Shown piece after piece: positions 1 through 64,000 of a stretch of 64,000 nucleotides of DNA. The stretch is from the NCBI GenBank assembly GCA_964434195.1, contig CAYSUI010000001.1, positions 79,833 through 143,832 on the forward strand, written 5' to 3'. Each line of letters opens with the position of its first letter. The first letter of the stretch is position 1. The position numbers and the translations under genes were made by a program. The DNA is from an uncultured Candidatus Saccharibacteria bacterium. GTDB taxonomy: Bacteria > Patescibacteriota > Doudnabacteria > UBA920. Under the pieces are notes generated by a model that saw only the letters and a list, made by a program, of their open reading frames with translations, made no database searches and was not told the DNA's origin.

Positions 1-93
1 TTCTTGAGACTAGCAAAGTTATTCAGGAATTTATCATGGAACTCCCAATTATAAAATAGCTATATTAGCTATTTTTTAATTAGGAATTTTGAG

Positions 94-119
94 AATAAAA
101 AAGACACGGATTCGTGTCT
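94..119 (-). terminator. Rho-independent terminator after the 121..1011 gene
   Basis: Hairpin gacacg-gatt-cgtgtc (103-118) flanked by an A-run on plus strand, i.e. a T-run on the minus strand immediately after the stop at 121-123. Confidence 0.55.
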
Positions 120-120
120 G

Positions 121-1011
121 TTATTTTTCGTAGTTTTCGACGAACTTGGGTCGGCCTTTTTTGGGTAAGGCTGAATTCCCCAGTTTTTCGATAACGATTT
201 GCTCTAAAGCCAGAATGTAAGTGGCCGCGTCTTGCTTCTCTTTTTCTTGAGCGGAGATAGTTGCGTCGCGTTGCTTACACCCACCACACTGAACGTTCAC
301 GGTAACAAAATCTCTCTTGAGATGTGGGGTAATTGTCTGCCCAGAACTTGCTTTACCAATCCTCCTAACCCGCACCACACCAACAGGCTCGATTTTCTTG
401 GCTCGTTTGTGAACGTCGATATCTTCGTGGGGTTTTGCTGTTGGCACGACATAGCGACGATGGACATGGAAGTTTACAATTCTGTAGAAGTTTACTTTGT
501 CGTAAACAGAGTATTGACTACAGTAATCCCTGAAGATTGAGTTGTAGTCTTTCTTCCTCTCGTCTGAGTTATCTTGGTAGATCGAAACCTGCAAAGTCAT
601 ATAACTGAGCGCTTCGTCACCAATGAGTAAGAAAGTCTCTTTCTCGAACAAACTTACCAATAACTCCCACATTCCAAGCGTCTTGCCGTTTGGTAAGTCG
701 TAGTGGCTTAGGAAGTCGTCGAGAGAATTGAACTTGTAGTCAAGCCAAAAACTTCCACAGGTTTTGAGCTTATTAAATACGAATACGCTGTCGTACTTGT
801 ATGACAAACCTTTCTCTCTTTGCTTGAAAAGTTCGGCGAGTAAGTCTTTAACCTCACTCGGGAGCTTCATTCTGTCTAGCTCCAATGTGAATGGTGTTCG
901 CCTGAGTGAGAGCCTTAGCTTGTCTTGAGGTTTTTGGTCGGAATGAACAATTCCGGGGATTCCCGCTGACCTTCTTTTTTCCGCGAATACTGTGAATACT
1001 TGTGCTTCCAA
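121..1011 (-). CDS. hypothetical protein, no recognisable motif; higher GC than surroundings
   Basis: 296-aa ORF, 12 nt downstream of the co-directional 1024..2064 ORF, so likely an operon. Own terminator. No family recognised by eye. Confidence 0.5.
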   Translation of the reverse strand: MEAQVFTVFAEKRRSAGIPGIVHSDQKPQDKLRLSLRRTPFTLELDRMKLPSEVKDLLAELFKQREKGLSYKYDSVFVFNKLKTCGSFWLDYKFNSLDDFLSHYDLPNGKTLGMWELLVSLFEKETFLLIGDEALSYMTLQVSIYQDNSDERKKDYNSIFRDYCSQYSVYDKVNFYRIVNFHVHRRYVVPTAKPHEDIDVHKRAKKIEPVGVVRVRRIGKASSGQTITPHLKRDFVTVNVQCGGCKQRDATISAQEKEKQDAATYILALEQIVIEKLGNSALPKKGRPKFVENYEK

Positions 1012-1023
1012 TTTGATCTCCTT

Positions 1024-2064
1024 TTAGATTGCTTCGAGGTTGTGTTGTTTCAAGACTTTTAACCTGTCTTGGTTTTTTTTAGCGAGATATAACGTTATGG
1101 CTTTTTGGTGCTTACCGCACACATGCCACTGACTGGTTTCTTCTTTGCTTACTTCACACCCAGGCACTGCGCATTTGGTCTCAGTCCAGCCCTTACAGAA
1201 CCGTAAGAATTCTGGAGAGTATTTGGACTTACTGTCTGAATGGTACTGCTGGTAGAAATGTGCGTGTTTTCTTGTGCAGAAATAATTTTGTTGCTTCCCT
1301 ACCCTAACTTTGGGGATGTCGAATTCTTCCCCGCAGAGAGAACACCTTACTTCTACCCTACTTCCGGACTTTACTGCGAGCTCTTGTCGGTTTAAATTGT
1401 GAAGAGCTTTTTTTCTTGATTCAGAACGATTCCATTCCGTTTTTTTATGTAAGTCGCAAGCAATACAGAAAGTGTCCCAACTGTAATTTCTATGGTCTTC
1501 TAGTTCCATAGTTTTACCACAGGAAAGACAGAATTCCAGATCGACGACTTTGCCACCCAAAGTTTCCGCCTTTTCCCTGAGTTGCCTTAACCATAAATAG
1601 ACTGTTTCGAGGGTTGAGTCACAGTAAACTGCAATGTGACCGTTTGAAGAGAAGCAGAATTTACCGCTTCTGTGAATTGTAAAATCGAAAGTTAGAACCA
1701 GGAAATCTTCCAGTCTTTCAGGTGCATGGAAACTCGGTTTACAGACAATATTTCCGGAAGGGAATTTTCCGTAACGTGGTTTCCATAACTGTCCAAACAC
1801 TTCTGGGTTTTGTAGGTCGAGCCTTGAAAGCCGAAGCGTTGGCGCGTCGCTATAGGAGAGGAAATGCTGATTCCCTTGTTCGTCTACAACAATTATGGAA
1901 GGTGTGCTGTTGAAGAACGGGAGAATATTCAGAGCATCTGGATCGTTATCTGCATTAGCCCTGATTTCTTTAATAGTATCTTCCTTACCCTTAAGCAGTT
2001 TCCAGACAGCGACTTGATCACAGCCTGGTTCACCTAAGAGATAAACTTTAGTACTGTCATTCAT
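1024..2064 (-). CDS. hypothetical Cys-rich protein with multiple CxxC pairs (putative multi-zinc-ribbon)
   Basis: 346-aa ORF. Pairs CLSCG..CIAC, CSLCG..C, CAVPGC..CGKH suggest several Zn-ribbon modules. Higher GC by eye. No catalytic motif recognised. Confidence 0.5.
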   Translation of the reverse strand: MNDSTKVYLLGEPGCDQVAVWKLLKGKEDTIKEIRANADNDPDALNILPFFNSTPSIIVVDEQGNQHFLSYSDAPTLRLSRLDLQNPEVFGQLWKPRYGKFPSGNIVCKPSFHAPERLEDFLVLTFDFTIHRSGKFCFSSNGHIAVYCDSTLETVYLWLRQLREKAETLGGKVVDLEFCLSCGKTMELEDHRNYSWDTFCIACDLHKKTEWNRSESRKKALHNLNRQELAVKSGSRVEVRCSLCGEEFDIPKVRVGKQQNYFCTRKHAHFYQQYHSDSKSKYSPEFLRFCKGWTETKCAVPGCEVSKEETSQWHVCGKHQKAITLYLAKKNQDRLKVLKQHNLEAI

Positions 2065-3056
2065 AGATTACCCCCTTTTGAAATGCTTTGTATTTATACC
2101 CGTTTGTCTCGGAATTGTCTATAATAAACAAAAGACTCCGCTGATGGCGGAGCCTTGATTTCTATTTGATACCCCACTCACAAGTGTAAGGTAACAGGCA
2201 TACGCCTATAAACCTTAACTTGGTGCTAATAGCAATCAGTAGGAGGGATCATGACTGCTTTCGCGACTTGCAAGTAGGGTGCCAAATAGAAACTGTGTTA
2301 AAAAATTACCCTTGAATTTATACCTCATTTTACTCTGATTTTGCTTTTTTGTCAATACCCATAAAAAAATAGAGTAAATACTCTATAAAATAGCCAAAAA
2401 TAGCGGTCGAGCGGTTTTTATACCGAGGGGAGCCACCCCACCTAGAACACAGGCTTTTAGCGGCTTATTAGCCTAGCATCGAGCTCGAGCGTGCTGGTGC
2501 CTGCGTCACATCCTTTAGTAACTTCTAGAGCTCCACTCTCTATTGTCTAACAACTCACATGCAGTGAGGAAGTACTAATTTTATCGGTAATCATCCCTAC
2601 TAATTATTAGTTTGGCGCCTCCGTTAAATTTTATACGTCTCCTAAGGGAAATACACCTCACACAATGCGAGGCTTCGGTGCCTTGTTGTTATATACCGAA
2701 TTCAGGCTCCCTAAAAGGGAATAGATAATTAAAACCCGTAGCCGCAGCTTGGGTTTATGGCCTCTGTCTTAACCGACGGGATTCTCGACCACAACCATAT
2801 TATACCTTCAAGCAACGGGATTGTATATTTTACTCCATCTTTCGTATTTTTTTGCTCTTTTTTTCTCCACCGGAGGGAGCACCCTTTATACCAGAACCGG
2901 CAAAGCCGGATTCTCGATATAAAGGGTTCGCTATTTACCCTGCCGCGTACGCCTCCAAAAAAAAGAACAAAAGAAATACGAAATCTGAAGAAAAATCTGC
3001 AATCGAACTTATATGAATATTAGAGAGTTGCGAGTTTTTGGGGGTGAGGGTATTGT
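2065..3056. other. ORF-free, GC-richer ~1-kb region with recurring TTTATACC octamer and AT-rich tracts; candidate structured ncRNA and/or regulatory or iteron-like array
   Basis: No ORF >60 aa except a low-complexity 88-aa frame. Exact TTTATACC at 2093, 2317, 2417 and 2885, with variants at 2629, 2690 and 2799. AT-rich tracts at 2833-2872 and 2954-3003. Divergent genes on both sides. Confidence 0.3.
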
Positions 3057-4136
3057 TTGGGCATGGAAATGGATATTTACAGACATATATTATATAGAGT
3101 AAATGAGTGGCGAGGAGCAGTTTTGGAAAAACTCATCTCTAAATTCGGAAACGAGCTATCGGTTTTGAAGGCTGATAAAAAAGCTTTAGTAGATTTTGGA
3201 TTAAGTGAGTTACTGGCTATTAGAATATCGGATGCTTTATCTAAATTTGAACCTGAGACTGAGCAAAACTTACTTAATAATCAGGGAATAAAAATTTTAT
3301 CTCCAAGCAATCCCAACTTCCCAACCCTACTGAGACAAGTAGATGATTCACCTGGGATACTCTATTACCGTGGAGATATCTCTATTTTGAGCAAGAGGTG
3401 TTTATCCGTAGTTGGCTCAAGAAGAGTGAGTGGTTATGGGCAAAGTGCTATGCAGAAAATATTTCCTCAGGTTGTCAAAAGTGAAATTGTTACTGTATCT
3501 GGCCTAGCTTATGGTGTAGATGGATTAATCGCAAAAATAGCTGTTGAAAACAAATTTCCAACAGTAGCTGTACTCGGAGGAGGTATAGACAAAAATAGCA
3601 TTTATCCTAAAACTCATGTATTACTTTCGGAAAGGATAATAGAAAATTGTGGATGCTTAGTTTCTGAATACCCACCTGGTACTCCCCCGCTCCCCCATCA
3701 TTTCGTAGCCAGAAATAGAATAATAGCCGGACTAAGCGAAGCTACCTTAGTAGTTGAAGCAGCCCAGAAAAGTGGCTCTCTAATTACAACAGATTTTGCT
3801 TTAAGTAACGGGAGAGATGTTCTTGCTATACCGAGCCCAATTACTAATGAAAATTCCGAAGGCAGTAACAAACTCATAAAGGATGGTGCGCGTGTGGTGA
3901 CATGTGCTCAAGATATACTTGAGATATATGGTATAGTAGAATCACAAGAAAATTCGCATGTACTTAACAAAATAGAAAGCGAATTGTTTGAAATAATCTC
4001 TAATCAACCCACAGAAGTGGACACCTTAATAGAACAATCTGGTTATAACTTTTCGGAAGTGCTTACTACAATAACTAATTTGGAGTTAATAAAATTAATT
4101 AAAAAACTACCAACTGGCGAATATATAAAAGTATGA
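3057..4136 (+). CDS. dprA: DNA processing protein DprA (Smf)
   Basis: Rossmann-like DprA core (SVVGSRRVSGYG...GLAYGVDGLIAKIA...LIT). Track start is TTG. An ATG at 3063 is an alternative start. Confidence 0.75.
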   Translation: MGMEMDIYRHILYRVNEWRGAVLEKLISKFGNELSVLKADKKALVDFGLSELLAIRISDALSKFEPETEQNLLNNQGIKILSPSNPNFPTLLRQVDDSPGILYYRGDISILSKRCLSVVGSRRVSGYGQSAMQKIFPQVVKSEIVTVSGLAYGVDGLIAKIAVENKFPTVAVLGGGIDKNSIYPKTHVLLSERIIENCGCLVSEYPPGTPPLPHHFVARNRIIAGLSEATLVVEAAQKSGSLITTDFALSNGRDVLAIPSPITNENSEGSNKLIKDGARVVTCAQDILEIYGIVESQENSHVLNKIESELFEIISNQPTEVDTLIEQSGYNFSEVLTTITNLELIKLIKKLPTGEYIKV

Positions 4137-5305
4137 ACGCTAAAAAAATAATACCGATTATTATCGGGATACTCTTTGCACTTGCAATTGCATTTGGCCT
4201 GATTCAAAGAAATAATAGTCCAGAACTTGAAAGCTTAAAGGCTTCACCGCAGCTTACAAGCCAGACAACCAATGGATCGTTTAACGATATTTTCCATACT
4301 GCGGAGAGTTTAAAAAATCAACAAGAGCAGGGAGTTCTCGCCACTACGTTTATTGCGGGTGGCGATATTAGTTTGTCTAGAAATATTGCTTATGTTATAG
4401 ACCAGAAAAAAGATCCATTAATTCCATTTTCTGGTGTAGCCAACCTATTATCATCAACTGATTTTAATTTCGCCAACCTGGAAACTCCATTTTCTAATTC
4501 TGATTTTTATACCCCTAAAAATACGCTAGTATTTAATGCACCGAAAAAAAATATTGAGGGGTTGGTGAAATACAATTTCAAAATAGTTAATCTTGCGAAT
4601 AATCATGCATTTGATCAGGGATTAATTGGTTTAAAGACAACGAGAGATTGGTTGGATAAAAATAATATTGCCCATATAGGAACCGGGGAAACTCTTACGG
4701 AAGCTAACACACCAAAAGTAGTCACGAGCAATGGAATAAGGATATTATTTATGGGATTTTCTTATTCTTCTATTAATGACGGAGGTAAAGCAAGAAATAA
4801 CTATGTAGCTCGTATGGAAGATTTTGTTGAGGATGTAAAATCTGGCAGTAATCCGGTGAGTTTCTGGAAAAAAGAGTTGGGAGCAGACTATGCGGTAGTA
4901 ACCATGCACGGTGGGATTGAATATACCAGACAACCAGATAAACTACAGACTGAGTTTGCAAGAAGCGCTATTGATGCCGGTGCGGATATGGTTATAGGCG
5001 CTCACCCACACTGGGTTCAAACAATAGAGAAATACAATGGAAGATATATATTTTATTCACTGGGAAATTTTATATTTGATCAAAATTGGAGCAAGGAAAC
5101 CTCTGAGGGGTTACTTTTAAAAATCAGCTTGAATAAAAAGCCTGTCTCAGAATTACAAGGCAACCCGGTTAATGCCCAACTCAAAGAAGTAGAACTGATA
5201 CCAATAATAATAGAGAACAACTCAACACCTAGACCAGCGAATGAGAAAGAGAGAATTGAAATATTAAAAAAAATAAAAATGGATACAAATAAACTGTATC
5301 CTTAA
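4133..5305 (+). CDS. CapA-family (poly-gamma-glutamate synthesis-like) metallophosphoesterase, membrane-anchored
   Basis: N-terminal transmembrane (TM) helix. Calcineurin-like phosphoesterase motifs (GGDISL, NLANNH, MHGGIEY, GAHPHWVQ) typical of the CapA/PgsA family. Confidence 0.7.
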   Translation: MNAKKIIPIIIGILFALAIAFGLIQRNNSPELESLKASPQLTSQTTNGSFNDIFHTAESLKNQQEQGVLATTFIAGGDISLSRNIAYVIDQKKDPLIPFSGVANLLSSTDFNFANLETPFSNSDFYTPKNTLVFNAPKKNIEGLVKYNFKIVNLANNHAFDQGLIGLKTTRDWLDKNNIAHIGTGETLTEANTPKVVTSNGIRILFMGFSYSSINDGGKARNNYVARMEDFVEDVKSGSNPVSFWKKELGADYAVVTMHGGIEYTRQPDKLQTEFARSAIDAGADMVIGAHPHWVQTIEKYNGRYIFYSLGNFIFDQNWSKETSEGLLLKISLNKKPVSELQGNPVNAQLKEVELIPIIIENNSTPRPANEKERIEILKKIKMDTNKLYP

Positions 5306-5593
5306 TTAACTTAACCAGGGATTTCTTGACCTTTGGGATTTTTCTGGAAGAACAAACCAGAAGAGGAAAATTGAAAAGAATATACAAATTGATCCCATAA
5401 GTAATGCACAAAAAAAATGGATTAATACAATTCCAATAGATTGTGCGATAACAATGGTTTTCACTAAAGCATTAGCTCCTGCAAAAATCATTAAAAAAGC
5501 CAATAACCAACACACAATTGAAAAAAGCCTAGATCCTAATTTCATATAGGGCCTCCGTGAAATTACTTTCAGAAATACTGATGAAGTTATCAC
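5306..5593 (-). CDS. small hydrophobic membrane protein (hypothetical)
   Basis: 95-aa ORF with two or three predicted TM helices. No homology recognised. Confidence 0.3.
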   Translation of the reverse strand: MITSSVFLKVISRRPYMKLGSRLFSIVCWLLAFLMIFAGANALVKTIVIAQSIGIVLIHFFCALLMGSICIFFSIFLFWFVLPEKSQRSRNPWLS

Positions 5594-5707
5594 AATAAAT
5601 AAAAAGTTTCAATAGAGCTTATTTGACAACACGTGAACCCGTATGTAGAATCTGTTTTGTTACTTAAATAAGTCGCAGTATACTTACAACATATATAAAA
5701 TATCTTA

Positions 5708-7993
5708 ATGTCTAAACCATTAATAATAGTAGAGTCTCCTACAAAAGCTAAAACAATTTCTAGATTCCTTTCGGGCCATTATGACGTAGAGGCGTCTTTT
5801 GGTCATGTAAGAGACCTACCTAAGAGTAAAATGGGTATAGATATAGAGCATAATTTTACCCCAACTTATACCATACCAACCAAGGCCAAGGAAACAATTA
5901 AGAATCTTAAAGCTAAAGCCAAAAATGCCTCTGAAATCATTCTCGCGACTGATGAAGACCGCGAAGGAGAAGCTATTTCTTGGCATTTAGTACAAGCGCT
6001 TGGATTAGGTGATGAAAAGGAAATAAATTCTGGAAAAGCAGACAAGCGAATAAAAAGAATAGTCTTTCATGAAATAACTAAAACTGCGATAGATCACGCG
6101 TTAAAAAACCCAAGAGAACTTGACTTAAATCTAGTAGACGCTCAGCAAGCCAGAAGAATCCTAGATAGACTTGTAGGCTATGAACTGTCTCCTTTCCTAT
6201 GGAAGAAAATTCGTTATGGTCTTTCTGCTGGCCGCGTACAAAGCGTAGCTGTGCGATTAATAGTAGAAAGAGAAAGAGAAATAGAAAAATTTGTATCGGA
6301 AGAATATTGGAGCATAGAAGCAGATCTTTCTAAAATTGGACAGAAACAAACTTTTACAGCAAAGCTCATAAAAATTGCCGACAGAAGCGTAGGCAAAATG
6401 GATATTAAAAATGAAACTGAATCGAAGGAAATTGTTAAAGATCTAGAAGGTGCTAGTTATACAGTAAAGGAAATTACTAAAAAGGAAGTAAGGAGAAATC
6501 CTTCTCCCCCATTCACAACCAGCACACTCCAACAGGAAGCTGCTAGAAAATTTGGCATGAGCGCAAAGCAAACTATGGTTATCGCTCAGCAATTATATGA
6601 AGGTATCCATTTACCTGGTGAAGGTGGTAGCACTGGTCTTATAACATATATGCGTACGGATAGTGTAAATATTGCTAAGACCGCGCTTGATCAGGCCAGG
6701 GAATTAATACTTTCAGAATTTGGTAATGACTATACTCTGACAGAACCAAGATTGTTTGCGAATAAGAGTAAGGGCGCACAAGAAGCCCATGAAGCAATTA
6801 GACCTACGGATCTTTTCAGAAAACCAGAGAGTGTAAAAGAGCATTTAGATAAAAACCAATATAAGATTTACGACCTTATCTGGAAAAGAACTATCGCATG
6901 CCAAATGACTAATGCTGTTTTGGACCATACGAGCGTAGATATTTCTGCAGATAAAGAGACTCGTAATTTTACTTTTAGAGCGAATGGTCAGGTAGTGAAA
7001 TTCGATGGATTTATTCGTGCATACACTGAAGGAACTGACGAAAAGAGTGAGGATGAGATAGAAGGAGCACTACCTGAACTCAGCGAAAATGAGAAACTCA
7101 ATCTACAAGAGCTAAAACCCTTACAACATTTTACTGAACCCCCACCAAGGTACAGTGATGCCACACTTATTAAAGCATTGGAAGCTCATGGTGTCGGCAG
7201 ACCTTCTACTTATGCACCTACATTAACTACAATTCAAGACCGAGGATACGCAGTCAAAGAAGACAAAAAGTATAGACCTACAGACGAAGGTGTACTTGTG
7301 AATGATATGTTAGTGGAAAACTTTCCAGAAATTGTGGATATTAACTTTACTTCACATATAGAAGAAGGTTTTGACGATATAGCTGAAGGAAAACAAAAGT
7401 GGGAACCAGTTATTGCAGAATTTTATACACCTTTTAAAGCTCATTTAATAGAAAAGGAAGCAACTGTTGAGAAGCAAATCAAGGAATCAACCACTCCTTG
7501 TCCACATTGTGGTAAGATGATGCTCATAAAGTTTGGTCGCATGGGTCAATTTTTAGCCTGCCCGGACCCTGAAAGCAAAATTACCCAACCTATGCCTGAA
7601 GAGGCGGCAAAAATAGCCGAACTAACAGATAAGACTAAAGGTGAGATTTGCCCTATTTGTTCTAAACCTATGGAAGTGAAACGTGGTAGATTTGGATATT
7701 TTCTTGGTTGCACAGATTACCCAAAATGCAAAGGTATTTCCAAAATTTGGAATAAACTTGGTTTTAAATGTCCTAATTGCCCTAACGTTGGCATTAACCC
7801 ACCCGGGGATATTGTAGAAAAAAAAGCGAGAGGCAGAGGTAAACCATTTTATGCATGTACTAAATACCCTGAATGTACGCTTATAATGAATAAGAAACCT
7901 GAAAGTGTAACCGAACTTCAGGAGTTATATGAGAATTGGAAGACAAATCCCCCAAAAACCAAAAAAAACTATAAGAAAAAAACATCCGCGTAA
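5708..7993 (+). CDS. topA: DNA topoisomerase I
   Basis: N-terminal Toprim domain (IVESPTKAKTI...GHVRDLP), topoisomerase IA core, and C-terminal array of four C4 zinc ribbons (CPHCG, CPICS, CPNC, CTKYPEC). Confidence 0.95.
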   Translation: MSKPLIIVESPTKAKTISRFLSGHYDVEASFGHVRDLPKSKMGIDIEHNFTPTYTIPTKAKETIKNLKAKAKNASEIILATDEDREGEAISWHLVQALGLGDEKEINSGKADKRIKRIVFHEITKTAIDHALKNPRELDLNLVDAQQARRILDRLVGYELSPFLWKKIRYGLSAGRVQSVAVRLIVEREREIEKFVSEEYWSIEADLSKIGQKQTFTAKLIKIADRSVGKMDIKNETESKEIVKDLEGASYTVKEITKKEVRRNPSPPFTTSTLQQEAARKFGMSAKQTMVIAQQLYEGIHLPGEGGSTGLITYMRTDSVNIAKTALDQARELILSEFGNDYTLTEPRLFANKSKGAQEAHEAIRPTDLFRKPESVKEHLDKNQYKIYDLIWKRTIACQMTNAVLDHTSVDISADKETRNFTFRANGQVVKFDGFIRAYTEGTDEKSEDEIEGALPELSENEKLNLQELKPLQHFTEPPPRYSDATLIKALEAHGVGRPSTYAPTLTTIQDRGYAVKEDKKYRPTDEGVLVNDMLVENFPEIVDINFTSHIEEGFDDIAEGKQKWEPVIAEFYTPFKAHLIEKEATVEKQIKESTTPCPHCGKMMLIKFGRMGQFLACPDPESKITQPMPEEAAKIAELTDKTKGEICPICSKPMEVKRGRFGYFLGCTDYPKCKGISKIWNKLGFKCPNCPNVGINPPGDIVEKKARGRGKPFYACTKYPECTLIMNKKPESVTELQELYENWKTNPPKTKKNYKKKTSA

Positions 7994-8006
7994 TCGGATG
8001 TTTTTT
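7981..8006. terminator. bidirectional terminator between convergent topA and NDH-2 gene
   Basis: Hairpin catccg-cgtaat-cggatg (7983-8000) followed by TTTTTT. Overlaps the stops of both genes. Confidence 0.5.
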
Positions 8007-9231
8007 AATCGTTTCTGGAAAATATTTCATATTCGAATATTGTGAGCATTGCAGCCCTCCACCAACCAAGGAAGTCTTTAAAAAACCAAAAATGAGCACA
8101 CTGTTTTGCAAAATAAGCCAACCTACCTGTTACATACCAATTACCATGCTTCATGATCGCCCACTGCCCCCCGATCATTATGACGTACCCATGAGGGGGG
8201 CAATTATATGCTGGGGGTTTTTGATTTTTTAACAGTAGTGGAAATATTCTTCCTAGGTATTCTGCATGTCTTATTGCAGACTGCGCAGTGGGAGGACTAA
8301 CGATACCATCTTGAGAGGTGAAGCAACTATTATCACCAAGCACGTAGGCATTTGAATAATCTTTAATCTGAAAATATTCATTAACTTTTATACGCCCCTT
8401 AGGGTCAATCTCTGTTTTTTGCACTATTGGAACTTGAGTAGACTTAACCCCGGCTGCCCAAATGAGAACATCATAGGTCTCTCGTTCACCATTTTTAAGC
8501 TCAAAGATACCAGGATCCACTTTAGAAATCAGACTCATTAAGGAAATCCTAACCCCCAGATCTCTCAATCTTTCACTAGCGTCTCTGCTGAGCCTAGAAT
8601 CTAACCCAGGAATGAGCTCGCTGGCACCCTCGATAACCTGAATTTCAATTTTCTCTCTTGGAAAGCCATTTTTCCATGCAACATGATTAACTAGCTTTAC
8701 CAACTCGCCAGCGACCTCAACACCAGTATACCCACCCCCTGCCACTACAATCCTAACCAGCTTCTTCTTTACATCGCTTCTACCTCTTTGGACTGAAAAT
8801 TCCACTGCGTTTTTTATTCGTAACGCATCTTGGAAGGTTTTAAGAGGTAAAGCATTTTCTTTTGCTCCTGCAATTCCAAAGTATTCACTTTCTGAACCTA
8901 GAGCTAGGAAAATATGCTCATATTCAATACTCTTAGATTGCATACTTACTGTTTTCTTTTGTAAGTCTATGCTCTTAACCTCAGCTTCTATAAAATTTAC
9001 ACCTAAATTCTTAAGTACTTTTGAGAGACTAAACGAGACACTTTTTTTAAGATCTTCCTGTGTAACTAATTCTTCTTCGGCTGTGGCTACTTCGTATATT
9101 TCCGGTGTAAACAAAAAAAATTCGGTTCTGTTAACCAAAGTTATATCACTCCCCTTAAAAAACCTGGCTAGTCTTTTAGCCAGAGTAAGACCCGCAAAGC
9201 CCCCACCTATTATTAAATATTTGGTTTTCAT
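8005..9231 (-). CDS. type II NADH dehydrogenase-like FAD-dependent pyridine nucleotide-disulfide oxidoreductase
   Basis: Two dinucleotide-binding motifs: IIGGGFAGLTLA at the N-terminus and IVVAGGGYTGVEVAGE in the middle. NDH-2-like length of 408 aa. Confidence 0.75.
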   Translation of the reverse strand: MKTKYLIIGGGFAGLTLAKRLARFFKGSDITLVNRTEFFLFTPEIYEVATAEEELVTQEDLKKSVSFSLSKVLKNLGVNFIEAEVKSIDLQKKTVSMQSKSIEYEHIFLALGSESEYFGIAGAKENALPLKTFQDALRIKNAVEFSVQRGRSDVKKKLVRIVVAGGGYTGVEVAGELVKLVNHVAWKNGFPREKIEIQVIEGASELIPGLDSRLSRDASERLRDLGVRISLMSLISKVDPGIFELKNGERETYDVLIWAAGVKSTQVPIVQKTEIDPKGRIKVNEYFQIKDYSNAYVLGDNSCFTSQDGIVSPPTAQSAIRHAEYLGRIFPLLLKNQKPPAYNCPPHGYVIMIGGQWAIMKHGNWYVTGRLAYFAKQCAHFWFFKDFLGWWRAAMLTIFEYEIFSRND

Positions 9232-9259
9232 AGGTATTACTATATCTCCGAGAATAGGC

Positions 9260-9817
9260 TTACTTTAAACCTGATTCTGTTAAAGAGTGCCTACCTCCAG
9301 TGACACTTCCTGTTTTGTCGCTTACACAGAAAGTGATCGTATATTTATCGGTAGCTGAAGAGGTATAGACATAATCGTTCCAAGTAAAACTACCATTTGC
9401 CTCGCTACAACGCGAACCTGCTGGTAGAGAACCGTCATCTGCTGGCTTTGGAGAAGGCTGAAATTGAGCCAAATAGACTGTACCAGAGGCTACAGAGGTT
9501 AGACCTATACCACCGTTTGGAGAAACTCCATTACTTGTCCCGCAAGTTGTTGCCGTACCACTATATAAAGAAAGGCTACCACTTAATACAATGGGACCGG
9601 TTTGTGGAAAACCATTACACGTATTTTGATATAACGACAAAGCACTAGCTAGTTGAGTTACATCGCTTAATCTCTTTGCATTCCTGGCTTTAGTTCTCGA
9701 ATTCGAAAGCGCAACCAATACGACAGATGCGAGCAGGCCAATAATGGCAATAACTACTAAGAGTTCTATAAGTGTAAAACCTTTTGTGGAAAAATTTTGT
9801 TTCTTTAGACCTTGCAT
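9260..9817 (-). CDS. type IV pilin-like protein (prepilin with class III signal peptide)
   Basis: N-terminus KGFTLIELLVVIAIIGLLASVV is the canonical prepilin cleavage/methylation motif (G|FTLIE). Confidence 0.85.
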   Translation of the reverse strand: MQGLKKQNFSTKGFTLIELLVVIAIIGLLASVVLVALSNSRTKARNAKRLSDVTQLASALSLYQNTCNGFPQTGPIVLSGSLSLYSGTATTCGTSNGVSPNGGIGLTSVASGTVYLAQFQPSPKPADDGSLPAGSRCSEANGSFTWNDYVYTSSATDKYTITFCVSDKTGSVTGGRHSLTESGLK

Positions 9818-9940
9818 TCCATGATTTAAGACCGTTTTGTAATTATTTTAATTATAGCATACTTGCAATAATATCTAATTTATAATAATTTATAGACCTT
9901 TGTTGGTCACCTAACCAAATAGCCTGAGGAGGTAAGCAAA

Positions 9941-10573
9941 ATGAGTATGGGTTTTACGTTGCAGCAAGAACTTACACTGAAACATACTACTCGCCTTTCT
10001 GCCAAACTTCGTGCGGAAGTTGAGCAGGTTTTGAGTTTGCGACTTGGAATGCTTGTGGATGTGTGGCGAGAATACCGCTATGAACCAAGAGCAATTTGCC
10101 CGGGCTGTAGCCACCCGCTTACATTGGCTCAGATTGAAGCGGGTTTCTCTGATAGCCCCACAAACCATGCAGTGAAGTGTCCGTTGTGCAGCAGTCCGTT
10201 TTATGCGGAGCTGGTAAGCAAAACGAAGACCGGGCACATTGTAGCTGGGCATTATTATTGCAAACAGCAGACACTGCATGAGATTCGGGAACATTACGCA
10301 AAATCCCCTTCCGACTTTGAAGCAAAGATGAAGGATATATATCTATCTGCGCTTCGGCATTTTGGGAGTTTGAAAACCGCTTTTCGCCAGCTTGGTGTAA
10401 AGTATGGTTTTGCCGAAACCCCCAAATGGAAAGAAGTTGCTAGGGAATTTGTAGGGAAATTACCGGATACGGTTATCGCCAAAGAGCTGGAAGTACCGGC
10501 GAGAATTATTCGGCGGTTCCGTAACAGCCTTGGGGTTTCAAGGTTTGTGAAAAGCGATGCGCTTGAGAGTTAA
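9941..10573 (+). CDS. hypothetical protein with Zn-ribbon (CPGC..CPLC) and C-terminal HTH-like segment; higher GC
   Basis: 210-aa ORF. Two CxxC pairs. C-terminus KLPDTVIAKELEVPARIIRRFRNSLGV resembles an HTH. GC clearly above neighbours by eye. Confidence 0.5.
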   Translation: MSMGFTLQQELTLKHTTRLSAKLRAEVEQVLSLRLGMLVDVWREYRYEPRAICPGCSHPLTLAQIEAGFSDSPTNHAVKCPLCSSPFYAELVSKTKTGHIVAGHYYCKQQTLHEIREHYAKSPSDFEAKMKDIYLSALRHFGSLKTAFRQLGVKYGFAETPKWKEVAREFVGKLPDTVIAKELEVPARIIRRFRNSLGVSRFVKSDALES

Positions 10574-10706
10574 TACTCTCTTTTTTAATATAAACTTAAT
10601 ACTCAGATGTTAAATTAAAATGAGTTTATTGTTGACATTTTTCGATTTTTTATGTATAGTAATTGATAAAATTTTTTCAATTTTTGTACAGTGTAACGGA
10701 GGTGTT

Positions 10707-11261
10707 ATGAAACCGAAAGAAATTTTGCCTTCTGGTAAGTACGGTGTAATTTTACCTGGAAGCGACTTGATCCCCAATGAGAGTGACCCAGATTTTCCCC
10801 ACATCCGAGAAGAGCTCAGGAAGAGAGGCATCATATGGTATGAACGAGCATTTGGAAGGAGTACAGTTTTCTGGTTCTTAGGTGAAGAGGCGTTAAAGTT
10901 ACCTGAGGATCCTGAAGGCGTGAATGAAGGAAATCAGTATCTGCAATATCTTCCAGTCTCTGATGACTGTGGAGGTCATGGAATTGGAAGCTTGGATGAT
11001 TTTCTGGCAGCGAACCCGGGTGAGGATCTTAAGTCTCCGAAATACGGTGAATTATTGGTGCTTGGTAAATGCTATTGTTATATGGAACTAATAGCATATG
11101 CTCCATTCAGAAATGCTGTTACTAAAACAGTTCCACTAAACGGCAACTGTGGTTTCTGTAACGCAAGCATAAGAGCTTCCTTAGTTTACGAAGAAGACAA
11201 GACCAGTCCTTATGGCTGGAAAATAACTGTGGAAAATTTCACTGCAACTCCGCGAAAATAA
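10707..11261 (+). CDS. hypothetical protein
   Basis: ORF with ATG at 10707 preceded by GGAGG. The track's 10620 start adds an unlikely hydrophobic leader. No motif recognised. Confidence 0.45.
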   Translation: MKPKEILPSGKYGVILPGSDLIPNESDPDFPHIREELRKRGIIWYERAFGRSTVFWFLGEEALKLPEDPEGVNEGNQYLQYLPVSDDCGGHGIGSLDDFLAANPGEDLKSPKYGELLVLGKCYCYMELIAYAPFRNAVTKTVPLNGNCGFCNASIRASLVYEEDKTSPYGWKITVENFTATPRK

Positions 11262-11320
11262 TTTTCGCGATTTTTTTATTTTGACCAAAATGAAAACCTC
11301 CGGGCAGGAGACTTTCTTTT

Positions 11321-11640
11321 TGCTGGGCTGAGTGGGTGTGCTATAAATCTCCCTTGGAGCCCTACCCAAGGGAAGTTTTGGCACAGGCAAAGCCAGATGC
11401 CAAAACTAGTTCGATCCCCTTTCCTACATCAACCAAAAAGAAAACCTCCGATGCAGGAGGCTTTCTTTTTGGTGGTCTGCTATATATGGGGCTAGCGTCG
11501 CCCCCTCCACCGGGCTAAGCCCTAAGTGGAGCCACCCCTTCTCGCACCCTGGGTGCTAATATTATTTAAATCCCTAACTTACTTCACCAATAATAAAACC
11601 TCCTGCACCGGAGGTTTTATTATTGGTGGGCTGAATAGGT
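11321..11640. repeat. array of three tRNA-Lys 3'-end-like core repeats (att-like scars), each with a flanking hairpin
   Basis: tgctgggctgagtgggt (11321-11337), tggtggtctgc (11470-11480) and tggtgggctgaataggt (11624-11640) resemble the last 17 nt of tRNA-Lys (tggtgggttcggtgggg). Each is preceded by an aaaacctcc...ggagg hairpin. The same module is seen at 16275-16422. Confidence 0.5.
11588..11630. repeat. 43-nt direct repeat, left copy; identical to 16387-16429
   Basis: caataataaaacctcctgcaccggaggttttattattggtggg occurs identically 4799 bp downstream abutting tRNA-Lys. Contains a perfect hairpin aaaacctcc-tgcacc-ggaggtttt. Confidence 0.8.
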
Positions 11641-11786
11641 CATTACTCGAATACGTACGCAATGCGACGGAAAAACTAACAAAAACTCAAAGGTTTGCTT
11701 GGGAAAATTGCTATACGCAATTAATTACAGCGAGGTTAATAAAAGACACGATTCCGGTTGCTGTATAAGTGTTGAGTTCAAACTTT

Positions 11787-13247
11787 TTATAAAATATTAG
11801 ACGACATGGGTGCTGGTGCTGTAAACGGCTGCTTCCTCGGTAATGCGAGGCAAAATACTGTGGAAATCAAGATTATGAATAATGATGCCCCAACGGTCCA
11901 TAATGTGCTATTAGCTATGTTACCGTAAATGAATAATGGTATACCAATTAAGAAAGATACTAATACACCCCAAAACACGCCCTTTTCACTTAACTTATCC
12001 CAATACAAGCTTAAAACTGTTGGTACAACCACACATGCGGCTATGGTGTTGAATACCCACCATAGCTGTTTCAGTCCAAAATTAGGGATATAAACGGCTG
12101 CGAGAGCAACTAGTAGACCTAAGATAGTTACACCAAACATAGAATAGCGCGCTGCGCGAATAGCTCCTTTATCGTCTTTAGATTTAACCACATCTGTTAC
12201 CCAGAGAGAGCCAATAGCAGATAGTCCTGCGTCTAAAGCAGACGTTAGACCGGCTAATAGCATAACCACGAACAGCGATACCGCCCAAAGTGGCAAAAGC
12301 GTTGCAACAACCTGCACTCCCACCATTGAAGCGTCAATTCCAGTTGGCAGACTTATATGTAGGTTAGGGTTGGCCGCTAAAAATCCTAGGGTCGACAAAC
12401 CTATCGGCACAAGACCAAAAAGAATTGAGCCAAAGATAAATGCTTTTACTACTTTACCCTCTTTAATAGCAAACGCACGTTGCCAGTTAGACTGGTCGGA
12501 AATTGAGCCGGCCAGTAAACCAATGGAAGTAACTATGCCAAAAGAAAATGCCACACCGGGGTCAAATATGTTGCCAATGTTTTGTATACCGTGAAAACCA
12601 GCGCTAATGGCGCTAAAGCCGCCCGCCGCACTCCAAGCCAAGGGTAAAATAATAATACCTATAAGATAAATTAACCCTAACTGCACAAAGTCCGTAATTA
12701 TAGAGGCTTGAAATCCTGAAATTAAAGTATAAATTAATACGATACCGGCTAAAATTGGCATTATGGTCGTAAGGGGTATGCCAGTAAGTAAAGAAAGTAA
12801 ACTACCGCCAGCAAACAGCTGAACGACTACTGCCATTAGTTGATAGAAGAGATAGGGAAACAAAAATACTTTGTGCACTCGGTCGCTTTCGAGTCGATAT
12901 TTAATATATTGGGTAAATGTATACCCTTGTGGCAGTCGCGCGCGTATTCGGGGAGCAAAAATAGCGAAAATCAGCAAAGCTAAAATATTTGGTAATGTAA
13001 ACCAAAAGATGCCGGCCAAGCCCTGCTGGTATGCGACCTGCACAGAAACAAATAACGCCGGTGCCCATATCCAAGAAGAGGCAATGCTAAAACCTCCTAA
13101 GACCCATCCCACTTTTCTATTAGCTAGTAAAAAACCTTCTTTTGTTTGCCAGTTTTGTCTTTTTGAAAAATAGTAAGTGAACCAAGTAATAATTATGGCA
13201 AAGAACGTTAGAAACCAATAGCCGGTTGCTTGTGATACAAAGCCCAT
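11787..13247 (-). CDS. sodium:solute symporter family transporter
   Basis: 486-aa polytopic membrane protein with about 13 TM helices. N-terminal region is typical of the SSS family. Higher GC than the flanking core genes. Confidence 0.6.
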   Translation of the reverse strand: MGFVSQATGYWFLTFFAIIITWFTYYFSKRQNWQTKEGFLLANRKVGWVLGGFSIASSWIWAPALFVSVQVAYQQGLAGIFWFTLPNILALLIFAIFAPRIRARLPQGYTFTQYIKYRLESDRVHKVFLFPYLFYQLMAVVVQLFAGGSLLSLLTGIPLTTIMPILAGIVLIYTLISGFQASIITDFVQLGLIYLIGIIILPLAWSAAGGFSAISAGFHGIQNIGNIFDPGVAFSFGIVTSIGLLAGSISDQSNWQRAFAIKEGKVVKAFIFGSILFGLVPIGLSTLGFLAANPNLHISLPTGIDASMVGVQVVATLLPLWAVSLFVVMLLAGLTSALDAGLSAIGSLWVTDVVKSKDDKGAIRAARYSMFGVTILGLLVALAAVYIPNFGLKQLWWVFNTIAACVVVPTVLSLYWDKLSEKGVFWGVLVSFLIGIPLFIYGNIANSTLWTVGASLFIILISTVFCLALPRKQPFTAPAPMSSNIL

Positions 13248-13336
13248 ATAAATAATTTAAGGTTGATTTATTAAGGCTTATTCTATATACTATTGAGTGA
13301 GTGGCAAATACCACCACTTTTATATAATTTTATGCT

Positions 13337-14086
13337 ATGTACAGAGAAATACTTGAAGAATTAGGACTATCCCCTAACGAAGCCAAAATATACGAGGGTC
13401 TGCTTGATATTGGTATGGCCAGTGTCCCGGAAATCTCATTAAAAATTGGAGTACACAAACGGAATGTGTACGATATTATTCCCAAACTTTTAAAAAAGGG
13501 GTTAATTTACCAAATCGCAGATACGAAAGAAAATAAGTATGCACCATTAGAACCGGCTAAGTTATCGGATTTAATTTGGGAGAAGGAAGCAAAGTTAAAA
13601 AGTATTTTACCCGCACTAAAAAGACAATTTAAAAAAACCGCAACCGGTGAGGCGGTTTATATTTATAAAGGCGTAGAGGGTTTTAAGAACTACTTGAGGG
13701 ACATTTTGGAAGTCGGTGAAGATGTTTATTTCATAGGAGCGAAGGGCGGTTGGTTTGATAAGGATTTACAGACTTTTATAAAAAAGTTCTTAAGGCAAGC
13801 AAAAGAAAAGAAAATTAAGTATTATCATATATTCGATGCGGAAGTTAAGAACCTCGCGCCAGATTTACCAACAGCACTTGGTAAGCCGTATAGGTTTTTG
13901 CCGCCCGGGTATTCAACGACTGGCGCTATAGATATTTTTGGCGACCATATTGTTACTTTTTCTGGACTTACTCTGAAAAATATTACCGATGACATTACAT
14001 TGGTCGTTATTATAAATAAAGAGCTTGCAGATTGTTACCGCACTTGGTTTCGCTTTATGTGGGACCATTGCAAAGTGGAAAAATAA
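13337..14086 (+). CDS. TrmB-family transcriptional regulator
   Basis: N-terminal winged HTH (LGLSPNEAKIYEGLLDIGMASVPEISLKIGVHKRNVYDIIPKLLKKGLI) typical of TrmB sugar-responsive regulators, plus a C-terminal effector-like domain. Confidence 0.65.
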   Translation: MYREILEELGLSPNEAKIYEGLLDIGMASVPEISLKIGVHKRNVYDIIPKLLKKGLIYQIADTKENKYAPLEPAKLSDLIWEKEAKLKSILPALKRQFKKTATGEAVYIYKGVEGFKNYLRDILEVGEDVYFIGAKGGWFDKDLQTFIKKFLRQAKEKKIKYYHIFDAEVKNLAPDLPTALGKPYRFLPPGYSTTGAIDIFGDHIVTFSGLTLKNITDDITLVVIINKELADCYRTWFRFMWDHCKVEK

Positions 14087-14087
14087 G

Positions 14088-14876
14088 CTAGACCCTTGAA
14101 GGTCGAAGTTTTTGTACAGGTTTTTTCTTGGACGACCCGATACTTTTTTTGGGTTTCTTGGGAGTAACTAAGCTTTTTTGGCAATCAAATGACTGCACCC
14201 AAACATTTGGAATCCTTTGAAAAGTTTCTTTTATTAGGGCAATATTTTCTGCTTCGTTGTTATTTATGACAAGCAAAATACCATGTGTTGCGTAGTAACC
14301 TTTCATGTACCTTTCCATGCTGGAGTATGAGGGCGAAGCAGTAAGGACTAGACCTTTCAGGTCGGAATTGGAAGTTAACTTAACTTCAACGATTACCGGA
14401 CCGACGAAACCGTACCTTACAAAAAAATCAGTCTTTTTTCCGTCTAGTAACTCTGGCTCACGCATAACCTCAACCTGGAAACCACGCTTAAGTAAAATAT
14501 TCTCTGCTTGTGCTTTTAGTGTTTTTTGAACTAATTTTTCATACTCTTGCCGTTTCGCTGCATACACTTTTTCTCCCAGAATCAGGTCATAAGCACCTTC
14601 TCCTTCAATCCACCGCCTTAGGTCTGTCTCTAAAGCATCCTGCAAATGACGGAACAAGTCGTCAGAGGTAACAATCTTTTTATCGTCGTACTCCCGTGCA
14701 TTATTGTATCTTTTTACCGCTTCGGATATATTTCGAGGCTTCCCAAGATACGCTAAATAAGAACGACGCAGGTTTACCATACGCCCCGCGAGCCAATTTG
14801 CACCTTGTCGGTCTTTCATCTCGGCTATCTTAGCTTCTAATAAGCCCAAGGGCGTATATGAGCGTTTTTCCTTCAA
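14088..14876 (-). CDS. hypothetical protein occupying the position of the missing recombinase catalytic domain
   Basis: 262-aa ORF with a basic K-rich C-terminal tail. A possible PD-(D/E)xK-like segment (DFFVRYGFVGPVIVEVK) is speculative. Confidence 0.4.
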   Translation of the reverse strand: MKEKRSYTPLGLLEAKIAEMKDRQGANWLAGRMVNLRRSYLAYLGKPRNISEAVKRYNNAREYDDKKIVTSDDLFRHLQDALETDLRRWIEGEGAYDLILGEKVYAAKRQEYEKLVQKTLKAQAENILLKRGFQVEVMREPELLDGKKTDFFVRYGFVGPVIVEVKLTSNSDLKGLVLTASPSYSSMERYMKGYYATHGILLVINNNEAENIALIKETFQRIPNVWVQSFDCQKSLVTPKKPKKSIGSSKKKPVQKLRPSRV

Positions 14877-16285
14877 GTTATCGAAATATGAATAAACAAT
14901 CTCCCAAAGGTAGGAAGCGTATGCTTGAGGGCGTTCTTTCGAGCGTTGCAGAGTTTTTCTCTTTGCAAAGTGGAGAAAAAGTAAAAACAGGCATGAAGCA
15001 AAAACTTAAAGAAGGCCTTTGGCCGACTGGAGCATCGTACGGATACAAGAACGTGCGAGAAAAATTATCTACTGGTAAAGTGCGTTCTTGGGTGGAAATA
15101 AATTGGGAAGAAGCTAAATGGGTAATTCGAGCTTTTGAATTATTCGCTACGGGTAATTATTCCACCATATCTCTCGCCCAAATACTTCGCCAGGAAGGGT
15201 TTCCAGTAAGAAAATATAAGAGAGGGAATGACAAATTACATGCAAGCTTTATCGAAAGGCTTTTACGCAATAAGTTTTTTATAGGCATTATCGAATGGGA
15301 CGGCCTTGTTAATCCCAATGGTAAACATGAGCTCTTTTTAGACCGTCAACTTTTCGACAAAGTACAAAGTATCTTAGATATGCGTCTAGGTGGAGGTAGC
15401 AGAAAGCGTAAGCATTTTTCTATACTTAAAGGCCCTGCTTTCTGCCAAGAGTGCAATAGCAGGATTACAATGGATGTTAAAGAAACTACTACTCAAACTA
15501 TACGATACCTTCGTTGTTTGAAGTCACAAAATAGCGAGCGTGTTCAGTGCTCCCAGGAGTACCCCCATGAACTAGAGATTCTAAAGCAAGTAGACGAATT
15601 ACTTAGGCAAATAAAACTCAAAGATACCTTTGTTATAAAATTACGGAAACGTATTAGAAAAACGTTTGCCGATGAGCAGCAGGTTTATGAAAGAGCGCGA
15701 ATGGATATTTTGAATATAACAGAAGAAATAAAACGCAAGAAAAAGAATCTTGTTCTACAAATGATAAGCAAGGACAACGCTTCAACAGAAGACTTGGACA
15801 TATTTGCGAGCGTCCAAGACGAGCTTAATGTTGAAGAGAAGTACCTTAATGAACAACTGGAGAAAATTGAAAATAAAATTACCAGCGTGGTTAGAACGAT
15901 TCAGATTGCATTAGCTATCGCCACAGACTGCCATTATGCGTACAAAAAGGCTGAACCAGAATTGAAGGCTATGCTTATACAGACATTATTCAAAAAGATT
16001 TATATTCGGGACAAACAAATAACCCAAGTAGTTCTAAATGAACCCTTGGATTATTTGTGTCTAAAGAGGTTACAGAAAAACCCCGTATTCGATTTAACTT
16101 CAAATGGTGGGTCGAGTGGGGATCGAACCCACGACAAACGGCTTAAAAGGCCGCTGGCGCTATATACCTGGGATCCGGTAAACCGGCCCCAGGACGTGAA
16201 CAACGGCAAAGCCGCTGTTCACTCCCTAAAGGGGTATTCGCAGCGGCTTAAAATTTGTATCCAAAATTTTTACTTGGTGGGCTGA
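14858..16285 (+). pseudogene. large serine recombinase lacking the N-terminal catalytic (resolvase) domain
   Basis: Begins inside the alphaE region (VAEFFSLQSGEKVKTGMKQ) followed by the recombinase-domain motif GLWPTGASYGYKN, a Cys zinc ribbon (CQEC...C...C) and a coiled-coil. No catalytic Ser domain upstream. The 3' end reads through a tRNA-Lys fragment, so the true stop is unclear. Confidence 0.55.
16106..16156. repeat. 51-nt partial copy of the tRNA-Lys 3' half (att-like direct repeat)
   Basis: tggtgggtcgagtggggatcgaacccacgacaaacggcttaaaaggccgctg matches the 3' 51 nt of the tRNA-Lys gene at 16423-16473 with about 3 mismatches. Lies 267 bp distal to the intact tRNA. Confidence 0.75.
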
Positions 16286-16386
16286 GTGGGTTTACTATAT
16301 ATCGCCCCGAAGTGGATTCGGGGCAGAACCCAGAACCGGGAAACCCGGATTCTGGGTTCTTGTTCGATCCCTTAACTAATATCAAC
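16275..16386. repeat. att-like module: tRNA-Lys 3'-core copy, ctatatat, nested hairpins and a gttcgatccc motif
   Basis: tggtgggctgagtgggt at 16275-16291. Nested hairpin gaacccagaa-ccggg-aaa-cccgg-a-ttctgggttc. Same module architecture as 11321-11478. Confidence 0.5.
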
Positions 16387-16429
16387 CAATAATAAAACCT
16401 CCTGCACCGGAGGTTTTATTATTGGTGGG
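16387..16429. repeat. 43-nt direct repeat, right copy; overlaps the 3' end of tRNA-Lys
   Basis: Identical to 11588-11630. Its last 7 nt (tggtggg) are the CCA and acceptor end of tRNA-Lys on the minus strand. Confidence 0.8.
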
Positions 16430-16498
16430 TTCGGTGGGGATCGAACCCACGACAAACGGCTTAAAAGGCCGCTGCTCTACCGACTGAGCTACGAACCC
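16423..16498 (-). tRNA. tRNA-Lys (anticodon TTT), CCA encoded
   Basis: The reverse complement of 16423-16498 folds as a cloverleaf. Acceptor GGGTTCG/CGAACCC, anticodon stem GCGGC/GCCGT, anticodon loop CTTTTAA, T-loop TTCGATC, 3' ACCA. Confidence 0.9.
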
Positions 16499-16760
16499 TC
16501 GTCATACTTGTTTCCGGGTTGCGCGAGCCGTCTGCTATCGCAGACAACTCACTCCACCCTACACCAAGTACTCCTCTTCCCCAAATACCTTATTGCTATG
16601 GTTTTAAAAAGACTCTTCGAATCTTTTTAAAACATTAAGGTAATCAAGCTATTTGGGGGACCCCCGTATGGGGAAAGGGATATTTGAAACGATCTTTCAT
16701 AGTTTACTGAAAAGTGGAGAAAAATTCAAGGGAATAAAAAATACGCTATTTTAGCGTAGG

Positions 16761-17159
16761 TTATTTGTTTAGAGTCAGTCCGGTGGGGTTTGGGACATAG
16801 TACAGGGTGTAGACCCACCAGTGTTCTTTGTCGTGGAGGAGGTCTACGTTTATGTATGTACCACCGCCCAACTGATGGACTATCTTGTACCCATAAAGCG
16901 TGAAGTCGCCCTTTACCTTGTCTGTCTGTGGGACGCTTAGGTGGGCCATATACGTCTTAGGCAGGGATACGTAGGCGCTCATTGGGTAAATGCGGCTACT
17001 TTTCACGTCGGGGGTTTCTTTCTCGAATACCCTTACTAACTGCCAGACTTCGGGCGCTTCCGAGAGAATGGCTTTGTATAGAGCCATTTGAAAAGCTCCA
17101 CCGAGAAAACGAAGACCCATAAGTGTTGGAATGTTCAGTTGTTCCCAAGGTTTGATCAT
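16761..17159 (-). CDS. hypothetical protein; higher GC
   Basis: 132-aa ORF whose start overlaps the stop of the upstream lipoprotein gene by 4 nt (ATGA), so likely an operon. No motif recognised. Confidence 0.45.
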   Translation of the reverse strand: MIKPWEQLNIPTLMGLRFLGGAFQMALYKAILSEAPEVWQLVRVFEKETPDVKSSRIYPMSAYVSLPKTYMAHLSVPQTDKVKGDFTLYGYKIVHQLGGGTYINVDLLHDKEHWWVYTLYYVPNPTGLTLNK

Positions 17160-17881
17160 TTTGCCTCACTTACTGCTAATAGTAGTGGTTCGAGTTGGGG
17201 TTTTACTTCGTCCCAACTGTAGATGAGGCTTTTGTGGATGCGGATTTGGCCCTTGTGACCACCGTCTTCGAAGCCGTCGTAGGAATCAATTCCTGGTATG
17301 GCCAATACCTTATCCCAGTCCGGCTTAGCGGTGTTGGGAATATAGACGGTGTCTATTCGGCACTGAAACTGCGAGCCTTTCCAAGCATCGCAGTCGTTTG
17401 AGCTTGTGAGATTGTTGATGCCATGGGTCAGGCTTACCGGTTTGCCTAGCGTGCATTCGACGAATTTCTTGATTTCCGAAATTTCGGAATCAATTTTTTC
17501 TTTGTTAAGCACGTCGTCGTAATAGTCTACGAATAGACGATGTTTATACATATGCACCGAGGACACACCGGGACGCTTTGCGAGTTCGTCTGCCAAGTAC
17601 GAGGGTCCGGGAATGTAGACTTCGCTGTTTTGGAATGCTCCCGACACGCCCATGATATTGTTATGAAACTGTGTAGGCAAGGTGTCTCGGGTTTCTACCC
17701 AAAATCCACAGTACTTACGAGTATGGGCGTCTACAAAAGTACTCCACGCGACACTACCGAACGAAATAGTGCCCGGGCTTTGTTTTTGTTTGGTACATGA
17801 AGGTAGCCCCACAAATACCACACAAAGCACGACCACAAACTGAATTACCAGGTTTCTGGTTTTTTTCATTTCTTCCTCCAA
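17156..17881 (-). CDS. putative lipoprotein (hypothetical); higher GC
   Basis: N-terminal signal peptide with lipobox-like LPSC. 241 aa. GC about 50% by eye versus about 38% for core genes. Confidence 0.5.
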   Translation of the reverse strand: MEEEMKKTRNLVIQFVVVLCVVFVGLPSCTKQKQSPGTISFGSVAWSTFVDAHTRKYCGFWVETRDTLPTQFHNNIMGVSGAFQNSEVYIPGPSYLADELAKRPGVSSVHMYKHRLFVDYYDDVLNKEKIDSEISEIKKFVECTLGKPVSLTHGINNLTSSNDCDAWKGSQFQCRIDTVYIPNTAKPDWDKVLAIPGIDSYDGFEDGGHKGQIRIHKSLIYSWDEVKPQLEPLLLAVSEAK

Positions 17882-18060
17882 AGTAAGTTTGTTGTTTCTG
17901 CGAGGTAATTTATTTTTATATCATAGACCGGCCTAATTAGCAATACTAAAACCCTTATTTTCTTGACGGATTTTACTGGTGCGGTAAACTAAAGAGCTAA
18001 ATATTAATCAGGGAACTTTATGCGAGAGGGACGCAGACAGACACCCAAACAAATTTCTCG

Positions 18061-18897
18061 ATGGAACAAAACAATCCTCAGAAAAACAAAAATGAAAGTT
18101 TTTTCCAAAAAAACCAAAATTACATAATAGCAGGGGTAATTGTACTGCTACTCATTATTTACTTCGCAACACAAAAGCCAGCAAATACTGAGCAAGCACA
18201 GGAAGACCAGAATACCGAGCAAACCAGCTCAGATTCTACAGAAACCCCAAGCACAGAGACTTCTGATAACAAAGAAGGCGAAAAGATATCAGCAGACAGT
18301 GAAGAAAAAAAACCAGAAACTGCCATGAGTTCGGATAAAAAGGCTGAAGAAAAGCCTAAGACTGAAACCAAAACAGAATCTATGGAGAAAACTCAAGAAA
18401 CCTCTGGTAACCTAACTGTTTCTGGAACCTTAATGAAGAGTGATAACCCTTCTAAGGGCAACCTTATGGTTATGAAAGATGCAAGCAAATACTATGTTTC
18501 TACAAAAAGAGATTTTAGTGCTTGGACAGATAAACAGGTTACTCTTCTTGCCGACGGAACAGCTAAGGATTATAAATTCCTAGGCTTCAAAGAAGCGAGC
18601 GCTAGTAAATCTGACACAAACATGAGTGTTGGAGGAAAGACAGATACCACAGCTAAGGGCGGAAACAGTGAAGCCCCTGATGCTATGACGGTAAAGACTG
18701 GTGACCTAAATTTCTCTGGAACTCTAAAGAAATCCAGCGATACAGCTAAAGGAAATTACGTAATAGAGAGCGGAAAGAGCAAAATTTATCTTAAGACCAA
18801 CAAGGATTACTCTGGGTGGGAAAACAAGGAAGTAAATGCAACTGCTACCGGTACCCTAAACAGTTTTACTGGGTTAGTGCTTACGGAAAAGAAATAG
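18061..18897 (+). CDS. membrane-anchored secreted protein with low-complexity E/K/T-rich linker and duplicated C-terminal domain
   Basis: N-terminal TM helix. The segment 'GNLTVSGTLMKSDNPSKGNLMVMK..' recurs as 'GDLNFSGTLKKSSDTAKGNYVIES..' (internal duplication). Confidence 0.55.
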   Translation: MEQNNPQKNKNESFFQKNQNYIIAGVIVLLLIIYFATQKPANTEQAQEDQNTEQTSSDSTETPSTETSDNKEGEKISADSEEKKPETAMSSDKKAEEKPKTETKTESMEKTQETSGNLTVSGTLMKSDNPSKGNLMVMKDASKYYVSTKRDFSAWTDKQVTLLADGTAKDYKFLGFKEASASKSDTNMSVGGKTDTTAKGGNSEAPDAMTVKTGDLNFSGTLKKSSDTAKGNYVIESGKSKIYLKTNKDYSGWENKEVNATATGTLNSFTGLVLTEKK

Positions 18898-18936
18898 TGT
18901 TAGAAAAAAAGACCGTCTCGTATATGCGAGGCGGTT

Positions 18937-19377
18937 TTAATATGTGACATTGAAAATTCGTCGGGTGGAGCTATAAATATTCCGAATGGCAGATTCGGTA
19001 AATTGGCCGGGACGGGAGAGGAAACGAACGTTTTGTTCTATAGTCTCCCAGTCGTAGCTTGGGAACTTACCCTTACCAAAGCTCACTAAAGCCTCTGCGC
19101 GTTCTTTGTACTCGTTTAGGGCGAGGTCTATGGCGCCCCCTGCGAACAAGAAAGCGATTTCGTTTTCACCGGAAGGAATGGCGTCGATTTCTGCGAAAAA
19201 GGTAATCACTCCGCTGAACTCTTCAGGAGTGAACGACAGAAGGAATGAGGCGTTGGAATCTACTGACCAGAATAGCCCAGACCAGCGCTCTGCCCAGCCT
19301 TTGGGTAACTGGTACGCACGGGCCAAGAGCAAGTCCTGAATCTGAAAGGGGTTATCTATAGCGATAACTTCGCTCAT
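18937..19377 (-). CDS. hypothetical protein
   Basis: 146-aa ORF with somewhat higher GC. No motif recognised. Confidence 0.4.
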   Translation of the reverse strand: MSEVIAIDNPFQIQDLLLARAYQLPKGWAERWSGLFWSVDSNASFLLSFTPEEFSGVITFFAEIDAIPSGENEIAFLFAGGAIDLALNEYKERAEALVSFGKGKFPSYDWETIEQNVRFLSRPGQFTESAIRNIYSSTRRIFNVTY

Positions 19378-19466
19378 TTTGTTTCTCCTTTTGCTATGAT
19401 ACAGTTGGGGTTGGAAAGATTTGATACTATAATATAAAATAAGCTTTTTGGCAATACTTTAACCAA

Positions 19467-20348
19467 ATGACATTAGAATTTTTTAAGAAAACATGGGATT
19501 TTGAATTACTCGACTCTGGGGAAGGTTTTAGACTTGAGCGGTTTGGTGGAGTTAAACTAAAAAGACCAGACCCACAGGTGATCTGGAAGAAGTCTTTACC
19601 TGAAATGGATTGGAAAAGTGTAGATGCCGAATTTATTACGAGATGGGATATTAAGAATAAAGAAATTTTTAAGAAGCCTTGGGTGGTTAAGTGGCAAGAT
19701 ACGAAATTCTTACTTAAGTTGTCCCCTTTTAAACATACTGGCTTATTTGCGGAACAGGCTGGAAATTGGGAGTGGCTGGAACACCAAGTTAAAAGTTTAT
19801 CAAGTTATAAAGTTCATAAAGAAAATACAGGAAAGCCGAAGATACTCAACCTCTTTGGCTACACGGGGGCAGTTACGATGGTTTTAACCCGGCTTGGGTG
19901 TTTTGTTACCCATGTAGATGCTAGTAAGCCTACAATTGGCTGGGCAAAGGAGAATCAGGCGTTAAATAAGCTGCCGGGTGATGCAGTTCGCTGGATACTG
20001 GATGACTGCGTAAAGTTTGTTAAAAGAGAGGTAAAGCGCGGTGCGCTGTACGACGGGATAATTATGGATCCACCTGCATTTGGACATTCCCCTACTGGGG
20101 GTACTTGGAAGTTTAACGAAGACCTTCCGGGGTTGCTTCGAGACTGTGTTAAGTTACTTTCTCCGAATGCTAAATTTTTACTTATAAATGGCTATGCCAC
20201 TAACTCTTCTGGGATCGCGCTTGGGAATATACTTGAAGACGAGACTCGCAACTTGGGTGGGAAGGTAGAATTTGGAGAGCTCTGCTTGAAGGAAACGAAT
20301 AGAGATAGAATGCTTTCTACCGGAATTTTTGCTCGGTGGTCAAAATAA
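19467..20348 (+). CDS. class I SAM-dependent methyltransferase, RlmI/RlmK-like (probable rRNA methyltransferase)
   Basis: Motif I-like LFGYTGAVTMV and motif IV IIMDPPAFG (DPP[SF]F of RlmI-type MTases). Size of about 290 aa. Confidence 0.55.
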   Translation: MTLEFFKKTWDFELLDSGEGFRLERFGGVKLKRPDPQVIWKKSLPEMDWKSVDAEFITRWDIKNKEIFKKPWVVKWQDTKFLLKLSPFKHTGLFAEQAGNWEWLEHQVKSLSSYKVHKENTGKPKILNLFGYTGAVTMVLTRLGCFVTHVDASKPTIGWAKENQALNKLPGDAVRWILDDCVKFVKREVKRGALYDGIIMDPPAFGHSPTGGTWKFNEDLPGLLRDCVKLLSPNAKFLLINGYATNSSGIALGNILEDETRNLGGKVEFGELCLKETNRDRMLSTGIFARWSK

Positions 20349-20349
20349 T

Positions 20350-20652
20350 ATGAGTGATTATAGAGAAAAATTTAGACCTACTCCTGGTACATTGCTCAGA
20401 GAAGAAACCTACAAGGAAATCGCAACTCACTTAGATGACCATCCTGAATATGTTGAATATGCAAGGGGTTCACGGTTTATCATTCCGGGCGAGATAATGG
20501 ACACTTGGATAAACGGTAATATCACCAACGAATCTGTGTACTCATGCGTTCCTTTTTTGCAAGGAACACAGAGACCGGTAAGTCGCAAGGAATCCACTAT
20601 AGCCAGGATCTTTGGAGAGAAACTAATACAGACGATTTTGTTGCGAAACTGA
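20350..20652 (+). CDS. hypothetical ORF (frame A of an overlapping pair)
   Basis: ATG at 20350 (MSDYREKF...). Overlaps the out-of-frame ORF 20544..20876, so possibly one gene disrupted by a frameshift. Confidence 0.3.
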   Translation: MSDYREKFRPTPGTLLREETYKEIATHLDDHPEYVEYARGSRFIIPGEIMDTWINGNITNESVYSCVPFLQGTQRPVSRKESTIARIFGEKLIQTILLRN

Positions 20653-20876
20653 AGGAGTGGGAAGCGGGACCGATAAATATGGCCCTAATTCGAAATAAAC
20701 ATTCCAGATTTGGCGAAAGCAAAGTTACTGACTTGAGTCATCGTTTTAAGGAAAGAGTAGTTGTAATAAACCTGGACCGAGATGAAACTTATCATAGTAT
20801 TTATGTCCCAGAAAAAGAGATAATTGTAGTTCAATTCACTAAACCTAAGATTTTTAGAGTCTATCAAGCATTTTAA
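20544..20876 (+). CDS. hypothetical ORF (frame B of an overlapping pair)
   Basis: 110-aa ORF overlapping the preceding ORF by 109 nt in a different frame. Confidence 0.3.
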   Translation: MRSFFARNTETGKSQGIHYSQDLWRETNTDDFVAKLKEWEAGPINMALIRNKHSRFGESKVTDLSHRFKERVVVINLDRDETYHSIYVPEKEIIVVQFTKPKIFRVYQAF

Positions 20877-20962
20877 AAATATCGAAGACCTACCAAATGT
20901 TTTTTTCAAAGTTCTAAAAAGATTATTAAAATGTCAAAAAAAACATGCGTTTTCGCATGATA

Positions 20963-21775
20963 TTATTTTTCCTCTCTAAGTTGCCGTTCGATTTCAGAAG
21001 TTTGGAAAACTACCACTCTGTGGTCACCTCTATTCCCGTACACGTACATGCGCTTGACCATATTCTCGATGATCCAGACGCAAAACGCAATAATGCCGTA
21101 CCGAACACAGCTATACAAAGAGATGTAATGCAGAGTCCCAACGGCTTCCTTAAGTACTCGATGAGTTCTTTGGATGCGTTCTTGGAGGAATTCATACTCT
21201 TTCTGGAGCATTCCTAAAGCAATATCCTTTTCATTAAGAAGTGAAGAAGCTAAGCTCGCCTCCTGCTTTGCCTTAGAAAGCTCACGGCCATAACTCTTCT
21301 CAATCTGCTCTGGAGTAAGATCTTTTTCATCACCCAAGACCTCGACCCCAACATGACCAGCGTAAACCTCCATCAATAGGTTTACTAACTTCTCCTGAGC
21401 GATATGAGCACGCCATAACTTATCTCTTGAGACAAGCACAATGTGCCCGGTATTCTCGACCAGTATTTGCATATCTGAGCCGGGAATAAATTGCTCTTTC
21501 AGCCTGACAGGCTGACTGAGGTTATTACGGATAGGGATCAAGAAAGAACTCTCGTAATGTGGAAGTTTTCTACACGCTGAGTCCTGTGTAGTCACAAGCA
21601 ATAATTCAAGAGGCCGGGCCTCTGAAAGAATCATATGTGTTGATTCACCGCTTGTTATGAATGGGAGAGTTGAACCTAATACAACTAACCTACTCAAGGT
21701 AGCTGGGTAGTAGATAGTCGCGAATTTCCCTGACTCAGCATTTGCATAGACAGAAATCTCACCGTTTCGAATCAT
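20963..21775 (-). CDS. hypothetical protein; higher GC
   Basis: 270-aa ORF. C-terminal half is predicted helical and charged. No family recognised. Confidence 0.45.
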   Translation of the reverse strand: MIRNGEISVYANAESGKFATIYYPATLSRLVVLGSTLPFITSGESTHMILSEARPLELLLVTTQDSACRKLPHYESSFLIPIRNNLSQPVRLKEQFIPGSDMQILVENTGHIVLVSRDKLWRAHIAQEKLVNLLMEVYAGHVGVEVLGDEKDLTPEQIEKSYGRELSKAKQEASLASSLLNEKDIALGMLQKEYEFLQERIQRTHRVLKEAVGTLHYISLYSCVRYGIIAFCVWIIENMVKRMYVYGNRGDHRVVVFQTSEIERQLREEK

Positions 21776-21908
21776 GTTTAACTCCTATTTCAGATTTGGT
21801 AGATAGCCCGAGTCATAAACCCGAACCCACTTGGACATGGTCCAATACCAGTTCACAGAATGAACTAGAGATTATACATAAAAAAGAGATTTTGGTCAAT
21901 AAGAAAAA

Positions 21909-22460
21909 TTATAATTCTCCATGATCCGAAATCTGCCGGCCTAGGATTATCAGATAGACTATTGGCAGGGTTAGCCAGACGAAGTTGGCTATTTGACCTA
22001 TAAACAAATAACTTATGAGCTGCGACAGCCTTCCTTGTGCTTCTATTGGGAGCAAGGTCAGAACAATGTTTATGAGTAAACCTATCTGGAAGAAGGCGAA
22101 AATTAACGTAAATATGAAACCTGAGACGTGTTTTCTATCCACCGTGGTCTTGAAGGCGTAGCGGGAAAGAAACAGGAACAGAAGCATAAAAAGAGCGGCG
22201 AAAGCAAGAAGATTCTCATAACCAACCAATGGACCCTTGAGGTGCTTTGCTAATTCCTGAGTCAGGAAAGGCGCTTCTAGAACCAAGAGTTTACTTATAT
22301 AGATACTAATAAGTATAGAAAGTACTCGACCTCGGCCTGCGGCAAATGCGTATAGCACACTTGCTACCCCCCAAAAAAGAAAAATAAAAAGGTCCCAACT
22401 TGGACTATGCCAGTTGAATTGTTTTATTAATGTTTCAATTTTATCTGCTTGGTCTCTCAT
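21909..22460 (-). CDS. integral membrane protein (hypothetical, CvpA-like topology)
   Basis: 183 aa with four or five TM helices. Weak resemblance to CvpA-type proteins; not confirmed. Confidence 0.4.
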   Translation of the reverse strand: MRDQADKIETLIKQFNWHSPSWDLFIFLFWGVASVLYAFAAGRGRVLSILISIYISKLLVLEAPFLTQELAKHLKGPLVGYENLLAFAALFMLLFLFLSRYAFKTTVDRKHVSGFIFTLIFAFFQIGLLINIVLTLLPIEAQGRLSQLISYLFIGQIANFVWLTLPIVYLIILGRQISDHGEL

Positions 22461-22623
22461 TTATGGTAGTATGACGGTATGATATTTTCTGCTGATTACT
22501 CCGAAACTGCCAAAGAAGCGCGTACTCATCAAAAAATATCATACACTCAAACTCTATAACTTAATTATAGCACCGTAGAATTATTATGGGTTGGATTGGC
22601 TGGTTTGAGGGTAGGTGGGGCGG

Positions 22624-23601
22624 TTACTTGGGGCGGTATTTGTGGATGTAGAGCTGACCAATTAGGTCACCCGAAGTAATATATTCACCCTTTTCACTTA
22701 ATTGTTTTACTGGTGCTGCTGTGAAAGCTGCAGCTGAAAGAGCCGGGACTTTAAATGTAAATTCGGTTAACTTGTTTCTGTCGTTATATTTTTCACTAGT
22801 ACTAACCTCAAAGTATTTGTTCAAAGAATTATTTTGTTTGTTTTTGTATAAGACCCAAGTATGAGAAGCATAATTTTGTTGTATAGAATGAACGTCCGAC
22901 TTATCTATTAGATAAAAATTATTCGATTTATCCCAAAACATTCCGTAAATTGTATCAGAATCCAGCTTATCGTAACCTGGGAAGAATAAGTATTTATCTG
23001 AATCATTGGAATAAGTCTTAACAAGAGCAGCATTTACAATAAAACTAAGATTATCTACTGTGATTTCTGCAGTACCAACACTAACATATTTGGTATACTC
23101 TGGAGTATTTTTTACAATAAAATCACCTTCAAGATTTTTTACTTTTACTTTTACTGAATTATTTCTTATTTTATACTCTATCTCCAATGCTTCCTTTGAA
23201 GAAAAGTCACTTGCTGGAATTACAGTATAACTTTCAACAAATTTATTAGGAATTACCTGTTTTTTGGGATTCAGGGTTTCAGCGTAATCATTCTCAGAAA
23301 TATTTTGATAGTCGTATTTGTTGAAATAATAATGTATAAAATTTTGACCTTCTTGTATCCGATTCAAACTGACACTTGAATAAAACAAGTCCCCTTTTGA
23401 ATCTTGACCCATAAGCAGAAGCTCATCTGAGAAGAAAGCCTTATGATTGTTTTGGATACCGTCACCGATGGGTGGCTGTTGCTTAAAGAATTTTAAACCG
23501 TAAAAAGCGGTTAATATAGAACCTAAAAGAAAACCAATAGCCAAGAAACTCATGGTTTTGCCTGAAATAAGTTTTGAAGCCGCTGATTTTGATTGATCCA
23601 T
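22624..23601 (-). CDS. membrane-anchored extracytoplasmic protein (hypothetical)
   Basis: N-terminal TM/signal anchor (MSFLAIGFLLGSILTAFYGL). Asn/Tyr-rich beta-rich body. Abuts the downstream PEP-utilising enzyme gene (2-nt gap). Confidence 0.45.
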   Translation of the reverse strand: MDQSKSAASKLISGKTMSFLAIGFLLGSILTAFYGLKFFKQQPPIGDGIQNNHKAFFSDELLLMGQDSKGDLFYSSVSLNRIQEGQNFIHYYFNKYDYQNISENDYAETLNPKKQVIPNKFVESYTVIPASDFSSKEALEIEYKIRNNSVKVKVKNLEGDFIVKNTPEYTKYVSVGTAEITVDNLSFIVNAALVKTYSNDSDKYLFFPGYDKLDSDTIYGMFWDKSNNFYLIDKSDVHSIQQNYASHTWVLYKNKQNNSLNKYFEVSTSEKYNDRNKLTEFTFKVPALSAAAFTAAPVKQLSEKGEYITSGDLIGQLYIHKYRPK

Positions 23602-23602
23602 A

Positions 23603-25783
23603 TTAATTTAAAAATTCCACAGTACCCAAAGTACCGTCTATTCTAGCCTCGGAACCCACGGGAACGTTTCCGCCTAAATCTGCTATTACTACCGGAATCC
23701 CGTACTCGCGTGCAAGTATGGCCGCATGAGAAAGTTCTCCACCTACACTGGCTATTAACCCTTTAATTTTACCAAAAACGAAGACTAAGTTTGGGTCTAA
23801 ACTATTATTCCATAGAATATCGATCTGCTTTCCTTGTGCAACGCCTTCAAGTGTTCCTACCTTACCGAAAGCAACCCCACTGCTTATACCTATTCCTTTG
23901 TACACCTTCTCTGACTTTGTTGGTTTTTGAGATTCTAGTAATTGCTCCCAATTTTTTAACTCCAGGTTAGGACCTAAATTTAGTAACTTTAGATGTTGAA
24001 ATCGACTTTTTTCTTGCATAAGAGTCGAAACATTTAATTTCTCACCCTTCACACAATCGTCTATTTTCGAATACCAAATTGAATTATATAGTCTTTGTTC
24101 TGAATCTATAGTTAAGAGTAATGACCGTAATCGACTAAAATCTTTTACCCAAACATCATGAACTAACTCTCTAAGTTTAGTATATGTATCATAAAGACTA
24201 AAAAAAGAACTTAATATTTGCTGGTCCATAACACTCTGATACTTATCTATAAACTCTTCTCTCATTTTTTTGGAATCATCTATTGCCCAAACAGGCGCAT
24301 TTTTTCTACTTAGCATTTCGAAAAGCATTTTTGGGTTTTCACTAAACCTTGGATTAGCAAGCTCCATTTCTTCCAGAGCCCTGTGACCAAATTTCTTCAA
24401 AAGATACTCCTGGTTGGCAGGAGAAGTACCAGGAATAATAGCTATTTCATGAACAACACCTGACTTAAGTACCTTCTCTATATCTTCTGGGCTTAAGTGT
24501 TGCTCTAACTTCTTTTGCAAGAACTCTCTTGAGTATTGTTGGTACATAGAAATTTCCAATACCCAAGGGGTGGTTGTGTAAATTAGCCTTTCCATGACCA
24601 GACTCAATCTTTCAGATGTACTAAGAGATTCATCAAGGATAAATGGCTTAATAGCTTCTTTCTGAATCTTCCTCCAAAAGAAAAGGAATCTATATTGTAA
24701 AACCAATTGTACAAAAAAAGTTCTAGGATTGAGCCATCCTGATTTTCCAAAAAAATATTTAGTCAGTATATCTTCGAATCCCTTATTTAAATATAGCCTT
24801 CCACCTACATAAACCAAGTACTGATTATTTACAAGAACTGACCGTAGTCCAAACTTTTTCAAAACCTTACCCAAAGAACCTTCTCTTGCAAAGATTTTCT
24901 CGAATACCGAGGCGGTCATAGGTGTTGCCGTAACCATACCGTCTGCAAACTGATTTTGCTTTAATATAGGAGGCGTGGGAAAAATTACCTTTAACCTGTT
25001 TATCTCCTCTTGAATCACAGCTTTTGCAGAAGAAAATCTCTCGGTTATCGGCCTTGCTTGCACTAAATATATATTAGTCCCATCCCATACCCACTCAACA
25101 TCTTGTGGTTGACCAAATGTTTTCTCTATTTTAGGAATAATTTCTACAACTTTTTGCACTACAGCTACCGGCATATCTTTGAGACTGGCTGATTTAACTT
25201 CTGTAGTTGTCTTATCTAAGACTAAACGACTTACAGCTTCACCCCCACTTACTACCCCGTAATCTTTTGTACTTGCTTCTAATACAATTACCTTCCCTGA
25301 ATCAGTTGTTTTGCTAGTAAACAACACCCCTGCCCAAATTGGTTTTTTCCATTCCTGAATGATTACACGAAGACTAAAATTACTCGGATCTATGTTATAA
25401 TGCCTTAAATACTCTAAAACTCTTTGACTATCTTTAAGAGCAAATATCTTTTTTACATGAGCCAGTAACTCTTCCTTTGTATTAATTGGACTAAAGGATT
25501 CCAAAACCCCGGCGAAACTTAACACTTCGGAATCTTCCATATTTGCAGAACTTCTAACTATGAGTGGAGGCTTGAGCTGATTAAATACAAACTCTATAGA
25601 TTCAGCACTTACTGACATACAAACAAAACCTTTAGGAACATTAAAATCCCCAGAGATGAGCTGGTACAAATTAAAAGCTTTTCCTCCAACAACCTCTCTC
25701 GGTCTGGCAAAGCTTAGTGGTAAAACTTCCAATTTCATAACTAGCTTAAGTATAGCAAGTGGTTTAATTTTTATTGGAATCAC
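23603..25783 (-). CDS. PEP-utilising enzyme (PEP synthase / rifampin-phosphotransferase-like architecture)
   Basis: N-terminal PEP/pyruvate-binding ATP-grasp segment (ARPREVVGGKAFNLYQL). C-terminal phosphohistidine swivel domain (GGELSHAAILAREYGIPVVIADLGG). Confidence 0.7.
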   Translation of the reverse strand: MIPIKIKPLAILKLVMKLEVLPLSFARPREVVGGKAFNLYQLISGDFNVPKGFVCMSVSAESIEFVFNQLKPPLIVRSSANMEDSEVLSFAGVLESFSPINTKEELLAHVKKIFALKDSQRVLEYLRHYNIDPSNFSLRVIIQEWKKPIWAGVLFTSKTTDSGKVIVLEASTKDYGVVSGGEAVSRLVLDKTTTEVKSASLKDMPVAVVQKVVEIIPKIEKTFGQPQDVEWVWDGTNIYLVQARPITERFSSAKAVIQEEINRLKVIFPTPPILKQNQFADGMVTATPMTASVFEKIFAREGSLGKVLKKFGLRSVLVNNQYLVYVGGRLYLNKGFEDILTKYFFGKSGWLNPRTFFVQLVLQYRFLFFWRKIQKEAIKPFILDESLSTSERLSLVMERLIYTTTPWVLEISMYQQYSREFLQKKLEQHLSPEDIEKVLKSGVVHEIAIIPGTSPANQEYLLKKFGHRALEEMELANPRFSENPKMLFEMLSRKNAPVWAIDDSKKMREEFIDKYQSVMDQQILSSFFSLYDTYTKLRELVHDVWVKDFSRLRSLLLTIDSEQRLYNSIWYSKIDDCVKGEKLNVSTLMQEKSRFQHLKLLNLGPNLELKNWEQLLESQKPTKSEKVYKGIGISSGVAFGKVGTLEGVAQGKQIDILWNNSLDPNLVFVFGKIKGLIASVGGELSHAAILAREYGIPVVIADLGGNVPVGSEARIDGTLGTVEFLN

Positions 25784-26210
25784 TACTCCATTGGCAGCAA
25801 ACGCGATAATAGTACTACCAGTTGCGGTACCTGCTATAACTGGGGGAATTTTTACTTTACTTTTACTTGTAGCTATACCTACTACTTTTTCTGGACTGCT
25901 TTTCCGATTTTTAGGAATAAAAAAAGGCGCAAGTGAAGTTTTTTTAAAAGTGCTTAGTATTTTGTTTTACCACATTATTTTATTTACTATTTTTTTCGTA
26001 TTTGAAAGGTTTACACCAAGAATAATAAGAGTCACGCCCATTTTTACTCTTTGGATAATTTCCGCCATTACTGCTTGGGCATTTTTAGCACCTCAAATAA
26101 TGCATGTGTTTTATAAATTACGTGGAAGAGAAACATTCGAACCAAATTTTTATCAAGGGTTCAGATACTTACTGTGGAATTTATTTTTTTACTTTTTCTT
26201 ACAACTTTAA
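25656..26210 (+). CDS. hydrophobic membrane protein (hypothetical)
   Basis: 184-aa ORF with several TM helices. Its 5' end overlaps the N-terminus of the PEP-utilising enzyme gene on the opposite strand, so the start is uncertain. Confidence 0.3.
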   Translation: MSWYKLKAFPPTTSLGLAKLSGKTSNFITSLSIASGLIFIGITTPLAANAIIVLPVAVPAITGGIFTLLLLVAIPTTFSGLLFRFLGIKKGASEVFLKVLSILFYHIILFTIFFVFERFTPRIIRVTPIFTLWIISAITAWAFLAPQIMHVFYKLRGRETFEPNFYQGFRYLLWNLFFYFFLQL

Positions 26211-26278
26211 TTAACAAACCCCAATACTGGTAAAATAAGAGCATTCATGGCAATATTATTCAATTAGGAGGAACATGA

Positions 26279-26608
26279 ATGAACGAAAGTAAAGAATACG
26301 TTGTCAGTCTCTACTGTGACTGTCGAGAAGACCTACCTATGATCGACAGACAAGCAAGGCTCAAATTTGCCTCTGTTCAGTCCAGGATTGAAACTACTCT
26401 CATTAAAGAAATGTTTCGTAAGGCTTTTGCTGTACATCTCGCATTTGGAGAGTACAATATTTTGGAAGAGATTGCTGGAACAATTGCGGTTCCGGCTTAT
26501 CTACGAATAGAATGCTCAGAAAGAGTGGCAGATATAATGCAACGCTATTACCCGCTAACCTTTTATGCAACCCAAGAAGATCGTGTAGATTTTCTACCTT
26601 TGAAATAG
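26279..26608 (+). CDS. hypothetical protein
   Basis: 109-aa ORF with good RBS (AGGAGG, 7 nt upstream of ATG). Convergent terminator shared with dnaJ. Confidence 0.5.
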   Translation: MNESKEYVVSLYCDCREDLPMIDRQARLKFASVQSRIETTLIKEMFRKAFAVHLAFGEYNILEEIAGTIAVPAYLRIECSERVADIMQRYYPLTFYATQEDRVDFLPLK

Positions 26609-26620
26609 TGGCTTAATTTA

Positions 26621-26652
26621 AAAAGACTCAACTAAATGAGTCTTTTATTTTT
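26621..26652. terminator. bidirectional terminator between the 26279 ORF and dnaJ
   Basis: Hairpin aaaagactca-actaaa-tgagtctttt followed by a T-run. Overlaps the dnaJ stop. Confidence 0.5.
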
Positions 26653-27779
26653 TCCCAAAGTGAGTCACTTACTTCTACGGATTCACCCCTAAGCTTTGCT
26701 AATTGCTCTAAGAGCTCTTGTTCCTGCTTGGTAAGCTTGATTGGAGTTACCACCCTTGCTGTAAGCATAAGATCCCCTTTTCTGTTGGAATTAATATGGG
26801 GTATTCCTTTACCAGAGAGTTTAAAAACTGTACCAGACTGTGTACCTGCAGGGATTTTTAACTCAATATTACCCTCTAATGTTTTTACTTTAATCTTGGC
26901 TCCCAAAGAAGCTTCCGTAAAACTTACAGGAACATCTTTATGAAGATTAAAACCATCTCTTGTGTATTCCTTACTGGACTGAACCCTTACTGAAATATAC
27001 AAATCCCCAGGTTCTGTACCCCTGTACCCCACTTCTCCCTCATGCTCTATTCTAACTCTTTGACCGTTGTCTATGCCGGCTGGAATTTTTACAGAAAGTT
27101 TTTTTACACGTCTTAAAATCCCACTTCCGCTACAGACACTACATGGAGTCTCTGGGATCTTACCCTCACCATCGCACTTCTCACACGTTTGCGCAGAATT
27201 TATGTTTCCGAATATAGTACGTCTTTGTGTAACCACCTGACCCTTACCTCTACAAACTGTACAAGTAATTATTTTACTTCCAGGGGCAGCACCTTTACCA
27301 TCGCAAACATTACATGCATCCTGTTTTTCTATGGTAATTTCTTTTTCTACTCCAAATACTGACTCCTCGAATGAAATACTGATACCTACCTCTAAATCTA
27401 TACCTCTTTTTCTAGCCTGCCTCTGTTCTCGAGTACCGAAGATATCGCCGAAGATATCCCCGAAATCGAACTCGAACCCTTGAGAACCACCAAAACCACT
27501 AAAATCGAAGCCGCCATTACCTCCAAATGGATTTCCACCACCAAAACCACCACCGTTTCTAGCAGCTTGGTCAAAAGTCTGCCCATACTGATCGTATTGT
27601 TGTCTCTTACTAGAGTCACTCAATACCTGGTAGGCTTCGTTTACTTCCTTAAACTTTTCCGCATCTCCACCGCTTTTATCTGGGTGATATTGATGAGCTA
27701 ATTTACGATACGCTTTTTTTATTTCGTCTTGAGAAGCGGATTTATTTATTCCTAGAATGTCATAGAAATTTTTTGCCAT
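26628..27779 (-). CDS. dnaJ: molecular chaperone DnaJ
   Basis: J-domain ([31 protein letters not shown]), G/F-rich region, and four CxxCxGxG zinc-finger repeats. Confidence 0.95.
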
Positions 27780-27781
27780 AC

Positions 27782-28093
27782 TTATTCAGTTTGAAATCCT
27801 ATACGATTCGCAGGTGCGTTAGTGTCCTGAATTTTACCGAACTGTTCTTCGAAACGTTTAATGTTTTCGGCTAGTGCGGAAACTAATCTTTTGGCGTGAC
27901 CGGGGGAAATAATTACTCTTGAGGTAACTATTCCACTACCACCTAGTAAATTCATAAAATCAATTACGAACTCTTCCTGTGTGTGGCCGATTTGCGCCAT
28001 GTTTGAGAAAACACCCTTTAAAACTTCGTCTGTAATTTTTACTTGAATTTGCTGGCCATTTTGCTGACCAGGATTTGATTGCGCGTTATCCAT
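27782..28093 (-). CDS. conserved hypothetical protein (DUF3467-like), co-oriented with dnaJ
   Basis: 103-aa ORF ending 2 nt before the dnaJ start. Family assignment is from memory only. Confidence 0.4.
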
Positions 28094-28180
28094 ATTCGTT
28101 GACTTTATTTAGTATTTATGATAAATTTTGATTTTGTAATTGCCCTTAACTATTGGTGTCGGAAAATTTAACGGAGGGTT

Positions 28181-28444
28181 ATGGACGAGAGAGCTATACT
28201 CTTTCTGGTGGGTTTCGCTTTGCTATGTTTCTCAGAAAAATTAGCTTTTTATCTCGATAAGTTATATTCAAGTTATCGAGACGGGAAATTTACTAATGTG
28301 GTTAAACTTTGGTTGCAATTTACCGGAGACTTAATTTTGGGATTAGTTGCCTGGACAATCCTGGTTTTAATTTTGTTACCAGAGTTTTTTTTCAGATTCT
28401 TTGAAAAGAAAACCAAGAATACATCACAACCGGAAGAGGGTTAA
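28181..28444 (+). CDS. small membrane protein (hypothetical) embedded antisense within the dnaK-dnaJ region
   Basis: 87 aa with two TM helices. Followed by its own terminator hairpin and T-run at 28428-28460. Confidence 0.4.
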   Translation: MDERAILFLVGFALLCFSEKLAFYLDKLYSSYRDGKFTNVVKLWLQFTGDLILGLVAWTILVLILLPEFFFRFFEKKTKNTSQPEEG

Positions 28445-28460
28445 CCTCTTCCGGTCTTTT
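28428..28460 (+). terminator. Rho-independent terminator
   Basis: ccggaagagg-gttaa-cctcttccgg followed by TTTTTTT. Confidence 0.55.
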
Positions 28461-28461
28461 T

Positions 28462-30345
28462 TTACTCTTTTGGAACCTCTTTGTATTCTGCGTCTACAGG
28501 ACCTTGGTCTTTACCGGTTGAGCTATCGTCTTTATTAGCACTAGATGCGTCTGCACCACCCGTTTGAGAATTTGAATCTTGTTGATACATACTTGCCCCA
28601 ACTTTCTGAATCGCTTCGCTGAGTTCATCCATTGCTTTTTTTATAGCATCAATGTCTTCTTTGTCTTTTACTTCTTTCAAAGCTTTAATTTTTTCTTCTA
28701 CGAGAGCCTTGTCTTCTGGCTTTGCTTTATCGCCCGCATCTTTAAGAGTTTTTTCAGAAACACCTAAAAGCGTATCGGCGTGATTTCTAGTATCTACAGT
28801 TTCTTTGCGCTTTCTATCCTCCTCAGCAAACTGCTCTGCTTCTTTGCGCATTCTCTCCACTTCATCTTTATTCAAGTTACTGGAACCTTGAATAGTAATG
28901 TTTTGCTCTTTATTTGTTGCTTTATCTTTAGCACTGACTTTTAGAATACCGTTAGCATCTATATCAAAAGTAACTTCAACTTGAGGAATACCTCTTGGGG
29001 CTGGTGGGATACCATCCAAAATAAATCTACCTAAAGACTTATTGTCTTTTGCGAACTCTCTTTCACCCTGAAGCACATGAATTTCTACAGAAGTCTGGTT
29101 ATCTGCTGCTGTGGAAAATACCTGACTCTTACTGGTTGGAATGGTTGTGTTTCTGTCTATAATTGGAGTCCTTACGCCACCAAGAGTTTCAAGTCCGAGT
29201 GTAAGTGGGGTGACATCGAGAAGCAATATCTCTTTACCTTGCACATCACCACCAAGAACACCTGCTTGTACAGCAGCGCCTTTAGCAACAGCTTCCATAG
29301 GATCTACACCATGCTCTACTTGCTTGCCTACATAGTCTTCTACGAACTTTTGAACAGAAGGCATACGAGTAGGACCACCGATAAGAATAATCTTGTGAAT
29401 CTGTTGTGGGGTAAGCTTTGCGTCTGTAATAGCTTGCTCAACTGGTTTACGCATTCTCTCTATAATTGGCTTAACCAAGTCTTCTAACTTTGCTCGAGTA
29501 ATCTTCATTTGCATATGCTTTGGACCACTAGCATCCGCGGTTATGAAAGGAAGGTTAACCTCTGTTTCTAAAGTTGTAGAAAGTTCTATTTTAGCTTTTT
29601 CTGCCGCTTCTTTAACACGATTCATAGCCATCTTATCCGTAGTGATATCTATACCACCGTTTTCCGCTTTGAAAGTAGATGTAATAAAGTTTATTAAAGC
29701 TTCATCCATATCTCTTCCACCGAGCTTAGTGTCTCCACTTGTAGACATAACTTCGAAGGTCGCCTGACCATCGTGCTCACCGAAGTCCATAATAGTTACA
29801 TCGAGCGTTCCCCCACCAAGGTCAAAAACTAAAATTTTCTGATCCTGTGTACCGGTTTTGTCTATACCATAAGCAAATGCCGCTGCGGTTGGTTCGTTGA
29901 TAACACGAACTACTTCTAAACCGGCTATTTCACCTGCATTTTTCGTTGCTTGCCTTTGAGCATCATCAAAGTAAGCGGGTACGGTGATAACAGCTTTTTC
30001 TACTTTGTCGCCCAAGAAACTCTCGGCATCTTTTTTAATTTTCTGAAGAATAAATGCGCTAATCTGTTCTGGACTATACTCTTTTCCGTTAACATTGTAA
30101 CGAAAATTTGTACCCATTTTACGCTTAGCTTCAAAAATGGTTCCTTCGGGGTTTGTAACTGACTGTCTTCTTGCTGGCTCACCTACTAACAACTGCCCAT
30201 CTTTAGTAAAAGCTACATATGATGGGAAAGCCTTACCACCAAGAGAAGTCCCTTCTGCTGCCGGAATAATTACCGGCTTGCCGTCCTGAATAACAGAAGC
30301 AGCTGAGTTTGATGTTCCTAAATCTATTCCAATAATTTTTGGCAT
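28462..30345 (-). CDS. dnaK: molecular chaperone DnaK (Hsp70)
   Basis: Hsp70 signatures: [19 protein letters not shown], and the C-terminal substrate-binding and lid domains. Confidence 0.97.
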
Positions 30346-30346
30346 G

Positions 30347-30877
30347 TTAATTTCCTTTCTTCTTACTTATAACGACTTGTGTGGGGCGGATTACTTTTCC
30401 GTTTAGGATATAGCCGGTTTGGAGCTCTTCTACCACTGTGCCATCTTCTTCTGTGTCGGACTCTACCTCTTTTACGGCTTCGTGATAGTGAGGGTCAAAC
30501 CTTTCCCCTTTTGCTTCTATTTTTTTAATTCCTAAATCTTCTAAACTGGCTTCTATCATTTTCGCTGTACCTTCTACACCTTTTAGCCATTGGGCATATT
30601 TGTTTCCTAAATCTTCCGAATCTGGATGAGGGGCATAACGCATCATCTGAGCTAGAGTATCTAGGCTTGGCATCATTTTTGCCACCGTAACCTCTCTTGC
30701 GAAAGCAATAAGCTCCTTGCTCTCTTCTTCTTTTCTACGCTTAAAGTTTTCCAAGTCAGCCGCTGCGCGCTTCCAACCATTTAGATTCATTTCCGCCTCT
30801 TCTTTGGCTTCGGCTAATTGTCTTCCAATATCTGACTCTTCTGTATTTGGTTGTGTATTGTTTTGTTGGTCTTCCAT
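30347..30877 (-). CDS. grpE: nucleotide exchange factor GrpE
   Basis: Coiled-coil N-terminus and GrpE core (NFKRR...MPSLDTL...HEAV). Sits directly upstream of dnaK. Confidence 0.9.
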
Positions 30878-30893
30878 AGTTTAATTGACAAGA

Positions 30894-30919
30894 TTGAACA
30901 AGATTTAAATGATTTAAAT
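30894..30919. promoter_or_regulatory. 25-26-nt AT-rich motif shared with 59292-59316 (copy upstream of grpE start)
   Basis: On the minus (coding) strand it reads cATTTAAATCATTTAAATCTTGTTCAA, about 15 nt upstream of the grpE ATG. The same motif in the same orientation lies upstream of rpsR. Confidence 0.4.
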
Positions 30920-30927
30920 GAATGAAA

Positions 30928-31674
30928 CTATTTATTATTTCCCCCTCCGAGGAGTTTACTAATGTATTCCATAAGACTTAAGTTTTTTTCATATTTCATA
31001 CTTTTAGGACCTATAAGACCGAGTACACCTTTTTTACCTGAGGGAAGTTTTAGACCGGAGACTATCATACTGTAGTCACTACCCTTACTTAGAGAAACTT
31101 CTTTCACTTCACTACCTATAACAGCTTTGGGAACTTTTTCACCACTATACTCTTTTAACAACTCAGGAGCTCTTTCGTCTATTTGATCGAAGAATTCAGC
31201 AACAGCCCTTGCATCTTCTTGGGTAAGTTTAGGATCGTCTAATAAATTTGATATACCTACAGCCGAAGACTCTTCTGGAAAGAGGGCAAAACTTGCTCCA
31301 CCACTTATTTCTGCAGTTAACTTTGCCAAACGCCTGGTAATTTCCATGTTTACAGACTGTAGCTTGTGGATCTCCATTTTAAGCCTTTCCTGTTCCTTGG
31401 CAGAAAGCTTTACCCTCTCCATGAGTTCATTTACAAAAAAACGATAACCTTTGTCTGTAGGAACACGACCTGCTGAGGTGTGTGGCTGGTGAATGTAACC
31501 TGATTTTTCCAAGACCTGCATTTCATTTCTAATAGTGGGCCCCGAAACATCGAAATAGCCCTTATCTACCAAATCCTTACTAGCAACTGGTTCGCTATTC
31601 TCACTGTATTCTTTTACTATGGCTGCCAATATTTTTGCTTGTCTTATTGAAAGCTCTGAGCCTATTTTTGTCAT
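30928..31674 (-). CDS. hrcA: heat-inducible transcription repressor HrcA
   Basis: N-terminal winged-helix region (SIRQAKILAAIVKEYSENSEPVASKDL...GPTIRNEMQVLEKSGYI) matches HrcA. Start placed at the internal Met (MTKIGSEL) because the track's longer start overlaps the CIRCE operator. Confidence 0.8.
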   Translation of the reverse strand: MTKIGSELSIRQAKILAAIVKEYSENSEPVASKDLVDKGYFDVSGPTIRNEMQVLEKSGYIHQPHTSAGRVPTDKGYRFFVNELMERVKLSAKEQERLKMEIHKLQSVNMEITRRLAKLTAEISGGASFALFPEESSAVGISNLLDDPKLTQEDARAVAEFFDQIDERAPELLKEYSGEKVPKAVIGSEVKEVSLSKGSDYSMIVSGLKLPSGKKGVLGLIGPKSMKYEKNLSLMEYISKLLGGGNNK

Positions 31675-31694
31675 GAAAGTAATATAAAAAAAAA

Positions 31695-31721
31695 TTATCA
31701 CTCTGTCAAGATGAGTGATAA
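31695..31721. promoter_or_regulatory. CIRCE-like operator (HrcA binding site), variant TTATCACTC-N9-GAGTGATAA
   Basis: Perfect 9-nt inverted repeat with 9-nt spacer immediately upstream of hrcA. Differs from the canonical TTAGCACTC-N9-GAGTGCTAA by one mirrored position (G to T). Confidence 0.7.
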
Positions 31722-31746
31722 TGCACTAACTTACTGCTTTTGGACA

Positions 31747-32013
31747 CTAACTTTGCAGGCTGGAATCGTTATTTATCCCCCTTGTTTCAATTTTGCTTTT
31801 TTTGTAACTCTGTAGCAGGCAGTAGACTGCTAATACCAGAGTTAATCCTCCAAATGCGACAGAGACTACAGTCCATAAAATACTATGTCCTGTTGTTGCT
31901 GCCGTTATTATGAGCGAACCACCGAGGCACGAACTCATGGCTGCAATTAGAAATAACCCATACGCTGTGGATTCATTAATTTTGCACCTGAGTTCTTTTA
32001 CTAACTTATTCAT
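31747..32013 (-). CDS. small membrane protein (hypothetical)
   Basis: 88 aa with two TM helices. Confidence 0.35.
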   Translation of the reverse strand: MNKLVKELRCKINESTAYGLFLIAAMSSCLGGSLIITAATTGHSILWTVVSVAFGGLTLVLAVYCLLQSYKKSKIETRGINNDSSLQS

Positions 32014-32141
32014 TCAAACCTCCAAGTTGTTAGGGGTGTATATTAGCAAAAGTAAACTGAATTCTCAACTATCTGAGCATAATCAGGTTGACAAATTGCA
32101 ATGTAAAGTTTATTTTACATATAGGGTAATTAAATAACTAT

Positions 32142-32699
32142 ATGAATTTAAAGAATACTATTGGAATCTTAATCTGTGTTTTAATATTTGCACTTGGATT
32201 ACTTTTCCTACACCGAGGAGATTTTAACAAAGCAGAAATCAACCCAAAAAATTCATCACTTAATACATTAGACGAGAACAGGAAAATCATCCCTGAAATA
32301 AAAGAAGACCAAACTCAAGCTAAAGGAGCATCTGTAAACAATTCCATAACAAACCAGACTCCAAGCACAGAAAATGCGGATATATCACACGGTGATTATA
32401 AAGACTACACAGAAGATTCTGTGTCCAAGGAATCTCAAAATGGTAAAAAAGTAGTTTTATTCTTTTACGCATCCTGGTGTCCATATTGCAGAGATGCAGA
32501 TGGTGTTTTTAAAAATAGATTAAAGGATATTCCTAGCAATGTAACGATACTAAAAACCGACTTTGATACCGAGAAAGAACTAAAGAAAAAGTATGGGATC
32601 ACCTATCAGCATACTTTTGTCCAGGTAGATTCTAATGGCTTATTAATTACCAAGTGGAACGGTGGTGACTTAGAGAATTTAAATAAATATATAAAATAA
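32142..32699 (+). CDS. membrane-anchored thioredoxin-fold protein (TlpA/thiol:disulfide oxidoreductase-like)
   Basis: N-terminal TM anchor. Thioredoxin active site WCPYC in LFFYASWCPYCRD. Confidence 0.75.
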   Translation: MNLKNTIGILICVLIFALGLLFLHRGDFNKAEINPKNSSLNTLDENRKIIPEIKEDQTQAKGASVNNSITNQTPSTENADISHGDYKDYTEDSVSKESQNGKKVVLFFYASWCPYCRDADGVFKNRLKDIPSNVTILKTDFDTEKELKKKYGITYQHTFVQVDSNGLLITKWNGGDLENLNKYIK

Positions 32700-34400
32700 A
32701 TGGTACAAATTTTATTAGCCTTACTCGCCGGCATACTTACTGTATCTGCCCCTTGCATCCTACTCCCCTTACCTATCCTATTTGGTGCTTCGGTAGGCCA
32801 AACGAGTAAAACTCGTCCAATTTTCATTACTCTGGGTTTTATAACCACTTTTTCAATACTTGCACTTGGTCTGCAGTATGCAGTTTCAAAGTTTGGAATT
32901 AATCCGAATTACATCCGTAATACAGCGGCTTTTGTCTTACTTGTAATGTCAGGGTTTATGATTTGGCCAAAACCATTTGAGATTTTAATGTCTCATATGA
33001 GCGGATTAATCACTAAGGCATCTGGTATTAGCAAGAGTGCAGGTAGTGGAAATGCGGGCGGTTTTATTACTGGTGTTGTTATTGGGGCTGTTTGGGCACC
33101 ATGCGCAGGACCTATCCTTGCTTCTATCATCACGCTGATTATTTTTCAACAAGAAACTTTTCGAGCAGGAGTACTGCTAATTGCGTATGCTATAGGAGCA
33201 GGCATTCCTATGCTACTAATTGCTTATGGGGGACAGACTTTAACCACTAGGATAAAATCGATAGCTAAATACTCCAACAAAATCCAACAAGCTTTCGGGG
33301 TAATACTTATTTTTGTAGCAACTAGTATATTTTTTCAATACGATACTTATATCCAAGCCTGGTTATTGGAAAGAGTACCTTTCTTAGGGGCAGGGTTAGA
33401 AAAAAGTATCTTAGGTGAGAAAAACTTAAGTGAAGTAAAAAACAAGGACAATTCGAATACCACACTGGAAGAAGAGTATAAGGAAAGACAATCACAAACA
33501 GTCATGAAGACCGAATTAGATGTGTATGGGAAAGCACCAGAGATTAGAGGCATCACTAACTGGATAAATTCAAACCCGCTTACTTTAGCCGAACTAAAAG
33601 GAAAAGTTGTACTGGTAGACTTTTGGACCTACTCGTGCATTAACTGTATTCGCACATTACCGTATGTGACAAATTGGTACAATAAATATAAAGATCAAGG
33701 CTTTGTTGTTATCGGAATTCACGCGCCGGAATTTGAGTTTGAGAAAATAAATAGCAACGTAGAGAAGGCTGTGAAGCGATACAATATTCACTATCCTGTA
33801 GCACAAGATAATGGTTTTGCCACATGGAGAGCATATAGTAACCAATTCTGGCCTGCTCACTATTTAATAGACAAGAACGGTGATGTTGTTTATACCCATT
33901 TTGGTGAAGGAAAATATGAGATAACAGAAAATAATATTAGATATTTACTGGGTTTAGAAGTCGGAACAGAGACCACGGACGTATCTAAACTTAACCAGAT
34001 AAAATCTCCAGAGATGTATTTTGGTTTAAACAGACTTGAGAATTTGTCATCGGGACAACGAGCAAGTGCGGATGCGTATGACTATATAATACCGAATAGG
34101 CTTGATGTAAATAATTTTGCTCTTTCAGGAAAGTGGAAGTTTGACCAAGATAAAGCTATTTTCCTCGGAAGTCAGGGTAAAATTAAACTACATTTTAATT
34201 CCGCCAAAGTGCACATGGTAGCAGAAAGTTCGAAAGCACAAACTATTTTAGTTAAAGTAGATGACAAGCCTCCAGTGCTAATTAACATTGCTGGTTCTGA
34301 CCTATATACACTCTTCGACTCAGAAGAGTATAGAGAACACGTAATGGAAATAACCATTCCCGAAGCCGGCTTTGAAGCATTCACATTTACGTTTGGATAG
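32700..34400 (+). CDS. CcdA/DsbD-like transmembrane thiol:disulfide transporter fused to a redoxin (TlpA/ResA-like) domain
   Basis: N-terminal polytopic domain with the two conserved membrane Cys (SAPCILLP and WAPCAGPILA). Then a thioredoxin-like domain with CxxC (FWTYSCINCIRTLP), followed by a C-terminal beta domain. Confidence 0.8.
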   Translation: MVQILLALLAGILTVSAPCILLPLPILFGASVGQTSKTRPIFITLGFITTFSILALGLQYAVSKFGINPNYIRNTAAFVLLVMSGFMIWPKPFEILMSHMSGLITKASGISKSAGSGNAGGFITGVVIGAVWAPCAGPILASIITLIIFQQETFRAGVLLIAYAIGAGIPMLLIAYGGQTLTTRIKSIAKYSNKIQQAFGVILIFVATSIFFQYDTYIQAWLLERVPFLGAGLEKSILGEKNLSEVKNKDNSNTTLEEEYKERQSQTVMKTELDVYGKAPEIRGITNWINSNPLTLAELKGKVVLVDFWTYSCINCIRTLPYVTNWYNKYKDQGFVVIGIHAPEFEFEKINSNVEKAVKRYNIHYPVAQDNGFATWRAYSNQFWPAHYLIDKNGDVVYTHFGEGKYEITENNIRYLLGLEVGTETTDVSKLNQIKSPEMYFGLNRLENLSSGQRASADAYDYIIPNRLDVNNFALSGKWKFDQDKAIFLGSQGKIKLHFNSAKVHMVAESSKAQTILVKVDDKPPVLINIAGSDLYTLFDSEEYREHVMEITIPEAGFEAFTFTFG

Positions 34401-34410
34401 CGCTTCGCTT

Positions 34411-34458
34411 ATGAGGGAAGAAACCCCTCACATCCGTTCGTAGGGTTTCCTCCCTCAT
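34411..34458. other. long imperfect inverted repeat (stem-loop) between the DsbD-like gene and the XRE regulator
   Basis: atgagggaagaaaccc ... gggtttcctccctcat, 15/16 complementary with a 16-nt loop. No flanking T-run, so terminator or operator function is unclear. Confidence 0.3.
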
Positions 34459-34539
34459 GACTCCTACTTTCCTAAGCTTCCTTTCGAACACGGTAAAGCC
34501 TGATTCGAAAGGAGCTATAAATTACTTAATACATTCAAG

Positions 34540-34737
34540 ATGAGCATACACAACAAGGTAAAAGAATATAGGGTTGGGGCGGGGGTTACTCAGGAGGAGC
34601 TGGCTGAAACCGTTTCTGTTTCTAGGCAGACCATTATTGCCATTGAGAAGGGTAACTATACCCCCTCACTTCTTCTGGCAATGCAATTGGCTAAATTTTT
34701 TAAGGTTTCTGTTGAAGAACTATTTATTTTGAAATGA
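34540..34737 (+). CDS. XRE-family (Cro/CI-type) HTH transcriptional regulator
   Basis: 65 aa. GVTQEELAETVSVSRQTIIAIEKGNYTPSLLLAMQLAKFF is a canonical XRE HTH. Confidence 0.85.
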   Translation: MSIHNKVKEYRVGAGVTQEELAETVSVSRQTIIAIEKGNYTPSLLLAMQLAKFFKVSVEELFILK

Positions 34738-34788
34738 TATACTGAGACTAATCTTTCTTCTAAATTCTTCATTCTTTATTCTAAGCAT

Positions 34789-35148
34789 ATGAAAATACTT
34801 CTCTATTATATTGCCTTACTTATCCTAATTGCTCTTGTAACTGGCTTCCTGCTCTCCACAGGGGGCAGTTCTATGAGCATGAATCAAATGATTACTATTT
34901 CTAGTTTTCTTATTCTTTATACTGTTGGAATTTCTTTTGTAGGTGAAATGAAAGCGGAAGACGAAAGAGATTTAAGTCACAAATTTACTGCTAGTCGCGC
35001 TGGAAATATTGCTGGTACGATTATTATCTCTATTGCCATTCTTGTACAACTATTTACAAAAAATTTAGATTACTGGTTACTTGCAGGTTTAATAGGAATT
35101 AATGTAACCAAAATTGTAAGCCTTATCTATTTGAATTACAGGAAATAA
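34789..35148 (+). CDS. membrane protein (hypothetical) paired with the XRE regulator
   Basis: 119 aa with three or four TM helices, 51 nt downstream of the XRE gene. Confidence 0.45.
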   Translation: MKILLYYIALLILIALVTGFLLSTGGSSMSMNQMITISSFLILYTVGISFVGEMKAEDERDLSHKFTASRAGNIAGTIIISIAILVQLFTKNLDYWLLAGLIGINVTKIVSLIYLNYRK

Positions 35149-35185
35149 ACTAAAAAACCTTGGTTAGAAAATAAAAAACCGGAAT

Positions 35186-35884
35186 TTACTCCGGATTATC
35201 TACCAAAATTAACGCCCACCAGTTTTGGTTTCTCATAAAGATCTCCGCAGAAGCAGACAGGCAATCTACAATATCTTTTTCTAAGTCGACTGAAAACCGG
35301 CTTTTTTTATTAACCGCAGTGTGGGTAACCAATATATTCGCAGCGGCCATGGAAACGGACAAGGAATCTATGGCACTGGGAATTTTTCCGCAACAAACAG
35401 GGACAGAGAGTTTTATTTTTTCTGATAGACATGGAGCGAAGGTTTTATCTAACTCACAGACATCATCGAGATGATGCCAGAAAATCCATTGCTCTCTCCT
35501 TATGACCCCAGACTCTTGAACGTAATGCCTTAGAGCGTGCAATAGATCTAACCATACCCAAAGAAGAAATTCAAAACTTGGACCTGTTTTTATATATGTA
35601 GCACTTATAAGCTTCTCATTGAGAGCAATGGCAAAAGGAACTCTCGTAATGTTATCACCGTCTATAACACTTACATTTCTTACAAGGCGACATGTGGTTT
35701 TATAATTTTCATCTGGGTCGACAACAACCCATATATCTGGTTTATTTAGCGATGTAATAAGCCTACCTAACCAATACGCGTTAACCGATAGAAAATGAAT
35801 AGGACAGAAGTGTCCGTTTTCACTTTCAAATCTCCCCCATAGTTCTTGCATAGTATTTCCTCCTGTGTTTTCTATATGCAACAT
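35186..35884 (-). CDS. hypothetical protein; higher GC
   Basis: 232-aa ORF. No motif recognised. Confidence 0.4.
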   Translation of the reverse strand: MLHIENTGGNTMQELWGRFESENGHFCPIHFLSVNAYWLGRLITSLNKPDIWVVVDPDENYKTTCRLVRNVSVIDGDNITRVPFAIALNEKLISATYIKTGPSFEFLLWVWLDLLHALRHYVQESGVIRREQWIFWHHLDDVCELDKTFAPCLSEKIKLSVPVCCGKIPSAIDSLSVSMAAANILVTHTAVNKKSRFSVDLEKDIVDCLSASAEIFMRNQNWWALILVDNPE

Positions 35885-35936
35885 AGATGAAAGTCAGTAT
35901 AAATTTAAAAGCACGCTTTTTCAAGCGCGCTTTTTA

Positions 35937-38777
35937 TTACTTTAAAATCTTTTTTAAATACTGACCTGTGTAACTACCTTTTACTTTCGCAACATCTTCT
36001 GGGGTACCTGCGGCTACTAGCAACCCGCCTTTATCCCCACCTTCCGGACCCATGTCGACTATCCAGTCACAAGTTTTTATGAGGTCTAAGTTATGTTCAA
36101 TAACAACTACAGTATTACCTTTCTCTACTAATTTATTCAGAACTGAATTAAGTCTCTTAACATCCGCAAAATGTAGACCCGTAGTTGGCTCGTCTAAGAT
36201 GTAGAGAGTTTTACCTGTAGAAGCCCTAGCAAGCTCTGAGGCGAGTTTTATTCTTTGCGCCTCTCCTCCACTAAGAGTAGTTGCATTTTGACCTAGGTGC
36301 ATATAACCAAGACCAACTTCTGATAGTGTATCTAGCTTTTTATGAATAGAAGGAATACTGGAAAAGAAAACCCTTGCTTCATCTACTGTCATATTTAAAA
36401 CATCTGAAATTGTTTTCTCTTTATAATGTATCTCTAATGCTTCCCTGTTGTAGCGCTTACCATGACATTCCTCACAAGTAATATATACGTCGGGTAAGAA
36501 ATTCATTTCAACTTTTATAACACCATCACCAGCACATTTTTCACAGCGACCACCTTTTACATTGAAGCTAAAGCGGCCACTCTTATAACCTTTCATCTTA
36601 GCTTCTTTGGTTTCTGCGAATAGATCTCTAATAAATGTAAACACCCCTGTATAGGTTGCTGGGTTACTTCTTGGAGTTCTACCTATCGGACTTTGGTCGA
36701 TATTGATAACTTTGTCTATGTGTTCAATACCGAGAATTTTTTTATGTTTACCTGGCTCGTCCTTACTATTCCAGAAATATTTTGAGAGGGCGCGTGCAAG
36801 TATGTCGTTCAACAAAGTAGACTTTCCACTTCCAGATACACCAGTAATACAAACAAACTTACCTAGAGGAATATCTACGTTTACATTTTTTAAGTTAAAT
36901 TCTTCTGCGCCAAATATTTGAATTTTCTTACCGTTTCCTGCTCTTCTTTTTTTAGGGACCTCTATGGATTCCTTACCCGAGAGAAACATTCCAGTAATAG
37001 ACTTTGGATTAGCTGCGATTTGTTTAGGAGTACCTATGGCAACCAATTCTCCACCGTGCTTACCTGCCCCGGGTCCAATATCTACCACCCAGTCGGATTC
37101 TAATATAGTCTCTTCGTCGTGCTCTACTACAATAACAGTATTACCCAAGTCTCTTAGTTCCTTAAGAGTTTTGAGTAATCGTCCGTTATCGCGTTGGTGC
37201 AACCCAATACTTGGTTCATCTAATATATAGAGAACTCCAGTAAGACCCGACCCAATCTGAGTTGCCAACCTTATACGCTGTGCTTCCCCACCGCTTAAGG
37301 TGTCGGCTGCACGATCGAGAGATAAATAAGACAAACCTACATTTAGTAGGAAAGAAAGTCTTGCCGTTATTTCTTTGAGGATCATTTTGGCAATAGTGTT
37401 CTCTTTCTGGTTGAGCTTTTTGGGTAATGTACTAAAGAAACTTTCTGCTGCCTCGATGGTCATTTTAGAAACCTCAACAATGCTTTTTTCACAAACACTA
37501 ACAGCCAAAACTTCAGGCTTGAGTCTTGCACCCTTACATGTTGGGCAGGTTCTAATACGCATGAAATTTTCTATTTCACCGCGCATATAATCGGACTCAG
37601 TTTCCTTGTATTTCCTTTCAAGATTTGGTATCACACCTTCAAATACTGCACTGTAACCATACTCTTCTGAAAAACCGCCATCTACTCGAATTTTCTTCTC
37701 GCCAGTACCATTCAATATAATATCGATATGTTTCTGCGCTAATTCTTTTACAGGTGTATTAACAGAAAAGCCGTATTCTGCAGCAACCGCTTCTAAAACT
37801 TTACTGTACCAAGACATCCTAGAAGTGGTTTTACTCCAAGGCCTAATTGCACCTTCAGCTAATGTAAGTCGCTTATTAGGTATAACTAAATCTGGTTCAA
37901 CTGTTAGTTTATGACCAAGACCTTTACATTCAGGACATGCTCCATGAGGACTGTTAAATGAAAAGTCTCTTGGATCTAGCTCACCTAACTGTATATGCCC
38001 GTCTGGACATGCAAATTTTTGTGAAAGTATTATTTCTTTTTCTTTTTCTTTCTCAGTAACTAATGCAGTAGCCAATCCCTCTCCTAGATGCAAGGACTTT
38101 TCTAAACTTTCAGAAATACGACCCCTGTTTTCTGGATCGATCGTTATACGGTCTACTACTACTTCTATGGAATGTTTTTTCTGTTTGTCTAGTTGGATGG
38201 CCAGAGCCTCGTTCATATCCATTATGGTGCCGTCCACACGCACACGACTAAAACCTGCGCGTCTAACTTGCTCAAAGACATGCTTATGCTCACCCTTCTG
38301 ATCTCTAATAAGTGGACCCAAAAGGACAACCTTAGTACCAACAGGCAGAGTAACCAAATGGTCCGTCATGGCCTGAATTGTTTGCCCAGATATTTTTTTA
38401 CCACATACAGGACAATGTGGAATTCCGATACGAGCGTATAAAAGACGAAGATAATCGTAAATTTCAGTAACAGTACCCACAGTAGAGCGTGGGTTATGAC
38501 TCGCAGATTTCTGGTCTATAGAAATAGCCGGAGAAAGCCCCTCTATTTTATCTACGTCTGGTTTATCCATTAGACCTATAAATTGCCTAGCGTAAGCGCT
38601 TAGGGATTCTACATAACGTCTCTGACCCTCGGCGTAAACAGTATCAAAAGCTAACGACGATTTACCCGAACCTGAAAGCCCAGTCATAACGATTAGCTTG
38701 TTTCTTGGCAAATCTACGTCGATATTTTTTAAGTTGTGTTGACGAGCACCTCTTATAATGATTTTGTCTGCGGACAT
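35937..38777 (-). CDS. uvrA: excinuclease ABC subunit A
   Basis: Two ABC ATPase modules ([14 protein letters not shown]; [10 protein letters not shown]) and UvrA zinc fingers (CPxCxGxG, CEKCAGDG). Start placed at Met20 ([10 protein letters not shown]). Confidence 0.97.
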
Positions 38778-38899
38778 AATATAGATAGTATTTATTAAGA
38801 CACAAACTGGGATTAAGCCTAGCATGAATGTCAAGAGAATTCAATAGACTAGGGATAAACGAATATAAAAAAAGACTTGGCTTCCCAAGCTTTACTATA

Positions 38900-39205
38900 C
38901 TAATCTCCGGCCGTGGCCAACTGTCTTTGGTCCGGCTCATTTTGAGCCATGGATTTTTTGGTCTTCTTCCTCTGGAGATACCTGTTTATTAGGGGCACAA
39001 TAATAAAGGGGCTTAATATCGAATAGTAGAACAGATACCAAAGAGGTGTTCCCCAAGTGAAATATCCCATTGCCATGAAGGATAACTTTTCTATACTTGC
39101 GTTAGGATGAAAACACAAGGAGACTAAAAACCAAAAAATATAGCCCACTACCAACCAGAATGGTAAATACCTCCAGGACGTGAATAATTTAAATACCCAA
39201 TGCAT
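38900..39205 (-). CDS. small membrane protein (hypothetical)
   Basis: 101 aa with three TM helices. Confidence 0.35.
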   Translation of the reverse strand: MHWVFKLFTSWRYLPFWLVVGYIFWFLVSLCFHPNASIEKLSFMAMGYFTWGTPLWYLFYYSILSPFIIVPLINRYLQRKKTKKSMAQNEPDQRQLATAGD

Positions 39206-39520
39206 CCTTTCCCCCTTTTAGATTTGAATTTTTGCTTTTTTAAGTTTGAGCTTCAGAAACAAACATATAATTATACAGTAAATATCCAATCTTTGCAAGG
39301 TAACATGAAAATGAATTCTTTTCAACGTAAAAAACAAAACTACACTCTTAGAGACGCGAGTGGAAAAATATTATTTGTCGGAAACCTAAGACAGATAAGA
39401 CGTAGATTCTCAAGCATATACCCCGATATACCTTTACGGGTTTTGGGAGTATTTACAAACAATAAAATTATTATAGAGGAAGTTGTTGAGAAGAAAAAAT
39501 CTAGAACCTATACTGAAAGC

Positions 39521-41323
39521 ATGGAGCAACTGAAAAATAAAATTAAAGACTTACCAACTAACCCTGGGGTTTATCTTTTTAAAGATTCTGAGGGGAATGT
39601 TTTGTATGTGGGCAAAGCAAAGAACTTAAAAAACAGAGTGGGTCAATATTTTGGACACGACGATAGGGCGCAAATTCCCTTTCTAGTTTCCGAAGCTGTG
39701 GACGTTGAAGTAACAGTTACAGAGAGTGAACTAGAAAGTCTTTTTTTAGAAAATACACTTATTAAACAGTATTTACCCAAATACAACATAAAACTCCGAG
39801 ATGACAAAAATTATGCATTCATACAGATAGATTACAATTTCCAGATACCTCAGATAACCTATACCAGGAAAATAACCAAGGAGAAAAACTCCAAATTTTT
39901 TGGGCCTTTTTCTTCGACTCTTAAAATTAGAAGAACACTAGATTTCATACGTAAAATATTTCCTTATTGTGCAAACAAGGAAATCGGAAAGAGACCCTGT
40001 TTTTACTATTTCTTGCATAGATGTCCTGGTGTGTGTGTAGGAAAAGTAAGCCTCGAGGAATATCGGGGTAATTTAGATAAAATTCAATTATTCCTCTCTG
40101 GAAAGACTGAGAAAGTTTCAAGCGAATTGAAAGGAGAGATGAAAAAAGCCTCTGACGAGCAAAAATATGAATTAGCGGGTAAGCTACGAGATCAATACCA
40201 GGCACTTTTACTTCTTCAGGAAAGACAAATTGTTCAATTTCCCAAGAGGGTGGATTGGGATTTTATTTCCGTATTCAAAGAAGGGTCTAATTCCTGTATT
40301 AATCTGTTCAAAATTCGCGAAGGAAAGATGATCGATAAAGAAAACTTCATTTATTCTGATCTTTCGCAGGGGAAAATAGGTGCTATAAATGTATTCTTGA
40401 GTAATTACTATGCGGATACAACCGATTTACCTAGGGAAATATATTTAGAGGAGAAATTACAAGATCAGTCTGTACTTGAAATGATCAACAGCAGGGCTGG
40501 TAAAAAAATTCCGGTATCTGTGCCGACTCGTGGGAAAAAACTTAGTTTGATTAAACTGGGCGTAGTAAATGCTGAACAATTTTTACATAAATGGGAAGGC
40601 GGAAACGCGCAGAATATGGATAAACTCAAGGTTGCCTTGGGAACACTCCAGCAAATTTTGAAATTACCTACCCTTCCACGAAGGATTGAAGGTTACGATA
40701 TTAGCAACATACAAGGAACAAACCCGGTGGGAAGCATGGTAGTCTCAAAAGATGGCCTACCTGCAAAAAGCGAATATAGGAAATTTAAAATTAATATAAA
40801 AGATACCCCAGATGATTTTGCAATGATGGGCGAAATGCTAAGCAGACGCCTAGGGCATCTGCAGAATGAAGAATATAGAATAAAGAACAAAGAAAAAATA
40901 CCTTGGGAGGACCCGGATTTAATTGTAATAGATGGTGGTAAGGGACAACTCTCGGCGGTGTTAAAAGTATTTAAGGAACACAAGGTCAATATCCCTGTTA
41001 TAGGATTGGCGAAGAGAATCGAAGAGATTTTTTTACCAAATAATAGTGAACCGATTGTCTTATCTCATGATGAACCTGCTCTTCAAATTCTTCAGCGGTT
41101 GAGAGACGAAGCGCATAGATTTGCTATAACCTTTCATAGGAGCAGGAGAAGTAAGGAAGCGGTAAAGTCTGAATTGGACAAAATTTCTGGCGTAGGCCCT
41201 AAAACCAAAAAACTACTAAAAAATAAGTTTGGTACTATAAAAAATATCAGATCTGCGAGCCTAGAAGAAATAGCAAGTATAGTAGGAAAAGATAAAGCTT
41301 TGAAAATAAAAAAGAGCCTTTAG
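39521..41323 (+). CDS. uvrC: excinuclease ABC subunit C
   Basis: GIY-YIG domain (GVYLFKDSEGNVLYVGKAKNLKNRVGQYF), UvrBC-interaction region, RNase H-like endonuclease domain, and C-terminal (HhH)2 (ISGVGPKTKKLL). Start is at the Met preceding the GIY-YIG. The in-frame ORF extends upstream to 39200. Confidence 0.9.
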   Translation: MEQLKNKIKDLPTNPGVYLFKDSEGNVLYVGKAKNLKNRVGQYFGHDDRAQIPFLVSEAVDVEVTVTESELESLFLENTLIKQYLPKYNIKLRDDKNYAFIQIDYNFQIPQITYTRKITKEKNSKFFGPFSSTLKIRRTLDFIRKIFPYCANKEIGKRPCFYYFLHRCPGVCVGKVSLEEYRGNLDKIQLFLSGKTEKVSSELKGEMKKASDEQKYELAGKLRDQYQALLLLQERQIVQFPKRVDWDFISVFKEGSNSCINLFKIREGKMIDKENFIYSDLSQGKIGAINVFLSNYYADTTDLPREIYLEEKLQDQSVLEMINSRAGKKIPVSVPTRGKKLSLIKLGVVNAEQFLHKWEGGNAQNMDKLKVALGTLQQILKLPTLPRRIEGYDISNIQGTNPVGSMVVSKDGLPAKSEYRKFKINIKDTPDDFAMMGEMLSRRLGHLQNEEYRIKNKEKIPWEDPDLIVIDGGKGQLSAVLKVFKEHKVNIPVIGLAKRIEEIFLPNNSEPIVLSHDEPALQILQRLRDEAHRFAITFHRSRRSKEAVKSELDKISGVGPKTKKLLKNKFGTIKNIRSASLEEIASIVGKDKALKIKKSL

Positions 41324-41334
41324 TAAAGGCATCA

Positions 41335-41577
41335 TTACAGAATAATAACTCTTGCGAGATCCTGATCTTCTTGTCTTATGTATACTTCAACCCCTTCGGC
41401 TAAGAGGGGTTGAATTTTTTTAACCAATTCACACATTCTTACTATCCCATCTGCTTTTGAGCGAGCTTTTAATAGACTAACCACCTCATCCAAAAGATCC
41501 GACTCTTCCTTTGTGAGCTCGGCTTGAAATCTGGTTAGACTTTTTTTACCTCTAGAATTTTTCCGTTTTACCAACAT
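41335..41577 (-). CDS. hypothetical small protein
   Basis: 80-aa ORF. Confidence 0.35.
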   Translation of the reverse strand: MLVKRKNSRGKKSLTRFQAELTKEESDLLDEVVSLLKARSKADGIVRMCELVKKIQPLLAEGVEVYIRQEDQDLARVIIL

Positions 41578-41740
41578 AAACCCTCCTATGACACTATATA
41601 GAGATTGAGTATAAATGTAGCAGGAAAACAGCTTTTGTACAGCCCTGAAAAACAGCTTGACTTAGATAGGATAAAATCACTATAATAAGTGAGTCATTTT
41701 TAGTTTTGAGGGAAATAAACTTTAATTCATTTATTACTTT

Positions 41741-41968
41741 ATGAAGCAATTACCGCAAATACTTTCGCTAGTAAATATGGGGGTTATGGTAGTACTTATT
41801 ATTTTTATCGCGCTTCAGAATAAATCTAGTGGTCTTTCAAACATATTTGGCGGACAAGGTGTTGTCCAAACCAGGAGAGGTTTTGAAAAATGGTTATTTT
41901 TTGGAACCATAGCTTTAGCCGTAGTATTTGCAGGTCTTTCTCTGACTTCTGTATTCCTATCCAAGTAA
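41741..41968 (+). CDS. secG: preprotein translocase subunit SecG
   Basis: 75 aa with two TM helices. The LQNKSSGLSNIFGGQG...RRGFE pattern matches the SecG signature (LQxxKGxGL..FGG....RG.E). Confidence 0.7.
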   Translation: MKQLPQILSLVNMGVMVVLIIFIALQNKSSGLSNIFGGQGVVQTRRGFEKWLFFGTIALAVVFAGLSLTSVFLSK

Positions 41969-41975
41969 ACAACTC

Positions 41976-43727
41976 GTGAATTTACAAATTCATAATTCAA
42001 TAGATTATTTTCGAAAAGTTCCTAAAGGGATTCGAGAGATAAAAAGACTGAACCTTTCCACCCTGCGGAAAGTTTTTTCATTAATGGGTAAATATGAGCG
42101 AATCATATTTAGCGTACTTGTAATTACCGCAATATTATCTGCCTGGCTTGCTGCTAAGGGTTTTTATAATGAGCATACTGTACTCGCACCAAATTACGGT
42201 GGTACTTATAGAGAAGGTATGGTTGGTCAACCAAGACTTATAAACCCCGTCCTTGCTACTAGCAACGTAGATAACTCACTTGTTAGACTCATATATTCTG
42301 GACTTTACACTTACAACGAAAAAGGTGAATTAGTCCCTGACCTAGCTGTTGACCAACCCAAAATTTCAGAGGACCAGAAAGAATATACTGTAACAATAAG
42401 GCCAAATGCAAAATTTCATAACGATAGAGCGGTAACGGCTGATGATGTCATTTATACAATCAAAACCATCCAGGACCCGTCGTTTAAAAGCCCACTTAGG
42501 AGTGACTGGTTAAATACTACAGTAGAAAAAGTGAGCGAAAACGAGATTAGGTTCAAAAACAAGAATGTATCTGCTCCATTCTTAAATAATTTAACTTTGT
42601 CCATTTTACCTTCCAGAATTTGGAACCAGACATCGGCTGATAACTTTCCTTTGTCTGACGCAAACCTTAAACCCATTGGTAGCGGACCTTATTTAATTAG
42701 AGAAATAAATAAATTACCAAGCGGCGACGTTCAAAAAATTACCCTTGAAAGCTACAAAGACTATACCGGCGGTAAAGCTTTTATAGATAGAATTGTGGTA
42801 GTTTTTTATGAAAATCTAGATTCTGTTTATAAAGCATATAAGAGCGGTGAGGTCTCGGGCTTTGCTTATATACCATATACACAGAATGCAGAGGTTGAAG
42901 AAAAAATTAACACCAATAACTCTAGTGAATATATTCCCCTACCACAGTATCAAGCACTCTTCTTTAATGTGGAGAACAAAGTACTTTCTGATAAACAAAT
43001 AAGAAAAGCATTAAGGCAAGTTGTACCCAAGAAAGAAATTATTTCTAAGGCTTTTGACGGCCAGGCCAAGGAAATCAACATCCCTATCTTACCTGAACAA
43101 ATAGGCTACAAGGCTATTCCAGAACCTGTATCTGATATTACATCCGTAAACCTACTGCTCGATAATTTAGGTTATACAGTTAACGAGAATGGTATTCGTG
43201 CAAAAAAAGGACAACTCTTAGAATTTACTATTGTAACAAACGATACTCCTATAAATGTCAAAACGGCTGAACTGGTCGCCAATGAATGGAAAAAGCTAAA
43301 TATTAAAGTTAACGTCTCTACTATGCCTACTAGAGAACTAACCGAGAATTTCATTAGACCTAGAAGTTTTGATGTTCTTATTTTTGGACAAAAAAGCCTT
43401 GCAGATCCTGACCCCTTCGCTTACTGGCATAGTAGTCAAATTAAAGATCCGGGTCTCAATGTAAGCGGTTTTGCAAATAGCGAAGTAGACAGCTTAATCA
43501 CCGAGGCTAGAAGTACAATACTGCCAGAGATAAGACAAGATAGATATGAAAGATTTTTGGAAATATTAGATGAAGAATCCCCTGCCGTGTTTCTTAACCA
43601 AGGAGTATTGGTTTATTTAACGAACCCAGAAATCCACAGAGTAAATTTATCCGGTCTTTATGATATATCTTACAGATTTGACCAGATAAGCAAGTGGTAT
43701 ATAAAGGAAAAAAGAGTACTCAGGTAA
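41976..43727 (+). CDS. ABC transporter substrate-binding protein, family 5 (peptide/nickel-type), membrane-anchored
   Basis: N-terminal TM anchor. Bipartite family-5 solute-binding protein fold signature regions. 583 aa. Confidence 0.6.
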   Translation: MNLQIHNSIDYFRKVPKGIREIKRLNLSTLRKVFSLMGKYERIIFSVLVITAILSAWLAAKGFYNEHTVLAPNYGGTYREGMVGQPRLINPVLATSNVDNSLVRLIYSGLYTYNEKGELVPDLAVDQPKISEDQKEYTVTIRPNAKFHNDRAVTADDVIYTIKTIQDPSFKSPLRSDWLNTTVEKVSENEIRFKNKNVSAPFLNNLTLSILPSRIWNQTSADNFPLSDANLKPIGSGPYLIREINKLPSGDVQKITLESYKDYTGGKAFIDRIVVVFYENLDSVYKAYKSGEVSGFAYIPYTQNAEVEEKINTNNSSEYIPLPQYQALFFNVENKVLSDKQIRKALRQVVPKKEIISKAFDGQAKEINIPILPEQIGYKAIPEPVSDITSVNLLLDNLGYTVNENGIRAKKGQLLEFTIVTNDTPINVKTAELVANEWKKLNIKVNVSTMPTRELTENFIRPRSFDVLIFGQKSLADPDPFAYWHSSQIKDPGLNVSGFANSEVDSLITEARSTILPEIRQDRYERFLEILDEESPAVFLNQGVLVYLTNPEIHRVNLSGLYDISYRFDQISKWYIKEKRVLR

Positions 43728-43741
43728 TCTTTATAATACCT

Positions 43742-43828
43742 GGGCCAGTGGTGAAATTGGCATACACGTACGCTTCAGGTGCGTATGAGCGCAAGCTCGT
43801 GAGGGTTCAAGTCCCTCTTGGCCCACCA
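43742..43828 (+). tRNA. tRNA-Leu (anticodon CAG), long variable arm, CCA encoded
   Basis: Acceptor GGGCCAG/TTGGCCC, anticodon stem TACGC/GCGTA with loop TTCAGGT, long variable arm, T-loop TTCAAGT, 3' ACCA. Confidence 0.85.
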
Positions 43829-43920
43829 ACAAAAATAACGAGAAGTATTCTCGTTGTTTTTGTTTTCAGAAAAAAAAATACCCCAGTTAATTTACCAGGG
43901 CTGTCTTTCGACAAAAATAA

Positions 43921-44003
43921 TCTCGGTGAGGGGATTTGAACCCCTATGGATTTCTCCACACGCTCCTAAGGCGTGCGCGTCTACCTAGTTTCGCCACACC
44001 GAG
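43921..44003 (-). tRNA. tRNA-Leu (anticodon TAG), long variable arm
   Basis: Reverse complement: acceptor CTCGGTG/CACCGAG, anticodon stem CACGC/GCGTG with loop CTTAGGA, long variable arm, T-loop TTCAAAT. No encoded CCA. Confidence 0.85.
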
Positions 44004-44006
44004 AAA

Positions 44007-44080
44007 CGCTTCAGGAGGGACTCGAACCCACGACCCTCGGTTTAGGAAACCGATGCTCTATCCTTCTGAGCTACTGAAGC
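44007..44080 (-). tRNA. tRNA-Arg (anticodon CCT)
   Basis: Reverse complement: acceptor GCTTCAG/CTGAAGC, anticodon stem TCGGT/ACCGA with loop TTCCTAA, T-loop TTCGAGT. 3 nt from the previous tRNA. Confidence 0.8.
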
Positions 44081-44082
44081 AA

Positions 44083-44155
44083 TGCTCCCCACGGGACTTG
44101 AACCCGCAACCAGCCGATTATGAGTCGGATGCTCTAACCATTGAGCTAAGGGAGC
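44083..44155 (-). tRNA. tRNA-Met (anticodon CAT, elongator or Ile2-type)
   Basis: Reverse complement: acceptor GCTCCCT/GGGGAGC, anticodon loop CTCATAA, T-loop TTCAAGT. Lacks the three consecutive G-C pairs of an initiator anticodon stem. Confidence 0.8.
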
Positions 44156-44178
44156 TGAAATGAATTCCTCCTAATAAA

Positions 44179-44250
44179 TATCCCGGGAGGGACTTGAACC
44201 CCCGACCACCTGCTTGTAACGCAGACGCTCTACCACTGAGCTACCGGGAC
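44179..44250 (-). tRNA. tRNA-Val (anticodon TAC)
   Basis: Reverse complement: acceptor GTCCCGG/CCGGGAT, D-arm GCTC..GAGC, anticodon stem TCTGC/GCAGG with loop GTTACAA, T-loop TTCAAGT. Confidence 0.75.
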
Positions 44251-44560
44251 TGAATTAAAGCAAAGAATAATATACTTTTTTATCTTTGTCAATACTGTTT
44301 GACCGGTACTCATTCTTGTGCTATAGTGTTTGTGTAATTTGTAAGCGAAAGCTTGGACCCCCTTATTCTAGGGGAAAAAAACTATGTTTTCGCTTGTTAA
44401 TTACTTTAATAAATAGTAAGTGTGAGCCGGCTGCGGAGGCTGCTCCCTTACGAAAAACAAGGAACGCGGGAAGCGTCTTGAATAATAGATTCTGAGCTTT
44501 TTGCGTTTAAAAATAGGGCTCTAAGATTTACTTAGACCCAAGAAAGGAACGAATTAATTA

Positions 44561-46405
44561 ATGATCAGTGATTCTGATACAAAAAATATGACTGACCGCC
44601 CCGGGAGTGGTTCTCGTATTAGCCGTATGATAGGGAGCAGGCCTAGACCTACAACCCCTCAGCGTACAACAAACAATCCCGAAACCTCAGCAGTAGCAAC
44701 TGCTGTCCAGCCAACTAGCAGATATACACAATCTCGCACCAATTTAAAAATTACACCTTTTGGTGGCCTAGAAGAAGTAGGTGCGAATATGATGGTATAT
44801 GAGTTTGGGGAAGATATTATTATTGTCGATATGGGACTAGCATTTCCAGATGAAACCACTCCAGGTATCGACTATATAATTCCTGACACCAAATGGCTTG
44901 AAGAAAGAAAGCGCAATATCCGTGGAATTCTTATAACTCACGGACACATGGACCACATAGGAGCTATTCCTTATATCTTACCTAAAATAGGTGATCCACC
45001 TATTTACACACTCGCCCTCTCCGCTGGGCTTATTCGTAAGCGTTTGGAAGAGTTTAATATGGCAAGTCGTGCCAAAATAAATGTTATTACTAAAGATGAT
45101 ATTTTACCTTTAGGTGCATTTAAAATTAGACCATTTATAGTTAACCACAATATTCCTGATTCTGTTGGATTCTGTATTTCCACTCCAGTTGGACAAGTTG
45201 TTCACACTGGTGACTGGAAATTAGATCATACTCCGGTTAACGAAAAGCCTACTGAGTTTCATAAAATTGCTCGTTTTGGTAGCGAAGGGGTCATGCTTCT
45301 TTGTTCAGACTCAACTAACGCCGCTAAACCCGGTTATTGTCAGTCTGAGAAAGAACTAGGTATTACCATAGACAGAACTTTTTCTGAAGCAAAGGGTAGA
45401 GTGATTTTTGCTTCATTCTCATCTTTAGTTTCTCGTATGCAACAGGTTATAGATATATCTGCCAAGTACAACAGAAAAGTATTGGTTACCGGAAGAAGCA
45501 TGGTAAATAACCTAGAAGTAGCTATGGCTGTTGGTGCGATAAAAATTCCACCAAAACTTATAATTAAGTCTGAACAAGCAAAAAAGTATCCAGATAACCA
45601 AATCACCATACTTACAACTGGTGCCCAGGGTGAAGAAGCAGCTGGCCTTGCAAGAATGGCAAGAGGCGAACATAAAACTGTTCGTATTAAGCAGGGTGAT
45701 ACTGTAGTAATATCCGCCTCCCCTATTCCAGGTAATGAAAGAAGTATAGTTGCTGTACTAGATAACCTAATCCGCGAAGGCGCAAACGTTATCTATAATA
45801 AAGTATTAGATATTCACACATCCGGACACGCACAACAGGAAGAACTTAAACTTATGATGAGTTTAGTTAAACCAAAGTTCTTTATGCCCATACACGGCGA
45901 ACACCATATGCTTGCTACCCATGGTAAGTTGGCACAATCTATTGGTTTTACTGATGACCGCATAAAAATAATGGAAAATGGTGACACCTTAGAAATAAAT
46001 TCTGCTGGTGAAGCCAAGAGAATTGAAAACGCAGTACCTACAGGATATGTATTCGTAGATGGCCTTGGTGTGGGAGATGTAGGAGAAGTTGTTATTCGTG
46101 ATAGACAAGTAATGGCCACAGACGGTATGTTTGTAATAATACTTACCCTAGATCGAAGAAGCGGTAAAATGGTTAACCAACCAGACATACTCTCCAGAGG
46201 CTTCATTTACATGAAGAACAACGAAGATATTATTCGCGAAGTAAAACATGAGGTTAGAAAAATGGTAGACACTCATGGGAATAAGAAAAACCTTGAACCT
46301 AACTGGGCATACCTTAGACAAGTAGTTAGAGACGAAATTGGTGAATATCTATTTCAAAAAACTAACCGCAGACCAATGATTCTACCAGTAGTTATAGAGG
46401 TCTAA
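44561..46405 (+). CDS. rnj: ribonuclease J (metallo-beta-lactamase / beta-CASP family)
   Basis: HGHMDHIGAIPYIL (HxHxDH), beta-CASP motifs, and C-terminal domain. About 60-aa S/T/P/R-rich N-terminal extension before the conserved ITPFGGLEEVGANMMVYE start. Confidence 0.9.
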   Translation: MISDSDTKNMTDRPGSGSRISRMIGSRPRPTTPQRTTNNPETSAVATAVQPTSRYTQSRTNLKITPFGGLEEVGANMMVYEFGEDIIIVDMGLAFPDETTPGIDYIIPDTKWLEERKRNIRGILITHGHMDHIGAIPYILPKIGDPPIYTLALSAGLIRKRLEEFNMASRAKINVITKDDILPLGAFKIRPFIVNHNIPDSVGFCISTPVGQVVHTGDWKLDHTPVNEKPTEFHKIARFGSEGVMLLCSDSTNAAKPGYCQSEKELGITIDRTFSEAKGRVIFASFSSLVSRMQQVIDISAKYNRKVLVTGRSMVNNLEVAMAVGAIKIPPKLIIKSEQAKKYPDNQITILTTGAQGEEAAGLARMARGEHKTVRIKQGDTVVISASPIPGNERSIVAVLDNLIREGANVIYNKVLDIHTSGHAQQEELKLMMSLVKPKFFMPIHGEHHMLATHGKLAQSIGFTDDRIKIMENGDTLEINSAGEAKRIENAVPTGYVFVDGLGVGDVGEVVIRDRQVMATDGMFVIILTLDRRSGKMVNQPDILSRGFIYMKNNEDIIREVKHEVRKMVDTHGNKKNLEPNWAYLRQVVRDEIGEYLFQKTNRRPMILPVVIEV

Positions 46406-46448
46406 GGAAACGATAAATAAAACCCCCTCAGTCAGAGGGGGTTTTATT

Positions 46449-48944
46449 TTACTTGATTGGGTCAGCGAGTGTGTAAGACCCTACTGATCCTTGGAGAACT
46501 TTTAGCTTTCGCTTATTGGTTCTTAAATATTCGGTGTAGCTACGTAGGGTTGTGAAAGGGTGTAAACCGTCTGGCTGAACCAAATATATTGCGGGAGCAT
46601 CCTTAAACTTAACTATATCCCCACCCTTAACACCTTCGGGCAATGAAACTTGAACCCCGAGAATACTCCCCTCTTCTTCTAAAACGGACTGTGCGGAATC
46701 GGAAAAGATAGTAAACTTTTCTGGATTATCTTTTATTACCCTTAGCCGTTTATTTGTTTTGTTTAAATAATTTTTGTAAGAAGTGTAAGTATCGAATGGG
46801 TACAAACCTTCTGGTTTTACTAAGTAAACAGTCGGTTTGTTATTGAATTTTATAAGATCACCTTCTGCTACCGCATAAGGAAGCACGACTCCGTTCGTTA
46901 CCACCTGACCAAGAGTACTAAATGACTCATCATGGTAAATTGCTAAATTTCCCGAAGCGTCTTTACTAGTAACCCTAAAGTGGTAAGTTGTGTTCCTCTT
47001 GAGATTCTTTAGAGTGAACCTATGGTTAAGAGTTAGGGCACTTTGAATTCCGGTTTTTTTGCCATAATTTGTACTTGTACCATATTCAACTTGACCATCC
47101 GCTGGCTCGTTTGTGTCCCAGGATATAACAGCACTACTCCTGGTTACTTCGGTTATCTGCAGGTTTGTTATTTGCGGTGGTGTAGTATCTACAGGTGATG
47201 GCGGAGGAGGAGTAGGTGTTGGAGTTGGTGTTGGAGTAGGTGTTGGAGTTGGTGTTGGAGTTGGGGTTGGGGTTGGAGTTGGGGTTGGGGTTGGAGTTGG
47301 GGTTGGGGTTGGAGTTGGAGTGGGTGTTGAACCTTGGGCAGTAAGTATTGCGTCTACATTAGCTCCTAAATCTTTTGCGTCAGTACCTGCATTTTTATAA
47401 GTGGAAGTACTGAGCAAGCGGTAATCGCCACCAATTCCATTATTATAATTCACAAATCCAATTGCACTGAAACTAGCTGGAGAGAAATTTCCTGAAGGAT
47501 ACACAGCGGAATTGCTTCCAACAATTGCATTCTTCTGAAAAACATAACCCGGCATATAATTGTTCAAAGTATCAGTACCAGATCCACGATTATCTCCTTT
47601 GAATCCATATGGACCTTCTGCAAGGATATTATTAGTGAATGTAAAATTTGTGGTCTGATCTCCATAAACTGAGCCTGCATTCCCGCTATTAAAAACGGTG
47701 TTGTGGTCCAAAGTTAACCCATTGACCCCACTAATCTGAACAAATACTCCATTTCCACCATACTTTCCACCGTCGATATCCTCAAAAACATTGTTTACAA
47801 TCGCAACATTATTTAATCTTACAGCTGTTTTTCCACCATAAGCTTCTATGCCTGCGAGATTAATACCTGCACCACTCCGTTTAACAATATTATTCGAAAA
47901 AGTAATATCACCGCTATGACAAAGATCACACCCACCATCTTGATTGGTCGATTTTAAAATCATAGCATAACCACTCTGTGCATCTGCCCAATTATTCTCG
48001 AAAATATTTCCATCTATCAGCATCCTTTGGGCGTTTTTAGTTTCGAACAAATTTTTTACGGTCCAATGATAACCTTTATACGAAGGGTCTCCTACTCTCC
48101 AATCAAAAGGTTTTTTGAAATGATTTCTCCTAATCTCAAAATCTGAAGGGACCAATCCGGCTATCGTAGGATCTGCGCCTCCAAAAATTATATTTTCCCC
48201 TGCTCCTTCTAGGTAGTTATTTACGATCTTGAAAGGACCACTACCGTTCCAACCCGCTATTGCCTGTGAATCTGCTCCTATTTCATGACAATCAGAAACA
48301 TATGAATCTATTACAGCTGTACTAGCACTGTTTAAAGCGAAGCATCTTCTAACATTTTGTGTTGGTGATCCATGAACGTAAACTCGATCAAAAATAAGAT
48401 TATGAGGAAGATTACTCACAGAAGTTTCGTCGTTCCCTAATCTAACCAAACCATATTGAGTAAAACCGCCTGCGTTTGCGTCCGCAACTGCACTAGAAGT
48501 TAGACTAATTTCAACGCCGATAAATCGATAGTGGTGAGCGCCAGGACTAGTCGTAATAGCCCCTGCTACGTTTGGAGTAAGGATTTTAGCCATTTGGCTT
48601 GAGCTAGAAGGAGTCACACGAACCCCCTCTGCCCCACTAAAACCCTGAGTGGTAATTACAATCCAGGAATTTCCTGATTTATTAGGTAAATTAAAGTTTC
48701 CAGTGTACGTAGCACCAGGAGCTAGTGAAATAATCGTACCCGGTGCCGCATTATCTATTGCTGCTTGCAGGTCCCCACCGGATGCAAGGTTTATAGTAGG
48801 CCCCGAAGGTGCTGTATATGATGTATTCAGATAAGCCTGGGGTAATGCTGGAGTCACCGCAGCGTAAACAGGTGACTTATTAGGTAGTATTGCAGCAGCT
48901 ACGAGGATTACAAGACCTAAAAGCATAGAAGGGGTTCTTCTCAT
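46449..48944 (-). CDS. secreted surface protein: signal peptide, right-handed beta-helix, (TP)n linker, FN3-like domain, duplicated C-terminal domain
   Basis: Signal peptide MRRTPSMLLGLVILVAAAIL. Parallel beta-helix repeats (NNVFEDIDGG.., NNILAEG..). About 25 TP repeats. FN3-like segment (VEYGTSTNYG...TTYHFRVTSKDASGN). Two repeats of GDhhKFxxxPxhYLVxPxGLxPF. Confidence 0.65.
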   Translation of the reverse strand: MRRTPSMLLGLVILVAAAILPNKSPVYAAVTPALPQAYLNTSYTAPSGPTINLASGGDLQAAIDNAAPGTIISLAPGATYTGNFNLPNKSGNSWIVITTQGFSGAEGVRVTPSSSSQMAKILTPNVAGAITTSPGAHHYRFIGVEISLTSSAVADANAGGFTQYGLVRLGNDETSVSNLPHNLIFDRVYVHGSPTQNVRRCFALNSASTAVIDSYVSDCHEIGADSQAIAGWNGSGPFKIVNNYLEGAGENIIFGGADPTIAGLVPSDFEIRRNHFKKPFDWRVGDPSYKGYHWTVKNLFETKNAQRMLIDGNIFENNWADAQSGYAMILKSTNQDGGCDLCHSGDITFSNNIVKRSGAGINLAGIEAYGGKTAVRLNNVAIVNNVFEDIDGGKYGGNGVFVQISGVNGLTLDHNTVFNSGNAGSVYGDQTTNFTFTNNILAEGPYGFKGDNRGSGTDTLNNYMPGYVFQKNAIVGSNSAVYPSGNFSPASFSAIGFVNYNNGIGGDYRLLSTSTYKNAGTDAKDLGANVDAILTAQGSTPTPTPTPTPTPTPTPTPTPTPTPTPTPTPTPTPTPTPTPPPPSPVDTTPPQITNLQITEVTRSSAVISWDTNEPADGQVEYGTSTNYGKKTGIQSALTLNHRFTLKNLKRNTTYHFRVTSKDASGNLAIYHDESFSTLGQVVTNGVVLPYAVAEGDLIKFNNKPTVYLVKPEGLYPFDTYTSYKNYLNKTNKRLRVIKDNPEKFTIFSDSAQSVLEEEGSILGVQVSLPEGVKGGDIVKFKDAPAIYLVQPDGLHPFTTLRSYTEYLRTNKRKLKVLQGSVGSYTLADPIK
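47211..47335. repeat. 12-nt tandem repeat (ggtgttggagtt)n encoding the Thr-Pro linker
   Basis: About ten near-perfect tandem 12-mers on the plus strand, complementary to ACNCCN codons on the coding strand. Confidence 0.8.
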
Positions 48945-48974
48945 AATGTATTCTATTATTTATCTATATTTTTT

Positions 48975-49604
48975 TTAATCTAAAAGTTTTGCTCTGACTA
49001 CCAATCGATCTTTTGAGCTCCATAGAGGGGTGCAAGTGTAAAGTGTTAAAATTGGTTCCAAAGTAGCAGCTTCTATCTCTAGGGCTTGTGGCGGTACAAC
49101 TTTAGTTTCGTAAACTTCATATTCATAAGTTGTACCTTGCCATTTTAATCTAATTTTATCCCCTGAAACTATTTTATCTAAAAAATAAAAAGTTTCCGGT
49201 CCGCTTGTCTTAAGAAACCTATGAGCAACAATAACCGTATTACCACCTTTTTCAGGTGAGCTGGTCCAAGGTAGGTGCCAAATGCCAAGTTTTAACAAAT
49301 TCTGATTATCCCCTTCGTGAATTTCTCCATCTACACCAATCTTTTCTATAGTAAGCTTGTTTTTCTCGTTTGATATTGAAGGAGTAAATGACATTACCGA
49401 AATATCTCTTCGCTCCTCGCCTCTAAGTAAATTTGGTTTGGCATTTTGATTAACCTGTTTCTTTTCAAAAGATTCTGAATCGGGTCTTACGAATGCATAG
49501 GAGAAGCTGGGGATAAAAGGGCTTAATATAAAATAGGTAGCCAAAATTATAACTATAATAGAAAGATAGTTAATTATCCGCTCAAAAAATTTTTTAGGAA
49601 ACAT
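48975..49604 (-). CDS. sortase-family transpeptidase
   Basis: N-terminal TM anchor. Catalytic His (NTVIVAHRF), TLxTC Cys motif (LTLYTCTP), and conserved Arg (RLVVRAKL). Confidence 0.85.
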   Translation of the reverse strand: MFPKKFFERIINYLSIIVIILATYFILSPFIPSFSYAFVRPDSESFEKKQVNQNAKPNLLRGEERRDISVMSFTPSISNEKNKLTIEKIGVDGEIHEGDNQNLLKLGIWHLPWTSSPEKGGNTVIVAHRFLKTSGPETFYFLDKIVSGDKIRLKWQGTTYEYEVYETKVVPPQALEIEAATLEPILTLYTCTPLWSSKDRLVVRAKLLD

Positions 49605-49606
49605 AA

Positions 49607-52075
49607 TTACACCTCTTTAAGCTTTAGCTTGAGAAATTGCAAGAATAGAACACCTGAGAGTAGTAACACACCCAAAAAGAAACTACCAGAACTCCTACTT
49701 GAAGTAGGTTGCAACTCACCACCTGACCCACCTGTAACTGTTTTATTAAGCCCTATGTCCTTAAAACTGACCACTTCACCGCCGGAGATTGTTAAATTCT
49801 GAGATGCACTACCCCCTGAAGACTCGGTTGATACAGCATAACCAGAGGTTTTTTCCTGTGTTAAATCTAAGGATAAAGAAATGTTTCCAGATACTACTGC
49901 TGTTGAAAAACTACCGGAATTATCTGTTAATACTGGAATAGATACCCCACTTCCGTCCGTTATTCTTAGACTTACCCCGTCTGCACCCAACTCACCATTA
50001 TCTTGTATTCCGTTATTGTCGGTATCATAAAATACCTTTCCTGATACCTGTCCGACAAGCAGTGGAGTAGTACTACCTGATTGAACAGTTATTGTAACAA
50101 CGGCTGTACTAACGGCGTTTTTAGTATCTGCAATCGTGTAATTAAAAGTATCTACTCCTGTATACCCATTTGAAGGTGTATAAACACATGAACCATCTGC
50201 ACTACATATTACAGCACCGTGCGCTGTGGTGGTTGCAGAAAGAGGCGAGGTTACCAGGAAAGTATCCCCTTCTGGATCTGAATCATTGGTTTTTACTTGT
50301 ATAGAAACAGGGGTATTTATAGGTGTGGTAGCTGAATCGTTTACAGCTATTACAGAATTTGTAGGATTTACTGCGGTTCCAGCTACACTTAGATTACCGC
50401 TAAATTCTGAAGTATTACCATTGCCGTCCGTTGCTGTAGCGGTTAGGATAGTCCCATTTGAGATTGTGGCTGCCAATGATGACAGCGCTATAGAATATGA
50501 AAATTTATTCGTTGTGTCTGTACCTTGAGAAAGTGAATTGATTTGCGTCGGTCCATAGCTACCAGTAGTAGCATCTGTATCCGCACTTGATCCTTCTGTC
50601 AGTGTGGTTAAGTATGTCTTGCCTTCTCCAAATCCACTTGGATCAGGATCTGAAATAAATAGCTCTATAATGCTCCCTGGTCTTGCAAAACCAGCCAAAA
50701 TAAGATTACTACCGCTTATTTGTGCAGTACTAAGCACTGGGAAATTAAATTTATCGTTTCCTCCAGAGTCTGCGTCATTAGAGTCATTAATCGTAACCCC
50801 TGTTAAATCAGGATCTATATCTATTGCTAAACTTGTTTGATTATTTGGTGAGTTATCGTTCTGGTAGAAGGAATTTTTAGAAATTGTATTTTTCTTACCG
50901 GTAACCATCACTCCTTTTCCATTGTTATTAAAAACTAAATTCTTTGTGAATAAGGAATTAGAACCACCAGCCAGTACAGCACCCGTACCATTTGCCGAAA
51001 GAGTATTGTTCTCTATGGTCATAGCTCCTGTACCTGGAGTAGTTATTTCAATACCAAAATCAGCATACTCATTATTAGCATCGTTACCACTCGTAACATT
51101 TTGACCAGTAATTATATTTTGTCTGATTATTGAACCCGCTACGTTTGTACTATCTGTAAAAGCAACGCCTGGACCGGCAAGGTTTTGCGCTCGATTATTA
51201 TTTCTTATCTCATTCTTCTCTATAATAGTTCCACTGGTATCACCTACTCTAACAAATACACCGGTCATATCATGAAAGCCAATGAGGTTGTTTCTAATAA
51301 CTGCGTTCTTAGCATTTTCAATATATACACCGTTTGCCTGACCCCGCGAACCCACACCCGGGTCTACAAAACCCTCAGCACTTGAGCCGAGAAAATTTTG
51401 CTCTACCAGAAGACCCGAACAACATAGAGTACCTATCTCCCCGCTTTCATTGGGTTTTCCGAAACCGTATATAGCGAGCCCTTTTATAGATATATTATTT
51501 GCGGCGGCCTCAATGCCATAAGTTTGTGAATTTGGTTGTGCAAAAGATGCTTTTATTTCTATTTCAGGTTTATTAACTTTGGAAAAAGAAACAGAATCAA
51601 CACCGACAGTTCCCCCACTTCCGTCTTGCCCAGTATTAGTATCTCCACCAAATGATGTTTGAGAAGTACCGTCTACTATAGTGCCTGTGCAAGTTATAGC
51701 GGGTAAAGCACTTTTTGGGGTAATTCGGTAATATACCCCTCCAGAATATGTAACTTTTCCGTTTGTGCCAGATGACGCTGCGGTTTCTGAATTTGGAATA
51801 TTAAATATGATGGAATTGGTTCCGGCTGGACATGCGGAATTTAAATCTAAAATAGCCTGCCTTAAGCTTCCTGCTCCTGTGTCATTTGTATTCGTTACAA
51901 CAAAATTCTGTGCATCTACCTTACTAAAGGGGAGGGAGTAAAAACTAAATAAAGCGGTTAGCAAAAAAACTACTTGTAGTGATGAAATAAGTCTCTTACC
52001 AGAAAGAAACTTTTTGTTTTTTTGTTCTTCAGGTAAGTAATATGTAATGGATTCAATTTTTGGAGTTTTGTGCAT
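49607..52075 (-). CDS. large surface protein with beta-helix repeats, Ig/cadherin-like region and C-terminal sorting-signal-like tail (probable sortase substrate)
   Basis: N-terminal signal/TM. NosD/pectate-lyase-like repeats. C-terminus ...GGSGGELQPTSSRSSGSFFLGVLLLSGVLFLQFLKLKLKEV (motif, then hydrophobic segment, then basic tail). Stop lies 2 nt upstream of the sortase gene. Confidence 0.6.
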   Translation of the reverse strand: MHKTPKIESITYYLPEEQKNKKFLSGKRLISSLQVVFLLTALFSFYSLPFSKVDAQNFVVTNTNDTGAGSLRQAILDLNSACPAGTNSIIFNIPNSETAASSGTNGKVTYSGGVYYRITPKSALPAITCTGTIVDGTSQTSFGGDTNTGQDGSGGTVGVDSVSFSKVNKPEIEIKASFAQPNSQTYGIEAAANNISIKGLAIYGFGKPNESGEIGTLCCSGLLVEQNFLGSSAEGFVDPGVGSRGQANGVYIENAKNAVIRNNLIGFHDMTGVFVRVGDTSGTIIEKNEIRNNNRAQNLAGPGVAFTDSTNVAGSIIRQNIITGQNVTSGNDANNEYADFGIEITTPGTGAMTIENNTLSANGTGAVLAGGSNSLFTKNLVFNNNGKGVMVTGKKNTISKNSFYQNDNSPNNQTSLAIDIDPDLTGVTINDSNDADSGGNDKFNFPVLSTAQISGSNLILAGFARPGSIIELFISDPDPSGFGEGKTYLTTLTEGSSADTDATTGSYGPTQINSLSQGTDTTNKFSYSIALSSLAATISNGTILTATATDGNGNTSEFSGNLSVAGTAVNPTNSVIAVNDSATTPINTPVSIQVKTNDSDPEGDTFLVTSPLSATTTAHGAVICSADGSCVYTPSNGYTGVDTFNYTIADTKNAVSTAVVTITVQSGSTTPLLVGQVSGKVFYDTDNNGIQDNGELGADGVSLRITDGSGVSIPVLTDNSGSFSTAVVSGNISLSLDLTQEKTSGYAVSTESSGGSASQNLTISGGEVVSFKDIGLNKTVTGGSGGELQPTSSRSSGSFFLGVLLLSGVLFLQFLKLKLKEV

Positions 52076-52146
52076 TTGTTTCTTTCTGTAATTGTAGCAT
52101 GCTACTTGGAAGTTTAGAAAATAAAAAAACCAACATGTGTTGGAAT

Positions 52147-52854
52147 TTATTTTAATTCGGCCAGAAGTGAAATTCTGGAATGGAAAATAGCTCGCTCGCT
52201 TTGTGTGTATCGACTACCTAGCGCAGCAAGACTCTTCTTTGCCTGCCTTGATGCACCATAGCTTTTTTCCAGTTCAGTTCTCAGAATCTCTGAGGAGAGA
52301 AGTGTCATTAAGCTTACATCGTTTGCACGCCTGCTTTGCTTTTCGCCTCTGACTTTTTTCGCCCACGAAGACTTAACGAGACTATCCAGGTGGTTTTTTG
52401 CTTCGATAACAACACTCAACTGTTTATAGACGAAGGCCTGGAGAAGTAGAACGGAGGCGTAGGAGCTGGTGTTTATCTTACTAAAACCTAATGCTTCCAT
52501 ACCTCGCTGTCTTGCTAAACCAGGCATTCTTTCGGTTACAAGTGAGACCATTGTTAGGTACGAACGCGTGACCCTGCGCCATCTGTCGTCTCCCTTGCCT
52601 TCTAGACGGGGTACTAGATTTGCAAGCTCAACTAAATCCGCGTGTTTTCCGTCGCTTAGTTTGTTATTGAGGAAAAACTCAATGAAGTAGATAGTGCCTA
52701 GGTCTATGAAGATACCTTCGGCAGCAAGAGGATTGTCGCGTAAAACTCGGTCTAGCGCTTCTCTTAAAACCACCCGTGCTTTTTCGAACTTACCTTTTTT
52801 AACCAGTGACAAGGCGCTAGTGCGCGCTTTTTTGCCGGTAAACTTTCTTGCCAT
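52147..52854 (-). CDS. hypothetical protein; higher GC
   Basis: 235-aa ORF. No motif recognised. Confidence 0.4.
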   Translation of the reverse strand: MARKFTGKKARTSALSLVKKGKFEKARVVLREALDRVLRDNPLAAEGIFIDLGTIYFIEFFLNNKLSDGKHADLVELANLVPRLEGKGDDRWRRVTRSYLTMVSLVTERMPGLARQRGMEALGFSKINTSSYASVLLLQAFVYKQLSVVIEAKNHLDSLVKSSWAKKVRGEKQSRRANDVSLMTLLSSEILRTELEKSYGASRQAKKSLAALGSRYTQSERAIFHSRISLLAELK

Positions 52855-52904
52855 CGTAAAATCCTCCTTTTTTCGAACGGTAAGTTACTTTTTAACATAT
52901 TGGG

Positions 52905-52930
52905 TTGAATTTGGTCAAAAATGCTATAAT
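52905..52930 (+). promoter_or_regulatory. putative extended -10 promoter (TGcTATAAT) placing the trpS ATG at the transcript 5' end (leaderless)
   Basis: TTGAAT (52905-52910), 14-nt spacer, TGCTATAAT ending at 52930. ATG at 52937, with no SD sequence. Confidence 0.35.
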
Positions 52931-52936
52931 CTTTTC

Positions 52937-53917
52937 ATGAATAATAAAGAGATTATAGTTTCGGGAATGAGGGCTACGGGTAAGTTACATATTGGTAACT
53001 ACTTAGGTGCACTTAGGCAATTCCTCGAAATTCAGGAAGACAAGAATAAAAATTGCTACTTTTTTATAGCAGACCTACATGCTCTCACTACCCCTTTTAA
53101 ACCTGAGGAACTTAGAAAAAACGAACTTGAAATAGTTTCCGAATATTTAGCAGCAGGAATAGACCCAAAAAAATCTACATTTTTCCTTCAGAGCCATGTA
53201 CAGGAACACACGGAACTCGCTTGGATATTTAACTGCATTACCCCACTCCCTGAACTCGAAAGGATGACTCAATTTAAAGACAAGTCAGCTACCCATAAAA
53301 CAAACATAAATGCTGGCTTACTTACCTACCCCACACTTATGGCAGCGGATATTTTACTTTATAAAGCAAACGGAGTACCTGTGGGAGAAGACCAGGTGCA
53401 ACATGTTGAATTATCGAGAATAGTAGCCAGAAAGTTTAATAATGCTTTTGGGAGTACATTCCCTGAACCCAAAACCTACGAGAGGAAACCACTAAGAATT
53501 CAGAGCTTAAAGAATCCTGAGAAAAAGATGAGCAAGACAGCCGATGATCCTCTGTATATTTCAGATGATGAAGAAGAAGTGAAAAGAAAAATTAAAAAAG
53601 CGGTAACTGGAAGCGATGGTCATGGTTCAAATGCTGGGGTAGACAATTTAATGTCCCTACTCGCCCACTTTGGTACAATTCAGGAAGTTGCTTATTTTAC
53701 TGATGGAATACGTGATAACACTATAAAATTTAGCGAACTAAAAGAAACAGTTTCAAAAAATATATCTGACTATTTTAATGATTTTAGAGAAAAGAAGAAT
53801 GACTTTTTATCTAAACCAGATGTCCTAGCAGAAATACTTGCGGAAGGAGCCAAGAAAGCTAGAAAAACAGCAAATGAAACCATGTTGGAAGTTAAAGAAA
53901 AAATAGGCTTACTGTAA
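52937..53917 (+). CDS. trpS: tryptophanyl-tRNA synthetase
   Basis: Class I aaRS with HIGH variant (GKLHIGNYLG) and KMSKS (KKMSKT). 326 aa is typical for TrpRS. The track ORF begins 81 codons upstream, in what is more likely non-coding sequence. Confidence 0.85.
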   Translation: MNNKEIIVSGMRATGKLHIGNYLGALRQFLEIQEDKNKNCYFFIADLHALTTPFKPEELRKNELEIVSEYLAAGIDPKKSTFFLQSHVQEHTELAWIFNCITPLPELERMTQFKDKSATHKTNINAGLLTYPTLMAADILLYKANGVPVGEDQVQHVELSRIVARKFNNAFGSTFPEPKTYERKPLRIQSLKNPEKKMSKTADDPLYISDDEEEVKRKIKKAVTGSDGHGSNAGVDNLMSLLAHFGTIQEVAYFTDGIRDNTIKFSELKETVSKNISDYFNDFREKKNDFLSKPDVLAEILAEGAKKARKTANETMLEVKEKIGLL

Positions 53918-53928
53918 GCCTATTTTTT

Positions 53929-55302
53929 TTATTTCACTAAGCCTAAAATCTTATTTTTGTATTCTTCCAAAGATTTCTCGCTTCCTGATTCCACTATTAT
54001 TCGCATAAGCGGTTCTGTGTTGCTGGCACGAACTATAAACCAAGCATCAGGATATTCTATATATACTCCGTCTACAGTATTTACTTTCCCATCTTTAAAT
54101 GTTTCTTTAATTTTTTCTATACGTTCTAAAATCTCTTCTCTGTTATTCATGTGAATATTTATCTCTCCGGTCTGGAAATATCGATTTCTAAAAGGCGCAA
54201 GAATTTCTGAGAATGGTTTGTTTTGCTTCGAGATATATTCGAGTATTTTAGCGGCAACTAACATAGAAGCCTCAAAAGTACCATAAGGGAATTTGTAGAA
54301 AAAATGCCCACTGGACTCGCCTCCAAAGATAGCCCCTTCCCGTAACATTTGAGCTTTAATTAGTGAATGACCAACAGGAGTAATTGAAGGATTTCCACCT
54401 GCTTCTAGTATCATATCTTCAGTAATTTTACCGGGACGAATGTCGTAACATATCGTTGCGCCTGGGTTGGATTCGAGTTCAATTTGCGCCAATAATCCTC
54501 TAATAATAGGTTGCTCTACTGACTGCCCTTTCTCATCAATAAAAAATATACGATCGCCATCACCGTCGAGAGAAATACCAAGATCGGCATTCTCAGCTAT
54601 AACCACCTTTTTTAGTTCTATTTTATTTTCTTCTTTCAACGGATCTGCTTCATGGGCTGGGAATGTTCCATCTAACTCGAAGTTCATTTTAGTAACTATG
54701 CAATTGAGTTTACTGAAGAGAGCCTCTGCATCAAGTGCACCCATTGCATTTGCTGCGTCTACAACAACTTTAAGACGCTTTATGTTGGATGTTTCTACAT
54801 GAGTAAGATGATCTTCTATACTTTCTTCTGTAACACCCATTCTGTTGTGAACGATACCTTCAACTTCAGCAAGTGGTGTATAACTATCTGACAAAATAAT
54901 ATCTCTTATTTCAAATAGTCCTGTGTCTCCACCAACCGGCACCCCTCCACTTCTTACGACCTTGACTCCGTTGTACTCCTTGGGATTATGAGATGCAGAT
55001 ACCTGCAGTCCTCCATGATAACCACCCGAGGCTGTAGCGTAATAAAATACTGGGGTTGAGACGAGCCCTAAGTTGTCTACATCTAATCCACTTTCAGTAA
55101 GTGCTTTTATTAAACTTTCTTGAAGCTCGGGACTAGAAAGTCTCATGTCGCGACCAACACATATTTTTTTAGCTTCAGGGTCTACTTTTGTTAACCAGGT
55201 AGCGTAAGCCCTCCCAATCTTATAGATAACTTCGGAATTAATTGCTGAAGGATATATTCCTCTTATATCGTATGCCTTAAACAGAGTAGGTTCTAAATTC
55301 AT
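53929..55302 (-). CDS. phosphoglucomutase/phosphomannomutase family protein
   Basis: Active-site phosphoserine loop (VSASHNP). Mg-binding (DGDGDR). Four-domain PGM/PMM length. Confidence 0.88.
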   Translation of the reverse strand: MNLEPTLFKAYDIRGIYPSAINSEVIYKIGRAYATWLTKVDPEAKKICVGRDMRLSSPELQESLIKALTESGLDVDNLGLVSTPVFYYATASGGYHGGLQVSASHNPKEYNGVKVVRSGGVPVGGDTGLFEIRDIILSDSYTPLAEVEGIVHNRMGVTEESIEDHLTHVETSNIKRLKVVVDAANAMGALDAEALFSKLNCIVTKMNFELDGTFPAHEADPLKEENKIELKKVVIAENADLGISLDGDGDRIFFIDEKGQSVEQPIIRGLLAQIELESNPGATICYDIRPGKITEDMILEAGGNPSITPVGHSLIKAQMLREGAIFGGESSGHFFYKFPYGTFEASMLVAAKILEYISKQNKPFSEILAPFRNRYFQTGEINIHMNNREEILERIEKIKETFKDGKVNTVDGVYIEYPDAWFIVRASNTEPLMRIIVESGSEKSLEEYKNKILGLVK

Positions 55303-55381
55303 TCTAATTTCAGTTAATTGCTCCTTATGTTAGCATCTTATCAATAAATGGGTATAAAAAAAAATGGCGTATTGCCATGGA

Positions 55382-55744
55382 TTAGTTACCTTCAGCAAAT
55401 AGCCGACCGAGCTTGTCTTGAGTTGTGTAAAGAACCGAGCTTTCGCCTCCATTTTTGGCCCGCCGATGGAAGGCCCAAACTTCTGATGCGCCAACTGCGA
55501 TTATTTCACCGCCGATGACCCATTCGCATTTCTTTTGCAAAGCTTGAAGTACGTTGCCGAATTCGAATTGCCCAGTAACACCAAGGAGTGCCGTCTTCAT
55601 CTCTTCCGGGAGTTTAGGGTCTTTGTTGACCACAACGTAATCGCCCCCGTGTTTGGGGGCGCTGCGGAAAAAAATCGCTTCGAACTCAGGAATCTGTGCA
55701 ATTGGCAACGTCAACTTAGTAGACATTTGTCTTTTTTCCTCCAA
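55382..55744 (-). CDS. hypothetical protein; higher GC
   Basis: 120-aa ORF. GC about 48% by eye. Confidence 0.4.
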   Translation of the reverse strand: MEEKRQMSTKLTLPIAQIPEFEAIFFRSAPKHGGDYVVVNKDPKLPEEMKTALLGVTGQFEFGNVLQALQKKCEWVIGGEIIAVGASEVWAFHRRAKNGGESSVLYTTQDKLGRLFAEGN

Positions 55745-55911
55745 AAGCTTTTAACACCTAGGGCCAAACTTCGACCCCAAAACTCTAACGTTCTCGCAAT
55801 ATACCATAAACTTTAATTACTAGGCAAGTAAAATATTATTGACACATCTTATAAAAATATTTATAATGCGAACTTAACATTCGCGTATAAACAATTTTGG
55901 AGGAGATGAAA

Positions 55912-56373
55912 ATGAAACAGTTTATTGTGAAAACGATCATGAAATCGATAATGGTGCTTGTTCAAATATTACCGTATTGTGGTTGGGTGTTCCTCATCTG
56001 CATGGCAATCTTTGGATATCTGGGGTTCATTTCGGACACACCGCATCGGTGGGCAGAACTTACTTTTTACAGCGGTGTGTGTGTTTACATTGCCAGCGCA
56101 TTGTTTACTTCTGCTGTCATGCTAACCATGACATACAAACATTGTTGTTTTGGGTTGAACACTTTTAAAAACCATTTTACCCATATGAAGAACACCGGAG
56201 AGGTTATCTCGGCTTCTATTTTCTGGCCTTTTTCCTGGCCACGAATTAGCAAAAATCTTAGCGGCTGGGGAATTTACTGGATTGATGAAGTTATATCCTG
56301 TGTTCTCTACTGGGTGGGTGACAGAAGAGTAGTAATACAAACCGAAACATTCAGCATAGACAATGAAAATTAG
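55912..56373 (+). CDS. membrane protein (hypothetical)
   Basis: ATG at 55912, 9 nt after GGAGG. Three or four TM helices. Confidence 0.45.
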   Translation: MKQFIVKTIMKSIMVLVQILPYCGWVFLICMAIFGYLGFISDTPHRWAELTFYSGVCVYIASALFTSAVMLTMTYKHCCFGLNTFKNHFTHMKNTGEVISASIFWPFSWPRISKNLSGWGIYWIDEVISCVLYWVGDRRVVIQTETFSIDNEN

Positions 56374-56442
56374 CGACACTTTAAAATAGTGTCTTTTTAT
56401 TTTATCTATGCTAATATTGACGAGATTTTATAAAAGAAACTT

Positions 56443-57513
56443 ATGTCATTTCAAATAGGAATTGTAGGCTTACCGAATGTTGGGAAGTCTACGTTGTTTA
56501 ATGCAATAACTAAATCTAAGGTAGAAGCGGCCAACTACCCTTTTGCTACTATTGACCCTAATGTAGGTGTAGTAGCAGTTCCAGACGAGCGCCTGGCTAA
56601 ACTAGCAGAACTTGAGAAAAGCGAAAAAATAGTACCGACGAGTATTGAGTTTGTAGATATTGCAGGGCTGGTTAGTGGTGCACACAAAGGTGAAGGGCTG
56701 GGTAACCAATTCTTATCACATATACGTGAAGTAGATGCGATTATGGAAGTGGTTAGGGTTTTTGAGAATAAAGATATTATTCATGTAAACGGCTCTGTAG
56801 ACCCAAGCAGAGATATGGAAACTATAGGGATAGAACTACAATTGGCAGATCTACAAAATGTAGAAAAAAGATTGGAAACAGTCAGCAGAAACGCTCGGAG
56901 TGGCGACAGAGAAATGGTGGTAAAGAAAGATGTTTTGGAAAAATATAAAGCAGCTCTGGAAGCTGGCAAAATGGCTAACACCGTAGAGCTTACAGAAGAA
57001 GAAAAAAAGTTTTCCAAAGATGTCCAGCTTTTAACAACAAAACCTTTTTTGTTTGTTGCGAATAGCGAGTACGATTTGGACTCACATAAATTTTTGGGTA
57101 CCTCCCCTACTCCGGATGCTATTCTGATAGACGCTAAAATAGAGTCCGAGCTTGCGGAGCTTGAAGATAGCGAGCGAGATGAATATCTAAAAGAATTAGG
57201 AATCACCGAAAGTGGTTTGGATAAGATCATTCGTACAGCTTACAAAACTCTTGGGCTTATTACTTTTATTACTGCGGGTCCAAAAGAAAGCAAGGCCTGG
57301 ACATGCAAGAGTGGGTCTAAAGCACCGCAAGCTGCTGGGGTGATTCATACGGATTTTGAAAAAGGATTCATACGCGCAGAAGTTATACAGTGGGATAAAC
57401 TTTTGGAAGCGAATGGGTATAGCGGTGCGAGAGATAAGGGCTGGCTTAGAGTGGAAGGTAAGGAATATGTTGTACAAGACGGCGACGTGGTTCACTTTAG
57501 GTTCAGCAATTAA
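56443..57513 (+). CDS. ychF: ribosome-binding ATPase YchF (Obg-family)
   Basis: G1 motif IGIVGLPNVGKSTLFNAIT. YchF-specific coiled-coil insert and C-terminal TGS domain. Confidence 0.93.
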   Translation: MSFQIGIVGLPNVGKSTLFNAITKSKVEAANYPFATIDPNVGVVAVPDERLAKLAELEKSEKIVPTSIEFVDIAGLVSGAHKGEGLGNQFLSHIREVDAIMEVVRVFENKDIIHVNGSVDPSRDMETIGIELQLADLQNVEKRLETVSRNARSGDREMVVKKDVLEKYKAALEAGKMANTVELTEEEKKFSKDVQLLTTKPFLFVANSEYDLDSHKFLGTSPTPDAILIDAKIESELAELEDSERDEYLKELGITESGLDKIIRTAYKTLGLITFITAGPKESKAWTCKSGSKAPQAAGVIHTDFEKGFIRAEVIQWDKLLEANGYSGARDKGWLRVEGKEYVVQDGDVVHFRFSN

Positions 57514-57543
57514 AAATAGCGAAGCTCGTCCATGAGCTTCGCT

Positions 57544-57963
57544 TTATAATTTAGTATGACCTGGGAAAGCCTTTGCAAGCAACGGGGTAATATCCGCTAT
57601 CATTTGACTAAGGCCCAACTCCGGATACTCAAACTCTTTGTCCCTATCCGTACCGTAACCAGGTAAAACCACGAGCAACTTAACTGGCTGACTGAGATAG
57701 TTGCTTGTTTTCCATACCTTTACGGTAAGAATTAGAGAAGCATTTGGTTGGTGTCCTCTGCGGAAGCAGAGGTCGACACCGTTGCTATGCCTTTCAATGT
57801 TTAAATCGGTACCCATGAAAAGCATTCTGAAATGCGATTCGATCATGAGCTTTATTTCTTCTGTGTCCATGATGCGGCGATTTACTGCCGAAAAGATATC
57901 ACCCCGCTTCACCGAGTTGAACATCAAGATGACCACGATTACCCACACAGCAAATGTTAACAT
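57544..57963 (-). CDS. hypothetical membrane-anchored protein
   Basis: 139 aa with an N-terminal TM helix. Confidence 0.35.
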   Translation of the reverse strand: MLTFAVWVIVVILMFNSVKRGDIFSAVNRRIMDTEEIKLMIESHFRMLFMGTDLNIERHSNGVDLCFRRGHQPNASLILTVKVWKTSNYLSQPVKLLVVLPGYGTDRDKEFEYPELGLSQMIADITPLLAKAFPGHTKL

Positions 57964-58129
57964 ACTAGCCTCCGGATTGAATGTTTAGGAAAGTTTAAAA
58001 TTTATTATGCATAAAATTTAGCTATAGGTCAAGGGAGTGACAAAACTCATTGCAAATGCTAGAATTAAGCACAAATTAATCATATTCGCCCATTTTTATG
58101 ATGGGTGATGTAGAAAGGGAAACTTTCTC

Positions 58130-58651
58130 ATGCCACGGTATGAACTGTGCTATATCCTGTCATCACAGGTTAGTGATGATTTAGTGCCGGAAACTACTGC
58201 TCAAATTAAGAAGTTCATAGAGGACTTCGGCGGAAGTGAAATAGAAGAACAACAATTAGGTAAGAAAAAACTTGCCTACCCTATTAAGAAAACCAGGAAT
58301 GGTTTTTATGTAGTAGAAAGGTTTAATATAGAGAGCTCAAAGATAAACGAATTGGATGCCAAAATTCGCTCTCAAACCGCAACAGTAATTCGTTACTTAA
58401 TAATAAACTTAGATGAACACCTAGAAAGACTTGAGAAGGACAAAATTGCTCAAGCTAAACTACCTAAACGTGAAATTCCTGAAGATGCGGAAGAAAAGGT
58501 AGAGGCAGTTGTAGAAGAAAAAGTTGAAGAAATAAAGCCTGCACTAGAAGAAGAGATGGGTGAAGTAAAAGAATCTCCTAAGGCTAAAATAGAAATATCT
58601 TCTTCTGACTTAGATAAAAAAATAGAAGAAGCGTTAAATCAACAGATTTAA
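58130..58651 (+). CDS. rpsF: 30S ribosomal protein S6 with acidic C-terminal extension
   Basis: The S6 fold signature (YELCYIL...KLAYPI...GFYVVERF) plus an E/K-rich tail. Confidence 0.8.
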   Translation: MPRYELCYILSSQVSDDLVPETTAQIKKFIEDFGGSEIEEQQLGKKKLAYPIKKTRNGFYVVERFNIESSKINELDAKIRSQTATVIRYLIINLDEHLERLEKDKIAQAKLPKREIPEDAEEKVEAVVEEKVEEIKPALEEEMGEVKESPKAKIEISSSDLDKKIEEALNQQI

Positions 58652-58752
58652 CTAGTAAAAAGTTCATCGAGTTCTTAAAGTTAAAAAGTTATTGAAGGGT
58701 AAGACTTTACGAACTTTATTAACTTTACAAACTTTATTAACAAAAAAAGCAT

Positions 58753-59241
58753 ATGGACTTAAATAAGGTTATGATTATTGGGAGACTTACCCGGGATCCC
58801 GAACTTAAGACTACTCCTAATGGAGCGAGTGTATGTACCTTGAGTCTTGCAACCAATTACGTTTATACAAACCCACAAACTAATCAAAAAGTTGAACAGG
58901 TTGAGTACCACAACGTAGTTCTCTGGAGAAAGATAGCAGAGATAGCTAACCAATACCTAAAAAAAGGCCGAAGAGTTTACATAGAAGGTAGACTCCAAAC
59001 TAGAACTTGGGATGGACCAGACGGCAAAAAAAATTATCGCACAGAAATTGTTGGCGATAACATGATAATGCTAGATGGTGGTGCTGGCGGCACTTCTATG
59101 GAAGGTGGTAGTCCAGGTGGACAGTCCTCCCCTACTCCTATGAGGAGTTCTCCTAGTTCACCTAAAAAGGAAATGGTAGAAGAAGAACTTCCAACCATTA
59201 ACCAAGACGAAGACATAAATGTCGATGATATTCCCTTTTAG
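58753..59241 (+). CDS. ssb: single-stranded DNA-binding protein
   Basis: OB-fold (NKVMIIGRLTRDPELKTTPNGASVCTLSLA), a Gly-rich linker and the C-terminal acidic tail ...DDIPF. Confidence 0.93.
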   Translation: MDLNKVMIIGRLTRDPELKTTPNGASVCTLSLATNYVYTNPQTNQKVEQVEYHNVVLWRKIAEIANQYLKKGRRVYIEGRLQTRTWDGPDGKKNYRTEIVGDNMIMLDGGAGGTSMEGGSPGGQSSPTPMRSSPSSPKKEMVEEELPTINQDEDINVDDIPF

Positions 59242-59291
59242 AATGACATGATTGAGCATGATTAATTAAGATTGACATGAATAATTAATCT

Positions 59292-59316
59292 TTTAAATCT
59301 TATTTAATCATTTAAA
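59292..59316. promoter_or_regulatory. 25-nt AT-rich motif shared with 30894-30919 (copy upstream of rpsR start)
   Basis: Plus strand tATTTAATCATTTAAATCTTGTTCAA, about 28 nt upstream of the rpsR ATG. Same orientation relative to the downstream gene as the grpE copy. Confidence 0.4.
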
Positions 59317-59343
59317 TCTTGTTCAATTAATTTAAACTAATTT

Positions 59344-59577
59344 ATGAAACCTAATAATAACAATCAGCCGGTGGTTAAGAAGAATTGTTACTTTTGCAGT
59401 AACAAGATTACTACCGTCGACTATAAAGACACTCAATTACTAAGAAGATTTATGTCTCCTCATGCTAAAATTTTAGCTAATGGCAGAACTGGAAGTTGCC
59501 CTAAGCACCAACGCATGATAACTCTTGCCCTTAAGAGGGCACGTCATATGGCATTTTTGCCATTTGTAGCCGCCTAG
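59344..59577 (+). CDS. rpsR: 30S ribosomal protein S18
   Basis: Conserved S18 core (CYFC...IDYKD..LLRRFMSP..KIL..R.TG.C.KHQR.ITLALKRAR). Confidence 0.9.
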   Translation: MKPNNNNQPVVKKNCYFCSNKITTVDYKDTQLLRRFMSPHAKILANGRTGSCPKHQRMITLALKRARHMAFLPFVAA

Positions 59578-59693
59578 CGGCAATGAGAAGGAAAACATGG
59601 TTTTCCTTCTCATGACTCATCCTTTCCGCTGATATTTCCGAGACACAGCAAAGCTGGATCTCGGAAATTCTATAAATAGATAAAAAATAGAAC

Positions 59694-60254
59694 ATGGATA
59701 TTTCAGATATAAAATTGGGTTCGATTTTGCTTTTTCAGAATGAACCTATGCAAGTTATATGGCACAACCGAATGCGCACTGCGCAGAGAAAACCGGTTAT
59801 GCAAACCAAGCTGCGAAATGTAATAAGCGGTAAGGTTATAGAATACTCTTTTAAGTTCGGTGAAAAGGTTACGGAAGCAGATGTTTCAAGAGAACGTGCC
59901 AACTTCTTGTATGCTGATGCTGAAGGAACCCACTTCATGAATAATGAGACTTTCGAGACTGTAGATTTCCCTAAGGAAGCCACAGAGGAGCAGGAACTAT
60001 TCCTTAAAGAAGGCACAGAGGTACAGATACTCCGCTTCAACGGCAAACCTGTATCTATAGAACTTCCTATAAAAGTTGAACTTAAGGTAATAGAATCCCC
60101 TCCTAATGTTACTGGTAACTCAGGTGGCAATGTTACTAAGCCAGTGAAGCTAGAAACTGGACTAATGGTAAACGCCCCAATGTTCATAAAAGAAGGCGAA
60201 ACAATTCGAGTGGACACCAGAGATGGTGAATACGTAGAAAGAGTTAATAACTAA
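59694..60254 (+). CDS. efp: elongation factor P
   Basis: Three-domain EF-P of 186 aa. Conserved THFMNNETFE and C-terminal GETIRVDTRDGEYVERV. Confidence 0.9.
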   Translation: MDISDIKLGSILLFQNEPMQVIWHNRMRTAQRKPVMQTKLRNVISGKVIEYSFKFGEKVTEADVSRERANFLYADAEGTHFMNNETFETVDFPKEATEEQELFLKEGTEVQILRFNGKPVSIELPIKVELKVIESPPNVTGNSGGNVTKPVKLETGLMVNAPMFIKEGETIRVDTRDGEYVERVNN

Positions 60255-60282
60255 AAAAGAGCCCTTGCAAGGGCTCTTTTTT
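60255..60282 (+). terminator. Rho-independent terminator of efp
   Basis: agagccc-ttgcaa-gggctct followed by TTTTTT. Confidence 0.7.
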
Positions 60283-60445
60283 AATGTTTAAATTAGAAAC
60301 CTGCTGCGAGAAGACCTTAGACCTGAACCTGTAAAACTGATGGAGAACCATAAGGTGTTTGCAATCAGCTTTTACAGATTTATACTCGAAACCCTATTAG
60401 TCAGCAGGTCTTAGATCCGGAATTTCCCGGCAAAGGAGGATTTGT

Positions 60446-61270
60446 ATGGGACCAGGAAAAATGGAGTATTATTGGAAGATCGATAAACTCCGGATAACAA
60501 AGCATTTCTTAACATTGCTTATAGCACCTATACTGGTATATGGATTTCTTGTTTTCAAGCAAGGGACGCTAACACCGTTCATGCTACTCTACAACCTATT
60601 TTTTGCTCTTGTGATAGGTTTTGTGGTTTATGCCATCTACTCGAGAGTAATGATAGCTCTCAAAGAAAGTGTGTATACCAAGAGGCAGAATACCCTGCTT
60701 AAAAACCAAGGCACCTACAATGCTTTTGAAGCTAATGCCGCACTCCACAAACTCGTGGAAGACGGCGATCGGTCTGCAGAAAATCTAGAGAAGATTGAAC
60801 AATTACTTCCGAGAGCGGAATACGGCAGTACGCTATTTATACTTCGATCCAAGAAAAAGAGCCATAACTCTGGACAGGTAGAAGGACTAACTAATACCGG
60901 GGAGACCGTTAGTACCGAAACGACTGATTCTTCTGAAACGGAGACTGTTCAACCCACTAAGGGGAAAATAGGCAACTATCACCTACTTGGTTGTCGGGAT
61001 TGGGTAATCATCCGAAATACCATGGATGTTTATGAACCTAAATATCTCGGAACCGAAGATGAGGAAGATAGATTCCCTTTCCTCGTTGGTATTCACTGGG
61101 ATATGTCTACCGGTAAAATACTGGAAGTATGCTCTGTGGTCTGGGATCCTGGATCCGAAGTTTATGTAATACCCTTGGGTACGGCGATAGGTAGACTTGT
61201 GGTAGTAAAAGAAGATGAAAGCGAAATAAGATTACCTATTTTGTTTGCTGTTAAATCTGACACAATTTAA
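60446..61270 (+). CDS. membrane-anchored hypothetical protein
   Basis: Two N-terminal TM helices. Remainder of the protein is soluble. 274 aa. Confidence 0.45.
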   Translation: MGPGKMEYYWKIDKLRITKHFLTLLIAPILVYGFLVFKQGTLTPFMLLYNLFFALVIGFVVYAIYSRVMIALKESVYTKRQNTLLKNQGTYNAFEANAALHKLVEDGDRSAENLEKIEQLLPRAEYGSTLFILRSKKKSHNSGQVEGLTNTGETVSTETTDSSETETVQPTKGKIGNYHLLGCRDWVIIRNTMDVYEPKYLGTEDEEDRFPFLVGIHWDMSTGKILEVCSVVWDPGSEVYVIPLGTAIGRLVVVKEDESEIRLPILFAVKSDTI

Positions 61271-61306
61271 AACCCCGACTTATTTAAGTCGGGGATTTTT
61301 ATTATT

Positions 61307-62935
61307 TTATTTTAGTCTACTATCGCCGTACTCTAGAGGGTTAAGAACCCCTACTTGGAAGTCGTAACTGTTGGCGGGGACTACTAGCCTGTCTTCTCCT
61401 CCGTTATTTATGAATACCTCATAAGAAGGGACTGGTATAAGACCTAATTCATGAACGAAATATACTGTATTACCACTTTTTACCCAACTACCCCAAGGGT
61501 GCCTGCTGTAGCTTGAACTTACGTTGTAGTTGGACGAAATTAACCCGGTATATCCAACGTCCTTAACATTTTCCCACTTGAAGCCTAGACCTAGAAAAGC
61601 TGATGCACTAGTGAAGCCAGATTTGAGGTTTTTATAAACTATATAGACAGTACCATTTTCTTTAATAAGGGTACCGTTTTTATATATGCTGGAACCATAT
61701 ACCGTACCATAGCCACTACCATAACCACAGTTAGAAATTGGGAGAGTGAATTGGTTTACCCCACGCCTTCCTAATGAATCTGTAACCTGAATTCCGAAAC
61801 TCTGATTGCTACCACAATACGGAGTACCGGTTATTAGCCCGTTATAATTCAGAGTTAATCCACTAGGTAAACTACCAGAGGAAAGTGCGTAGGTGTATGG
61901 ATAACTACCCCCTGCGGCGTTTAATTGAAAAGAATAATATTGGCCCGAATTGGCACTTGGAAGAGTTGTCTGAGTAAAATATGGACTACCCGAGCCATAG
62001 TAATAGCCTGAACCATAGCCAACTACATTAACGTATAGGTACCCACAATTTTGGTTCGTTGCGCAAACTGTAATGGTAGTACTTCCGTTGTTTATTCCGT
62101 TAATTGTAAGACTACTACCTGATACGTAAGCGGAGGCAACATTAGAATTTGAGTTATTTGAAATATAGTACCCTGTACCGTAATTGGTTTGGTTGTTATA
62201 AATAGTTAAATTCCTACTCTGCCCTACTGCAACAGTGGGGCTACTTTCACTAAATGTAATCTGACTTCCATAATAATTACCAGAACCCACTGTTACATAC
62301 AAGATACCGCAAGACGATGAATTACTTGAACAAACGGTAATCTGACTATTACCAGTGCTCTGTCCAAAAACATACAAGTTGCTTCCTGTAATAGAAGCGG
62401 TTACTACACTTGAATTAGAATTGTTGGAAATGTAGTAACTGTTATTGTAACCACCATATATGGAGATGGTTTGAGACTGAGAATAGTTAAGTGTGATATT
62501 ACTCTGACTGAAAGTTATCTGTCCGCCGTAGCAATTGTTGTTGTAATAATTACAACCGCCACAATTGTTGTTATAGCAACTATTATTTGGGTACACAGAC
62601 TGAATACTGGACTGTTGTCCGTTTACGACAACATAGTATTCTACTTGACCACCACCTGTACCAAGCCCGATCATTGTGGAAAAATAACCACCCTGGTCAG
62701 TCATACCAAAATTGGTTATGGTGGTCCAAAGAATAGTACCACTCTGCCTTTGGTTTAGTGTTATTTGGGCGTAGGGGTCTGCACCCGATATAGACAACCG
62801 GATAGTACCACCGTCTTGCTGAGTAATATTTAATTGAGGTTGACCCGCAAAGGCTACGGGTGTAAATGATAGTAGAACTAAACTAATCAATACCCCACTT
62901 ACGATCCGCCCCCATTTTTGAAGTGTATTTGGCAT
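61307..62935 (-). CDS. secreted protein with three tandem ~90-aa repeats (Ig-like, Cys-pair-containing)
   Basis: Signal peptide MPNTLQKWGRIVSGVLISLVLLSFTPVAFA. A repeat of the form ...YYISNNSNS.V.SA..SGS.L...G...G...ITVC..N..CG.LYV.V occurs three times. G/S/Y/N-rich. Confidence 0.55.
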   Translation of the reverse strand: MPNTLQKWGRIVSGVLISLVLLSFTPVAFAGQPQLNITQQDGGTIRLSISGADPYAQITLNQRQSGTILWTTITNFGMTDQGGYFSTMIGLGTGGGQVEYYVVVNGQQSSIQSVYPNNSCYNNNCGGCNYYNNNCYGGQITFSQSNITLNYSQSQTISIYGGYNNSYYISNNSNSSVVTASITGSNLYVFGQSTGNSQITVCSSNSSSCGILYVTVGSGNYYGSQITFSESSPTVAVGQSRNLTIYNNQTNYGTGYYISNNSNSNVASAYVSGSSLTINGINNGSTTITVCATNQNCGYLYVNVVGYGSGYYYGSGSPYFTQTTLPSANSGQYYSFQLNAAGGSYPYTYALSSGSLPSGLTLNYNGLITGTPYCGSNQSFGIQVTDSLGRRGVNQFTLPISNCGYGSGYGTVYGSSIYKNGTLIKENGTVYIVYKNLKSGFTSASAFLGLGFKWENVKDVGYTGLISSNYNVSSSYSRHPWGSWVKSGNTVYFVHELGLIPVPSYEVFINNGGEDRLVVPANSYDFQVGVLNPLEYGDSRLK

Positions 62936-62985
62936 AAAATTTTGTTAGTTGTTTAGCCTTTAATTATACTCTTCGGGGCAAAAGC

Positions 62986-63600
62986 TTACCAGTTCTTAGC
63001 CCCTTCGGTCCAAAAACCTACACCTGTGTATCCCCCAGCACAACCACTTGGATCTCCAGGGTCAGCTACGCACCAAGCCGTGTCCACCAAAAGACCGTTA
63101 TAAAAAGACATATTCTCCGGATTAATATAAGATCCCACCTTAAAATCTCGACCATCAGAAATATACCAATATCCCCTCTCTGTCTCTAACGACTCTTGGC
63201 CGGGCTGGACTTGTCTAGCGTATACATCTCTTAGCTCACTTGCCATAAAAGGGAGTAGCGCCGAGCGAATATCAGCTGCCACAACCTGACCATTGTAGGG
63301 ATTTAAAATATCTCTATCTTTTACTGTGGTAGTAACGCAATCCCAGCAACCCCATTCACCATTGGTGTCATATGGACCAATAAATGTTGCTGGGTAGTAA
63401 TTGTTATGTGCATAAAATAATTCTATAGCAGAATTCAACTGCCTAAGATTACTTGCACGCAACGCATCACGGGAAGTGGACCTTGCTTTTTGTAGAGCTA
63501 CTAATACCAAGGAAGCCAGTAGCGCAATAATAGCTATAACTACCAGTAACTCAATGAGCGTAAAACCAGATTTACTTTTTTTTATATATCCACTACTCAT
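62986..63600 (-). CDS. type IV pilin-like protein (prepilin)
   Basis: KSGFTLIELLVVIAIIALLASLVLVAL prepilin N-terminus. 204 aa. Confidence 0.85.
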   Translation of the reverse strand: MSSGYIKKSKSGFTLIELLVVIAIIALLASLVLVALQKARSTSRDALRASNLRQLNSAIELFYAHNNYYPATFIGPYDTNGEWGCWDCVTTTVKDRDILNPYNGQVVAADIRSALLPFMASELRDVYARQVQPGQESLETERGYWYISDGRDFKVGSYINPENMSFYNGLLVDTAWCVADPGDPSGCAGGYTGVGFWTEGAKNW

Positions 63601-64000
63601 TAAACAAGCTTAAGAATATAAGATAAAACGGATAGAGCTGCTCTTAGTCCTTGACCTTCTGAGACCCCAGTGTTCCCCCCTGTTGAACCCGTGCAATCCC
63701 CAGCAGCGTATACGCCTGGTACGCCTGTTTCCATAAGTGCATTCGTTTTAATAAATCCCTTAGTATCTTTTGAAGTAAGTAAGTCGAAATGGGTATTTGC
63801 GAAGAATTCCTGTTCTATGAAGAGATTGTCCGCTTCTACATTTTCTAGTTGTGTTTTTCCGTTATCGATTTCGATGAATAATTTACCAGACTTTGTATGA
63901 ATTTTTTTTATAATGGAACTATTCTTGAAAGTAATGTTACTCTTTCCTTCTATTTTTTGTTTTTCTGAATCATTTACAGAGAACGAATGTTTAGGATTTA
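63601..64000 (-). CDS. FAD-dependent pyridine nucleotide-disulfide oxidoreductase, thioredoxin-reductase-like (3' part; 5' end beyond window)
   Basis: Hand translation of the minus strand gives ...KGFIKTNALMETGVPGVYAAGDCTGSTGG...ILKLV*. This matches the C-terminal FAD-binding motif of TrxB-like enzymes (hh.T.vPGvfAAGD). Its stop abuts the pilin gene's ATG. Confidence 0.55.

Follow-up and report, generated by a model that had tools for sequence, protein, structure and literature searches.

A CPR sortase and its neighboring surface protein with a candidate LQPTS-type sorting signal

Over half of candidate phyla radiation (CPR) genomes encode sortases (PMC6744442), and in our literature search no paper was found that defines what these enzymes recognize. 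A sortase gene within the 64-kb window studied here (the whole stretch of DNA that was analyzed) raises this question in a concrete form. The gene directly before it encodes an 822-aa protein whose C-terminus, quoted correctly to the letter in the original prediction, has the tripartite layout of a sorting signal—i.e., a short motif, a hydrophobic segment, and a basic tail—without containing LPXTG or LAXTG. We therefore asked whether this tail is a signal for the adjoining sortase and, if so, how it relates to the signals already described.

Gene layout and domain architecture

The three co-directional genes that had been proposed correspond to three minus-strand ORFs encoding 822, 209, and 831 aa (Table 1), and the supposed CPR origin is supported by the sortase homologues, all named examples of which belong to Patescibacteria. 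The sortase start codon follows the substrate stop codon at the predicted distance of 2 nt (TAA, 2 nt, ATG), and the AAGAGG site may serve as a signal for translational coupling from substrate to sortase.

Table 1. Positions of the genes and signals of the sortase locus within the 64-kb window
Feature	Position	Strand	Basis and remarks
Substrate gene, 822 aa	49607..52075	-	ORF list
Sortase gene, 209 aa	48975..49604	-	ORF list
Third gene, 831 aa	46449..48944	-	ORF list; co-transcribed, non-conserved
Putative recognition pentapeptide of the sortase, LQPTS (residues 788-792), Glu before it	49700..49714	-	Tail alignment A3 and AF2 low-confidence linker 782-795
C-terminal hydrophobic helix SFFLGVLLLSGVLFLQF, about residues 798-814	49634..49684	-	Conserved in orthologues, invariant Gln included
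Basic cytoplasmic tail LKLKLKEV, residues 815-822	49610..49633	-	Lys817 (tail query position 114) invariant in A3
AAGAGG ribosome-binding site for the sortase	49612..49617	-	Sequence read; within the last substrate codons
Terminator-like hairpin upstream of the substrate gene, at the end of the preceding 235-aa gene	52130..52143	-	Consensus scan only
Bidirectional terminator-like hairpin between the third gene and the convergent RNase J gene	46423..46441	.	Consensus scan only

The 209-aa protein matched PF04203 at 93.1 bits (Pfam cutoff, 26.6) and TIGR01076 at 62.5 bits (cutoff, 39.35). The catalytic His, TLxTC, and Arg residues noted earlier are H128, C191 (in TLYTC), and R200, which were invariant across 32 homologues. 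In the AF2 model (mean pLDDT 81), an N-terminal membrane helix (residues 4-38) is joined by a disordered linker (39-82) to a catalytic beta-barrel with strands over 83-207, and Foldseek matched this model to solved class C, D, E, and A sortases at E values of 1e-12 to 1e-10, with TM-scores of about 0.55-0.7 when normalized by target. With the domain match, the catalytic residues, and the fold plus membrane anchor all found, the protein is, as judged from its sequence and model, a member of the sortase superfamily (PF04203, MEROPS C60) and is predicted to have transpeptidase activity.

For the 822-aa protein, Pfam returned Beta_helix, NosD, Big_9, Cadherin-like, and SdrD_B matches above or near their cutoffs, in agreement with the beta-helix and Ig-like regions originally described. 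From N- to C-terminus, a signal/anchor helix is followed by a beta-helix, a beta-sandwich, a Big_9/cadherin-like Ig region, an SdrD_B (CnaB-like) stalk, a linker, and the putative sorting signal; the AF2 model (mean pLDDT 82) shows a helix at 19-46, the beta-helix at 57-420, beta-sandwiches over 447-778, a disordered segment at 782-795, and a second helix at 797-821. In Foldseek, the stalk resembled SdrD, UafA, and SiiE, and alginate lyase and phage tailspikes were matched by the beta-helix; a phmmer search against PDB sequences gave no match. The beta-helix head may be an adhesin or a glycan-active enzyme; a role in attachment to a host is one that we infer solely from the domain architecture.

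The third protein consists of a signal peptide, an unassigned N-terminal region of about 480 aa, a (TP)20 linker at residues 540-579, an fn3 domain, and two C-terminal repeats of about 68 aa each (38% identity, E 1e-19), as the description of (TP)n, FN3-like, and duplicated domains had led us to expect; its phmmer matches among PDB sequences were mostly low-complexity (TP)n or fn3 matches. The beta-helix also ascribed to it stays putative, as the two tests run gave it no support: there was no Pfam beta-helix match in the N-terminal 500 aa, and an hhalign comparison of the N-terminal region with the first protein's beta-helix profile gave a probability of 0.4%. Since no C-terminal hydrophobic signal was found either, again as predicted, and since this position of the locus is occupied in relatives by a NUDIX gene, by nothing, by an S8 peptidase, or by a different 651-aa protein, the third gene is neither conserved nor a sortase substrate. 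The proposed three-gene sortase operon is thus co-directional as described, but its conserved unit comprises two genes.

The candidate motif and its conservation

The substrate-derived peptide at the candidate recognition site is GGELQPTSSRSS. The pentapeptide is separated by 6-7 residues from the hydrophobic segment (S)FFLGVLLLSGVLFLQF, and LKLKLKEV then ends the protein. Compared with an LPXTG sorting signal, the hydrophobic segment, the basic tail, and the link to a sortase are all present, whereas the pentapeptide departs from it in having Gln at P3 and Ser at P1'. When the 81-aa tail was searched, there was no Pfam match at E up to 1 and no NCBIfam match at E up to 10, TIGR01167 and PF00746 included.

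We then aligned the C-termini of sortase-adjacent proteins from related genomes, the check that the original prediction had recommended (alignment A3; 8 tails from about 7 lineages). A motif precedes a conserved hydrophobic helix and basic tail in all of them, the pentapeptides being LQPTS (twice), LQNTA, LQNAS, LQATG, LQKAS, LQPAT, and LAKTA. Leu is present in 8/8 and Gln in 7/8, and both of the last two positions hold small or hydroxyl residues throughout (Thr or Ala at position 4; Ser, Ala, Gly, or Thr at position 5); Ala replaces Thr at P1 in three of the eight tails, and Gly is found at P1' only once, in the orthologue that carries the canonical-type LQATG at the LQPTS columns. The upstream linker differs in length and composition, and the distance from motif to helix is constant. 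The column-for-column alignment with the orthologue pentapeptides and this fixed distance identify LQPTS as the right candidate, although conservation is higher in the hydrophobic helix, FFLGLILLSGVLFLQYWK, than in the pentapeptide itself.

The substrate gene is also kept beside the sortase gene. In six further syntenic loci, whose sortases are 56-91% identical, the same substrate gene abuts the sortase, with junctions ranging from an 8-nt overlap to a 4-nt gap, and the sortase abuts the substrate stop codon in 7/7 orthologous loci; in L088, where the sortase is 45% identical, the substrate gene lies 1.5 kb upstream. The gene order PGM / TrpRS / hypothetical / substrate / sortase / variable / RNase J was found in L004, L084, L085, and L087, and the short contigs L089 and L091 also show the substrate-sortase pair. 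The 91% sortase relative is that of L004, where "Saccharibacteria" is a depositor label. It had been stated at the outset that homologues lacking a conserved motif, or tails conserved away from any sortase, would speak against a sorting signal. Instead, a pentapeptide motif is retained at the same columns, and every readable orthologous locus has a sortase, abutting or, in L088, nearby. Tail motif, spacing, and sortase adjacency recur in independent lineages, beyond what would be expected by chance.

A profile search of a 5.8-billion-protein set with A3 returned nothing, and A3's own input proteins were likewise not recovered; phmmer with the C-terminal 160 aa against 1.84-billion representatives was swamped by multi-repeat SdrD_B proteins, the sole known orthologue recovered being P0123. 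In a scan of metagenome contigs with close sortases, the full-length identity of relatives never exceeded 46%, so the set of LQ-type tails did not grow.

To place LQPTS among other CPR signals, we analyzed the surroundings of 141 CPR sortase genes. Sorting-type signals were found in 40/170 ORFs (24%) lying ≤400 nt from a sortase gene and in 12/374 (3%) of those at distances above 2 kb (odds ratio 9.3, p 1e-12). The sortase-adjacent signals are mostly LAxTG, LVxTG, or LPxTG: distant CPR sortases adjoin proteins ending in ELTPTG, ELAPTG, LAATG, LAQTG, LVNTG, or LPDTG followed by a TM helix and a basic tail, LPAAG, LVNAG, and LPQSG also occur beside other CPR sortases, and many CPR sortases have no adjacent substrate. 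Because sortase-adjacent ORFs in CPR are enriched for such signals, LQPTS can be read as a local form of [E/D]-L-x-x-T-G. By sequence comparison, the signal of this clade is a variant of that CPR-wide pattern, with Gln at P3, Thr/Ala at P1, and Ser/Ala/Gly/Thr at P1'. The motif is thus unusual, as claimed, in being neither LPXTG nor LAXTG, but it varies L-x-x-T-G and is not another kind of signal.

Comparison with known sortase systems

The class of the sortase is less clear than its superfamily. All NCBIfam class models scored under their cutoffs, with class C (NF033745) at 75/160, class E (NF033747) at 61.2/160, class D at 54.3/165 (NF033746) and 62.9/140 (NF058671), and class GN (TIGR03784) at 37 bits against 158, and in the Foldseek comparison with the PDB classes C, D, E, and A scored alike and were not separated.

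Class E sortases of Actinobacteria, which act on LAXTG (Streptomyces coelicolor SrtE1; Thermobifida fusca SrtE, PDB 9iok), share with this system an N-terminal anchor, the lack of a lid, and a non-Pro P3; PGAP names several of the CPR homologues "class E sortase," many CPR relatives adjoin LAxTG proteins, and the fold match reached an E value of about 2e-11. The sequence matches, in contrast, at E 7e-7 for T. fusca SrtE and 4e-4 for 5go6, which we take to be a Streptomyces class E sortase, are weaker than those to classes C/D at 1e-13, and the signal here has Gln rather than Ala at P3 and a residue other than Gly at P1'. The adjacent substrate carries LQPTS and its orthologues LQx[TA][SAGT], LAxTG being found only beside more distant CPR relatives. 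The beta3/beta4 loop of class E enzymes reads P3, and a conserved Tyr there contacts the P3 Ala. In the present sortase this loop is WHLPWTSSPEKGGN, and the clade has WHLPWT where CPR sortases paired with LAxTG have W(R/H)RPxT.

The best PDB sequence match, at E 1.2e-13 and 35% identity across the catalytic domain, was to a class D enzyme, sortase D of Clostridium perfringens (PDB 4d70). Class D signals are LPXTA / LPQTGS, and a P1' other than Gly (Ala) is tolerated; the present system differs in its P3, Gln and not Pro, and in not reaching the NCBIfam class D cutoffs. The class GN ("marine") sortases of Proteobacteria process a single dedicated substrate with an LP[QK]T[AS]T-type signal and Ala or Ser at P1'. 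A dedicated sortase beside a single cognate substrate is found here as well, but in another phylum, with another type of substrate, Gln at P3, and a score far under the cutoff. In overall layout the 822-aa protein resembles the staphylococcal MSCRAMMs (SdrD, UafA; SrtA, LPXTG), with a head, an SdrD_B/CnaB-type stalk, a linker, a pentapeptide, a helix, and a basic tail in common, whereas its head is a right-handed beta-helix and not a DEv-IgG A domain, and it has no TIGR01167/PF00746 match. Ala at P1 is known from the LPXAG variants of Staphylococcus aureus SasD and SasF. The LQPTS locus is a known sortase system with a new signal variant, and not a new system.

Readings of the tail and their meaning

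We consider it probable that the two genes form a sortase-substrate cassette of a CPR bacterium in which the LQPTS-type signal is processed by the adjoining sortase. In such a cassette, the 822-aa protein would be exported through Sec by its N-terminal signal, and its C-terminal helix and basic tail would keep it in the membrane for a time. The membrane-anchored sortase, probably translationally coupled, would recognize E-L-Q-P-T-S in the flexible linker, cleave after position 4 (Thr791) via Cys191 to give an acyl-enzyme, and transfer the substrate to an amine acceptor, most likely a peptidoglycan precursor, as we assume from what is generally known of CPR genomes. The beta-helix head would then stand outside the wall on its Ig/CnaB-like stalk. 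The AF2 model fits this reading in placing the motif within the disordered linker that joins the last beta-sandwich to the TM helix; counting against the reading, the positions most constrained in characterized sortase signals, Thr at P1 and Gly at P1', are the least conserved here. A truly distinct specificity, with E-L-Q read at P5-P3 and both Thr at P1 and Gly at P1' dispensable, is possible but somewhat doubtful in our judgment. If true, it would mean, together with LPAAG, LVNAG, and LPQSG, that CPR sortases explored motif space outside classes A-F, and it would define a new sortase class and open up the CPR surface proteome, possibly also supplying an orthogonal ligation enzyme.

The same tail could instead be a permanent, uncleaved membrane anchor, the sortase acting on other proteins elsewhere in the genome, its adjacency reflecting co-regulation of envelope genes, and "LQ" belonging to a juxtamembrane linker structure. 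This would account for a helix that surpasses the pentapeptide in conservation, with an invariant Gln and an invariant Lys at its cytoplasmic end, for the loss of P1 Thr and P1' Gly, for the lack of a sorting-signal HMM match, and for the many CPR sortases with no substrate beside them. It accounts poorly for a sortase that abuts the same substrate in 7/7 orthologous loci while the gene on its other side changes, for a fixed pentapeptide-helix distance despite a variable upstream linker, for a pentapeptide sharing columns with LQATG and LAKTA and its relative position with ELTPTG and LAQTG elsewhere in CPR, and for the about 9-fold enrichment of such signals next to sortases, and we think it unlikely.

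If the tail is cleaved, the protein could still be handed to water, or to an acceptor other than peptidoglycan (an S-layer, glycan, or lipid amine), and the sortase would then be a maturation/release protease or provide an anchor to another envelope polymer. CPR envelopes are atypical, the relaxed P1/P1' is unlike wall-anchoring sortases, and no peptidoglycan (mur) genes were seen within the 64-kb window, although in a window this small their absence says little; the N-terminally anchored sortase and tripartite signal are exactly as in wall-anchoring systems, nothing positive points to another acceptor, and we judge such a transfer quite improbable. Least credible of all is a class C-like, pilus-polymerizing sortase building a fiber of 822-aa copies, or of the 822-aa and 831-aa proteins, with no wall anchoring. 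Class C does give the best NCBIfam score and tops the Foldseek matches, and classes C and D top the PDB sequence matches, but that score is far under its cutoff, Foldseek does not discriminate among the classes, a DP[FWY] lid motif and a C-terminal membrane helix are both missing from the sortase, whose linker is disordered, neither large protein has a YPKN-type pilin motif, and the 831-aa protein is unconserved in the locus and has no sorting signal. Given the missing lid and pilin motif, pilus assembly by this sortase was rejected. The recently described CPR Pam pilus, assembled by donor-strand exchange without a sortase, was judged unrelated (doi 10.64898/2026.03.03.709456).

Since standard sorting-signal models miss the LQPTS tail entirely, surface proteins anchored in this way escape routine annotation, and they do so in organisms that rely biologically on contact with hosts at the cell surface. 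With the signal defined as [E/D]-L-x-x-[T/A]-[G/S/A/T] plus helix plus basic tail, the wall-anchored proteome of CPR bacteria could be predicted, and candidate adhesins or glycan-degrading proteins would emerge for testing. Sortases whose preferences at P3, P1, and P1' are altered are, moreover, sought as orthogonal tools for protein ligation.

The three-gene locus and its surroundings

The genes for an 822-aa surface protein (the predicted substrate), a 209-aa sortase and an 831-aa secreted protein lie head to tail on one strand, confirming the co-directional arrangement of the original prediction and its 2-nt spacing, the sortase ATG falling 2 nt past the substrate TAA. A sortase ribosome-binding site (AAGAGG, by sequence reading) sits within the final codons of the substrate gene, and the two genes may be translationally coupled. 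Terminator-like hairpins flank the set.

Coordinates of the sortase locus and other features of the window
Feature	Position	Strand	Remark
Substrate gene	49607-52075	minus	ORF, 822 aa
Sortase gene	48975-49604	minus	ORF, 209 aa
Third gene	46449-48944	minus	ORF, 831 aa
Third-gene repeats	46449-46880		C-terminal 143 aa
Terminator-like hairpin	52130-52143		consensus scan only
Terminator-like hairpin	46423-46441		consensus scan only
tRNA cluster	43742-44250	one plus, four minus	five genes, between peptide-binding protein and RNase J genes
Recombinase-domain ORF	14858-16285	plus	
Full tRNA and weak, short tRNA-like match	16426-16498 and 16108-16169 (-)		33 bits (weak match); beside the Recombinase ORF
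Two pilin-like ORFs and 542-aa neighbor	62986-63600, 61307-62935, 9260-9817	minus	
DsbD-type fusion gene	32700-34400	plus	
PGA_cap (CapA-like) gene	4133-5305	plus	

The third protein has a signal peptide and, as predicted, a (TP)20 stretch, an fn3 domain, two C-terminal repeats and no C-terminal hydrophobic signal. Its tandem repeats (about 68 aa each, 38% identical, E 1e-19) follow the pattern GD(L/I)(I/V)KF...P(T/A)(V/I)YLV.P.GL.PF...SY..YL and match nothing in Pfam; one possibility is a module that binds the wall or glycans and so keeps this protein, which lacks a sorting signal, on the cell surface. The beta-helix proposed for its N-terminal half was not borne out, with no Pfam match and an hhalign probability of 0.4% against the substrate beta-helix profile. 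Among loci around related sortase genes, what follows the sortase varies: a NUDIX gene in L084, an S8 peptidase gene in L087, the gene for a different 651-aa protein in L004, and no gene in L085.

Elsewhere, the window carries housekeeping genes of the kind found in small genomes, together with type IV pilin-like genes. The layout of the Recombinase ORF and tRNA suggests that a tRNA gene here served as the integration site of a mobile element. The N-terminal methylation motif of the type IV pilin class is present in two pilin-like ORFs, one adjoining a 542-aa protein that contains He_PIG and Big_2 Ig domains; together they are a candidate second surface or attachment system. Two further genes are envelope-related, one for the PGA_cap protein and one fusing a DsbD-type membrane domain to redoxin/thioredoxin domains (extracytoplasmic thiol-disulfide chemistry).

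Substrate and sortase

Beta_helix, NosD, Big_9, Cadherin-like and SdrD_B matches in Pfam bear out the beta-helix repeats and Ig-like region ascribed to the substrate. Its AF2 model (mean pLDDT 82) assigns residues 19-46 to a signal/anchor helix, 57-420 to a right-handed beta-helix and the region up to 778 to beta-sandwich domains; a disordered linker (782-795) contains the tail motif, and a terminal helix spans 797-821. With Foldseek, the stalk matched SdrD and UafA B-domains and SiiE, and the beta-helix head matched alginate lyase, phage tailspikes and "DHS dehydratase"; the predicted head-stalk-linker-signal layout is common to wall-anchored adhesins, and the head may either bind or cut glycans. 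The final 45 residues are identical to those originally quoted: LQPTS (788-792), the hydrophobic stretch SFFLGVLLLSGVLFLQF and the end LKLKLKEV. In its tripartite architecture this tail resembles an LPXTG signal, yet it matches neither the pentapeptide nor the HMM of such signals.

The 209-aa protein matches the Pfam Sortase domain (93 bits, cutoff 26.6), and the predicted His, TLxTC and Arg residues (H128, C191 in TLYTC, R200) are invariant across 32 aligned homologues. Its AF2 model (mean pLDDT 81) comprises an N-terminal membrane helix (4-38), a disordered linker (39-82) and a catalytic barrel (83-207), and it lacks both a lid motif and a C-terminal helix. No NCBIfam class model reached its cutoff: class C (75 bits, cutoff 160), LPxTATN-specific class D (63, 140), a further class D model (54, 165), E (61, 160) and GN (37, 158). 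Among solved structures, sequence similarity is highest to Clostridium perfringens SrtD (4d70, E 1e-13) and next highest to class C enzymes, and Foldseek did not tell classes C, D, E and A apart. The protein is therefore a true member of the sortase superfamily, in a clade that is specific to CPR and falls outside the curated classes. All named homologues are Patescibacteria/CPR (Nomurabacteria, Dojkabacteria, Woesebacteria, Saccharibacteria, Roizmanbacteria, Doudnabacteria, Kerfeldbacteria and others). Several contigs with typical CPR sortases and gene neighborhoods are labelled "uncultured Gammaproteobacteria bacterium" in their database records (e.g., L006, L009, L028 and L033); these names look like pipeline mislabels.

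The tail motif across related loci

Homologous loci were gathered with the sortase as query, rather than the tail, to avoid bias toward tail conservation; we compared the contexts of its closest relatives and L004, a GTDB representative. The order PGM, TrpRS, hypothetical, ~825-aa beta-helix-Big_9 protein, sortase, variable gene, RNase J is kept on the long-enough contigs (L004, L084, L085 and L087), while the short contigs L089 and L091 hold just the substrate-sortase pair. At the junction, the two genes overlap by as much as 8 nt or lie up to 4 nt apart in the syntenic loci.

Substrate tails in the window and related loci
Locus	Sortase identity	Tail
Window	reference	GGELQPTSSRSSGSFFLGVLLLSGVLFLQFLKLK...
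L004	91%	GGELQPTSSRSSSSFFLGV...
L091	63%	APELQNTASKSAPHFFLGL...
L084	64%	VAELQNASSNTAPRFFLGL...
L089	60%	PPQLQATGSNQIPNFFLAL...
L085	56%	QPELQKASAQTQKGFFLGL...
L087	56%	TTLQPATAGIASNIIWGI...
L088	45%	PRELAKTASEFADKYFLSV...

Across the eight aligned tails, the motif Leu is invariant, Gln follows in seven, position 4 (P1) is Thr or Ala and position 5 (P1') is Ser, Ala, Gly or Thr. Motif and helix are always the same distance apart, and the linker ahead of the motif is 5-17 residues long and differs in composition. One lineage has LQATG, of the canonical L-x-x-T-G type, in the same columns. The candidate LQPTS, proposed for a tail without LPXTG or LAXTG, belongs to an aligned motif. Two outcomes named beforehand as counting against the original prediction were the lack of a conserved motif before the hydrophobic tail and a tail conserved without an adjacent sortase; given the alignment and the conserved context, neither holds in the compared loci. 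In L088, 1.5 kb separates the substrate gene from the sortase downstream of it, and a 194-aa protein ending ELKKTDAR-IFVPIA... directly precedes the sortase; this locus has two putatively sorted proteins before the sortase (896 aa with LAKTA, 194 aa with LKKTD), and an MNT nucleotidyltransferase/HepT-like toxin-antitoxin pair (1040-1907) immediately upstream of the substrate gene.

Sorting signals in CPR and a proposed anchoring model

Sortases occur widely across CPR (PMC6744442; also PMC4736985, PMC7143001); in the literature on them we found no definition of their recognition motifs, and a literature search returned no paper on LQXTG, LQPTS or similar strings. We surveyed about 160 loci around CPR sortases, most with the sortase near position 8000. 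Large adjoining ORFs often end in a motif, hydrophobic helix and basic tail, the motifs including ELTPTG, ELAPTG, LAATG, LADTG, LAQTG, LATTG, LVNTG, LVDTG, LPDTG and LPQTG. Among ORFs of at least 150 aa, a sorting signal was present in 40/170 within 400 nt of the sortase gene vs. 12/374 more than 2 kb away (odds ratio 9.3; p 1e-12, which is optimistic because some loci are near-duplicates). The endings LPAAG, LVNAG and LPQSG mark other sortase-linked groups, which makes Ala or Ser at P1 a recurrent feature of these signals. LQPTS can thus be read as this locus's version of an [E/D]-L-x-x-T-G signal, in which P3 (position 2) is Gln and P1/P1' are relaxed. LQ-clade sortases have WHLPWT in the beta3/beta4 loop and HRFLK just past the catalytic His, vs. 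W(R/H)RPxT and HRFLY in LAxTG-paired sortases, differences that may reflect specificity or shared ancestry only.

ORFs directly upstream of other CPR sortases end in LPAAG (L013, L017, L042, L062), LPQSG/LPKSG (L044, L060) or LVNAG/LVSAG/LANAG (L040, L046, L075). Such L-x-x-[A/S]-G endings occur on very large proteins (about 1000-1950 aa), in which the motif precedes a membrane helix and a conserved cytoplasmic tail that, at 25-30 aa, is unusually long (e.g., RLQTPLGEVEVPLDSL). They make up a second non-canonical signal type, without Thr at P1.

In the model we propose, the substrate would be exported through Sec and kept in the membrane by its C-terminal helix and basic tail; the co-encoded sortase would recognise ELQPTS, Cys191 would attack after Thr791, and the protein would be passed to a peptidoglycan-precursor amine. 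The main alternative, that the C-terminus is a permanent membrane anchor, accords with a helix better conserved than the motif and with weakly conserved P1 and P1', but the invariant substrate-sortase adjacency and the fixed motif register argue against it, and we consider it unlikely. Little supports release or a non-peptidoglycan acceptor, which seems quite improbable, or pilus polymerisation by the sortase, which we regard as more improbable still.

Under sortase-mediated anchoring, the cassette would work like housekeeping or dedicated sortase systems. It is not a new mechanism; it is a motif variant of known sortase sorting signals. The LQ-type signal can help in annotating the surface proteomes of CPR, and the LQ-clade sortase is a lead toward sortases of altered specificity.
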